From: Botryllus schlosseri | Taxonomy: Eukaryota | Length of the DNA stretch: 64,000 bases | Direction: 5' to 3' | Assembly (NCBI GenBank): GCA_051294905.1 | Contig: CM119372.1 | Location: 40,364,001-40,428,000 of the forward strand | Shown here: in pieces, positions 1-64,000 of the stretch | Numbering within the stretch: the first letter of the stretch is position 1 | How the letters are laid out: each line of letters starts with the position of its first letter | Notes under the pieces: generated by a model | What the model was told of the DNA's origin: nothing | What the model saw: only the letters and a program-made list of their open reading frames with translations | The model's database searches: none | Translations under genes and position numbers: made by a program

Positions 1-49
1 TCTGGGCTAGAAAAGATGAAGAACCTGGATGACACGTTTCTAATTAGAG

Positions 50-1182
50 CAGGGGTGGGCAAACTACGGCCCGCGGGCCGCATGCGGCCCGCAACACCGT
101 TCTGTGCGGCCCGCGAGAGTCTAAAGGAACTTTTTTAAAAATATTGATAAAATATATACTAAATATCGAATTAATGTAGGGACTTGATTAAAGTTTTTCT
201 TAGTATATTTCACCATTATAATTTTACGACAATGGTTACCAAACTGGGGTGCACCCCCTCCTTGGGGGTGTGAAGGCATCTGAAGGGGGCGCGAAGCTGA
301 GCTCGAATGAAAAAATTTTCGCGCTTCGCGCGATTGTAATCCAATTCATAATCATTGCTCTGTATTTAGTATGAATTTCATAGTTAAAAATCTCTCCTCC
401 ACAGTCGTAACCTTCCATGCCATCAAACTATCCGTTAGGTTTGCGTTTCACCATCATAAAGGGGGGGGGGGGGGGAGGCTTAACAAGTTTGAGAGCCACT
501 GTTCTAAGGTAAATACTTCCTATTATAACTTTTATGTTTAATTTCTTGCGCGACAGCTCGATCTCAAGGCCCACACAGTTTGATAGGTTTCAACTGCTAA
601 ACATCACAGAAATCCTAAACGAGATTGACATAATTCGGATCACGAGTGGGATTTCAGATTGGCCACTACAGTTTTAATTATCTCAGTGATGTGCTTATAA
701 AAACGATTTGCGCGTGTCTTAGGTAGATTCGTTCTCGGTATGCGTAGAATTGAGGAATCTATATTTTATCTACACATAGTAGAAGTGTGTTTGAAGCTAA
801 CATGGTTATGATGCTGTCAGCATTGTGAGTCCTGGAACTGAGCCAAAAGTGGAATCAGTAAATCTATGAACAGATCGCTGCTCACAGACTTAAATTTCAA
901 TCCGGTTCTAACAGACTTTCATCTCTATAGTTTTGACAAATTGGTTATTGAGGTCGACTAGCCGATGAAATCTCGCCACTATGTTTCTGACGCGAGTACG
1001 ATATCATCAAAGCAATGTTTCGTTTGTTTTAAATAACCACATATATTATCTCCATGTCCTCACTATATTATCAAATACCAATATTGCGTTTTGGTTTATA
1101 ATCCCAATTTTATATAGTGCGGCCCGCGAATGGATTTAGATGTTGAATGCGGCCCGCGAGCTCAAAAGTTTGCCCACCCCTG
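50..1182. mobile_element. non-autonomous hAT (Buster/Charlie-type) element with a nested MITE at about 230-501
   Basis: TIR CAGGGGTGGGCAAACT...AGTTTGCCCACCCCTG; perfect 8-bp TSD AATTAGAG; GCGGCCCGC subterminal repeats. Confidence 0.92.
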
Positions 1183-1800
1183 AATTAGAGTATTAGGCTT
1201 CGAGTCGAGTGTAGTATTCGTGTATCACTCATTATGGCGTCACTACAGTACGAATGATCGAATGGTTAAACTATCGACTTCTCGTGTGACCACATGAATA
1301 AAAAATAATGTTAAAGATTATTTGGTATTTTTGGAACATGCTTATTTCACTGAACTTTGTGACAATGCCGGGGGTCGATCACGACTTCACAGATATGTGA
1401 TTTCAACTGACATAGGTAGCTTTGTACGACACGTTTCGTATGCTGCTTTACGACTAATCGAGATTTCAAGGCTTCCACCGTGGAAAATAGTATCAAAACC
1501 CTAATGATCATTGATAAATTAATAACTCTTAGTGACAAGGATCGTATCATTTCAGTAGGCGAAAAATATATATATCTCACTACTCGATTCCAACTGTAAT
1601 AAGAATTAATGCCCGATTCAGATTCGAGCAACCCAATCATTGTGTGTATCCTAATTATCATCGGCCAGAACCCGGCAATCCTACTCACTGCTTCATCAAC
1701 GTTGCGATGTCCCGTGTTAGCAACATTGACGCCACTTGTCTGTTGTTCCTTTCATTTCATGCTTGCCTTTAAAATACGGTTTGCGAACATTACTTAGCAC

Positions 1801-2232
1801 TAGGTTTGCATTTAAAACAAAAAATCAATTTAAAATTAACATGTTTAAAACGAGGCCTTTGTTTACAACATGTTTTTTTACTGTTTTTTCATAAAGTCCT
1901 GACGTCACGAATATTCAATTGTGACGTCATAGTGTATTGATATCGGTTATTGAAATTATAGGGTAAATATAGCTCTTTTGACGAAATATCTGTACTATTG
2001 CTCTTGAACCAACTATTTTGAGGGCTCCAACCATCCCATATCGATATACGTCGGCTATATCGGGTGGTAATTGTCCGTAGGCTCATGCAACATGTTTTTT
2101 GGAAAGTATGGCGTAATTTTACAACTTGAAAAAAACACAATTTTTTTCAAAGGCCTTTGCTTAAAAAACACTGTTTAAAACATGTTTTAAACAAAATCCT
2201 TCAAAACATTGTTTGTTTTAAATGTAACCCTA
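1801..2232. mobile_element. MITE (TAGGGTTGCATTTAAAACA family)
   Basis: Terminal inverted repeats; TSD CTTAGCAC/CTTACCAC; related copies at 8484-8959 and about 40496-40858. Confidence 0.85.
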
Positions 2233-2560
2233 CTTACCACCAACTTCACATGTCTCAAAGCCTACCGCAACATAGGTTACGTGTGCGAGTGACATCATAA
2301 GTTATCTCGTTGGTAATAAATCGACATTGTGTGCTTTCCACAGTTTCGTCATGAGGCACGATGATCCTATTCGACTGTTTGCATTGGAAGTCAAACAGTC
2401 GGTTCGCGAGAGAAATTCACACGGAGATGGCAGGCTGCACGCTACATGATTTTCGTCTGAAGTCAAAGTGGTGCGAGTAGTTCATGAACTTTGAAGGGTA
2501 TTTGGTGGTCACTACTAGTTATATTGATGATATATGTGAGCAGCAGATATCCGTATTCAG

Positions 2561-3078
2561 TAGGGATGGGCACATTTATTCCAGTATTCAGATCTAAATC
2601 GAGTATTATTGCTAATGATACGAGGTCGAGTAGTGAGAAGTGATTTTGTCGAGTCATGAAATTGTATACACTCATAACCAGAAAGAGATAATTAATCAAT
2701 GAAAATGATAGTTTCGATACTATTTTCCACTGCGCAAGGCTTTAAACCTCGATTGGTCGTATCGCAGCATACGAAACACGCAATACAAAGCTGTGCACGT
2801 TAGTGTAAAATGACATATCTGTGAAGTCGTGATCGACCATAGTATTATCCCAATGCGCTGTGAAATTGGTATGTCCGAATAAACCCAAATTATCTTGAAT
2901 GTGATGTAGAGCCGGTATAATATTAGTTGTGGTCGCATAAAAGGTGCATATGCATAAAAGGTACACATGTGAGCTTTCCATATCTTCCACACGGCTGTGA
3001 CGTCATAATGAAGGATACTCGAATAGTCAACTCGAATCGAAGCTTACTATTCGATTCAGAATGAAATCATCCAGGCCC
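2561..3078. repeat. dispersed repeat family (probable MITE)
   Basis: Core CTCGATTGGTCGTATCGCAGCATA...GTCGTGATCGACC recurs at about 1200-1640 (reverse), 9330-9670 and split over 17490-18660. Boundaries approximate. Confidence 0.65.
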
Positions 3079-3807
3079 TCGGATATTAAGCCAAAAAGTC
3101 ATTGCTATTTAGAGAAACGTTGATCACTTTGAAACGCTGTAATCTTAGAGTAGACCTCGTAGTTATCGGTGTGTACGTATATACACGACACGGTCGCCTG
3201 AACGTACTAAACTCACATTTAGGATGTACCTTGTACAGTCTGCTGTCAGAAACGCTGTGGTGCGTATTGATAGATCGACTGTATAGGCGGCTTGAAGGCC
3301 GAGAATACAAACAACGCTCAACTCGCAAACCTTTGAAATGGATCGGCAAATATCACACAAGTCTTTGTTAAGGATACGAGTTGGCGTGATGTTGCTCGGC
3401 ATTCACCTTCTAAGCCGCCTTTCCGTTACAAATGATGAGATCCCATGTTATATAGCGGTCTTCGAGCGTCTTTCACGGAGATACCCGAATCAACCGTATC
3501 AGGGATAGTTGAGAAATTCATGTAGCTGCCGAATATGGATGGGTAAGGCTGGGCAAAATTGAGTACGCGAGCAATTCTATTCGGATTCGAGTGGTGCTAG
3601 AATCGTTGCGCTTGATCAAGTATTAGATACGATTCCGACGGGATGGATTCTTTGGCATTTCTGCGTTTATTCCATTACTATTTTCATCAGTTTAAAACAC
3701 CACAATCGACGAAGGTGTCGAAATGAATTGGAATAGTCTTGCAATCAAAGACCCTCCTTGGCGAAGAATGAGTAAATAAAAGGCTTGCACAATTTGTTCA
3801 TGTGCAC

Positions 3808-4192
3808 TAGGGTTGTTCAAAAATAACTTTCATTCCCGGATTCCGGAGATTCACTGATTAAATTGTTCGGTTCTCTAAAAAATGCAGCACACCAAATCCG
3901 CTCAATTCCAATAAGTAGAAGCCGACGCAGACTGAATTCGATTAAAAAAAATAAAAAAAATTACTACCTAATGAAATTGTTGACGCAATTGTTGACGCGA
4001 TTCCAACAATTAGAAGCGAAGCTATTTGAATTTTTCATTCATTATTCTGGGATTACCCACCGTCAATGCTATTTTTACAAATCCATAACTTTCAACTGCA
4101 ATAATTCCGCTTCTACCGGTTGGAAGTAGGCAGCCTAAACATTTAATCAGTGAATCCCGGAATTCGAAAAAAGTTACGTTTGAACAACCCTA
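3808..4192. mobile_element. palindromic MITE (TAGGGTTGTTCAAA family)
   Basis: Long TIRs; perfect TSD ATGTGCAC; relatives at 14114-14411 and 24288-24732. Confidence 0.9.
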
Positions 4193-5424
4193 ATGTGCAC
4201 TGAATTAAGAGTATAACAGTTTGTAATGTTTGACCAAGAAAAATTGGCCCATTCGGTGCATTGCCAAGAACATAAACGACCAAAGGATGGCAAACAATAA
4301 TAAAGTCGGATTCACGTAATTGGCAGTGGTATCTTCTTAAACGATCATATTTATTACATCGGTAGGATCGCGAGGAATGAATTTAAATCCACTTGAAAAC
4401 GAATGAAATAGAGGTGGGAACGTCTGTTACGGATACAGAACCGTTGCACGTGTCAATTATTTCATACGCCGGCCCGAATAAACAGTATTTATTAACCATA
4501 GTCGAGTTGAAGACATATCGTAACGTCTTAAACATATATGACATTGTAAACATGGCTTTTTAATTGCTATTGTACAAAATTATTTCCAAAGCGCGACATT
4601 AAGTCTATGGTCAGTCAATAAGTGGTATTGAAAGAACACCTCATTTTGATGGCTCCCATGTCATTTAACGCCTATCATCTGTACAATATAGATGTTTAGT
4701 CAAGTGCTGTAAAATACGCTACCATATGGTTGCGGCCTATTATAGTTTATGTTCGAGGGCTGTCGCATACATTCCTGGTTGATATCTACGAAGTGCGTGT
4801 AACAATCTCGAGAAAGTAAGATTTTCATCCACGGATATTTATCCCTTATCTGCGTAATGTAGCTACCAGGCCCGGACAACTGGATAATTGTAGCTGTGTA
4901 ATTAGAACGAAATACCAGTAATCCTATCATCTTCTACCTGGTTAGATATGTCTATGCTCTCATTTTAATTCTAATTTAATTTCTGCTTTTCTTGATAACG
5001 CTACAGGAGAACTATATCGTGCAAAACAAGCTGAGGTTGGTGAAAAGACATTTGCCATTCTCGTGCTGATGAGAATGAACTGATTTGATATAACCTGAAC
5101 TTGAGTTATTTCCTAATTCGGAATTCAATTCAGTTTCCAAGTATTCTCTAATTCAGTAATTCCAATTCTAATCGAATTTGAAATATATGAAAGTTGTCCA
5201 ACTCCAGTGGAGATTACAGTCCGGATAGTATCGCCTTAGGTGGCAATTCGTTGCGGTATCAACGGAGAGCATTGGTTAGTGACATCGAAACGACCCGAAT
5301 CTGAAAAATAAATAGCTTACCATAGCCTACATAGTTCGCCTACAACTACATTTTGGCGCTAGTCGACTCGTTTACATGGAAAAGGTTTGATATCAGATCA
5401 GACATGATAGTGAAGTGTCTAGAA

Positions 5425-6546
5425 CAGGGTTTCCTAACCTTCTTTCAGCCGTGGCCCATTTCAAGGTTTGAAAATACTCTGTGGCCAACCTCTTATCTTA
5501 GTGTCATAGTTTTATTCAATGTGTGGTAATCGACGGCGCCGATATCCGCATTTCTCTAAATTATACTAATTTTTCTGTTATTACTAATCATACTTTAATG
5601 CAGACCTGTGGGGACATGAAATCGTGCCAAGCGCGACGAAAAAAGCTGAATAAATCTGCTCCATATGACCCAATGATCCAATCTTCGCACCCACTGTGTG
5701 ATTGGGGTTTTTGCTCCACTACGGTGGGGAATGATATAACCATTCTGGTCCCGCCCCAAACAATTCTTTGGTGAATGAGATACTACAGAGAAGTGGGGAA
5801 CGAATTTTGTAGTATGCTTTACCTGAACGTACAGTATGTACAGAGTATGTATTGTACCTATTGAAGTTGCGACGTCAAGACATAATATCTGACGATACAA
5901 TCAATTCATGTTGCTCTTACATTATGTACAATGACTTGAAGGTTGAAAATTTTCAGACCGACCCCAAAGATTATTATGAAGCGCTGTATCCTCATTCCAT
6001 TACGATACGTTACGGTGGTGCAGTATAGGCTACTTCCACAGGAAGTTGATAATTGATAATAATGAATTGCAATTGTAGATATTTTTATCTTACAATAATA
6101 CCACCTGCCGAAGTACCGTAAATCTAGGTCAAATGCACTTCAGTCTGAGTTTAATGCAGAGCCTTTTCAAAGACATACGACGTATGACACTGGCGGAATA
6201 CTTGATTACTTCTGCATTAACTTCCATTAATTATATAATCGAAATTATTTTCTTTGCTTTTGGCCGTAGGTTGTCATAGCAGGGTGACAAAAGCCATCGT
6301 TTCTCTCTCCCTCCCATTTTCGACTTGTACACTTTGACTGCATACGCGTCACTACAACTCATCAGAGTCGGATGAAAAGCTTATAGCCTACGTATAATAC
6401 GTATAATTCGATGATATGAATGTATTTTTGAATATATGAACATAACAAGCAGGCAATAACTAAACTTTTCCTAAATCTACAATTTTCTGAATAGCTCTGT
6501 GGTCCACCTCAAATTACTCCTTAAGCCCACCATTTGAAAACCCCAG
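5425..6546. mobile_element. degenerate non-autonomous hAT element
   Basis: CAGGGTTTCCTAACC...TTTGAAAACCCCAG; TSD GTCTAGAA/GCGTAGAA (2 mismatches). Confidence 0.6.
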
Positions 6547-7654
6547 GCGTAGAACAGTGCTTCCAGGTTACCTAGTCAGTCAAATTAACCTACTATTTAA
6601 GTTAGCTCCACTTCTGCTCTAGGAATATGTCTCCAAAATTAAGCAATATCCATATCGTCCCTTGAAAGCGAAATGTCATTCTTTATTATTATTGTTATTA
6701 ATAATAATTGATGAGACATTGTGGCGCTTGTCACCTTATTGGTCTGGTGCGCTGCAGCTAAAATTTCGTATCGAAAGTCACAAACCATTTACCTATAAAT
6801 GACTTCAATTAGCACATTGCTGGCCATCACGAACTCAACGAGAGGAGATAGAAGTCATACTAAACTGAACAGCTATACTTTTGCGCAGTATTCAGACAGG
6901 TTTTATATCTTTTTTCACTTGCACAAGTAATTGCGTTTGTATACTACTTCTACGTTAACGTTCTTATGATGCTCAAATATTAATTTTTGGCTCTACTTGA
7001 TATTAGTAAGTGAGAAGTACTTTGGGGATTCCCTTCAAAACTGAGTTGCTACGAAGTTAATAGATTACATAAATAAGCAATAAGCATGAAGCAATATAAA
7101 TTTCTCCGATTCGATGGTTTTGCCTTCTCGGGGGCTGAGATGAGTCTAGCATTAAGTCGATTTTTTCATCAACACCATCAGTTATTATATCCATTGAACT
7201 GGCAAGAGACCAGAATTCTAATACAACTGACTGAACGTTTTACTATTGTAGCCCCCTCCCCCAATCACCCCTTCATTATTTCCTCTCCCGTCTCTCTAAA
7301 TCGCCTAGGGGGCAATATCGTCCACCTCAGGAACCACAGGTCTAGAGCCTCGTCGATTCAAGTAGTCAAATCTTAGTCGAGTATCAAATATGATGACACG
7401 GCAACGAAAAATGTGCTTTCGACGCCTTATTACCATCGTGAGAACCTTGAGACATCGGTTGATCGTATCACGACGTAAATTTTTCATGTGTAGTATAGAC
7501 TGGAAGCTACCGAGAAACGAACGTAGAGTGAAAAGGTAGCACGGGATACTTTCGCAATTAAGTTCATTTCAGGTGCAAGTTATTAACTTACAGTGCCGCT
7601 ATGACCAAGTACAGTTTTAGCGAAAAGAGTGTTCACTCACACCCAAATGATGAT

Positions 7655-7782
7655 ACACGAAAGCAGAACCTAACTCAGAATGATATCGTGGTTTTAAATC
7701 TTACGTTCATGCATAATTTGGATTAAAATGTTGTGTTTGACTGCGGTATAAGTTCGAGGTATGTTCTGATTTCGTGCACCAC
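7655..7782. repeat. short palindromic MITE-like repeat
   Basis: CACGAAAGCAGAACC...TTTCGTG; similar copies at about 13540-13710 (reverse) and 26382-26530. Confidence 0.55.
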
Positions 7783-7924
7783 TGGAGGTTATTCACAGCC
7801 GTATATCACGGGTGGTGCACGGATGCCCATACATACTCTTTTCGCTAAGGGTGTATTTCTATCTATACACTTGCAGCTCATATATAAAATGTAAATATTT
7901 ATTTAAAAGTCACTCTGTAGAAAA

Positions 7925-8056
7925 ATGACTTCGATGGAGTTCGACCTTCGGCGAGCGTTGCTTCTGAAAGACGAACAGATCCGTGAGCTGCAATGTTCGC
8001 TCATAGAGAAAGAAGCGCTAATCGAGGAGTTGCGAGCGAGTTTGGATAAATATCAG
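7925..8056 (+). CDS. PRKG1: PRKG1 alpha-type exon 1 (leucine zipper)
   Basis: [44 protein letters not shown], then GTCAGT donor (phase 0); heptad pattern like the PKG-I-alpha zipper. Confidence 0.9.
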
Positions 8057-11000
8057 GTCAGTTGCGGCTCTTCAACACATTGTTACCGGAGTTTGTTGCG
8101 CTCCAGATGGATTCGCGATACTTAAGCATGACGATAACTGGCAGATGCTTCTCATCTATAATTCGAAGAGAGGAAATGAGAGAGAACTTTTTTTTTCATT
8201 CCGACGAGATGCATTGCAAAAAAAACTATACTGAGGATTCAGGAAATCACGCGGACTCAGTATTACTGATCGTATAGAAATGATCTTTTATCTTACTACA
8301 AGCATGCGAAACTGGAAGCAAAACTGGAAGCAATGTCTTGGTCAAGTAGGGAATCGGTGCTACGAAAACAATAGGTAATCAAGGGATACTATATAAATCT
8401 ATCATGCGACAATGCACGGGAATGTTGCGGTAGTGTGTTCCACATGATAGGTCCGAGTAGTCAAGAAATCTCTTAGTTGGGATCAGGGTTGCATTTAAAA
8501 CAAACATCTATTTAAAACATTTTTTAACTGTTTTTATGTGTATGTTTTTCGTCATAGGGTAAATATGGCTCCTTCGACGAATTTACTTCAGACCACTGAC
8601 ATAAACAGACCAAAAATATCTCTAACCAGGACTACATCGATATGCGGCAATTTTACGGCCGGCAGTTCTCATCACCAGAACACCCATTCCGTACCAATGA
8701 TCGATATCTAACTGCTATAACTGTCGAACAGACGATGGTTTCGAGGGTTCCAGCAACCCCACATCGTATACGTTGACTCTGCTGGGTGCAAATCGTCCGT
8801 AAAATCATAGTACATGGTTTTCAGAAGTATTCACACAATTATGGCATAATTACACAACGTTTGGAAAAAAACATTTTTTTAAAGGCGTTCGTTTAAAACG
8901 CTGTAAGCATGTTTTAGAAAAAATATTCTAAAACACCGTTTGTTTCAAATGCTTACCTAGTTGGGATACTATTTGGTTGGATAATTTGATCATTTTGATC
9001 GATGCTGATGACACAGTATATAATGAGTATAGGCGTAAGGACAGGTTAACGTTGCCATCCACTCCATGCCTCGATGACGCAGATATCGATCGAGGACGAG
9101 CAGGTGCAACAACGACCTTTCTCGAGAAGCTTTTAATTAAATGCGCCATTCATATTTACTCGACCACGCGCGAAGACGGGTCATTGGCCTCGAGTCTCGG
9201 GGGAAGGAGAAATGACTCACAGCTGATTCGAATCCAACTCGAATATGCATCAACCGAATCAGACAATTTTCAAAAAGTGCCACAATACCTCCTCTAAGGA
9301 CTATGGCTAGACAGTGGACACGATGATTCGATTAGTCGAATCTGGATGGCCAATTTATTCTGGTAATTCGAGTCGCGTAGTGAGAGGCGATTTTTCAACT
9401 ACTGAAATGAAAAGCCCATTTCCGCCTACACTTATATTATCGATGTGTCTAAACCTCGATTGATCGTATCACAGCATATGAAACATCAAGTAGAAAGCTA
9501 TGCACGAAGTCGTGATCAACCCACAGCATTCTCACAAAGCGTAATGAAATAGGTCTTGTCGAAAAATAATGAGTTTGAATTGATTTGGAATATCGGCGTG
9601 TGGTACTTTTCACATTATCTGTATTCCTGACGTCGTAATGTGCAATACATGAATTCTCGACACGATTCAAAGTCTATTACTGACCACTGTCAGTAGTGAA
9701 GACTCTGAGCTAGCAATAGCTGCAAGAACATCGCAAAACATAACACCGGTATCACGATTCACGCCAAACGATGACACGTGTTAATCCACCACTACAGCTA
9801 GGACTGAAACTACTGTCCATCTAACCAGATTTGTACAAATCTGACGTCATAACTCATAACGCTCCTGATTCCTTCCATGCAGTCCATCTTAGCCCACGCG
9901 GCTCACCAGCGTCAGCCACCGGCTGAAAAAAAGACGAAGCATCGCAAGGAGAGGGCGCAAGGCATCAGCGCCGAGCCGCAAGTCGCCGTTCTACGGGATT
10001 CCAAAACCTATCCAAAGCCAAACAAGTAAGTATCTAGTTCTAGACTGGATGTTGTTTATTCTTGTTTGGATATAATTGGAGAAGAGACATGCTACTTTTC
10101 CATACACGCGTCCATGTGCGGAGAAATTAGGGATTACATTTTAGTTCCACTTTGCTAGTGGTATTCTTAACATGAGGTACCCCCTGGGGACTAAATTTAA
10201 AGGTCCATAGAATGCCAATGTCTACACCACAACTATAATATGTATCTATATCTATATACATATATTTATAATAATAGTCTTTATTTGCGCCTAGCACATG
10301 TCACCATCGGCACTTATGAGCTTGCTTTAGTCATCAGGTAGCTTTGCCGGCAAGTATACCGTTCTATAGCCAACCTATGCTGTCCAGTCCACGAAACGTT
10401 CAATAGCGGCCAGCGCAACCGCTCAAAACGCTTAAATGACCGCGCCAACAAAAAGGTTAGGAAACACTTCTTCGCATGGAGCCGTGAACATTCATGTCTT
10501 GGCGTGTTCCATGTTACCGTGATCCATCGAGCTGCTATTTTCACGCAAACATCATCATTATCGATTTGCTGGCGAATGTTGACCACAGAATAATCCGCGA
10601 CGCAGCCTAAACAAGCCGTTGATCGGTAATTGGCTAGAGATGAGTCATCGGAAATAGCTCTATTAGCATGTATTTACATCGGCTAATGGAAACCGATTGT
10701 GTGGCAGAGCGAACGAATGTTTTCCATTGGAATACAGCGAGCGATGCATGGATGGAGAAGGTTTAGATATGAAGGAATTCAACTCGCACAGAAACTGCAT
10801 TGGTCTGCGCTTATAGTCAAATTGACAATTACTGTTCGATTGTCGATTGCAGTGTTCCGATTTGAATGGCGGGAACAGACTCGTGCAAACTACCAATCTA
10901 GTTATTATTAATGCTATTATATTTAAAAGGAAGTTGAGTGACGCATATTATACTTTTTTCGTCAGGACTGTACAGGAGTCAGCAAACATTATATTCAAAG

Positions 11001-14000
11001 CAACTAAAACCTCTAGAACTGTTTATTTTTGTATTTTTTTTTATAATTTTCCACATCAGACGTGATATATAGTAGTAAGTTTGTATAACCTGCACATTGG
11101 CAAAGTATCAATCTAGTTAGTTCAAGGTCATCAAATAACTACTGGTTATTTGAGTAGTTTTGGTCCTATAGTTGCGGATTTTGAAACGCGACTACTTCAA
11201 CTTCTAATTTAAACAACCATAAAATACGTGTCGTTGTTTGGCGTAAATCGTATTACCGGTGTTGTTTTGTATCATTGTTGGCTCGGAGTCATCACTGCCA
11301 ACGGCGGCGCAGTCAGGGGTGGATTTTGGTGGTCGAACTCCCGACCCGATTCTGATCGAATAAAGATTGATGGTTTGCTTCAGACCTGATTCTATAGTCA
11401 TTAGTCAGTTGTGTTTTAGTTGGTTGCGGATTTTTAAGGATCGTTAATTAGAGTGCTATTTCCCTCTGCGAATTTCGAATATCCGATAGTTTCTACAAGT
11501 TTGAGTGCCACGATACAAATTCGAGACATCTATTTACTGCTGGAAAAGTGAGTATTGTGGGCAACGATTTCTAAACCCGGCAAGCGAAGGGATTGTTTCA
11601 ATTAACGCGGCAGTGTGAGGTGACAGAGTACACCAACATAAAATAAGATAGCTGGCTTGTGCTACCGAAATTGAACATTAAGCATCCATTGCCTTGAACA
11701 TTAGGCATCCATTGCAATAATGCATATGATTTTCACTGTATTGCGTAGGTTAGACCCTTTCTTCATTTTAAAATGTGGGAATCTACATCGATTCGCTTTC
11801 CAACAATCAATGGAAATGATTCCCAGTTTTTGTGAACAAAAATATTTTTGATGTGACTTACAAATCTACCATTAGTCTGCTTTTCTTTATGTATCTCTTC
11901 TGTCGTTTACCTGTATCGTTGCTATTCCGGTACCAAGTTCTTGTTGTTACCATTGTTACAATACGAATATCTGTAATTTGGATTGATTAGCCATACATTG
12001 GCATATTGGTTTCACTTTTGCATCTGTTTGATTCCTTAGTTGTGTCGATAATTCTCGATAAGAGGCACCGGGAAAGTATTTTCGAGTTATCGTATATGTA
12101 TCCTTGCAATTGACAATGTAATAAAGCCAGTTAGACGTCTTTGTATCGCAAATTTTGGATTTGGGCGACAAATTTAGATAGTTTTGAGAAAATCAAATAG
12201 TGTTGATTCGCTAGCAATTTTGATCACTTTTACCACTCAGACGCGATTTCGAATTGTGACGCAGGCAGAAGGGTCGAGTTAAAATCTGTTATCTGACATC
12301 AAAAGAATCTTTCGAAAAGCCACGAGATGTGAAATGTATCGACTCGTGAAGAATGTGTAGACTTGAACTGCTAAAGTATGTTTTGAAATCGGTCCCTTAT
12401 CGAGGCCTCGAGGCGAAATTTTGAGTTAATGTCGCGTAACGGAATATGTTTTGGGTTACGTTTGACGTTTAGAAGCGGGATTGTCGGTTGTTTGCAGTCT
12501 CTGTTTAAACAGTTTCTCGCGCAATATCAGAAAGCAATTAATTGATTTTACGTCTTCCTAAGTGATCAACATTAGATATCGGCAATAACAGGACACAAAA
12601 GCAATCGATTTCTCAGCATTAATTACGATAAAATTACGAATACGTATTTATGGCAGTCAGACGATGGTGGGTCTTTGTTGCCGCTGTCATGGGTCGTTTA
12701 TGAATCGGTTGTCAGGATATAACCACTCGTAATCGCATTGCGTTACATTATTTGCGCGAGCCTCAGGAAAGAGCGGTAGCTAAGTTTTTAACGAGGTTCA
12801 GAATGTCTGGTTGAAGAGATATATTCTGGACTTCTTGGACAGAGCAGGTTTGTGTTTTGATTTGAAAACTTCAATGCAGTCGCAGAATGTATGCTTTCCA
12901 CGTTAAGATTGAGGCCACTCAAATAGACGTGACATTTTCTAAAATGTCCAAAATACTTGAGAAGGGTATATATAAAAGTAGCAATGAAATGAAATATTCG
13001 AAACGATGCGATATCATGCGAACGACACCAATCGCTCAAATGTATTGCAAACTACTAAACTATTTAATTGCACGGCTACTGCTGATGCGTAAAATACTAA
13101 CGGTGTCGATAAAGCATGCACTCCAGACATGATCGCTTAAAAGTAACCCCATGTCTCGTTTCATAACTCAAAAGCGTCGCGAGTATTTATTCAGCAGTCG
13201 CACACTGGAGGCATGTCGTTCGTGTACGTTCATTGAATGATTTTGAGACGAAGATCATTGTTAAGAGAATGTTACTGCTAGAAAACATCGACTTCAGATC
13301 AGTGTGTTTCAGTGACATGTATCGCATACCCCAGTGTGCACCATAATATTGCAAACGCGTACAGCGTTAATGGTTCTGGCTGCACCAGACACATTATCAC
13401 AATATGTAGGCAGGTTTATGCCTTATACCAGGTTAACAGGATGCAATATATACGGTACACTCTTAGCGAAAAGAGTGTAAATTTCCAGTCGTGTAGCACA
13501 CCTGATATACGGGAGTGTATATACAGTATACACCCATGATACATGAAACCAGAACCTACCTCAGACTTATACCGCGGTGTAACATTTTATTACAAATTAT
13601 ATATGCACGTAGAAACGTAGGAAGGTATGCAGTGCATACTATGCACGTGGCAAGGTAGGATTTATGTCTGCGATATAATTCTGAGTTAGGTTCTGTTTTT
13701 GTGTACCACCATTTTCCGTCCTTGGCCGTGACCACACACTCTTTTCGGTAAGAGTGTACAACATCTATCATTTATTGGAAACTAAAACCCTAGCATAGAT
13801 TAAAAAAAAAATCAACTGTGAGTCGGTAATGGACATCTCGTGGTGCTACTGCCGAAATGTGGAGCCTATTTTCAAGGGGGAAGTTTTCTGTGTTGTGGAT
13901 CGTGAAGCCGCTTACAAATGTAGAGTGTAACTTGAGCATTTTGGCGACTTCGCCAGTGAACATGTTTAAGTTCAATACGATTTGCTTCAATGGCATAGTT

Positions 14001-17000
14001 TAAACAGTTGAATACCTATATTGAATTTGGGGTATTGCTTCTAAACATTCATGAATATAGAAATCTCATTAAAAAAAAATTTCCGTGTCTGTTTGCAGGC
14101 CATCCCCCGACATTTGGGCTGTTCATAAATAACTTTTTTTCTGGATTCCAGCAATTCAGTGATTGTACTCGTTGGAATTAAGTCAAATTTGTTTTGCATC
14201 ATCCTTGAAGACAGCTCAACAATTTCATGGAGTTGACAGAAAGATTTGATTTTTTTAAAATTTTCCCTAATAAATTAAATTTTTTAATTGGATATGCAGA
14301 GCCATATACTTGTTAGAAACGAACCAATTTGGTGTGCAGCGTTTTTAGGGTAAACTGACAATTTATTCACTGAATAGCTGGAATCGAGAAAAAAAAATTT
14401 GAACAGCCCTACCTGACATACCTTTCAGTGCGAGTATTTCCTGCTATTGCAGAAAATAATTCCAATAAAAAAATTGTATCCATGATATCGACACGCTCAT
14501 GAGAGCAGCACTCGAAACAAGGCTATGCCTCGCTTCACAGAACAGGCTCAGCAAATTCAACAGCATCGCACGCAGTAAATGACAGGTGTAGTTTCGCATT
14601 TGTTTCAATATAGGCCGCGTATTTCCTATACCTTGCGGCCTATCTCATCATTATTCTGATTAGAATTTATGCAGACTCGGTGCATCGCATGGACTGGGAT
14701 GTATAAGTTTTGAGTAAACATTAAATGACTCCTAGCGTACAGAACGTCAATTGTAGAGGTTAAAAATCAACGCACCATATCAAAAGGATAGTTGATAAGC
14801 AGTGCTTCAGGTCACTGAGGATATTCTGATTGATGGTAGTGCTATGACTGGATTCGCAATAAAATTTGGTGAGTCATCCGCCGCCAAACAAGTCGAAATG
14901 GACCCGCGCGCTCTTGATCGACCACCATTTCATTCCAAGGATGATCAAGATATTAAGCAGCAAGATATTAACCCCTTAGTCACGACTAAAATGTCGATAT
15001 CTTGCCATTTTATGAAGCTTCCAATGGTTTGCAATATCTACTACGTCACAAGCTCGATTTATCTGAACAATTGCTTCGTAAAGGACAGATAACATCCATT
15101 ATCCAAGTATAGTCTCGCAACAGTATCAATAAACTAAACATTGACACATTTCGCGACTGCAAGCGGGGTTTTAGCAGAAATCTCAAGTCATATCCTGAAA
15201 CGTTTGATGGGTTGACCTGACGTTATGGCCCGTAACAGAAAGAGAAATGTTGAGTCACTAATTTTGCTTGTTTAGATCGCGATGCAGAGAGACTTGCTCG
15301 TAAAATTATAAAGCAATATAAATTATATTTGTGGAACTAATCTCGCGCAATGAAGCTGACTTATTTGGGATTCATAATCAATTTTTACTCGTTTGCCTAT
15401 TCACTGGGATATTTCGAATTGCTGGACTGGACTCAAGAGAGCAGTGATTAAATCAGTTCATCAAATTAGAAGGGGGTCGGGGAACGATTTGAAATCGGAA
15501 ATTGGATCGTGACCAGAAAAAAGGTCCTGGACAACTAATTACCACACCTTGCGTGATATCAGTTTCAAACCGATTGCGAAGGTATCAGCGACCGACTTGT
15601 ACACAGTGCCTACCTTGTTTTAGTTGATGCTCAACTATAACCAACTGGTTTACGAATAGTTCTAGACTCTAGTTCCGAATTTTCATATTCCAGTCGTTTG
15701 CACAAGTCTGGCCTGTCAGGAATTTTCTTCTCATCAGTCAGTTCACTGATATTTCGTCATAGACCCTATTACCCGTGATGATGTCCGTACGGGACTTGCA
15801 GCAGTGCGTCCAAGACACGACAAATCAGCTCCACCAACGAGACGTGCTCATTTCCGATTTGGAGTTGGAGCTCGAAGAGAAGGACGATCTGATCAAACAG
15901 CTTTCGAGCGAGCTGGACAAATATCGTAGCATTTTGCAGCCAGCCATCAACCTCAGGAATCAGTTCAATGGGGGATCGAAAACGAAGACGGATGACCGCA
16001 TCACCATCAGCGTTTTTCCCAACAAAGAGAGTTCCGATAATACGGCCAAACCAATCATTCTCCTGGATTCCTCTAGTCCGAGCCTGAACGAATCACAGGA
16101 AACGTACGGTAGTCCGTTAGTGTCGCCAACTCGAATGGACTACGTCGAAACTATGCCGCTCGAAAGCGTCCGATCCAGAAGCGTCGCGTCTCTTCACAGA
16201 TGTGGACGTGAAGTCATAAGCGATCAGTTTGAAAAGACACAATCCAGCGTGTCGTTCTCTACAGGCACCAGTCCCGTTTACATCCAAAAATCTCAGGATT
16301 GCTCATTCTGCGGGCGGCCATCTTGCAGTCAATCTGATTCGCCTCACAAATCCACCAATCATTTCGCCGCTAATTTTTCATTGGGAGGATCCTTCGACGA
16401 GTCTGGTTGCGGTGGCAAAAGCATTTTGCCGAAATGTCTGTGGAAAAAACGCGGGGTTCGCAGGAAGAAGAAAACGTCGTCGAGTCTCATCACTGCATTC
16501 ATGCCTTTTGCCACCGAGGAGACGCGACATTGCTTGGAGCTCAACCGAAATAAGATGAAAAAGCTTGCGGGCGAGAACCAGACACGCAGAGCCAAGAAGT
16601 CTTCGTGGAAATCGAGATTTAAACAAAACAAGGCGAAAGAAGAAAATAATAACCACGCTGACCCATGTCATTACGAATGTCGTTGCTGCCCGCAAGTAGA
16701 TGAATCAAAGTCGGAAAGCAGCGAGAAGGCCATCAAAAAGCAACGAGTGAACGTCGCGATTCAAACCTCGCCCACTATGCACAACAGGAAGCATTCCCGC
16801 AGTAAAAGCGTCGACCATGGCATCAAAAGCGACAAAAACATATTTTCTTTCGACAACATTGACGTAATCGGCGAATATTTCAAAACCATGACTCCCGATA
16901 AGCGTCGGATGATGAGTTACATTTGCGGTACGCTCCCGACCGCGTTTCCGTCAAATGGCGCGACTTCTGTCGACTCGAAACCCGCGCAAAACGGCAGAGG

Positions 17001-20000
17001 CGGTCATGCAAAACGAGCCAAGCGACAAGCCATCTCCAGCGAGCCCGTCAATCAAAACTCGTTCATTATTCAACACACTCCGAAATCGTTGAGGTAACAT
17101 CGAGACCAAAGATAGTAATTGCGGTTACAACAAGGCAATGATGAGATTTTGATTAATTTTTCACGACTGACTTTTCTTTACAGGACGAAAGCTTTGATCC
17201 GCGAGGCGATTTTGGACAACGACTTTATGAAGCATTTGGAGAAATGCCAGATCGAGGAAATCGTCAAAAGCATGCATCCGGTCGAGTACAACCATTCCTG
17301 CATGATTATCAAGGAAGGAAATGTCGGGTCGTCCGTCTACGTGCTTGAAGGTTCGTTATTTGCTCTAGCGAGGCCGCATAGAGTCGGACCACTAATCTGG
17401 AATGACGGATGTACATTTGTACAAGCAGTCACTCAATGTGTTGTCAGATGCCATTTCTAGTCTGTGAAGAAAGCTGAGCATAATGGTCCAAATAATGAGT
17501 CGAGGCGAGTAGTGACAGATTTAATTCATGAAGATTATGTTTCCGATATTATTTTCCACTAATGAATCCTCAATAACTCGATTGGTCTTATCGCAGCATA
17601 TGTAATATGTAGCACAAAACTACGCACTATAGGGATTGTGTGAACCTCATGACGTCATATTGCTAATTCAAATCCTATGTTTCAATGAAGTGATAGCATA
17701 TTACACGATACCCAGCGACGACTCGAGCCACATAATTCCGTCAATGCTGACGTACATATTGACGTGTTAAACGTCGCTAAATGTATCAACTGGGACAATC
17801 AAATGATATAATAATCCCATAAAATCAATATCTTCCGTCGCTTTGTCAGTAATTTCGACGAGGACTTGCAAGGGAATATATAACCTTGTGCCTCAGCGGT
17901 ATCGGCCAGACCGGACAATGTATTCGGCGTCTGAGTATTGCTACGTTGATATTGAGCAGTGTGTCAAACGAGTTTCTATACTTGCTACCGATATTACCCC
18001 ATTGATAAGTTATACAACTGTAGCCAACACCCCAATCGAACGGATTTGGTTTCTATGACACAGTAAATGAAGTCAAGATGGACCCGTACGCCTGCTAGAT
18101 TTTTTACAGCAGACACGATATCAATTCTCATTGATTGTTCGAATAAGGTGCAGGTTCGTTTAGTGGTGATTTTCATGCTGCCAGCGCCATACATAGAGTG
18201 GCCCGCCATTGAAATGCAATAAATTTCAACCAAAGATGTTAAGAAGAAGTGACAAATATAATATATGAAAAGGTTCATTGTGGAGAACCTACCAAGGGTC
18301 GTATGTGAACGTGAACCTCTAAATTCTTGAGGTTCACACACAGAACGCGAACGTGAACCTCACGTTCACACCATCCTTACTACGCACGTCGGTGGAAATC
18401 ATATATCTGGGAAGTCGTGATCTACTCAAAGTATCGCCACAAAGTGCAATGAAATAAGCATGGTCAAAATGCAAAATTATCTTTTTATGTGGCTGAGCTG
18501 TCATTATATTGTTTGTGGCCGCATAAAAGGTGCATGTACTTGAACTTTCCACATATTACATACTTTTATGACATCATGACGAGTGATACTCGAATACCTA
18601 ACCCGAAGTCTGACTCTCGATTCAGAATCGAATCACTCAGATATTCGACTTGCTCAGCCCTATATCTATGACTGCTCGATGGCTCCCGCCGAATGACAAA
18701 CACCAATCGATGAATCAATATGAGACAGTCGTCCAATCTGTTGACAGATGGTAAAGTGGAAGTGACGAAGGCGGGCGAACATCTCTGCAATATGGGCGCT
18801 GGAAAAGTGTTCGGCGAGCTAGCTATCTTGTACAACTGCACCAGGACCGCTTCCGTCAAAGGTGAGTCGATGATCGCAATTTCACTGCAACGAAAACTGC
18901 TGGTCACCAAAAGTTTTGTCAGCAATAGTGGGTGCGTATCCTTATGATAAGTGAACTAAATACATACATATAGCTACACTCAGAGCCGGTCAAAGTAGTT
19001 ATCGTTGGTACACAACGTCATAAATATTCAGGCCTAACTAGACGTTCTGTTTTATAACACATATCAAAACTATTTGAACTAGACAATGAAAGGTCTGAAG
19101 CGTACTCAAGTAATAAAGTTGCATCACAAAGTGGATATGATCGTACAAACTTTTGACAGTTCATCGGAGGTTTCTACTTCCGAAATGGCAGGCTGCATCG
19201 TCATGATTTATCCAAAGTGAGCAATGAGAGTACAAACAGTTGCAATTTTGGAAAATATGTTCAATTATCGCGATGCAGTCGCTATTTGACGCGGTTGTTA
19301 TGGAAATGTTAATCGTCAATGGCCCAAATGGAAGTTCTTTAACACAGTGGTTCTCAACCGGGGGTCTGCGAAGCATTTTCAGGGGTCTGCGAAGCCCCAA
19401 AATAGTTGATAACCAAATTTTTATTTTTTTAAATCGGAAAATCTCAAGTCATTTTCGCTTCATTATAAGTAAAACTCCAGAGCTCACCAGGGTTATAATG
19501 ACTCGAGTCAGACTTGAGTCACGATTTTTTGGTGACTCGACTTAACTCGAGTTAAATTCTAAAAATTGAAAAATGACTCGACTCGAATCGAGTCAATTTG
19601 TGTATTGACTCGACTTGTACTATAGTCATTACGCATGACTCGGGCCAAGTCATATGACACGACATTGGGTCTACCAAGACAGGCATTTCATCGTAATTTC
19701 GTAGAATAGTAAAGTTATCGCACTATTATATTTTCGTCTATCAGTACTGGTAATGTAATGCTAGCAGAAACTGTTAAAAAGCAGAAAATTAGTACATTAT
19801 TAATGCGAAGCATTCGATATCACCGAGAAGAGTTGTAAAAAGTGGGTTTCAATCGACATTAACTAGGAACTGAACAGTCAACACAATGACTTGGACTCGG
19901 ACTCGGCATTCTACTTCGGAATTTGGACTCGGACTTGACTTGGCGGTGAATTGAAAATAACTCGACTCGACTCGAGTCAAAACTATAAATGTGGGACTGA

Positions 20001-23000
20001 CTTGTGACTCGGAGCCTTATGACTTGTTTACAACCCTTGGGCTCACATCAGTAGAATGACTATCTGAGATGAAATATCCTACCGTGCAGACTCATTTTAA
20101 TTGCTATATTGCCAATGACTTAATGATACAAACATTTTGATGTTTAGAGATGTTTTGTTGGGGATTGTGGGAAAAATGGATGGATGAGTGAGGTTCACGG
20201 TGACTGCGTAATATTTATAAAAATTCTTCTTCTCCAGTGATATACTCAACCCTTTTTCAAGATAAGCTGCTAGATAGAAATGACTAGTCTTGACGTTATA
20301 TGTTCATTAAAAAATTTGTTTGTCTATTTTGGCGCCTTGTTTGTTGCGATCATACCCAAATGTGTTGTCGGAAGCGTTACGCGTTAATATTACATCGGCC
20401 ACCACCTATATATTTGTGGGAATGGAATTTTGACACTCGTTCATATCAACTCGAATGAGCGTATTTTCAAGACACGGCCAAGTATTTTCAGGAAATGCAG
20501 TTGCGGAATTCACTTTGAAATAATTCAAGTCAACCCAATTTCTACATGCGCAAGTATGATCTTATTTTCAAGAGAGGTCATTTTGCTGCTGTTCATCGCT
20601 GAGCCAACAGTTGTCATTTGCACAAGACAGATGACCATTGCACGATAATTGAGCTAATTTTGAACTAAAACTTCGTGGGGTCTGTGACGGTCCGAAAGGG
20701 GTCCGCGAAGACAAAAAGGTTGAGAACCACTGCTTTAACATATCACCACTCGAGTTAGTAGTAAAAGTAAGTATAAGATATTGTTTGCTTTCACACCATA
20801 TTTAACGTCCACCTGCAAAGTAATAACTATAACTATTACTTTGCAAGATCTTATAATTATCAATATCGTCTACTATTGGTTCAACGAATTAGTAAAAGTA
20901 AGTAATACCTGCTTGAGTACTCCGAACAAGTATAGCAGTACTTAGTTACTGATCCCACCATCTCCATATTCACTATAACGTCAGTCGCCCGAAATATAAA
21001 ACTTGAGCACAATTTGCCGATCTCTGCAAACACCAGCGACCGCGGAATATACCTATCAAGCCAATAAACAATCGATGGTGGAGGACTAGAGTCGAAATCG
21101 ACTCTGACAACGTGTCCTGAGTCTGTATTGGTCCGGTACTAAATTAGGCTTACCATATTTTGGAAATTTAAAAAGAGGACACTTTTTCAGAAATTTGAGA
21201 CTTGCAAAACCGGAGAAGAATTTTCAAAAGTCGGTGAATTCTACCGAACATGGTGATCGGTTGACTAAAAAAAAAGGTCAGCTTTCCGCACAGAGCTCAA
21301 AATACCGTTTTTCTCTCCACATTGCTAGGTGGTTGACTAAAAAAAACAGGTCAACTTTTCGCTCAGAGCTCAATTCACCGTTTTTCACTCCGAAATACCC
21401 GCCGGAGCGTCACTTCTGTGCTAATTTACGGCATATCACTCGCATTTTGCTCTAAATGTGACCTAAATTTTCAAAAAAGAGGACAAAATCTCAAAAAAGA
21501 GGACAAAAGGGCGTCCTCCGATGACACTTTCCAAAAAGTCAAAAAAGTGGACAAATCCTCTTAAAAGAGGACGTATGGTAACCCTACCCTAACTAAATGC
21601 GTAATTTCTTTTTTCGGCAGCCGTGACTCGAGTAAAACTCTGGGCCATCGACCGACAATGCTTTCAGGCGATCATGATGAGAACCGGACTCATGAAACAG
21701 GAAGAGCATCTCGAATTTCTCAAGAGGTGAATTCACTTCATGATATTTAAATAAATTTATGATGTTTAAACTTTGCAACATGGAATGCCCTCGAATGCAG
21801 ATCACTGATTTCTCGTTTTAAAGTTCGTCCGCTGACTTCGATTTGCTGTCAATAGGAACACACTCATTTCAAAATAGGTGCGTTTCATATCCAACAATGA
21901 AGGCCACGAAAAGTACTTGCTGATGCAACTGAAGTAGAAGATAATTCTTTAATGAAGTTCAAATTGAAGTGTTTCATCCTGAGACAAAAAATAGAAGCAG
22001 AAAATGATACATTCGACAATACTCAACCAACATTAGTTATTATTATTACTATTACTACTATTATTACTATTGCAATAATTTCATTTCACCGTTACGTAGG
22101 GCTGCCATATTTTGAAATCCGGAAAGGAGAACTTTTTTTCCAAATCACAAAAGTTAGATTACGGAAATAGGAAACTTTTAATTCTAAAATTTTCCCGGAA
22201 AATCCCCTTGTGTTGACAAAAAAGGTATTTTTTCCAGTCCTACTAATGAAAGACCCGCTCAAATATCCACATTACAGATATCACGTCATTTATGAGGTTT
22301 TTTAGTTGTGCCTGTCCTGTGGCCTGGCTGTTAAAGCTACTAAGGAGGTAAAATGTCCAAAGGGGAAAACATTTAGGCCACATCGGACGACATTTTCGAT
22401 TTCCTAAAATAGGAAGATCAGTAGTAGCCATGCAATTGGGGGGATGGGGGTGCTGGGCGAGACTTCTGTCTGTAATAAGTATGTAATTTCAGCTTCTGGG
22501 GAGCTCCGCCCTTCTTTAGCATTTATTGTTACTGACTGAATATTGGAGCGCCATATGGAACGTGGTTACGTGATGTGTTATGACACCATAACAAGGCTTT
22601 GAAGCGAGCCGGAATGTTGATTTGCTCTAGCTCCTGAACCCTCTTTCACCGTACATTGTCACAAATTATAAAAGAAGTGAGCCAGTTAACTAGAGCTCAT
22701 GCCTTCATGTTGAAGATGTATGACATGTAGCGTGAAATAATAGAATAGCGGTACGACGACAGCGGGCTAAATAGACCCACACTAAACTGGGAAGCTATCG
22801 GCTGACATTAGTAACGAGCCAGCACACCACATCAGGGTTTGAGCCATGTGCTGCATCAGGTTATATCTATTATTGTATGGTTGCAAGGATAGACTAAATC
22901 AAAACTATGTACCTCTACCGCATGCAGAGACTTGATGATTATCGAAATATGGGACTTTTCTAACAAATGCAGAGATTTCATGATTGGCAAAAGAGGGGGG

Positions 23001-26000
23001 CTTCGGCCAGGGCGGAGGGATGGGCCCAAAAGCCACCACTCAGGAGAACACATCCTCCCAAAGGAGGGCATATGGTAACTCTACCGTTGGGTTTTGTGCT
23101 CCAGGACATCAATCACTTATTATGAGCCAGCAATTTAAATAATCGATTAAAGACCAACAGTAGCTGCGTCCAATAGATTCGGTCAAGCCGTTCCCTACGA
23201 AAGTGCTATCGCAGGGTAGTAACAGATTCGTGAGATGCATCTCTACTACTCTGCGATTAGTTAGTTAGGACCTTACAAATAATTGTAAATATGAAAGCCA
23301 GTGCCTCAGTCAAAGGGTAGTATCGAACAGTTGTTAAAGCTATTACGAATACATCAGAACCCCTTTTTCCTATACCCAAAGTTTGCAGTACTACATACTT
23401 AGGAATGGTTTTCTTCCTACAGCGTACCGACGTTCGCCAAATTGCAAGAAGGAGTCATATCGAGGATTGTTGACGTCTTGGAGGAGGTTCGTAACTCTTT
23501 GGTTTTCATTCACGTTGATCATGTCGTGGCGTATTACAAACCATAAAGCTTGCGTGGGAAATAGCTACTCTGTTCAAGTAGTACTCTGTTCAAGCTCTAA
23601 TATCTCCACCCCGCAATCGACTCAATCGTTATTTTGCTCCCTTCTTAAAATCTTTCCTAGTGGGGAGATATCGCCCCCTTTTAGAACCACTGTTCCAGAG
23701 CAAAGGTCGTGAAAAAGCCAAGTCTAAAAAGCCAAAAAGGATGGGACCAAATATAGTGTGCTGGACACATCTTTTTGAATCGATTTCACGCAATGCTTGA
23801 GATTGAGCGACAACCATATCCGAAATTTTGATCAATGTTAATAACTTCAGCGTGGACTAGGATCACCGGGCTTTCAAAACAAATATTAATATGCTAGTAC
23901 AATATAACCAACAGGGCTCTTTTATCTAGAAACAACCCTTGAGGCTAGCTACCCGACCAACAGTGTAGGATAAATCGATGATGCTTATTCCATCTGCAGT
24001 GTCACTATCCGAACGGGGAATACATCGTAAGGCAAGGTGCGGTAGGAGACACGTTCTACATCATATCTCGAGGCAAGGTGAGAATTTACGGTGGTCATTG
24101 TCAAGTTGCTTGGCTCTGGATCACGTGACTCTCACCGCAGGTAAAGATAACGAAACGCAAAGAGTCATCGCAGGAACCTGTTTTCGTCAGAACTCTAGGA
24201 AAGGGTGATTGGTTTGGAGAGAAAGCTCTGACCAGGTGAGTTCTCGAAACAAAAACATAGATGCACTCGGCTGCAGACCCTTTACAATAGGGTTGTTCAA
24301 AATTGACTGTTTTTCAGATTTTTGTGCCTATTACCTAAAATTGTTAAAGTGGCTAAACAAAACTTTGCACACCAAATTTGATTCAATTCCAACGAGTAGA
24401 AGTGAAATTTTTGTATTCATTACCAAAAATGTTTTTTAAAATTACTGGCCAACTAACCAATGAAATTGTTTAGTTTTCTACAAAAGTATGCAAAACAAAT
24501 TTAACTTAAATCCAGCTCGTAGAAGTGAAGGTATCCGAGTTTTTTAATAATAATTCTTGGATTATCCACATTAAATACTATTTTTTTTCAAATCCACGAT
24601 TTTGAACTTCAATAACTTTGCTTCTACTATAGTTGGAATTGAGCCGAATTTGGTGTGCCACGTTTTTTCAGCTAACAATTTTAGCTAATAGCCGCGAAAA
24701 TCCGAAAAAAAAGTTATATTTGGACAACCCTATTGTACAAACTACCAATCTAGTTGGTTGAAAAAGTCAACCGAACACCGTTTTGAGCAGTTCTAATGTC
24801 TAATTTTATTTGCGGTTTTCGAAAAGTGAGTTGGTGTAGTTTTATTTGCACATTAGTAGCAAAACAACTAGAAAACACGCGTCGTCGTTTGACGTTGTCT
24901 GTTATTCTTGCAGTCATTGCTAGCTCGGATTCATCACTGCCAATATTGGGGTAGCCATGGGGTTGGTTTGAGTAGTCGAAACCCGTTCCATTTCGAACTC
25001 TAAACCCCGTCCATTTGAAATGCGGATCCAAATGGATAAAACGAAAGTGAAGAAGTTGTTTCGGAATTGAGTCGAATTGGTTGAGTTTTAGTTAGCTAGT
25101 TGCGGATATTTATAGATCATTTATAGTGCTAGTTATAGGTATAGTTGCAAGATTTGAAGAGTATTTCTAGTTCTATTGCTAGTTGCACACAATGAAAATG
25201 CAGTAGTATGTACAAGTCTGCTCGTCCGAACTGTGTAATAACGACTTGAATTTGTTTCACAGCGAAGATCTTCGAACCGCGAACGCAATCGTGGATGACA
25301 AAGACGGAGTTTCGTGTCTTGTCCTAGACCGAGAGTGAGATAATTTGCGATTCTTTATTCTATCCGGAAGGGGAATTTAAATGACCAACCAATGGACACC
25401 GGCTGCGTGAATGAAACTCTAAGCAGCCACTGCCTATCCCGGGCTTAGCACAACTAATCGATTGCTGGAATCATAGTAATTATCAATTATGGCAGTGGCT
25501 CCGAACGTTGGCAATGTTGAGAAACAGGATAGCTAAAATACCAAAGTGGGCGATAGAGGGCGCGTAAATATGTGTTGAGCTTGATAAAGAGGCGGTGATT
25601 TGAAAGAGTTGAGAAGCACTGAACCATAGGGTGATGCGAGTCTAGTAAAAATATTTATACACCATCGGCAGGGTTGTAACCAAGTCACAAAGCTCCGAGT
25701 CACAAGTCATTCTCACTTTTACGGTTTTGACTCGAGTCAAGTCGAGTCATTTTCAATTCACCACCGAGTCAAGTCCAAGTCCAAGTCATCGAGCAAAGGT
25801 TCGAGTCCGAGTCATGGTATTATTACCCGAGTCCGAGTCCAAGTAATTGTGTTGACTGCTCAGTTTCCAATTAAAGTCTTGTTAAAACCACTCTTATAAC
25901 TCTGTTTGGTGATATCGAATGGTTCGCATTTATAATATACTAGTTCTCCTCACGTTTAACGGTTTCTGGTCGCATTTTTTAAGTACCAGTACCAATAGAC

Positions 26001-29000
26001 GTAATCCCAACAGAGTGGTTACTTTACTGTTCTTCGAAATTACAATGAAATGTCGGTCTTGGCCGGCTGAATGTCGAGTTATATGACTTGGTTCGAGTCA
26101 TGCGCAACGGCTCGACTCGAGTCCCTATTTTGAGAAAATGACTTGAGTCAAGTTGAGTCGTCAAAAAATCGCCACTCCAGTCATGACTCGACTCATTATA
26201 ACCCTGACCATCGGCAATAAGATTTTTTTGTCGACGAGGTATGTAGCTTCTACAAAATCTCGACACTATGAGATACTTGAAGGCCTGATCGGCCGCATCA
26301 CAGCACCCGAAATACCTAGTTGGCTGCACTCTTAGCAAAATGAGTGTGTTGTGTATTCACACTTAAAGGACCGAAAAGAGTGGTGCACGAAAACAGAACC
26401 CAAATCAGAATCATATCGCGGTCATAAATCCTACGTTCTTGCGTGCATTCATAATTTGGATTACAATGTTGTGGGACTACTCGGTTTCTACCGTAGTATA
26501 GTCTGAGGTAGGTTTTGATTTCGCGTGCCATGTATGTATATTAGGGTGGTTCTAGAAAAAGAATTTTGGAAAGTTGTTGGTCTGACCCTGCCAAAATGTT
26601 TCTTTTGGGTAAAAAACACACCGTGTGAAATGTTATCGATATTCATTAATGATTAGAGGTGGCTCAATGGATCATAAGTTCTGCCCATATCAGGTTTAGA
26701 ACATATATGGCTAATTTATAGTTGCTATTGGGTCAACGCTTGAAAGCCTGGAATATCTCGTCTTGGTATTAGCTGATCATTGGCGGAGGTGGCATGATGA
26801 CCAATCACATTTTATTTTGCCAAGTAAGCCCTGCTTGAGGGTGTTGGGGCACATTTTCGCGGAGGTCAGCAACAGCACCAACTGCAAAGTGAAGTTGGTC
26901 CTCATTTTTTGTGATATGGGCATAAACATCATCAGCCACTGTGTGGGACGTTCTGTGTCGCCGTTGGTTGCAGCAATAAAACTATACTTCCCCTTCTACT
27001 GAGCTTCCGGATATTCAAGAAAACCATAGGAAAGACGCATGTTTTCTGAAAATATGTTTCGTCGTCTTTGTCAATTTAAATCTTCTCTGGAATGAGTTTA
27101 AAGTTAATAATCTCCCACACTATGCTAGTTATTATTTCACTTCAGTCTCGTTTATAGCAGCAACTATCTTATCCTTGGTGCACTTGTCCCGATCGTCATC
27201 AAACAACGCCACACCAATCAACCCCGCAAACGGAAACCACAGTTGCCCTACCATCTTCCTCACTGTAGCTTTAGATATGTCGACAATATTCGCATTATAC
27301 TTCTACAGCTTCTTTAGCAGCTTTAAACATCCACATTATTGTTGAATGTTGCCCATGTCTCAACGTGGATGCGAAATAGAATATGCAGACTGCAGAGTTC
27401 CTGCATGCATCTATGCTAGCTCGATAACTATATAAACTGTGAACGATACATCGGGACCGTTGAAAGTTTATATCACTTTCGCATTCCATTCGTCTTGGTG
27501 CACGGCTCCGGGAGTTTCAAAGAGGCTGTCTCGAAAAGGCACATAAAGGCCAGATCCATTAGTTCTCTGCAATGATGTCTCGTCTGAGTGACTTTCACAG
27601 CTGTCTCCAATACCTTCATCATCGCATGTATCATGTAAGCCACAGCATCGTATGTATAATGATCAGCTAACGAGTCCTCAAAAGTAGTCTGGTCAATACG
27701 ACGTCACCTTCTTTCGAAACACTTGACCAAGAGAACATCAGAAGCAGATGAAGTTACCAGGGCTTCCAAACAGACCGATGCAGGCCAAGCATTCTCTCTA
27801 AAAGAATGCAGGTTCTTTAGTGCCGAACGGCATCGGAATGGAAGCATAACCACCAGCTCTTTATCTTTAAATCCCCATATTTTAGACAGTGTTGGGATGA
27901 CTCGAGTCACCTTTTTCGTATGACTTGACTTGACTCGAGTCACTTTGCAAAAATGACTTGACTTGACTCGACGCTTCAAAAATGCAGATTGACTCGTGAC
28001 TCGAAGCAAATTTTACGAGTCAATTTCAAGTCATCAAGTAATCGATGTCGACAAGATCGCCGTATCTTGTATAAGTTCGGATTGTTGACCGATCACTCAA
28101 TGATTGTGCGTTTTACCGAGCCTTCATTGTTACATCACTAACGAATTGGTCGTTACCGCAGTGATCGGAGCTTATAGCTTACGTTTTCGTAAACTTGCGC
28201 ACCTCAACCAACCCTCTTGCGTGCTTTAAATCGAACAAATATGGTCCATACGTTTATAATTGTATATCATGGATGTATATGTGAGTAGGGTATTGCTCCA
28301 TATCATTTTATTGAACGTTTTAATGCGTCATATGCTATCCTATATTGTGACTGATAATTGCAGATCAGGGGAGGGCAGAGCTGCTGCACGCGTGAGCCGC
28401 ATATCAAAAATCGATGAGTCACGACTCAAAAATTTATATATTCTAATTTATTCCGTCACAGGGAAATGTTGGGTATCGAATGAAGTTTATTATTGTGTGG
28501 TATAAGACGATGCGTCTCCAGCTAGGCTGCAAGGTGTTTGAAATCGGGCTGATATGACGTCAAACAATGCGGAGCTCGGTAATCATTATACTTCGTAAAT
28601 ATGTCTTTTTTGGGTAACTCTTGGCAATTAAGGTTTTAGTGTTTGGTTTCGTAATGACGTTTGAATTCTAGCTTTGTGCTTATTATTGGGAGAATCTTGA
28701 CGGAAAAGTCACAGTGGCTTACGGTCATTATCACCGAATGCACATTGCACAGTGCACACTCATTGAAGAGCCGCAATAAAAGACTCAAAGATGAGCATGC
28801 GGCTCGCGAGTCGCAGTTTTTCCACCCCTGTTATAGACTAAAGCTATAACGCTATACTTGCGTAGTTTGACATTTCTACGTATGCATGAGCGATAGAGCG
28901 CATTCTTGCGTGTATAATCAACTCTTTCTTCGTTCCTCGATTCAAAATAAATGGGGACCCCATCTGTATTTAAAACAGTTAGCAAAATGCAATGACCTTG

Positions 29001-32000
29001 AATCACGTATCGTACTTTGAAAATTCAACTTGACTCGACTAGTGACTTGACTCGTGACTTGACTTGACTCGACTTGACTCGAGTCACCTCCAAAAATCGG
29101 GTGACTTGACTTGACTCGAGTCACCCTTGAAAATCAAGTGACTTGACTTGACTCGAGTCAAAATCCGCAATGACTCGAGACGACTCGTGACTCGAAGGTA
29201 GTGACTTGATCCCAACACTGATTTTAGAATAGAAAAGATAGCCTCAGCTTGTGCTTTTCATATCCTATATGGTAGATTAGAGACTAAAGAGCAGCTGTGA
29301 TTGGCTAGTATTTGTCACTAGCAGTCAACAGTCGTTATTCCAGTGACTTATCGGATTAGTTTGCCATCCCTGTGCTCAATGAATGGAAACTGTGGGGTTA
29401 AATGATATTTAATTTCTTCGGAGATGATTCTACTCTTAAAGCGGGTCAGTATTATCTAGAAAAACATACGGTAGAATACTTTATTCAACTTTACAACGAA
29501 GAAATCACCAAATAATTTCAGAAACTTGCATCTTTCAGATGTTTTTCTTGAATATTAGGCTGCTTAGAGGAAAGAGCCATCTAGTTTCATTGCCGCAGAA
29601 ACTTTTATCCGCACATTGGCTTTCACCAGCTACCTGGATTAACGTTCCATTGCCTTAGTTGAGGAATTTTCTGGCAATATCATGAAGGTCAAGGCGCCAC
29701 TGCAATTTGCATTTGGATTTTTTGGTGCCCAACGCGAAAAGGCACTCAAACACCACTCACTTGGCAACGGCAATTGCTATTGGTCGTCATGATACCCCAG
29801 CCACTGAGCAGCTAGTACCCACGTGAGGGAATCCAGGCATAAACGTTAGTCAGAGAGCAGCTATAGAAGTGACTATATGTGCTTTATACTGTAAATGAGT
29901 AGAATTTCGAATCCATTGAGCCACCTCTAACCATTATTGAATATCAGAAAATTTCACATAGGGAGTTTTTATCCGAAAGGAACATTTTGGCAGGGTCAGA
30001 CCAACAACTTTCCAAACTTCGTTTCTTAAAGACCACCCTATATAGTGCATATTCACAAACATGTAACCGCGATGCTACACGGGTGGAAATGCACACTGCT
30101 ACCGCTTAAAGCAGAGGTCTCAAACTCAAATGTGCTCGCGGGCCAGTTTTCCAGTTTCGACAACGCCGCGGGCCACAGCATTATAGTGGTATTCTATGTC
30201 TTTCCAAGTAGGCCTTATTTGGCGGGAATGAATTGTCCTTTTGAAAATGAGCCGATCCAGCAGACTGACAGTAAACACACATCGTCAAAATGTGATTTAC
30301 TCTTGTATCAATTTAGGCCTGGCACGAAAAGAATCATCAATTTATACCTATTTGAATAGAATTGTTATTGTACTTGATATATAATAATTATAAGATATAG
30401 ACACCATATGGGCGGACAAATGTATGATGCCATCATAAAAGCTATCGGGTTATAATTTTGCAGCTACTATGAATATTTTGAATTTAACAGATTGATAATA
30501 GAGACTGATCTGATATCAAAACATTTTTAGGTTTAGCATTGTAATTCCAGGATTCGGGTATACTTCTGAAAAGTAGGTTATTAATCTCATGGCCAAATAT
30601 CTTGAAATATAGAAGAAAAAAATATAAATATATTAATGAATGTGTCCTGATGATTGAAATGTCGTAACGCCGCACGGCCCATTGTTGTTACATCGTTGGA
30701 GCGTACCACTACGGTACTCGGCACCTTTAAGTGGCCTTAATAACATGGTTTAACGACCAAAGATGTAACTTACAGATAGCCAATGCATGCCATAACTACT
30801 TGCTGAGTTAACGAAATACCAAGCTGCGACCTTCTGATCTATTACTATTCCCCTGATACGCGATTAGTTAGTTGCGTCCATGGTACTAACAAATTCACAG
30901 CATTCTGAGTCACTCCGAGTCCACTCGAGTCATTTTCATTTTGCCATCGAGTTAGCCCGAGTCTGGGTATTTCTAAGAAATGTAGCGTTGAAGTCCAACT
31001 CACAAATTTCAATCACTAATCGTCTAAGGGTCAGGTTTTGTCATCATGAATTGGAAATGTGGCGAAATAGTGAATCATGGTCGCGTTTGCAATTGATGTG
31101 ATTGTGAAGTTTGATGAATAGTTTCAGGCTTTCGGAGCAATTTAAGAGGGAATTTTCACTTCATAACCTGAAAAGATATATGTGACACTCATATATAGTC
31201 AAATTAATAAAAATCTAAAATGTCGTCGCGGGCTGCACAAAATGCTCTGGCGGGCCACATGCGGCCCGCGGGCCGCGTGTTTGAGACCTCTGGCTTAAAG
31301 TGTAGGAAGCTACCAATATTCATGGAAATGGTGTTTCGGTGACCAATCATGAAATTGGTCTCAAGCCTCAATAAAATCATCATGGTCAGGAAGTACACAA
31401 ATATTTTCCGAGTCGAATATGTTCAGCTCTAGTGCTAACGCATCAACACCCAACGTGCATTCTCTTACTAAGATACCGAGAACAAGAGCCGTTGCTGTAA
31501 TGAATATTAAATGAAGCATTCCTACAAATCAATTACCAACACCGCCGATGAATTCGTTTCGAGCCTACAAAAGCCGTGTGAATAGTCCTTGAATTGGTAT
31601 TTATAATCAACCAAACCAAATAAATTGGGAATCAGCAGATCAAGCATACATCTCCCGCTTCTTTTATCAATCAGTATAACACGTGACGCAACAGGTTCGT
31701 GATCCCTTCAATTAGATTATCTCTTCGATCTCTTGTTTATTTGAATGACAGCTTAGAGGAGCCTCGCCCTTCCAAAAATATTCTTTTTATCTGCGCCTCT
31801 GCGTCAATCTCACTTAATGGAATTAGCTCACACGGTGATCAGCAGACGTGGTAGTAGTGACGTAATAGATTTCTACTCAAGTAGAGTGAGATATTCCCGA
31901 GGGATGTCAAAATTACTTCAAGTGAAACTAAAAATTTCAAGTAGTTCAAAAAGAAAATTTGGTTGCAGGGTCGCCTACTTCTGCCAGTTAATTAGAGGTG

Positions 32001-35000
32001 GCTACTTCCGGAATTTCGATATGTTTCGCGAAATAACTTGAGCGCTACAGATTGGTGCAATTTTCATAAATAAAGTCATTTACGGTGATGCAGGGGAGAT
32101 TTCGCCAAGTTGTAATAACGATTTTGCACATAACCCAGAGATGCAAGACATCCAAAAATTCTGAAATTAATTGAATTAAATTATATCAAATATGTAGAAA
32201 CTAAGAAGTTTTGCAAAAAAATTATTTGTGTAGAAGTGGTATAGCATTGTAAAGCAATCGGTACAAATAGATGAAGCCTATTAGAGTACTGCGAAAAAGC
32301 GGAAATAATCCTTTTTACCCACTACTTGGGCTGATGTGCTGGTCCGAACTGTTGCGGATATTTTCAGATCGTTCACGCAATTGATCGGCGGCCTAGACGA
32401 CGTCACGAAGACGTACAGAGAAGTGCAAGCCGTAAAGTGAGTCCCTTGAATTTTTCTTAGTTTCAGTTGAAAAACTCTCATCGTAATACAGCTCGCAACC
32501 GGATCGCGGCTTTTACAATTTGTTGAAACTTTCCGATTTCAACGTCGTGGAAACTCTCGGAGTGGGCGGATTTGGAAGAGTTGAACTGGTAATTGGACGC
32601 TTGCAATTGTTGGTGGTTTCTGTACTTAAGTATAAGCAGAGTAAATGTCATAACTTTCTACTCAAGTACGGGTAAAAGATTTAAAAGACCCGTCAAAACC
32701 GTTACAAGTGGTAGTAGAAAATGAAGGTTTGAAAAGTGCTCTAGTAGTATCAAAAAGTATAGTTAGTCTTACACTTTTTTTAGTTGTTGTTGTTGTTGTT
32801 GTTGTTGTCTTTAGACTTCACCGTGTTCCGACAATCTTGGTCACTTAACGCCGGTTCGAAGTTTTTATGATTCTCGAGTTGGCGACTGGTAGCACAGCCC
32901 ATTTTAAGGGGCTACTCAGAGTTTGCTAATTCCGATATGGCGGGTTGCATCTTTGCGACTAACGCAAAATGACGCTAAAACGAGCGTAATTGAAAAATCA
33001 TTCACGTACTGTGAAGTGTTTGGGGCGGTTTTTTATCACAATTTCACTCGTAAAGGCGATTCAAACATACCCCAGGAGTATTTTCTACAACACAAAAGCG
33101 AAATGGTAAAATGTTGAGTATTTTTGCCGAAAAACTGTCAAGTATAAGTGAAGGCAGTCTAATAAGTGAATTACTTCAATGAGCAGTGCACGCATGCAAA
33201 ACGCAGTTTAGTAGGCCTACTACTAAAATTTAGCGGTACTTCGTTACTGACCACTCTGTATATTGTAATATTATGTTATTATGTCCTCTTACAATCGTTA
33301 TACTAGCAGTAAAAAAAGCTTCAAATAAAACGTTGATTTTTGTGCAATTTAGTGTCCTTCGCCCAGTTGTCATACAAAGAATTCGATTTGCCAATACACC
33401 TTTCATTTGAATAAGTCATATGCAACGTCATATCAGTAACTCCATATCAATGTTGTTGCAATTAGCATTTCAGCTTCATTGACGAATCGCAAGCTGCACC
33501 ATCGCTTTATGTACAAAGTTGTGACTTGATCGACCAACAGATTCATTGTACGTTTCCACGAAAAGCAACCTTTGTTTTGCGAATTTCAGGTAAATCTCAT
33601 CAGCGACCCCTCGCGGACGTTTGCAATGAAGATCTTGAAAAAAGAGCACATCGTCGAAACGAGGCAACAGGAACATATTATGAACGAGAAACAGATTATG
33701 ATGCAATCTAACTGTGAATTCATCGTCAGGTAAATCGCTTACTTGATGACGTCACATGATAGGTAATGGAAAATAAGAATCCTCTAGCTCAAATCATATC
33801 AAAATCGATGTTTTTTCTTTTCAGTTGGGTGATTCATTATCAAGCCTATGTAAATTGTAATGTTTCTCAGTTCTAGCAGCACCTTTAGTTGAAAACAATG
33901 TAATTGGTAAAATGACGATAATCGCACGAGCTAATGCAGCTGTAGACCACTGTAAAGACGACACTTTAACCCGCACTTCGTAACGATATGCAGGATTTAG
34001 CAAGATCGTGGGTGGATTGGCAGGATTTTTTAGTTTTCTGGCCAAATTGATACTTTTTCTGACACGTCCGGAGTTTATTGTAAAGAAGCCGACACGGAGT
34101 CTAACTAGGTAATTTGCAGATCTGCCTTGCGCTAATGCCTAGGATCCCTTCGATTTATTCGTATATCTAAGGTGTTCAGAGTTTTAGCTGTAAACCCGGA
34201 CGCTGCAAATTTTGTTCATTTCTACTAAACAATCATTCCAGTTTTTAATTATGACAAAAACGTTTCGAAACACCCCGCACTGAACCAATTCTCGACAATA
34301 AAAATGGGTTAGATTATGCAAATATTTGTTACGCGGCGGGCATACCTTCAAAGCTGACATTTTGGGTAGATAATTAGACCACAGTGCAGAGCGACCGCAA
34401 ACATTTACATATTCTTCTTCTACCACTACAACTTGCATGCAATGAGTTTGTCTTGTCATACTCGACTCTGTGAAAAACTACCCTTTTCCCAATTTTCAAC
34501 AACACTCTGAACTGAGTGTGCGATTTTTGCCCTGAGGGAAGTTGGTGTGGATGTCACAGACTTTTTACTAGTGGTGACTAGAGTGATAATGCAGCATTGC
34601 CGTCGTGTGGTTACAATCAAGCCCGGACAAAACCGAGTATCTGAGTGATATATTCAGAGACAGAGTTGGTCAAAGTAGTCATAGTATGTACATAGTAGTT
34701 TGTAATTTTAGACTCAAGTAGGCTTCCAAGTGCAAGATGCGATTTCCAAGTGAGTCAAAAGTCAATATTATAGGCGTTGGTCTGACAAAAACATGGAAAT
34801 CTGTTCAGTACAAGTGGAAATAGTCTAAACTCATAAACACTAGAGAAGGTAGTCAAACTACATGAAATCTACTTGAGTACTCCGAGAAAGTACAAGTACT
34901 TCGTTGCTGACCAGATATGTTCGGAGGAAAGTGTTAAGCTATACGAGTCGAGTATTTGAATACTACTCATTTTGACAATTTATCAGTAAGCCAGACTTGA

Positions 35001-38000
35001 AGTGTTCACGAACTAAATATGGACAGATACACGATATTATGATTTGTTTCCAATTTGTTGACATTGATAGGTCATAGGCAACCGAGACAATACCGCATTT
35101 CATCGGTACGTATATACGCACTTGAGCTCGCGGGCCGCATTCAACACCTGAATCCATTCGCGGGCCGCACTATAAAGCAATAGGAATATAAATCAAAACG
35201 CAATATTGGTATTTGATTATATAGGGAGGGCATGGAGATAATATGCCTATTTAAAACAAACCAAACATTGCGTTGATGATATCGTACACGCGTCAGAAAC
35301 AGTGGCAAGATTTCATAGGCTAGTCAACCTCGAAAACCTATTTGTCAAAACTATAAAGATGAGAGTCGGTTGTCCCGAGTCTTGGAACAGGATTGAAATT
35401 TAAAACTGCGAGCAGCGATCTGTTCATAGATTTATTAAGTCCACTTTGGGTTCAGGTCCAGGAACCATACGTTAGCTTCTAACACGCTTCTACTATGTGT
35501 ACAATGTTCCCTCTAATTTTTCACGAATCTGCGCAAACACGCCAATTCACTACGCAGGCACTTGGGCAACAGTGCGCAACCCCCCAAAGGGCGATAAAAC
35601 TAACTTCTGGGGGTCTTCGCCCCCCAGACCCCCCGGGCTATTGGCTTTTTTCCGGTGCTAATCATTGCAATAGTGGCTGTGTCTCCTAAATGCGCGGGCC
35701 ACGAAGTATTTATATATTTCATGATTGCATTGGTCAATATGATCGGGAATGACATATATAGTGCTATCAATTTTTATCCTCTCTCTGCTCACATAATCAG
35801 ATTTAACGGTAGAGCTGATCGAGCGAGGTGTGTTGAAATAGATAGGCCCTCTAAATAATAATAAAACATCTTCGAACGTACCCGTTGGTAATGACTTCGA
35901 TACATGATGCTATATTTCGTGACCTCCTATCTCAGTGATCGGGAACCTTTTTCGTCTGAAGAGCCATGTTAGCCCCATATTTTTCATTTTAACTCCAAAA
36001 GAGTCACACATGTCAATCAATTATTAAGTCACAATTGAAAAGTCGTGACGACATGTTAGTACAAATTCCAACTCCTACATGGTATTTATCGTGACGAGCC
36101 ATATTTTCTCTGTAAAAACTGGTAGGCTACTAATCATCCTGTGGTAGCGCAATTCATCGTAAATAGCTGAGAATTTATAATAATTTATATTGTTCTAATA
36201 CAGGGGTCACCAAGACACGCAGCCGGCGTGCCGCATGCGGCCCATGACATCATATTTTGCGGCCCGCGACATGATTTGAGATTTCGGAAGAAAGCTAAAA
36301 AAAAAACAGTTTGAAATGCTGCAAATTGACTACAGTGTCAACATATTGTTGTTGTTTCAAAACAAGCTATTCTCATGTGCCCAACATCACTATTCGTCAC
36401 TAGCTATGGCGTTGGCGATGGCAACAGCATTCCAACGAGGGAGAATAATCAGCTGATATGAATGTGCTGGGCATATTGCCTTGACGTACAATGGCCCAAA
36501 TACCGAGACGCTTAGAAAACGGATATGGCAGTGGTTTTCAAACTGGGGGCGCGCCTCTCTTGTGGGGGCGTGAAAGCATCTGAAAGGGAAGTGGAGCTGC
36601 GATCAATTGAAAAAAATTCGCGCTCCGCGGGATTTCCATCACATTCAAAATTTTTGGATAGTCCAGAATTCACTTTATAGAATTCTCTCATTAACAGTTG
36701 TAACCTTCCATGTCATCAAACTATCCGTTCGGATTGCTAGCATTCTGGTTGCATTTTGCGATATGACGATAAGGGGGAGGGAGCGAAATTTTTCAGTATC
36801 ATAAAGGGGGTGTGTCTAAAAAGGTTGGAGAACCACTGCCTTAAGGCTTCCCTACAAGATCAAGCTTAACGTGGAGATGGTCCTTCAGCTAGTAACGTAT
36901 CTCCCTAGCCCCAATATCGATTCCTTAGTCGCTGAAAATCGTTGCCAGGTATCGTGCACAGCTCAGCGTTCAAAATAAAATGAAATTGATGATAATGATT
37001 TTTTGTTGTATTTCAATATTTCAATAAAATATTACTTCTTTTGTGGTCACTATGCCCATTGCCTATTTTAGGTAGCACCGCGTTGTACTGACGTGGAGTT
37101 TTAAAACGTTGTTGCCCAGTTTGTATCGATATGGAATTCACGCGGCACGCGGCCGCTACGAAATTTGAAAAGGGGCCAGCGACCCGTTTTGAGTTGGCGA
37201 CCCCTGATCTAGTATAACTGTAGGGTGATTCCAAAAATCTAAATATTGATCGGCTTCTCAATTCGGCGGTAACATAAACGTTGTACTCCACGCCTACATT
37301 TTATCGGCAGTACTAGAAAGCTACTTATCAATGACGAACACGGGTGGCACAGGGGGCACAGCGTTGTTTGTAATTTGGATTTGTAATTGGAATGTCACAT
37401 CCAAAGCAGTTCATTTCCCGGCGTAGATGAGGAAGACAATGCGCATTTGAAAACTAGATCGTCATATTAGGCGTCCCCACGTCATGCTATTATTCTCTTT
37501 GATCAACCAACGTGTGGTGCCATCCAAGATTACGCAGCGCGCGATGCCGGGTACATCTAATTCGCGAGGGATATTAGTCGCTGGCGTTACAGCAACTTAA
37601 ATTTGAGGATTTTGTAAAGGGAACCAAGGCCTTAACCCTGGATACGCCACTGTCTTGACCTCTCAAATACATGTTTATGGTGCCACGAGTATAATTATTC
37701 TAGCCGGTGAGAATATTTACTAACAAGTTGCTGCAATATGGATAAAATTAAGTAAAAATTGAAAATATCTCAAAGAGCCATATCTTATACCCAAAAGAGC
37801 CATATATGGCTCGCGAGCCATAGGTTCCCGACCACTGTCCTATCTTCTATGTCAAAAGATATTGAAATCGCTCAAACGTTCTAAACTAAAAGAGGTACAC
37901 CATTTCAAATTGGTATTTATTTACTGGAGAATAATGTTCCGTCGATATAGTATTTGTCTTGTTTTGTGACTCGGATCACCGGGACAGCACAAGGGCAGTC

Positions 38001-41000
38001 GTTTTAGGCCAAGGTTTTCTCGCTGCTGATCGTTCTGGCACACTTCTCGGAGTCGCCTATGTCACACAACCTTCAATTTCATATGTCTTGGCGCATCATG
38101 GTGCGGTAATGGCCGACGCCCAAGTGCTCATATGTCTATAAATCATGCGTATTTTTTGTCAGGATAGGGTAACCAATAATCAAGATATCCGACAATATTA
38201 AATCGCGCGTAGCGCCAAAAAAAATCCTGAAAACTCCAAAAAAATACGTCATGAGTTATGTTAATTCACGAATAATTTTGGGGTCCCGTCGAGCTCGGCC
38301 CCTCCAATTGATGGGTTTTTGGGGTGCGGCTGTTACGGTCCTGAGTAAATCTTACGCAATGCCACGCGGAGAAGACTATTCGTTAGTTTCTCGCAGATTA
38401 ACTTCGAGCTAGCCCATTTTTATTTATAACTTTGTTAAACCATGTTATTTCGCTATTCCCAGAAAATAATGCGCTATTGAAATGATATCAGTATTGCTCA
38501 CGCGTACGAGACCATACTAAAAAAAATCCCTTCCGTGAGGCGCACGGGATGGTAAATTCTCATTTCTTCACGGAGCGCAATATTTACCTTTGCGGGCCGC
38601 ACTTGTACCTCGATTTCAGATTTCGGCGATAACACTATATTTGGCCCTGGCAATGTCCCATCTAATTTCTCACGAGTCTGCGCGCCTGCGTGGTCCATTG
38701 GACAACAGTGCGCAACGAATAAAAAAAACTTTAGGAAGCATTTACCTTAGAACAGTGGTTCTTATACTTTCTAAGACACGCCCCCCTTATGGTGGTGAAA
38801 GATTTCGCGCCCCTTATCGTCATATCACAAAACGCAGCCAGGATGCCAGCAAACCTCACGGATATTTTGATGGCGTGGAAGGTTACGACTATGGATGGGA
38901 GATTTTTAAATATGAAATTCAGACTAATACAGAGCAATAATCATGAGTTGGATGTACGTCGCGCGGGGCGCGAAAATAATTATCAGCAAATCTCAGCTTC
39001 GCGACCCCCTTCAGATTATTTCACGCCCCAAGGTGGGGTACACACCCCAGTTTGAGTACCACTGCCTTGGAATTATCATAGTGAAATATACTAATAAAAA
39101 GTTTAATGAAACCCAACATTAAATCGATATTATACGCATTTTATCAATATCAAGGTTCTTGGCTCTCGCGGGCCGTAGTTTTCCCACCCCTGAACCAGAT
39201 ACTCAACTCGGATTCGAGTATTCGCAACTTTGTGCTCGGGCCTAGTTATTATGTCGCATGTGAACAACGACCATGAACATATTAGACATTTGCATTCTTC
39301 AGGGATTGTCGACTTGCAAGTAGCCTATTTCTTAAAACAATCTTTACTTTTTATAGAAATCTGTTGAATAATACAGCGGTTTTAATATATATTTATTGCC
39401 GCACAGGGCCATGCCGTCAATTGTAATGCATCACACGTTAACTCACGTTAGTCAATCACGTGAGAAAGCGCCGAAATCAATTGGAAAACAGTCGATAATC
39501 AATTTCATATCATGACGACTTATTTTGGTGTCAAGCGACAATTTTTTTCGATACCAATTCCTCTGATTCATGCGTCATAGTCGTTGAGTCGTCTATAAAT
39601 TGGTCTTCTAATTCCTCATGCGATAAAGCTTCCGATATTTATTTCCAGAATGTACTGCACTTTCAAAGACTCTCGCTTTCTGTACATGTTAATGGAATGC
39701 TGTCTTGGCGGTGAACTCTGGACCTTGCTTCGAGACAGGTGTGTCTCGTTGGAATCCTGTCTTACGGATTGCAAATGGAAATTGTTCGTTGTACAGGGGC
39801 TGTTTCGATGACAACACTTCAAAATTCTACACAGCATGCGTGGTAGAAGCGTTTATCTTCATGCACTCGAGAGGCATCATTTACCGAGACCTCAAACCAG
39901 AAAATCTTATCCTGGACGAGCGGGGATATGCAAAGCTGGTCAGTTACCTTGCCAGGGATTCATTTTAGATGGAACCTGAATTACGTTCAAGACTTGTTCG
40001 TTTTGAATTAAATTCGGATTTCATAGAAGTATCTTCAGCTGAAAATACGGAATATGTTATTGATAGTGTTATTGATGTTAGTAGAAGTTTCTACTAAATG
40101 ACAGAGTAGGTCAAAATATTAGGCGTTGGTACTCAAGTAGAAGCAGATGTATCGCCGTAAATTCCATATCAATCATAATAATAAGTAGCGATTCACAAGA
40201 CATGTCCAAACTACCTTAAGTTGGTGTCGAAACGAAGGCTTGAAAAGTACTCAAGCATAAAGACTTTCCAAAAGTGGATTTAGTCGATGGTCGGATACTT
40301 TTAGCAGTTAATCAGATTTGTGGGCATCCGCAAGTTCAAAGTGTATCTTCGCAACTAACTCAAAATTTCATGACCTCACACTCACAAGTAGGTGCAGTTT
40401 TGGTAAATATATTCAGTTATCGCGATACGGGGGCTATTTCATGTGGTTAGTATAAAAAATCACTTACAAAAGTGTTGTAAGCGTAGGGTTACCATTAGCG
40501 TTGCACTTAAAACAGAAATCAATTTAAAACAATCAAGTTTAAGACAAGGCCTTAGTTTGAAATATTTTTTTTCATATTTTTTGAAATAATGACGTCACGA
40601 ATATTCTGTTGTGACGTCATACAGGATCGACATTGACAATTTAAAATATAGGGTGAATATAGCTCCTTTGAACAAATATCTACGTACTATAGCCGTGGAA
40701 CTGACTATTTTGAGGGTTCCAACTATCCCATATCGTAAACGTCGGCTATATCGGGTTGTGATTGTCCGTATGCTCATACATGTTTTTGGAAATTATTTAC
40801 ACAATTAGGGCATGATTTTACAACTTCAAAAAATACAATTGTTTTGAAGGCCTTTGTCCGACATCGATTAAATGACCTCCTTTTTGGCAATTCGTTTTCA
40901 TATAAGAGCTGCTCTTACAGCCAGGCAATTGTAAAGGCACAACTAAAACACGTCATAAATGACGCGAAATCTGGATTTGACGTTAGTGACGGCAAGGTTC

Positions 41001-43756
41001 AAATTTACGTCCGAACGAGTCTTCCGAGAGTCTGGTTGGGAAAATAACCTTTTTCATTAGTAAGCACAACAGTATTTACGGTAAATTTTTCAAATTACCC
41101 GTTAATCATCCGATAATGTAAATTATGTCATTTGTAAAAATTGACCTCCTTTCCGGATCTCAAAATATGGTAACGCTACAAAATTCTACAAAGTTTTGCA
41201 TCTAAAACGGGTGTGTAGAAGTGGAAGTAGTCGAAAAAGATTAATGTTTCAGTAAGAATTGTGCATTCTGACCACTTCTGCTAAGTAATACCAAGAATGA
41301 ATCCCGTAACCAGAAAATCAATATCTTCAGGTTGATTTCGGATTCGCCAAGAAAATAGGGTTCAGCAGAAAAACCTGGACATTTTGCGGAACCCCGGAAT
41401 ATGTCGCACCGGAGATCATACTCAACAAAGGTCATGACCTTTCTGCAGATTACTGGTCGCTGGGAATTCTCATGTTCGAACTACTGACCGGCAGGTGAGT
41501 TCACGGTGTGTGCGTTTGTGACGTCTCATTAGTGATCGTTTCGGTGCGTGAAATATATTTTGTTGGTTTCGCGTCTGGTTTTCGAGTCATCTGAAGCTGA
41601 CGTATTACGTCGTAGTCGACGACGGTTCTCAAGTAGGAGTGGAAGCTGTGCGGAACATTTCGACTCTATCACAAGCGGTTTCCAAACATTCCACGCCAAA
41701 TCAAGTAGTAGTCGAAAATGAAAGACTTGAAAAGTATTGAAGTAAGCAGTAGTTAGTAGAGAAGTTCCCAAACTGTTTATGATCGGGGACCTAAATTTCG
41801 ATTTGAAAATTTTGCGCCACCCCACCTCTCAATTTGGCGTGATGTTTGCTAAATAAATGGCCAGCATATTCGCAAAAACTTTCTCATGGCCCCATGTGTG
41901 AAGCTTGCGTTCTCAGTAATAGCAATTATGAACTCGTAAACCTCCGTCCTTAGATTAAATCAAAATATCAAACAAGACTATAACAACGTAAGTAGGTCTC
42001 TCCAATAGAAGTATAGTGATGTATTGCTACGTGATATAATGCGTCACGCGAAATACGGATAACGAACGATCTATAAATTATTCTGCCGCGCCCAGCGTGT
42101 GCATTACGGTTATATGTTAACACATTGCACTGACGGTCACTTGTAGTTTTCCTGTAGTGATTTTTATTGTGCTCCCGACATTTTATTCTTCATAGTGATG
42201 GCCAGTGGTGGCGTATAAAAATGACTCTTCGAGTGACCAGTGACCTGACACCGTGCTTACCGGTTTCGCCTCTCTCAGAGGTCCTGTTTCTTTTATTTTG
42301 AAAAATGAACTAGGATATAGGAAAATGAGCCGCCGATAGCATCCGCTTCATTAGTCTTCTCGTAATAGGCATTGCTACTTAAATTTAGTGTTCGCGCCCT
42401 CAGAGAATAGGCAGACGATCCTATTGGGGTTACTACCCCTAGTTTGAGAACCCTTGATTTAGTCTAATAGCCAAATATCTTTAGCTGCTAACCACGGTTG
42501 GTTACTTTCAAAAGCAAAATGACCGATGGCGCTTCGATTACGTTGGCTTCTGGAAATATATTATAGGTTTATTTCGTGCCTTTCTTGCGACAATTTCGCT
42601 CGTAAAAGTGCTTGCAGGTGCAACGTAAAACCACTTTATACTTTATCAAATCCATATAGAATCACAAGTAACATTTAATAATCGAGTAAATAATACAAGT
42701 AGGCAAAATCTAGTTGGATATTACTTCACTCACACTCTGTTAATGTTCCAGCCCGCCGTTCACTGGCCACGACCCCATGAAGACATACAATCACATTTTG
42801 AAGGGAATCGACATGGTCGAATTTCCAAAGAAGATTTCACGGAATGCGCAGGGCCTCATCAAAAAGTTGTGCAGGTCCGTTCTTCTGATTGTGCAAAGAG
42901 ACATGAAGACGAATATGCTTGCTTAACAGAGACAATCCGGCCGAGAGGTTGGGGAATCAAAGAAATGGAATCAAAGATATCCAAAAGCACAAATGGTTCG
43001 ACGGATTCAATTGGGAGGGGCTTCGGAAATGCAACGTCACGCCACCCATTGTTCCTAAGGTATTGAAAATGCAATAATTACTCGATTGCATGTGGTTTGA
43101 ACGTAAAGCATAATTACTGACCGTGCTTCACAATTGAATATGTGAAAAATGATATCCTTCACTGGAGATAACAGGATACAAGTCAAATTCAAATATCAAT
43201 GATAATTCCATGGCTTCCGATTTCAAATAATCAAATTGTCAAAAAGGAATGCCGATGTATCGTTGGTGAAAAGCGACTCTTATCTGCCCGTACATTCGAA
43301 CAAGGGGATATGCATGGAAACGTAAGGAATAATATTTGCTGGCATAATCCGTGCAGTAGGATATAGGTTATAGTACGAATTTTCATTACGGCCTGTTATT
43401 GACAGATTTTGGCTTCACTTTTTCGAAGTAGTCAAGTAGATTCTTTCGCATACGATTAACATGACCTGGGCCAAATCAACATTTCAAACGTTTACTCGAG
43501 TAGCTTTGAGATCTACGTTTTATACTTCCAATTAAATTTTTCTCATGCCGTGGCATGAGATGAAATGCACGGCGTCACTCTTACTTCTTATTGAGTAGCA
43601 ATGTTAACCACTGACTACCATCGATGGTTATTTAACCGTCTTGTGAAATGGTTTCAGCTCAAAGGCCCGACGGACACATCCTACTTCGACAAGTTTCCGC
43701 CAGAAGACGAGTCTCTGCCTGAAGTGGACGAGACCGGCTGGGACAAAGAATTCTAA
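7925..43756 (+). CDS. PRKG1: cGMP-dependent protein kinase I, alpha-type isoform: join(7925..8056,9883..10025, 16 common exons 17184..43756), about 674 aa
   Basis: Manual splicing gives an uninterrupted 2025-nt ORF: leucine zipper, RAQGISAEP pseudosubstrate, two cyclic-nucleotide-binding domains, AGC kinase domain and GWDKEF C-terminus. All introns are GT-AG with matching phases. Confidence 0.93.
8484..8959. mobile_element. MITE (same family as 1801-2232)
   Basis: TIRs plus perfect TSD GTTGGGAT. Confidence 0.85.
9883..10025 (+). CDS. PRKG1: PRKG1 alpha-type exon 2 (autoinhibitory segment)
   Basis: ccatgcAG acceptor; [53 protein letters not shown] donor, phase 2. Not in the ORF track. Confidence 0.92.
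10884..11440. repeat. dispersed repeat shared with about 24735-25190
   Basis: Shared CAAACTACCAATCTAGTT start and GCTCGGA.TCATCACTGCCAA core; boundaries approximate. Confidence 0.55.
14114..14411. mobile_element. palindromic MITE (family of 3808-4192)
   Basis: TTGGGCTGTTCA...TGAACAGCCCTA; TSD CCCGACAT/CCTGACAT. Confidence 0.8.
15778..17093 (+). CDS. PRKG1: PRKG1 beta-type first coding exon (zipper + about 340-aa insert + KRQAISSEP)
   Basis: 440-codon open frame (ORF 15775..17097) with PKG-I-beta motifs at both ends; donor AG|GTAAC. Confidence 0.88.
15778..43756 (+). CDS. PRKG1: cGMP-dependent protein kinase I, beta-type isoform with long N-terminal insert: join(15778..17093, 16 common exons 17184..43756), about 1021 aa
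   Basis: First exon MMSVRDLQ...[36 protein letters not shown]...[11 protein letters not shown] matches the PKG-I-beta N-terminus. The phase-2 donor at 17094 fits the acceptor at 17183. Confidence 0.88.
17184..17350 (+). CDS. PRKG1: PRKG1 common exon 1 (start of CNB-A)
   Basis: [59 protein letters not shown] bounded. Confidence 0.95.
18748..18861 (+). CDS. PRKG1: PRKG1 common exon 2 (CNB-A phosphate-binding cassette)
   Basis: [38 protein letters not shown]. Confidence 0.96.
19345..20732. mobile_element. non-autonomous hAT (Buster-type) element carrying a nested MITE
   Basis: TIR CAGTGGTTCTCAACC...GGTTGAGAACCACTG; perfect TSD CTTTAACA. Confidence 0.92.
19488..20038. mobile_element. hAT MITE with GACTC/GACTT subterminal arrays (nested)
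   Basis: CAGGGTTATAA...TACAACCCTT; TSD GAGCTCAC/GGGCTCAC; inverted copy at 25669-26206. Confidence 0.85.
21145..21590. mobile_element. MITE (TAGGGTTACCATA family)
   Basis: TAGGCTTACCATA...TATGGTAACCCTA; AAAAGAGGAC subterminal repeats; flanks TACTAAAT/AACTAAAT; copies at 45879-46321 and 58513-58947. Confidence 0.85.
21621..21726 (+). CDS. PRKG1: PRKG1 common exon 3
   Basis: [36 protein letters not shown]. Confidence 0.95.
22097..23083. mobile_element. degenerate MITE-like element (TAGGG..CCATA termini)
   Basis: TAGGGCTGCCATA...TATGGTAACTCTA; TSD CCGTTACG/CCGTTGGG; internal similarity to about 40850-41178. Confidence 0.6.
23423..23486 (+). CDS. PRKG1: PRKG1 common exon 4
   Basis: [21 protein letters not shown]. 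Confidence 0.93.
24000..24077 (+). CDS. PRKG1: PRKG1 common exon 5 (CNB-B)
   Basis: [26 protein letters not shown]. Confidence 0.95.
24141..24235 (+). CDS. PRKG1: PRKG1 common exon 6 (CNB-B)
   Basis: [31 protein letters not shown]. Confidence 0.95.
24288..24732. mobile_element. palindromic MITE (family of 3808-4192)
   Basis: TAGGGTTGTTCAAAAT...ATTTTGGACAACCCTA; TSD CTTTACAA/TTGTACAA. Confidence 0.8.
25263..25334 (+). CDS. PRKG1: PRKG1 common exon 7 (CNB-B)
   Basis: [25 protein letters not shown]. Confidence 0.94.
25669..26206. mobile_element. hAT MITE with GAGTC arrays
   Basis: CAGGGTTGTAA...TTATAACCCTG; perfect TSD ACCATCGG. Confidence 0.9.
26542..30040 (+). mobile_element. decayed DNA transposon with about 130-bp TIRs (TAGGGTGG termini, possibly hATm-like)
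   Basis: 26542-26672 is an inverted repeat of about 29910-30040; the interior is a stop-riddled coding-like remnant; no clean TSD. Superfamily assignment is tentative. Confidence 0.7.
27887..29220. mobile_element. non-autonomous hAT element (CAGTGTTGGGAT termini) nested in 26542-30040
   Basis: Perfect TIR CAGTGTTGGGAT/ATCCCAACACTG; perfect TSD ATTTTAGA; GACTT/GACTC arrays; sister copy at 49912-50864. Confidence 0.92.
30112..31292. mobile_element. non-autonomous hAT (Buster-type) element
   Basis: TIR CAGAGGTCTCAAAC/GTTTGAGACCTCTG; perfect TSD GCTTAAAG. Confidence 0.92.
32368..32436 (+). CDS. PRKG1: PRKG1 common exon 8
   Basis: [22 protein letters not shown]. Confidence 0.92.
32492..32588 (+). 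CDS. PRKG1: PRKG1 common exon 9 (kinase Gly-rich loop)
   Basis: [32 protein letters not shown]. Confidence 0.93.
32783..32808. repeat. (GTT)n microsatellite
   Basis: About 8 tandem GTT units. Confidence 0.9.
33590..33729 (+). CDS. PRKG1: PRKG1 common exon 10 (kinase subdomains II-IV)
   Basis: [47 protein letters not shown]. Confidence 0.95.
35502..38730. mobile_element. CAATGTTCCCTCTAA-family element (interrupted copy of 59711-61223)
   Basis: Collinear with 59711-61120 once 35933-37837 is removed. Confidence 0.85.
35933..37837. mobile_element. non-autonomous hAT element with further nested MITEs (36201-37206; 36529-36838)
   Basis: TIR CAGTGATCGGGAACCT/AGGTTCCCGACCACTG; perfect TSD TCCTATCT; the empty site is visible at about 60158-60165. 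Confidence 0.92.
39649..39738 (+). CDS. PRKG1: PRKG1 common exon 11
   Basis: [30 protein letters not shown]. Confidence 0.95.
39797..39938 (+). CDS. PRKG1: PRKG1 common exon 12 (catalytic loop)
   Basis: [47 protein letters not shown]. Confidence 0.96.
41331..41494 (+). CDS. PRKG1: PRKG1 common exon 13 (DFG / activation loop / APE)
   Basis: [54 protein letters not shown]. Confidence 0.97.
42752..42874 (+). CDS. PRKG1: PRKG1 common exon 14
   Basis: [42 protein letters not shown]. Confidence 0.96.
42930..43059 (+). CDS. PRKG1: PRKG1 common exon 15
   Basis: [43 protein letters not shown]. Confidence 0.96.
43658..43756 (+). CDS. PRKG1: PRKG1 common exon 16 (AGC C-terminal tail, stop TAA)
   Basis: [32 protein letters not shown]. 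Confidence 0.95.
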   Translation, partial: LKGPTDTSYFDKFPPEDESLPEVDETGWDKEF

Positions 43757-43967
43757 GGCACTCCAAACGCGCAGTCGGAACTGGAATCGGGAAATGCGGG
43801 TAGTTTCCAACGAACCAAACTTGCCCGCCTCCGAATTACGCCCTGTAAATACGCGAACGCAAAGATTTCTTTATGCCATGATATCGCGCTGAGCGAGAGT
43901 TGTCATTGGGAAAGAAAGATGAACACTACGCAACAATATTCTGGTGACGATGATCGTTTTCTCTCCA

Positions 43968-43973
43968 AATAAA
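43968..43973 (+). terminator. candidate polyadenylation signal of PRKG1
   Basis: First AATAAA about 210 nt downstream of the stop codon. Confidence 0.45.
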
Positions 43974-44816
43974 TGAGAACAGTTGGAGTTTCCTTATACG
44001 TTGCATACCAAAATCAGTTTCCGTGCAGCCGTGTCCAAAACGAATCGAGCCGGATCGTTACGATCGACTTCAGTTTCATTCACTATTGAGATCTGGCAGA
44101 TATCAACTTTGGATCATGTCTGGATAGAAATAGTGCGTAGAGATCAGATGTGGTCAGAGCTAACCAGTAGCAGAGTACTTGGTTTAACGAAGTACTCAAG
44201 TAGATTTTTCCCGATTGCATTACTTACTCGATTAGTTATGTTTTTGAAACTTCCAATTCTTCTTACTACTTATTTACTACACATTGGGTGTGACATTGTT
44301 TGGTGGTAGTTTCCGGAGAGTCATTCGGAAGGTATATATCAGGCCCTATTTGAGAAAAACAGATCATACATAACAGACCAGACTGCCAAATTTACTTAAT
44401 GCTGTAATGGGCATTCGATGTGCTATGATGAAACAGCGGTATGACAATGAAATCTGCTCAGCGCAGTAACGCTTTTAAGTTTTATACCATACCAAGCTGA
44501 ACAAAAACCCCGTCGTGGCTCGAATTTCTTGAAAACACGTGGACCGAGCGAAGTGCGAGTTGGTCGGGGTTTCTCAAATAGCTGTATAAATAGTTTTTGC
44601 CTTGTTTTCCGATTACCTGCGTATTGTAACGGTGTCGCTACTAGTTTCTTATCCTTCAGGGGCAATCAGTTCACAACACAGACAGATAACAGTCATATTG
44701 ACCACCGCAAACAGTACGCGTGCACCACACAGACAGAATATTTCAGACGGCTGTGGATATCTCCCGCAAGCGCATTGTCTCAAGGCGTGACGTCATCTGT
44801 CGCCATAGATGGGGCC

Positions 44817-44879
44817 ATAATCAGGTCTTTGGTCTGACCCAGCCGGGGATCGAACCCTCAACCTACCGACCGAGAAAGC
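44817..44879 (-). mobile_element. tRNA-derived SINE fragment
   Basis: Reverse complement GGTTCGATCCCCGGCTGGGTCAGACCAAAGACCTGATTA is identical to the core of the copy at 51427. Confidence 0.75.
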
Positions 44880-45229
44880 TTGAATGGTCGCCCAACCGAT
44901 GGAAAATTTCTTCACCAAGGGTTTATAGAAGAACCAGACTAAATCGCCGACACTATACGTGGCTGGTTTAACGGAAAGGTTAAAATTGAGCTCATGTTTC
45001 TCAGCAGATCTCAAAAACTGCTGTCTTGCAAGCGTAAAGGCGTCAGATGTTGTTGATTCGACCCGTTGGACATATTCATGGTAAATCTCGAATGACAGCT
45101 CGTTACATGGTTTTCGAAACATCAAGTCTATGGGAAAGGAAATTTCCCTCCCAGAAATGAGTCGGTTGGGCGTGTATCTGTGCTCTCATGAACCGTGAAT
45201 CTGTATGCCATCACCAGATATGGGATATA

Positions 45230-45567
45230 TGTATATATATCGACTTTTCCATTAGATAAAATAAAAAAAGGGCAAAAGAAAACAGGAAACGAAAGACTAT
45301 CGAGAAAATCAGCGTTGGGAACGTGTTAAGCGGCTCCAGCGTAGGCGGTCGTTGGCGTCTTCAAGCGACAGCCCGCGTTGCGCTGGATCAGTCTCCATTG
45401 TCGAGCACCATGTTTTCCGATTCCAGCTACCTCTGTGCCATGGCTCCGTGGGAATGTGGTTAATGATGGCGGCGGCTGGTTGCTCGTCTTGATGCCGCAC
45501 TAGATGGCCAATTAGGCGGAAGCGTCGTTTAGCTGCCAGCAAACGACATGGGGCCGTTCCTGTGAGC
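45230..45567 (-). mobile_element. 5'-truncated RTE-like LINE inserted in the Gypsy integrase
   Basis: C-terminal ORF RRFRLIGHLVR...RKTW...DRLRW*, short 3' UTR, (TA)n-like tail, 10-bp TSD ATGGGATATA (45220-45229 and 45568-45577). Confidence 0.85.
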
Positions 45568-45878
45568 ATGGGATATAGCCCACCCAATCGTTGCGATTTC
45601 CATTCTCCACAAACGTTTTTATCATTTTTTGCAAAGTTTCATTAAATTTCTCGACCAGACCGTCACTACGTGGATGGTAAGATGTTGTTCGCGTCTTGAA
45701 AATTTCAAACAATTTTATGAGACGACGAAACAGCTCAGATTCAAATGCAGATCCACGATCAGAATGAATGGTAACTGGAACACCATATCTCGTGAAAAAT
45801 TGATTGACCTACACGGTAGTTATACAGCACGGTTTAAATAACCTGGTCCAATCAGCCATTTTGTCGGTGCATATTAGA

Positions 45879-46321
45879 TAGGGTTACCATACGTCCTCTT
45901 TTAAGAGGATTTGTCCTCTTTTTTGACTTTTTTGAAAGTGTCCCGGAGGACGCCCTTTTGTCCTCTCTTTTGAGATTTTGTCCTCTTTTTTGAAAATTTA
46001 GGTCAGATTTAGAGGAAATTGCGAGTGATATGCCGTAAATTAGCACAGAAGGGACGCTCCAGCAGGTATTTCGGAGTTAAAAACGGTGAATTTAGCTCTG
46101 AGCGAAAACATGACCTTTTTTTTTCAGTCATCCACCTAGCAATGTGCAGAGAAAAACGGTATTTTGAGCTCTGAGCGGAAATATGACCTTTTTTGTTTAG
46201 TCATCCACCTAGAAATATGGAGAGAAAAACGGTATTTTGAGTTCTGAGCGAACCGGTTTTGCAAGTCTCAAATTTCTGAAATAGTGTCCTCTTTTTAGAT
46301 TTCCAAAATATGGTAAGCCTA
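45879..46321. mobile_element. MITE (TAGGGTTACCATA family) inside Gypsy
   Basis: TIRs; perfect TSD ATATTAGA; inverted relative to 21145-21590. Confidence 0.92.
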
Positions 46322-48138
46322 ATATTAGACCAGTAAAATCTTCATCGAATTTCTTGTAAGTTGTCTCTTTGCCAAGATGACTTTCCGTTCTCGATTCTTG
46401 GAGTAACCGGTATCCTCACGCAAGCTCAATCGCATCACGATTTGAAAGAGCTCAACACAGTCCGTTTTTTGTGACATAAATTCTCGGTGCAACACGCCAT
46501 TAAAAACTCGTAAGACACCCCATTGCATACATAGGGTGCGGATATCCCTTAGATATGGTAAAAGTTCAGTCTCTTTAGGGGCATCATCTCTCGTCTCCTT
46601 CAAGTCCAGCACGACGGATACGCATTCATCCTTCATCTGCAGCTCTGAAAGTTGACTTGGACGGTACGATTCCAGCCAAGAGCACTTTTCTTCATCAGTG
46701 CTGCTCACAAGACCTATAGTCGAATTGCAGTCATTTCAATTCGATCAGTTTTATTGGTGTCAATGTTTGGAACAAGCTGCCACCTAATCTCCGCAATTTA
46801 GACTCCTAAGCATTTAAAAAACAATGTTTTCATTCCCTTATCTCTAACTACGGCTAAATTGTATTTGCATTGTATTTCGAATTGGTCCATGATACTGTGT
46901 CTTATTTTTCTTTTCGTTCGTTAGTTATTAACTGTGAAAATTGCTCCTGTCCTGGGTGGCTCGGCTCTGAAGACTTTGTCATATCGAGCCTCCCGTCTAC
47001 CTTGCATGTCGCATTTCACTGTTACATTTTTGTAGTGTAATGTTGATGTGTAATGTACACGAATACAGATTCTCTCTCTCTCTCTCTCCAATCTGGGTAG
47101 GAAACAGGTCTGTTCAATGTCCGACTTGTCTCCGCATGTAGCACGGCATTCTCTTTCACATTTACGTCTGATACGGGAAAGTCGATCTGCGTTGCCCTGC
47201 TTTGCCCCTGCTCTATGTTCAATTTTGAAGTTGAACGTACTCAACATGTTGATTCATCTCGCCGTAATGCCCTATGGGTTCCGGAAGTTGTAGCCTGCAG
47301 CCACTGTAAAGAACTGCGATCTACTCTCAGTCGGAACGGCCCTCTCCACAAATAAGACCTGAAAGGATACACGGCCGACTGTACGGCATATAATTACCCG
47401 GGGGTGGCACAATATCGTCTCTGTTGCTTGTTTAGCGTCTTGCTGGCATACGCAATAACCCTTTCTTCATCTCCCTGTATTTGGGAGAGAGCTGCTCCTG
47501 CACTAAAGCCAGAGCAATCAGTCTCGAGAACAAACTCTCCTGTAGTCTCAAGCGGATAAGACAATACTGGTGTACTGGTCAATTTCTGTTTCAGACACCG
47601 GAATGCAGCCTGACAATCATCGGACCTTTCAAATGTAGCCTTCTTGCGAGTGAGTTTCACCAATGGCCCTGTAATGGTTGAAAACTGGTCAATATATCTT
47701 CGATAGTAGTTTACCGTGCCTGGGAACGCTTGAACATCCTTGAGATTTTTCGGCACTGGTCAATCCTTCACAGCAGAAACTTTGTCATAACTACACTTGA
47801 GGCCATATGGGCAAATCTCATGTCCGAGATACTGTACTTCATGGTAAAACAGTTTACGTTTTTTAGGCTTGAGCTTAAGACTAGCGTCATGAATTCGCTT
47901 AAAAAGTTCTTCCTTATTGCAGACTTTTTGGCCAAAGTTCTCGCCACACGACAATGTTATCCATGAGGGCAAGGCAATTCATAAGAGTCCATCCAGTAAC
48001 TTCTCCATCGTTGCCATTAACGTGGCAGGAGCATTGCATAAGCCTTAGCGAAGGATCGTCGATCGGAAGTGTGAATGCCCTCTGGTACACTGACTGATTC
48101 CAGATCAAGAGTACGATGCCATTTTGCTTCATCTAGGG

Positions 48139-48584
48139 CAGTGGTTCCTAACCTTTTTCCACCACGTACCACGTACCATTCCGAGTTCCACGTACCATTT
48201 CGAGTTTTTTTGCAGCGCTCGCGTACCACCTACATAAGTTATGAGCGGTATGGGCATCCAAATTATTTTCCACCGTTTTGACTTGCCGAAAGCAGTGAAA
48301 CAGAAAATAAACTGCCCATTTTTAGGCACAGCATGTGATTTCTGTAATGGATCAATTTGGAATTCTTGTGGTCAAATATAATAAAACGAGACCTCTTCCC
48401 CGTAGGCCGTCATTGATGGGATTAATCCTACCCCCAACAAAGACCTTACCACGACGACGACGGCTTCAACAAACTAAAAATCACATCCATCTGAACTAAT
48501 AACTCCCTTCGGTCGAAAAAAAACAATATACTAGCGTACCACCTGTAAGACCTTCGCGTACCACTAATGATACGCGTACCACTG
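48139..48584. mobile_element. hAT MITE (CGTACCAC subterminal repeats) inside Gypsy RT
   Basis: CAGTGGTTCC...ACCACTG; TSD ATCTAGGG/ATCTAAGA; the RT reading continues on both sides. Confidence 0.8.
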
Positions 48585-49911
48585 ATCTAAGATATGATCA
48601 ATGTGGAGCAGAGGATGGGCATCCTTTACCGAATTCAATTTCCGGGAGCTGGTGCAGAAGCGGTACGTGTTATCCGGAAAACAATTCACGTGTTGTACGG
48701 GCTTTCGGCCTAACTCAATTTTTCCATCTTTTCGATCTGCTCACCCACAATCTTCCTTGCCTTCCATCTCAAACGTCGTGGAGGCACTTCAACTGGTACT
48801 GTTGAAGATAGCTAAATTTTAAGGTATAAGGTATATCTCAGTTTCCCATCATCCCCCTGAATATGTCATGATACTTAATGAGAAGATCTCTTAACTGTTG
48901 TCACCGTTGTTCCTTCAAGCGGTCTGGTTCTTCTACGACAAGGGTCGCCAACTCAAAACGCGTCGCGGACCAGTTTTTAAAATTCGTAGAGGCCACGGGC
49001 CGCATGACTTCTGTATCGAGATAAAAAGAGGAAACGCAGTTTAACAGCCACGTTTTGATACTCTGTCACTACAATGCTGAGCGCTCTAACATTGATGACG
49101 GAAATAGACCAAAAAGACATAATGTTTCACTGAAGAAATACAACAAAAATATCATGTTCATCACTTTCATTCTATTTTGATCTATGAGATCCGTGCGATA
49201 CCTGACAACACTCTTCAGCCCCTAAAGCAGGGGTGGCAAACCTTTTTGCTATTCACGACCTAATTTCAGATAGACTATTGATGTAGCCTACGGCCGGATT
49301 CCAGTGCGTAGTCGTAATGAACTAACTGGAGATCAAATACCCACGTTCACCTACTGTCCATGCGCAATTGTTCAGTGCCAGTGAGCGCTGGACTCGGCCT
49401 ACTTATATTGGCTTACTATGCGCACGGAAATCGTGAGTATTCAGATCAGATCAGATCGGATCAGATTCCCCAGTGCAAGTGGTGTCTTTGACCATTTAGG
49501 GAATTAATTAATTCCCTGCCGCATTCATGGGTGGACCAATCGGTATTGGTCCCTTTTGTTGCATGCTGTTATTTCTTGACCTCCCATCAGGATCGTCGAT
49601 ATATAGGAACGATATTGGATTCGACCTAACGTTGGCCTAACAGAAACAAATTTCCTTCGTGATGAGGAGAACACAATAAAACATTGGTATTTCTTTAGGG
49701 GACGCATCATTTTCCTCTGCTGTTCGCATCTGTACTGTGAGGCCCCGATACAAAGGAAACTACTATATTAATATCGAAAGTCAACTCGCATTCAACCGCA
49801 CTTTGCGCGGAGAATCTTCAAGACTAATTCACACCTCTCAATAATGGGTCGACTGCCGCATAATTTTACTTCTACTGCCACAGGTTGGCCACCCCCAGAC
49901 ACGGTATATGC

Positions 49912-50864
49912 CAGTGTTGGGATGACTCGAGTCATGACTTGACTCGAGTCAGACTCGAATCACCTTTTCCGTATGACTTGACTTGACTCGGGTCACTTTG
50001 CTAAAATGACTTGAGTTTACTTGACTCGGCGTATCAGAAATGTGGATTGACTCGTGACTCGGAGCAAAATTCACGAGTCAATTTCGAGTCATCAAGCAAT
50101 CGATGTCGATAAAAATCATTGTGTCATATGCATATGTTCGGACTGTACGCGAAACGCTGGTGTAACCCGTGAGAGCGACCAATCATTCAATGATAGTGCG
50201 TTTTACTGAGCCTCCATTGCACTCACACAAATGGATTGATCGCAAACGAAGTGATCGAAGCTTACAGGTTACGCTGTCGTAAACTTGTATGTCTATTTCT
50301 GTTATCTGTTCTTAACTTGACCAAATATTTTATTTTATTGAAATTGATATCCGATATAGTTTACATAGTCATCAACCATTGGCGCAGGATCGAATTGTAT
50401 GATATAAATTTGTAACTGGTTAATGTATTACATCTTATCAATTCGTTTCTCTATTCCCTATTTTGGCTGGCAACTATAATACGAGGCTATGCTATTTCTT
50501 ACGTAGTTTAGCATTTCTACGTATAAGTGAGCAATAAAGCGCCTTCTTGCGTTTATATTTAACTCTATATTCGTTCATGAGTCCAGTATCAATGACCACT
50601 TAATATGTAATTCTGTCAGCTAGCAAAATGCAATGACGTAACCACACCACATACTTCGAAAAGGCAACTTGACTTGAATTGTGACTTGACTCGTGACTTG
50701 ACTTGACTTGACTCTACTTGACTCGAGTCACCTCCAAAAATCGAGTGACTTGAATTGACTCGAGTAGCCTTCGAAAATCGATTTACTTGACTTGACTCGA
50801 GTCAAAATGTGCAATGACTCGAAATGACTCGTGACTCGAAGGTAGTGACTTGATCCCAATACTG
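49912..50864. mobile_element. non-autonomous hAT element (family of 27887-29220)
   Basis: CAGTGTTGGGAT...ATCCCAATACTG; perfect TSD GTATATGC. Confidence 0.92.
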
Positions 50865-51426
50865 GTATATGCTGGAAGGCATATCACATCGTAATGATTG
50901 GTCTTCTGGAAAATTCAAAGTCGTTTCTATGCGTTTCGGATTTTACAGTGGTTGGCTATAGTATACGTCAAGGCAATATGCCCGATTGCCCGTTATCAGC
51001 AAATTCCTCATCCATGGAATGATATTACCATCGCCAAAACCGTATCAGCTAGTGACGAATAGTGATGTTTGGCACATGAGAACGGCTTACTTTGAACAAC
51101 AACAACAACATTATGTTTAAACTGAAATTAAATTTAGCATCTCAAAATGCTTAGCGTTCTTCCGAAAGTTCAAATCAGGTGGTCGCACGCCGCAAAATAT
51201 GACCTTGCGAGCCCTGTTTTACGAAATGTCGCAGATGATCCCGCAGACCCAAGAACGGTGCGACGTCACGGTGTCGGGTGCCGCCACAGACCCACAAGTA
51301 GCAACGGGAACGAAAAAGCCTACCCGTTCCGCGGCAGGGATTACGATATCATTTTGCGATAGGTTTATCAACAACACAGGCACCTCTTTAGATGAAGGAT
51401 CGACCAAGCCGGGCAATACACAACAA

Positions 51427-51600
51427 GATAGCTTAATGGTGAAGCGGCCGGCTTCTTGATCGGTAGGCCGTGGGTTCGATCCCCGGCTGGGTCAGACCAA
51501 AGACCTGATTAATAACACTGGTATCCATGACTTTCCTGCTTGGCGCTCATACATTATTGGGATAGCATGGAGGGGCGGTGCATGACTTAGAATGTGTGTG
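51427..51600 (+). mobile_element. tRNA-derived SINE (Pol III A and B boxes)
   Basis: A box TAGCTTAATGG, B box GGTTCGATCCC, followed by a non-tRNA body GGGTCAGACCAAAGAC...CCTGCTTGGCGCTCA. Confidence 0.75.
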
Positions 51601-54086
51601 TATGTGTATCATGAGTCGGCGTATTTGTCTTAAAAACACCAAGGACAAAAATAAACTACGTCGTTTCCTACACACAAACCAATATTATCATACTGGCTCT
51701 CAATCAAACGTGACGATTCAACCACGCCAAACATTTCTTGCCGACGCATATACCGCTTACTTTAACCAATTTACTTACTATGCCGCAATTATTTACCCCG
51801 GTCAGCGAGTTTATTATTTCATGTAACTTGTATAGGCTATATAGTTTGAAAGTTATTATAAACCTAAGTCCCAGAGCACGAAAATTCGATTCCTGAAAAT
51901 ATATTTTGTCCGTGTTGCACAAGGCCGGAAACGGCGCCACGCGCCACTTAAAACTCCTCATTAATAATAATAAAAAACGCCATACTGTGAAATGGACGGC
52001 AACCACGACCCACTCACTGCACCCACGATAGCTCTTTTACACCACTTAGATACTATTATATGTTTCTGAGTTACAACACCACAGCAGGACACCGACAGCT
52101 GTTGCAATATAACATTTTGCCCATGTATAACGCAGAGCGAATGTTTGTAGATGTTATGTTATAGTTGTCTTTTATATGACTCCAGAAGGTTGCGTTTACG
52201 ATTCGCTGCGTGTTCCCTTGCGTTCGACGGACCGACGTAACCACGCCGTACGGCCTTGTTGGCTGACGTACCTCGACCTGTCTATTGCACACGTATTCGA
52301 TGGATCACACTGACGAATATATTTTGTTTCTGTCTCCACGACTTGTAACTTTATTGACTGACGTACGGCAATGCAATGGACTTCCGAACCAGCGAATATT
52401 GAATGAATTAATGTGTATATACGCTGTATCACATTCGTATATATATCATAGCCACAAGAGATTACATGCACCAAACATCGTACGATTTATTTCTCTTATC
52501 TATAATTCACACGACAAATAGACGACTCGATCACGAAGGTCTTTCGGGCTTTCACTTCAGGGAATTAGGTAAGGTTTTCTCAACACTCCCTATTGCTCAA
52601 ATCTTAAAATGGCGTTAACAATATATTTCGGTAAACCATGCAACCTTATCATACCTTTTCCCCCATGTAGCCTACAGGATAGCATCAGCTTCTCCATAGA
52701 ATCACACCCTAGCAAGCTATATGGCGCACCCAAACGAGCAATCACCTCGTGTTATGCACAAAAATCACCAATACGCAGGGTCAACGCCACTGTGCCATAT
52801 AGATCCATGGGGCCACCAGAGGCAGTGACAATTGGGATAGCACATGGTTTCAAATCAGTTATATCGTACAGTCGAGTGTATAGATCATATTCGAGGAAGG
52901 TATGGGAACTGCCTGAGTCTACCAAAAGTTTAGCCGACAGGCTGTCATTCACCGATGCAACGATGTATCAGCTGTGAACCCGGAGCGCGTATACGAAATT
53001 CAAAAGTATTTCCAAATCCTGGTCTATATCCATAAAAACAGCGTCACCGGACCCATGGTCTGCTATGGCATGTTTATTGAATTGCCCGATTGGTGGGACT
53101 CATGTTCGCCGGTGACTGGTGGAACACCATGTCTATTTCTAGTGGGACAAGCAACTAGAAGGAGACCCATTTCGCCACGCTTAGCACAATCGTGTTTGGC
53201 ACTGTCTGTAAATGTGTTCAATGTCCACCCAGCTAACACAAAACTTATTAAAGATATTTTAAAAATATCTTTCATGAGTTCGAAATATATCCTACCAATA
53301 TGTGCAGAAGATATACATTTGTCGATAGAAATGGATATAAAATATCCCAACGCACATCCTCAAAGATATCCTGATGGAAATCCTCAAAGATATCCTAAAA
53401 GAGGGTTAGGGTTAGGGTTCTATTCTGCAAACTAGGACTCGTTAAAGACTAATTCAGTGTCTCACAATCGAATCGGTGGCATCGTGAGTTTGTGGAGTTT
53501 AGGGGACTTGAAAGCATTTTAAATGGAGAAATCGAGATTTGGTGTGTAGACAGTATTCTTTTGGGCGCCTGGATTGATGACGCATGTTGGATATCTGTGA
53601 TTCGATGGGTAAACAGTCGGAGCAGACCATTTAACACGGCTCATGCATTCCTTGTGGGAGATTGGACCTAAAAAAAATCCACCAAATCGCGCCACGTTAA
53701 AGTATGGGGATTTTTTTGGGACGTTTCGTCGAATAGCTCGGCTCGTGGTTGACCCAGACCCTAAAACCACCCCTCGTTGGAATCTGCGCAAAGAAAAGAA
53801 TGCGAAAAAAAAATCATTTTCCAAATCGGAGTTTTCGGAGCCGAGATATGTCCGGTTAAAGGAATATTTTTTTGGGGCTCTGGCGACCCCCCCCCCCACG
53901 AGGTCCCACGAGGTCGAATCCGGTGTTCGAGTGACCGGCTCGCGTAGCAGAACGCAACGATGGGTCGTTCGTGCCGTTCAGACCTTGGGGAGGACCGCTA
54001 CAGGCCGACAAACCCCCCAGAAATCCGATATTCGGGGGTCTCTAGCGCCCCCCACGTGACCAGACCCTAACGAGTCGCATATCGAC

Positions 54087-56406
54087 CAGTGATGAGCACC
54101 GGAGCGGAGTCGGAGTGGATTAGGAGCGGAGTTTTGCCAATTTTGTGATACCCGGAGTGGAGTCGGAGTTTACAACAGATATTTTTCCGGAGTTTTCCGG
54201 AGTATTGTTAAGTTTTGCCCCCGATATCTTTCGATAGCTTTGACCAGAAGACACTATTGATTACAAACACAGACAGTTGACACCTTGTAAAGTTGTAATA
54301 TGACCGGTAATATGATTGCCAACTGCACAAAAATCAGCCATCTGCACTGCAATTGGGGACTGGAGAGTAACCTAGTGATCTAGCAAGGCATTTCCGTTGA
54401 GCAGGGTCTGTAGTTCACAAACTTGAAGGCACCCAAGGCACCCAATATCATTCGCAGTGCATCATTTGCTTCCTGCCTTGAGATGCAGTCTTTGAATCCA
54501 CTGCTGAATGTCACCATATTATGAGATAAGATCTCCAGAATCTTCCACGTTGCTATCATTGCGGTCTTCTATAGTCACATCACATTCCTCCTTGCGTATA
54601 GTCACATCACATTCCTCCTGGCGTATTTGTTTCGTGACTAAGTTTCATGCTACCCCAGTAATTGTGCGAAACATTTACAATCAGCAACATACAGCGGGGC
54701 TTCCCTATGGTACAGCCTTTAGCTACCCTGATTCTTCCAGCAAGTTCATGATCATAACGGAATGTATCCCATTATCCTGATGACATTCAACATAGTAATA
54801 GGTCCATTTTGTGAAAATGTATTCCTAACGTTGGTATCAGTTGAAACAAGATAATTTATCTGATACCACTTTTGTGATAACTTTTCGCAACTTTCATCGT
54901 ACTTGCAATTTGCAGTAAGAGATATCGATAATAAGTGTTGCATCAATATTACCTTTATATCTGTGAGAAATATACATACAACAAGCAAGTATCTGGATGG
55001 AAACAATAATAACTTATGCAATGTGTTACATGATTTAATGACATTGCGACGAGTTTTCGCTAGTAAGATCTGCTCACAGAGGCATACCAGCATCTAAGAT
55101 TTCAACAATACATAAATCACTAAGGTAAGCTGATCTTACCCTGTAAAAACAGAATATTCCGAAATTCTGAACAGCCACACTAAATAACTACACCCGTCTG
55201 CTTTGCTCTGCTCGCATCAACTCAACTACGCTTCCTTCAATATTGATTGACGTAGTCAGTCATCCAGAACTCTTCTGAATTTTCGTCATGTAATGTTTGG
55301 TTTGATTGAAAAATGACTTTGATGTGATAAGAAAAATCAGCACCGCAATCAAGTTTCTGCTGCTGGTCTGTCTCAGACTCCAAATTCCAGATATCATGTA
55401 TCAGCTTCAAAATTGGAAGTCACTAGTCATTTAGTCAACTCCAAGGAGCATCGATCGGTGCGTCAGTGATGCATCATGTATGTTTAGTGCAGTGCAGTTC
55501 CATCAACTGGTTCATGACGGTGCGGAACTTAATTTACTGAAACCTGTGATGTGATCGTCGATTTCAGTGGTGTTAGTGGTAGTTAGTTCGAACTGACTGG
55601 TCTTCCTTCGTCGTTTTAATATAATGGCTGAAGCACCGTCGACTTCAAGTGGGTTACTCACAAAGACGCAGAGAAAGAGTGACGTGTGGAAGGATTTCAC
55701 TCTGATGCTGCATGATAATAACGGCCAGTATACTGGGTTTGCGAGATGTCAAAATTGCAATGTTCAGCTAAAGCATCACAAGTTGACACGTGGTACGTCG
55801 CATCTTCGAAGACATATCGAAGCTTGTAAGAAGAATTGATCGCAGTTGAAATGCAAGTAAGCGAGTAATCAAAGGAGAAGGTGATCATGGGGAACACTGA
55901 TCGCCGGGTGGAGAATACCGAAGAAGTGCCGGTTTGCCGTGGTGTTGTGCAGAAAATGTTTTGCCATCCAGATTTACGGTGAAACGTAAGTTGGATGAGG
56001 AGGCTTCATCTTTGAAGCAGAAGCTGTCAGAGGAACTAAGAGTTGCTATCAAGTGTTATGAGCTGGCTGGCATCACCTCAGATATGTGGACCGATCTAAA
56101 GGGTCGCGGTTCTATTAGCTTGACTGTCCATTTTGTTGGAGAGAACTTGACTCTCAGAAGTAATGTTGCGACTGTTCGGCAACTCACGGATACTAAAAAA
56201 ACTGGTATGAATATCAGACAGGCTATCGAAAACATCGATTGGGATTCTTCGACAATGGTCTGGATATATTTCGAAGACTGGACAAGATTCTTCGGGTTAT
56301 CTCGGAGTCTGGGATTGAGATCCCCGGAGTCGGAGGGACTTTGCATCAGAGACGAAAGTTGCCGGAGGGACTCGGAGTCTCGAAAAGCAGACTCCGCTCA
56401 TCACTG
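54087..56406 (+). mobile_element. internally deleted hAT (Ac-type) transposon with BED zinc finger and partial transposase
   Basis: TIR CAGTGATGAGC/GCTCATCACTG; perfect TSD ATATCGAC; GGAGT subterminal repeats; transposase remnants at 55624-56230. Confidence 0.93.
55624..56232 (+). pseudogene. truncated hAT transposase (BED finger + first catalytic Asp region)
   Basis: KSDVWKDF..CQNC..GTSHLRRHIEAC (BED) followed by a stop; then LPSRFTV..GITSDMWTD..ISLTVHFV; the C-terminal half is absent. Confidence 0.88.
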
Positions 56407-56775
56407 ATATCGACGTGACCAGCGCGCGATTACGATCACGTCGGTGGGCAAACATCCGAATACTTTCATTAGAATTTAGGCCTATTTTCAATTGACTATC
56501 TTTCGGCAACTGCTCCGAAGCGAGGTAAAATAGTTAAAAAAATTCAAATAACTTTGAGGAAAATTATCAAGCATATACTGTAAAATAAATATTATGTCAT
56601 AAATAAATTCCATAGTGCAGAATCATGCAAGGTTCTTATGCGAATGCGAGCATTTGAAAGACCGAGCTTCTCACACAGAATTCGGACGTACGTGCAATGT
56701 TCGAACCATCCCAAATAAATGGACTTTCCATATTTTTTAATCTACTAATATTTTGTTTTGGTCTTTGCTGCATAG

Positions 56776-58458
56776 TAATCATATACTCGGGAGGATCGAA
56801 AGTATGGAAGATTATGGTACAATCAAGCCAGATTTGTTTCTTTGCTTGGTCATAGTATGGATCGCGGCGTACTTCTCAGTATGGGAAGGGATCGGATAGA
56901 CAAGCAAAGTAATGAATAGGCAGCCGCGTCACAGAATAACTGTTGAAAACATCGCTCATATTTAGAAAAAAGGTCGTGTACGTCACTGCTACGACGCCTA
57001 TTATAATGTTGATGGTCCTGATGGCGAGGGCTGTGACTTTAGAAGGTGCTTCGGACGGTATAACGGAATATTTAAAACCGGATGTTGGCAAACTATTGGA
57101 AGTGCAGGTGATTTGGCCTTTCTACGATCTCGATGTACTGATAGCATAATATTCAAGGTGTAGCAATCGCTTCTCCGACGTTGGCAAAATTGAAAGTGCG
57201 ACTACTGAGGGATTTTGTGTGGAGCTATGTGAAGTATAGGCCTGCATATTTGCTATATCAACCTGAGTTCTATTCATTCCATATGTGATATTCACTAGCC
57301 ATGACGTACTTTATATCGGCGCGGGGGTACCCGTGGCACGCAAGAAGGTTTTGAGTGGTCCGGATGGTAATTCTCGAAATTAGCTGTAGCATAAAAATAT
57401 ACCCCTGTAATTTATTGTGATCTTGCGAGGCCGGCGAACCAGAAATTTCATCAGCTTACCGCGAAAATTCGAATGTTGATGACTAAATCATCAGTTCCGA
57501 CGTATTGGCAAAGTCAGGGACTGCCACAATTTTTCGTAGATCTGCGCATATGACCACAAAGTAGAATATTTCCTGACAGATCCAGTTGACCCGATATTTT
57601 TCTTAGCAATTCGCACAATTTGTTGTCACTCGGTTTGTTGCTTTGAGTATTGGTTGGTACCCTCCTCACAATTAAAAATACCCGCAATTTACAGAACTTA
57701 GTTTACCTATATTCTCAATTATAAGAGAACGTGTCATCCAACAACAACAACAACAACAACAGAACGTGTCATCCAACAACAACAACAACAACAACAACTC
57801 CGGGTCTGCACAGGCAGAAAAATCGTCGGCGACCAAACCTCTGCACAAAATGATCGCCGCATGTTTGCTGAAGGCTTCCATATTTATATGTCCAAGCGCC
57901 AAATGAGCCCAGCCGTACCCCATTCATTCATTAACTTTGAAAATCTACTTGTGAGTCTTCAAGACATGATTGTAATCGATTTTAATGTGTAGTAATAAAA
58001 GAATTGTTTGCGCCGCTTGCTATTATCGTGCGACCAAAAAGCTCATCAACATTCGAGTGACCTGCGTGGTTCGTAAATCTCATGTGCCCCCCTGGCCGAA
58101 AAGGTCAGTTCGCTGCTTTATATTGACCAAGGTTGATTGAATTGTAAAACGGTTTTTATTTTATATCGAAGCGTCGACATAATGATAATAACAGGTCTGG
58201 AAGGAGGCAACTGCTCAAGTACTTTTTTCCTTTGGACTATGTAGCGGCGCTCTACCCACTCTCAGCAAGTTCAACTCCTACAATCATAACTATTTGAGGT
58301 AGCCTAAAGTCATTTCCGACACCTATAAAAAGTACTGTACAAAACGGAAACATAATTTTCCCAGGGACCTCGTCATTCTGCTGTTTTTGAATGCGTCTAC
58401 GAGTTTTATAGAGGGATTTGCGTGCTTCAGTGTGCTGGGCCATTTGACACTCGAAACG
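56776..58458 (+). pseudogene. SLC6 (sodium:neurotransmitter symporter) gene fragment, exons 56776-56908, 56973-57107, 58195-58298, 58365-58458
   Basis: LFLCLVIVWIAAYFSVWEGIG*TSK / [29 protein letters not shown] / VWKEATAQVLFSFG..LSKFN / DLVILLFLNASTSFIEGFACFSVLG. Phases are compatible; there is an in-frame TAG at 56897-56899. Confidence 0.85.
57317..58115. mobile_element. hAT-type MITE in an SLC6 intron
   Basis: CGGCG...CGCTG termini; perfect TSD CTTTATAT; contains a tandem duplication AGAACGTGTCATCC(AAC)n x2 at about 57726-57797. Confidence 0.7.
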
Positions 58459-58512
58459 GTTTGTTACTATTTTCTATTTAACGTGCATCATATATAACAA
58501 GTTCGCTCCCTG

Positions 58513-58947
58513 TAGGGTTAACATACGTCCTCCTTTAGGGGGATTTGTCCACCTTTATCAGGTTTTTAAAAATATCCTCCGAAGACGTCTAAATGTCCCC
58601 CTTTTTGGCAATCCGTCCCCCTTTATAGCTTTTAGAGCCAGGATAGTGGATACAGAATCGAGTGAAAATGGGCATAAATGACGCTAAATAGTAAAGTCGA
58701 GGTTCGAACGAAAGAGACGCCTATATTTTAATCAGCCAACGTAAAGCGTGAAAGAAAAACTGTATTTTTGGATTTGAGCCGGAAAGTTGACCTTTTTTCA
58801 AATCAACCGACCGACCGACCTTTATTTTATCAACCGACCACTAAGTGTGAAAAATTTATTATTTTTTTGAGATTTTCCTCCGATATTCTGTGTTTGAAGA
58901 TTTCCAAAAGTGTCCTCTTTTCCCGATTCCAAAATATGGTAACCCTA
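58513..58947. mobile_element. MITE (TAGGGTTACCATA family)
   Basis: TIRs; TSD GCTCCCTG/GTTCCCTG. Confidence 0.85.
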
Positions 58948-59428
58948 GTTCCCTGGCATCCTACATATGTCAAATGCTATGTGTTTGTAACGACCAATTG
59001 CTATACAGCTCTATAATGAGATAAGTTTTCTATATTGCTCTTATAAAAATGCACGCCTTCTCTGAACACAATTCAACCGTCTGCACGCTGTTTCCTGAGA
59101 CTGAAATCATTTTTTGTCTAAAATAAACTAAAATTTGAATTAACGAATGCGCAAAATCTTAGAAATTCAATTGCGCATTCGAAAGATATATGCAACAAAA
59201 ATCAAGTTCACTTCATATCAAATCAGAGATCATTCTCATTAGCGTGGCTCGATTCACACCATACAAATCTCCTGTAGCATTTTCAGGAAACTCTGTAATT
59301 AGATTCGAATTAAAATTAGAGCATGGAACATTTCATAAATGTAATTAAAATTTCGCTCTATTTAGTCAGGATCAAAACAGCACTTCGTCAGCCTCCCTCC
59401 AACAAAACGTTGGGAATGGGCTCCCCAT

Positions 59429-59622
59429 CAATGTTCCCTCTAAGCTGCGCAAATGCGCAGTGCTGACACGGTATCTGCGTAGAGAAAATCTAAGTTGCGC
59501 ACAAAAAAAAAAAAAACTGAAGTGATGACCTTTTTCTCTAGACGTCACGCACTGTTGTCCAATGGTCTGCGCAGTGAGTTGGTGCGTGTGCGCAGACTCG
59601 TCACAAGTTAGAGGGAACATTG
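59429..59622. mobile_element. 194-bp MITE (CAATGTTCCCTCTAA family)
   Basis: Perfect 15-bp TIR; TSD CTCCCCAT/CTCCCTAT. Confidence 0.92.
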
Positions 59623-59710
59623 CTCCCTATCAAGAAGGACACTTTTACAAAAAAAAAAAGTTAGTTGACCGAAGTTGAAAAAAGCAGATTTTGATATATT
59701 TACTGGAAAT

Positions 59711-61223
59711 CAATGTTCCCTCTAATTTTTCACGAGTCTGCGCAAACACGTTAACTCACTGCGCAGGCCCTTAGACAATAGTGCGCAACCAGCCCACCAC
59801 ATAAGGTGATAAACCGAACTTCTGGGGGGCTTCGCCCCCAGACCCCCGTATCGGGCTCTGCGATTTTTGCCGATACTTATTATCTAAATCGGGGGCCGGT
59901 TTGGTGGTTGTGGCGCCTGAACGCGCGAAGCGCGAAAATTTTATATGATTCATGATTGAATCGGTCAATATTATCGGGAATTGCATATGTCTATTGCTAT
60001 CCATTTTTATCCTCTCTCTGCTCACATAATCAGATTTACCGGTAAAGCTGATCGAGTGAGGTGTGCTAGAAAAGGTAGGTCCTCTAAATATTAATTAAAC
60101 ATCTTCGGGCGCACCCGTTGGTATAATGACTTCGTTACATGATGCTATTTCGTGACCTCCTATCGGCTATGTCAAAAGACATTGAAATCGCTCAAACGTA
60201 CTAAACTAAAACACGAACACGATTTAAAATTGGTATTTCTCTACTGGCAAATAATGTTCCCTCGACATGGCATTTTTGTTGTTGTTGTGGGACTCGGATC
60301 GCCAGCACATGAACATTCAGCGCCAGCCATTTACGCGCCTATGGACAATTAAACCTATATGTATGAGTCGAAGTTTTCGGTCAGCATATAAGGCAGTCCT
60401 TTTCGGCCAAGGTTTTCTCGCTGCTGATCGTTTTGGCGCACTTCTCGGAGTCGCATGACACATAGCGTATAACTTCATATGTCTTGGTTCGTCGTGGCTA
60501 GGTATTGGCCGACGCCCAAGTGCCCGTTTCTCTTAATCACGCGTATTTTTTTTTGTTGTGGGAAGGGTACCCAATAATCAAGATATTTGACAAAATTAAT
60601 TCGCGCGCGGTGCGAAAAATATTTTGAAAAATTCCCCAAAAATACACCATGATTTATGTTAATTCACGAAATAATTTTGGGCTCCCTTCGATCTCGGCCC
60701 CCTAATTGAGGGTTTGGGGTGCGGCAGTTACGGTCCCGAGGAAATCTTACGCAATGTTCACGACACGCGGAGAAGACTATGCACTAGTTTCTCGCAGATT
60801 AACCTCGAGCTAGCCCATTGTTATTTATAACTTTGTTAAACCATGTTATTTCGCCATTCCCAGAAAATAATGCGCAATTGAAATGATATCAGTATCGCTC
60901 ACGCGTACGAGACCATACTAAAAGAAAAGATTTTTCGTTAGACACTCGTGATTGCAAAGTTTCATTTCTTCACGGAGCGCAATATTTACCTTTGCGGGCC
61001 GCACTTGTACCTCAGTGTTATACTTCAGCGATATTTGCCCCTGGCAATGTTCCCTCTAATTTTTCACGAGTTAGCGCGCCTGCGTGGTCCCTTGGACAAC
61101 AGTGCGCAACGACTAAAAAAAAACATCAATTCGGATTTTTTGTGCACAACTTAGATTTTCTGTGCACAGAGACCGCTTCAGCACTGCGCATTTGCGCACG
61201 TGCGCAGCTTAGAGGGAACATTG
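59711..61223. mobile_element. 1.5-kb CAATGTTCCCTCTAA-family element with an internally duplicated left end at 61045
   Basis: Left TIR at 59711 and again at 61045; right TIR ends at 61223; second copy at 35502-38730. No TSD is visible. Confidence 0.82.
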
Positions 61224-61596
61224 GTTACAGGCCACTTTTTTATTCATGTTTAAGTAAAAACCCCACGATTTTGGGCCAAGACACGGTCATGAGTCACAAA
61301 TCAAGTCAATCAAATTTTAGAGTCACTTTTTGTTACGTGTTTGAAATACAGATCAAGGTCGGAATAATTCTTATCATGGAATGAATATAGAGAGTTGAAT
61401 ATGCGTGTATACGTGCACAATCTGTTGTATCGCTCGCACAGTAGAACACTCTTAATGAGTAGTCAAACAAATTGACATGATGCAAAACTGATATAAACAG
61501 CAACAGCTTCTCTGCTTGGACATTTGAGGTGGCAGCGAGAGAAAATGACCATCATGTACCATTACCCTGAAAATAGAAAATTGCATAAGTAGCCTG

Positions 61597-63990
61597 CTAA
61601 ATAACTTTCCTCATACCAGGACTTAGCAGACCTTCGAATTTACTGCGTTTCAGTATTGGCTCATTGCAGACTTCATGCCAAGCGTTTTGTGTACCGAAAG
61701 TGGTGTTTCGACCTTTTAGCTTTTTTATAATTTTTCGCTGGGTGATCTGCTGCACTCCGTAAGCTACGGCCTTCAGATCAGGATTTTGTGAGTGCCTACC
61801 TAAGTTTATCTGAAAAAGATTATACGGTATCAGAACTAGCCAGTTCCTAAATATTAAGAAATATATTTTTACCAGATTTCCAAAGAAAGCTTCCAAAATG
61901 TCTTGCGAGAAAGTTCGCAGGCAAACATAATCCAGTTCACGAAGCAAGCGTTCACAGAGAAAAACAAGATTTCGAGATGTAAAAATCAATACCTCCAGGG
62001 TTGCTCGAGGAAGAATGCGTTTTTGCTCTCCCAATTCATCTACTTCAGCCTTCCAAATAAGGATTTATCACTCTAATTAGTTTACATGGCAAGCATTTGA
62101 AGTCTACCTTCCATAACATCAGATCCTGGACAAATTCCTTGAGGAAGTTGATCCTGTGATCCTCCATGCTGCGTACAGGATTCCTGACTCCGCAGTTAGT
62201 CACTTCAAACCAACTGTAAGACAATATAACAATTTTGGTTTTGCTCACATAAATAAATTTGAGAAAAAAACTATTGCACCTGTTTATAAGGAGAATGAAG
62301 TCAGAGGTACCCTTTGCTCCATCCATCGTTGATAAATTTTTCCCCACTTCCCAGCTTAGAATATCCGTCGACAAGTTCACTTTCATCTACATGTCAATTG
62401 TAAGGCTTGTGATAATATTGAACAGTAGACTGAAATGGAAAATGTACGTTGGAATATGGATTCAATCGAATATGGATTAAATCGAATATGGGCTTCTGTG
62501 AGCCTGGTCCGTCTGAGCATGAGGCTGTATTTTTCATTTTCGTAGAGTTTTATAGTATGTCATTCCCATCTTTGTTCATGTATTTTGTTCCACTTGATTT
62601 CGACGAGTAAAGAGCATTCCTCATGGTCTGCAAGATAAGAAATAATAAAATAATGATGAGGTAGGAGTATATAGCTACATACAATACCTTGAGAAGAGAA
62701 GAAGAGGTGTATCGGAAAAGATAAGTATCTGTCTATCACGACAATATGGATTGGGGGCGGAGAAGGAGCAGTTTAGAGGAATTTCTTGGCTTCCAGCCAG
62801 AACTTTGAAAAATTGTCTATTTGTAGACATGCCATGCCGTCAGCAATAACGGCATGAACTTGAATGCCCTTTATCTCACATTCACGAAGTAAGTGACAAA
62901 ATTTTAAAGCCAGACCCCCCATGAGTGACAGTTGTAGGATACCACGCAATGGGGAGCGAGATTTCTCCTTTGACAGTGCGCAGGTAAAATACTGGAAAAT
63001 AATCAAATACTGTAATCCCAGTTCGCGACCTTATTGAAAACAAACCCACCAAGAATATGTGCAGCCAGCTTGCACTCAGTAGAAAAGTTTGCATCAACAA
63101 AGCCCACCAATTTTCCTTCAGACATCACCAAATTTTCTCTGACTAATAAAATAATAACGAAATTAATTTACATTAATATATATCGAAACGTACATCTTAT
63201 TACTTTTCATTTCATCGAGAGTGATGAAGGCAGGGAGGTGGTCATGCTGCATCATTACTCTCTCAATTTCTTTGAATGCCAGATTGTTAATGCCTGGTTG
63301 AGGCTTCACAAAGTTCCTGTGAATGGAAGCATTACAATTACATCACAACATTACTACGCCTCAGATGACAAAAGACATTTACCTGTATCTTTGCAATGTT
63401 TTAAAGTAATAATATGCTGATATGTAGCAGGTGAGCGACAGTATAATTCCAGAGCCCATCTGATGACATCAGGATGATATCTCCTTCCCGCGGTGTCAAG
63501 TTCTGCATTTTCAATTTGATTGGAAATGAAAACTCTTTGCCAGTCATTCACTCCTTCGCCAATCTTGTCCTGGGATGTCTAAATACAGGCATGGCAGCTT
63601 CTGAGCCATCATAAAGGTAAAAACTGACTACAGTAGCTCATCTACTGAACAAAGTACAGAGAAATCTCATAGCCAGGCTGACGTCTGTACTACCTTGCTA
63701 ACATTACTAATTAATCATTCAATCTGATTACTTCAGTCGATATATTGCATTCTTCATCCAGATGCATCGTCAACTCAGATGAGGCTTCTACCTTCTTACA
63801 AAATATGCACTGTGAAGAACTATCCTTACAATCTCCAGCCATGATGAGAAATAGTACTCAAGTCTCAACCAAACAGCTATATTTTTGAACATGCACTTCA
63901 CCAATGATCAGACAATCAGCAGATCTCCTAATATCTTGGGATGACACCTTGGTACCATCCCAAATAGGAATTGGGTGAATGTTGATATTG
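61597..63990 (-). pseudogene. decayed intron-containing P-element/THAP9-like transposase (may continue beyond the window)
   Basis: Motifs in order: GRRYHPDVIRWALELYCRSPATY; LDEMK|IRENLV..GFVD; VHAVIADG; MKVNLSTDILS; FSQDILEAFFG. GT-AG introns at 63143-63203, 62214-62279 and 61810-61872; frameshifts near 62900-63010. Confidence 0.85.
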
Positions 63991-64000
63991 CATGCTGAGA

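Follow-up and report, generated by a model that had tools for sequence, protein, structure and literature searches.

The PRKG1 gene of the ascidian Botryllus schlosseri encodes a PKG I-beta isoform whose leucine zipper and pseudosubstrate are separated by an exon-encoded insert of 357 residues, which is predicted to be largely disordered, is kept in spliced transcripts and has longer homologues in two other proteins. The best reading of the compared sequences is that the linker expanded into a long disordered tether in an ascidian ancestor, and a central cassette of about 110 residues, the order and spacing of which are kept in the three proteins while its flanks vary about twofold in length, quite probably serves as a functional docking module. 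The exon lies at 15778-17093 of the window, by which we mean the whole 64,000-nucleotide stretch analysed (contig CM119372.1 of assembly GCA_051294905.1, positions 40,364,001 to 40,428,000).

By its sequence the gene is PRKG1 and the form PKG I-beta: it has the zipper, the I-beta autoinhibitory motif KRQAIS (PMC9417419), the downstream domains and the alpha/beta pair of first exons, an alternative event that has been reported as bilaterian in age (PMC8373072). The variant feature is the linker between zipper and pseudosubstrate, the shortness of which is typical though not strictly defining for PKG I-beta, and which is long here. Joined at their AG/GT sites, the exons of the beta form give a protein of 1021 aa (115.7 kDa) with no internal stop and with KRQAIS at aa 415-420, and an alpha form of 674 aa is predicted from the same gene. 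The giant isoform of about 1021 residues that the earlier note had proposed is the one obtained, and the product of 15778-17093 is almost certainly a real PKG I-beta isoform. The parts of the gene are as follows.

7925..8056, plus strand: alpha-type first coding exon of PRKG1, with zipper; found by tblastn with Styela isoform X2 (64% identity), with ATG, GT donor and contig depth over this region
9883..10025, plus strand: second alpha-specific exon, with alpha pseudosubstrate RAQGIS; an in-frame junction with exon 2 yields 674 aa
15778..17093, plus strand: beta-type first coding exon, 438 codons and 2 nt; kept whole in spliced contigs of runs X1 and X17
15781..15942, plus strand: beta leucine zipper; PF16808, identity to Styela and amphioxus, confident predicted helix
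15943..17013, plus strand: Ser/Lys-rich disordered insert, 357 aa; composition, AlphaFold2, homology to two other inserts
17014..17046, plus strand: beta pseudosubstrate of 11 residues; KRQAIS motif, aligning with PDB 7LV3 through amphioxus
17094..17183, plus strand: GT..AG intron, 90 nt, phase 2, leading to the first common exon; joint seen in X1 and X17 contigs
17184..43756, plus strand: 16 common exons encoding two cGMP-binding domains and the kinase domain, 582 aa; comparison with Styela clava and amphioxus

The zipper matches PF16808 at E 3e-8 (33.6 bits, slightly below the cut-off of 35) and is identical at 37/54 positions to Styela and at 32/54 to amphioxus beta. Over the common body the identity is 406/580 to amphioxus and 517/582 to Styela clava, and it is by this latter identity that the domains of the window body are assigned, the Styela body carrying PF00027 twice and PF00069.

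The insert occupies exactly 357 codons between RSILQP and the beta pseudosubstrate within a single open frame (15763-17097), as the earlier note had estimated, and every motif quoted there is present in the translated exon. Each of the other five frames is interrupted by 6-20 stops over the insert, and an open run of such length has a chance expectation of about 1e-6 in the window. The human I-beta linker is about 18 residues long. The distance from the landmark DKYR to KRQAIS is 364 residues here versus 13-14 in all three amphioxus beta forms, in line with the earlier statement that the mammalian I-beta linker is under 20 residues, and in the human structure PDB 7LV3 the same pseudosubstrate lies at chain position 4. 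The composition is rich in serine as claimed (Ser 14.6%, Lys 9.8%, 12 Cys), and the disorder that had been suspected is supported by AlphaFold2 with a three-row alignment, in which ten-residue blocks over residues 1-60, the zipper helix, have pLDDT 83-95 and 344 of the 438 exon residues fall below 50. A long helix at aa 247-290 in the single-sequence prediction was considered as a domain and rejected; with the alignment it shrinks to 247-268 at pLDDT of about 50.

Searches of the whole genome found no copy of the insert elsewhere, either as protein or as DNA, and the nine other matches to the DNA of the exon region all fall in its 5′ flank, outside the insert. Apart from the zipper, no Pfam family is found in the exon below E 0.1. 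The insert is thus single-copy and free of stops and TE debris, as had been noted; the description of the surrounding locus as TE-saturated was checked in part, and repeats within the window cover 18% of it and 0% of the insert. Derivation from a transposable element was rejected on the same grounds, single copy and absence of a Pfam family, although an ancient origin of that kind would leave no trace. In the alpha form an intron directly follows the zipper, which prompted the idea that the insert is an exonised intron; no matching donor was found in the beta exon, and the idea is unsupported. A zinc-binding domain was set aside since the Cys spacing is not conserved, C304 being the sole invariant Cys and the first cluster unaligned. 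The sole phmmer match among 1.84 billion representatives (P0005) is a tandem-repeat sequence of matching Cys/His composition and is spurious; for the exon, the ESM Atlas gave zipper clusters and leads below 0.9, and for the Styela core nothing usable, and a PDB sequence search with a 25-aa motif region gave no match.

Homologous inserts are present in the Styela clava RefSeq protein XP_039272906 (1208 aa, insert 543 aa) and in the Logan protein P0006 (insert about 580 aa), where the insert ends at the point at which the Botryllus exon ends. Smith-Waterman scores of the Botryllus insert against the two are 167 and 130, with shuffle maxima of 74 and 88, and alignments of the inserts alone exceed 500 of 500 shuffles in each of the three pairs formed by these three inserts. 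Between Styela and Botryllus about 137 columns align well, of which 42 are identical. If lineage-specific is taken to mean private to Botryllus, that part of the earlier note is contradicted by these longer inserts, which speak for sharing across ascidians. The word-based protein searches returned 1, 2 and 3 proteins and failed to recover vertebrate I-beta as well, so that the absence of matches in Ciona, Phallusia, Halocynthia and Molgula is uninformative as to range. In the three amphioxus beta forms there is no comparable insert or motif cassette.

Within the cassette the Trp-to-Trp spacing is 55, 57 and 56 residues and the Trp-to-Gln spacing 52, 53 and 56 in the three proteins, while the distance from that Gln to the pseudosubstrate Lys is 86, 174 and 180. 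Its elements, with one conserved word that precedes it, are listed below.

16174..16191, plus strand: conserved short motif S[RK]SV[AV]S preceding the cassette, aa 133-138; three-protein alignment
16417..16512, plus strand: element 1, aa 214-245, a polybasic patch around Trp222 and a PKG-type site KKTS followed by a hydrophobic stretch of 11 residues; aligned in all three proteins, basic-hydrophobic peak 1.2 (the folded kinase part also exceeds 0.6 in places, reaching 0.82)
16588..16620, plus strand: element 2, aa 271-281, 11 residues, basic-aromatic with a PKG-type site KKSS; 9-mer score 35
16645..16689, plus strand: NNN and Cys-rich patch, aa 290-304, Cys spacing variable; three-protein alignment
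16747..16773, plus strand: element 3, aa 324-332, VNVAIQTSP, a candidate LC8/DYNLL site with Ser/Thr-Pro at +2/+3; score 35, published binders compared

The 9-mers of elements 2 and 3 each exceed 300 of 300 shuffles (for element 2 the shuffle maximum is 31), and the consensus of element 3 is VN[VI][AG][IV]QT[ST]P. The motifs singled out in the earlier note fared unevenly as a functional set: a ten-residue motif and RRAKKSSWK have counterparts in the other proteins, CSFCGRPSC and KRRMMS lie off the conserved columns, and CHYECRCC has Cys-rich counterparts without conserved spacing. That list did not contain VNVAIQTSP, which ranks among the two words with the strongest conservation. A targeting or scaffold role, as had been suggested there, fits the conserved cassette as read from sequence.

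Element 3 closely resembles known ligands of LC8, which recognises a Gln (position 0) flanked on either side, at -1 and +1, by branched or hydroxyl residues, and prefers a polar residue at -4, Val or larger at -3, a non-bulky residue at -2, no internal Pro, and Pro, Asp or Glu at +2 (PMC6607443). The anchor triads of the three proteins are IQT, IQT and VQT, preceded by N at -4, V/I/V at -3 and A/G/A at -2, so that positions -4 to +1 conform and there is no internal Pro; position +2 is Ser/Thr instead of the preferred residues, and Ser/Thr at +2 occurs in both the listed binders and the non-binders. Of the 79 binders in the LC8Pred training set, counted by eye, 4 have IQT and 3 have VQT; of its 32 non-binders, 3 have IQT and 0 have VQT. 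The IQT anchor, being found in both classes alike, is therefore not decisive, and the listed non-binder FMN2 has IQTSPT in common with the Botryllus site. The Styela NIGIQT equals site QT1 of 53BP1 over six positions, a site which binds LC8 at 4.5-5.2 uM (PMC12057147 supplement 1), and the Botryllus AIQT matches the LC8 binder of syntaphilin. When each of the three inserts is shuffled 5000 times, a loose LC8-type pattern arises in only 71, 98 and 141 cases, and each real insert has it once, at the same place; these counts flatter the likeness, since the pattern was composed after the motif had been seen. The site is predicted to be disordered (pLDDT 34-38 over residues 311-340), the protein that carries it is inferred from its zipper to be dimeric, and the Botryllus genome encodes a canonical LC8. 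As in known single-site clients (53BP1 QT1, syntaphilin, the kinase NEK9, nNOS), a Gln-anchored eight-residue word would here lie within the disordered part of a protein that oligomerises; PKG is absent from the 79 listed binders, and the site is a candidate by sequence. Taken together, binding of LC8 to VNVAIQT seems rather likely, and LC8 probably acts as a clamp on the tether.

The explanation that we favour, which joins a disordered tether with its targeting cassette to a dimer held by LC8, has about an even chance of being right as a whole. The beta form would arise from its alternative first exon, with the tether grown between zipper and pseudosubstrate; the zipper would still dimerise the kinase, and autoinhibition, which acts in cis in mammalian I-beta, would be unaltered. 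The two regulatory/catalytic heads could then separate (about 13 nm rms per chain versus about 3 nm), and the contact between monomers on which cooperative activation by cGMP depends would be weaker; cooperativity is reported to require zipper tethering, and autoinhibition is not (PMC9417419). An LC8/DYNLL dimer bound to VNVAIQT of both chains would re-staple them 84 residues before the pseudosubstrate. The basic-Trp patches, possibly with an acylated Cys patch, may dock the dimer on a membrane or partner of acidic character, from which it might be released when the patches are phosphorylated at their own K/R-K/R-x-S/T sites. That the docking surface is a membrane, as opposed to the nucleus or something else, is slightly less than an even prospect; the helical hydrophobic moments of the Botryllus basic patches are weak (0.10 and 0.15). 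In its most specific and rather unlikely version, ascidian I-beta would have gained a second point of dimerisation that can be switched: with the zipper displaced by hundreds of disordered residues, cooperativity between monomers would rest on the LC8 clamp, proline-directed phosphorylation at +2 would turn the clamp off, phosphorylation near the anchor being reported to reduce LC8 binding (PMC12017986), and autophosphorylation of the basic patches would free the enzyme. Both how steep the cGMP response is and where it takes place would in that case be governed by LC8 and MAPK/CDK input, a mode of control that the literature searched describes for no PKG.

The alternative that survives best, though it too is improbable, keeps the targeting and dispenses with LC8: the patches would be an NLS or bind microtubules or actin, and QT[ST]P would be a CDK/MAPK phosphosite or the ligand of another domain. 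Polybasic runs are present in all three proteins, with net charges of +10, +10 and +13 within 25 residues, and fit an NLS equally well; the [ST]P is conserved and is followed in two of the three by V-R, which is a CDK-type context. Conservation, however, reaches five residues upstream of the Gln with the beta-strand alternation that is characteristic of LC8 ligands, and a phosphosite alone would not need this.

Polymorphism bears on a second and less likely alternative, in which the tether is a passive spacer whose length is its function, uncoupling the heads to give a non-cooperative, differently tuned PKG with the motifs secondary. Seven of the nine allelic differences in the insert are nonsynonymous (expected fraction 0.79), so that pN/pS is about 1; the differences reject 0.2 (P 0.035) but do not reject 0.5, and none of the seven lies in a landmark, which is not significant (P 0.20). 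Such values suit a spacer, as do insert lengths that range from 357 to 582 aa and the report that zipper-deleted I-beta lacks cooperativity yet stays autoinhibited (PMC9417419), but two 9-mers that beat 300/300 shuffles and a cassette with spacing fixed within 4 residues, where the flanks are not, count against length alone. The earlier note's suggestion of selection on the insert accordingly holds for the frame and the short motifs, while most residues drift at the neutral expectation; a dN/dS of about 1, which it took as telling against its reading, is on its face what the allelic differences give, from few sites in one species.

It is very unlikely that the long form is a precursor, in which cleavage of the tether or an internal Met yields a zipper-less autoinhibited monomeric kinase. 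Truncated forms of Drosophila FOR are reported to start near the autoinhibitory site in vivo, vertebrate I-beta is reported to be cleaved to a fragment (PMC10299703), and basic sites are numerous in the insert, which also contains several Met; against this, the zipper is well conserved (37/54 to Styela) and no internal Met is among the invariant columns of the alignment.

The transcript evidence comes from four (X1, X17, X21 and X23) of the 24 rows of a public-run index, 20 of which hold the stretch, with at least half of its words in 12 (seven studies); none is recorded as RNA. In X1 a single contig covers 15756-17091 at depth 14, and in X17 one covers 15313-17091 at depth 20.3, each joined to exon 2 across the 90-nt intron. 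Being unbroken over the exon and joined across the next intron, these contigs derive from spliced RNA, and the insert is therefore kept in mRNA; of the two outcomes that the earlier note had set out for RNA mapping, retention or removal as an exitron, the contigs of both runs give whole retention. Depth ratios of 14 to 47.1 and 20.3 to 44.6 hint that about a third to a half of transcripts have the exon, a poor measure given the intronic background. That the insert is usually spliced out, or that the long transcript is unprocessed, is the least probable alternative, since no strong donor-like or acceptor-like sites were found inside the beta exon, the frame is open in three proteins and no spliced-out form is among the joints listed, even if contig assembly loses rare variants and a rare form is conceivable, raw-read depth over the insert is mostly below 1 in X23 and 0-2 in X21, and intronic contigs at depth 2-12 in these runs represent pre-mRNA or DNA.

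The kinase is a known one, PRKG1, with an unusual linker, and its long form already exists as a RefSeq model in Styela clava, where the automated models XP_039272906 (X1, 1208 aa) and XP_039272907 (X2, 681 aa) represent the same gene with the same alpha/beta pair, insert position and cassette; no study of the Styela long form or printed description of such a PKG I-beta was found in the literature searched. Mammalian PKG I-beta (PRKG1; PDB 7LV3) and the amphioxus proteins XP_078579216, XP_019635421 and XP_066303706 share with Botryllus the zipper, KRQAIS, two cGMP-binding domains, kinase and alternative N-termini on a shared body. The mammalian N-terminal domain, in contrast, is short (reported as 104 aa; PMC10299703), as is the cassette-free amphioxus linker. 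The PKG-I orthologue of Drosophila, FOR (foraging), has long disordered isoform-specific N-termini of 215-560 aa in P1-P4, their function being given as not known; by the description in that source, the extra region of P1 sits upstream of the P3 start (M346), before the zipper, unlike the Botryllus insert, P2 and P4 are without zipper and pseudosubstrate, and no form described splits the two by 350-580 residues (PMC10299703).

With the gene known, the form in RefSeq for Styela and long disordered N-termini already present in fly PKG, the significance is moderate. In the current I-beta model the zipper holds the two heads near enough for cooperative activation (PMC9417419), and a natural chordate isoform with a tether of 350-580 residues offers a direct test of it. 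Were the conserved word to bind LC8, PKG would join the LC8 clients, with a plausible link of cGMP output to proline-directed kinases. NO/cGMP signalling has been studied in ascidian metamorphosis, and PRKG1 is reported among the genes with high levels at the start of the brain cycle of Botryllus (PMC9303981); the isoform may be relevant to both lines of work.

The gene is a true PRKG1, encoding PKG I, and its nearest full-length relative is the 1208-aa PKG-1-like isoform X1 of Styela clava. This likeness marks the host as an ascidian, probably a colonial styelid like Botryllus. Its layout, with alpha-specific and common exons placed by mapping Styela proteins onto the window, is as follows:

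7925-8056, alpha-specific exon 1
9883-10025, alpha-specific exon 2
15778-17093, plus strand, beta-type first coding exon (the beta exon)
15943-17013, insert between the leucine zipper and the pseudosubstrate, within the beta exon
common exons, 16 in number, the last ending at 43756

Joined without internal stops, these exons give an alpha form of 674 aa and a beta form of 1021 aa (115.7 kDa), the giant isoform of about 1021 aa that the earlier note had predicted. The common body is identical at 517 of 582 positions to Styela and at 406 of 580 to amphioxus. The short isoform X2 of Styela corresponds to the alpha form rather than to an insert-free beta form, and the alpha/beta arrangement of PRKG1 is ancient (PMC8373072, excerpt). 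The intron at 8057-9882 splits the alpha N-terminus directly after the zipper, near the place equivalent to that of the beta insert. The genome also holds three more divergent PKG-like genes, on contigs C5 (~11.88 and ~11.96 Mb, in the same orientation, ~75 kb between them) and C16 (~13.91 Mb), whose per-exon identity to the Styela PKG-I body is mostly 33-73%.

A reading-frame scan found the open frame to span 15763-17097, with its first ATG at 15778; the exon ends at 17093 and is followed by a 90-nt GT..AG intron. The insert, described previously as Ser-rich and about 357 residues long, is exactly 357 codons with 14.6% Ser. The other five frames carry 6-20 stops each over the same interval, and an open run of this length is expected by chance about 1e-6 times in the window. 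A Pfam scan of the beta exon matched aa 17-50 to the PKG zipper (E 3e-8, slightly below the cut-off) and gave no significant family in the insert. Protein and DNA searches of the genome found the insert to be single-copy, in keeping with its reported freedom from transposon debris. Elsewhere in the window, short open frames at 55901-56407 (plus strand) and 61597-62064 (minus strand) resemble decayed DNA-transposase fragments, which we take to be hAT-like and P/THAP9-like, with Pfam matches that are not significant.

Is the insert retained in mRNA? Four of 24 listed runs, none with RNA annotation on record, were mapped over 7000-19000: X1 and X17 as contigs, X21 and X23 as raw reads too shallow over the insert to be informative. 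The GT..AG joints in the contigs nevertheless indicate spliced molecules. In each contig run the insert is spanned in full by one contig (X1, 15756-17091, depth 14; X17, 15313-17091, depth 20.3), which runs on through the intron into exon 2, and a further contig bridges the following intron at depths of 47.1 and 44.6. None of the 15 joints listed of 88 falls within the beta exon, and a splice-site scan found no strong donor-like or acceptor-like site inside it. Removal of the insert as an exitron is therefore unlikely as the main form; contigs lose rare forms, and internal skipping may occur as a rare one. Both contig runs carry an allelic Gln/Arg difference at 15899 (codon 41, within the beta zipper). 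A pyrimidine-rich tract at 15720-15762, ending in TAG 15 nt 5′ of the ATG, may serve as a splice acceptor, in cis or in trans; X1 depth across it is 6.6 upstream versus 14 downstream, and the contig break there can alternatively be explained by a 2-nt indel allele at 15723. High-copy intronic repeats (8203-9004, 9406-9806, 13817-14618, 17426-18628) show very deep multi-mapping coverage, with summed contig depth up to ~14,700.

The insert had been thought lineage-specific, but homologous inserts occur in Styela (543 aa) and in the Logan protein P0006, which has a beta zipper, a ~580-aa insert and a pseudosubstrate and terminates at the same point as the beta exon. When the inserts alone are aligned in pairs, the scores are 167, 130 and 294, whereas shuffled sequences reach at most 74, 88 and 90 (0/500 shuffles attaining the real score in each pair), so the three inserts, judged by alignment, share a common origin. 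The range takes in at least these three proteins, the word-based searches for relatives being of low sensitivity. The zipper and pseudosubstrate landmarks lie 364 (window), 550 and 586 residues apart, versus 13-14 in all three amphioxus beta forms. If the host is Botryllus-like, its lineage parted from that of Styela ~197 ± 28 Mya (PMC5899321, excerpt; node 89, taken as the styelid crown from tree topology). Drosophila FOR likewise carries long N-terminal regions that are disordered, but these precede the zipper or take its place (PMC10299703, excerpt), and the long-linker form of Styela already exists as an automated RefSeq model. A search covering few subscription journals, and including parts of PMC9417419, PMC9303981, PMC8373072, PMC12608923 and PMC10299703, turned up no account of a long-linker PKG from an ascidian, nor of any PKG acting as a client of LC8. 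The isoform is a real and conserved form of a known kinase, apparently undescribed, and its proposed mechanism can be tested.

The earlier suggestion of selection holds for part of the insert. The 9-mers KKSSWKSRF and VNVAIQTSP are common to all three inserts (score 35, above 300/300 shuffles, maximum 31), and together with a polybasic-Trp patch that precedes them they make up a cassette whose spacing is fixed: 55, 57 and 56 residues from Trp to Trp and 52, 53 and 56 from Trp to Gln, with 86, 174 and 180 from Gln to the pseudosubstrate Lys. Both contigs differ from the assembly at nine sites in the insert, and the coding exon is free of indels. Seven of the nine are nonsynonymous, near the fraction of 0.79 expected under neutrality, and most residues are therefore weakly constrained. 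These nine allelic sites from one species reject a pN/pS of 0.2 (P 0.035) but not 0.5, and all seven amino-acid differences lie outside the landmarks, though not significantly so (P 0.20). The Cys clusters singled out before show no conserved spacing across the three inserts. Predictions agree with the suggested disorder: AlphaFold2 on the beta exon orders the zipper alone (pLDDT < 50 in 344/438 residues), and the charge-hydropathy index is negative for all three inserts.

By the scaling law for coil length, the estimated rms length is ~13 nm for 357 residues, ~3 nm for 18, and 6 nm for the 84 that would remain as tether below a putative LC8 clamp. In mammalian I-beta, autoinhibition acts in cis and persists after zipper loss, and cooperativity requires the zipper to join two regulatory domains (PMC9417419, excerpt). 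Given these properties and the longer tether, the long form would be autoinhibited yet non-cooperative unless its heads were re-stapled. Of the six basic-Trp patches, five fall at 1.0-1.3 on the basic-hydrophobic scale and one at 0.86; folded regions reach 0.82. Sites of the PKG-type consensus K/R-K/R-x-S/T lie in or adjoining these patches, which suggests docking that would be let go on phosphorylation. A rival account is nuclear or cytoskeletal targeting without LC8; others would make the insert a passive spacer, or the long form a cleavable precursor.

LC8 ligands are 8-residue, Gln-anchored words within disordered regions, with branched residues preferred at −1 and +1, polar at −4, Val or larger at −3 and non-bulky at −2 (PMC6607443, excerpt). 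The words aligned at VNVAIQTSP in all three inserts satisfy these preferences from −4 to +1; the residue at +2 is not of the preferred type. The 53BP1 QT1 site (Kd 4.5-5.2 µM; PMC12057147 supplement 1, excerpt) is identical to the Styela word at six positions, and the syntaphilin site has the same AIQT as the window word. In the published training set (whole of supplement 3, counted by eye), IQT occurs in 4/79 binders versus 3/32 non-binders; Ser occupies −2 in each of these three non-binders but in none of the PKG words, and one of the non-binders shares IQTSPT with the window word. On these resemblances, LC8 is a reasonably probable partner of the candidate word (further background in PMC12187134 and PMC5963919, excerpts). 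LC8 binding is reduced by phosphorylation close to the anchor (PMC12017986, excerpt), and a phospho-switch of this kind may reside in the [ST]P conserved at +2/+3; we infer this step, like re-stapling and docking release. The host genome encodes canonical LC8. Two such genes lie on contig C9 at 14.72 and 14.77 Mb, on opposite strands ~48 kb apart, each with a single intron after codon 27, and contig C8 carries a divergent LC8-like frame without an intron.
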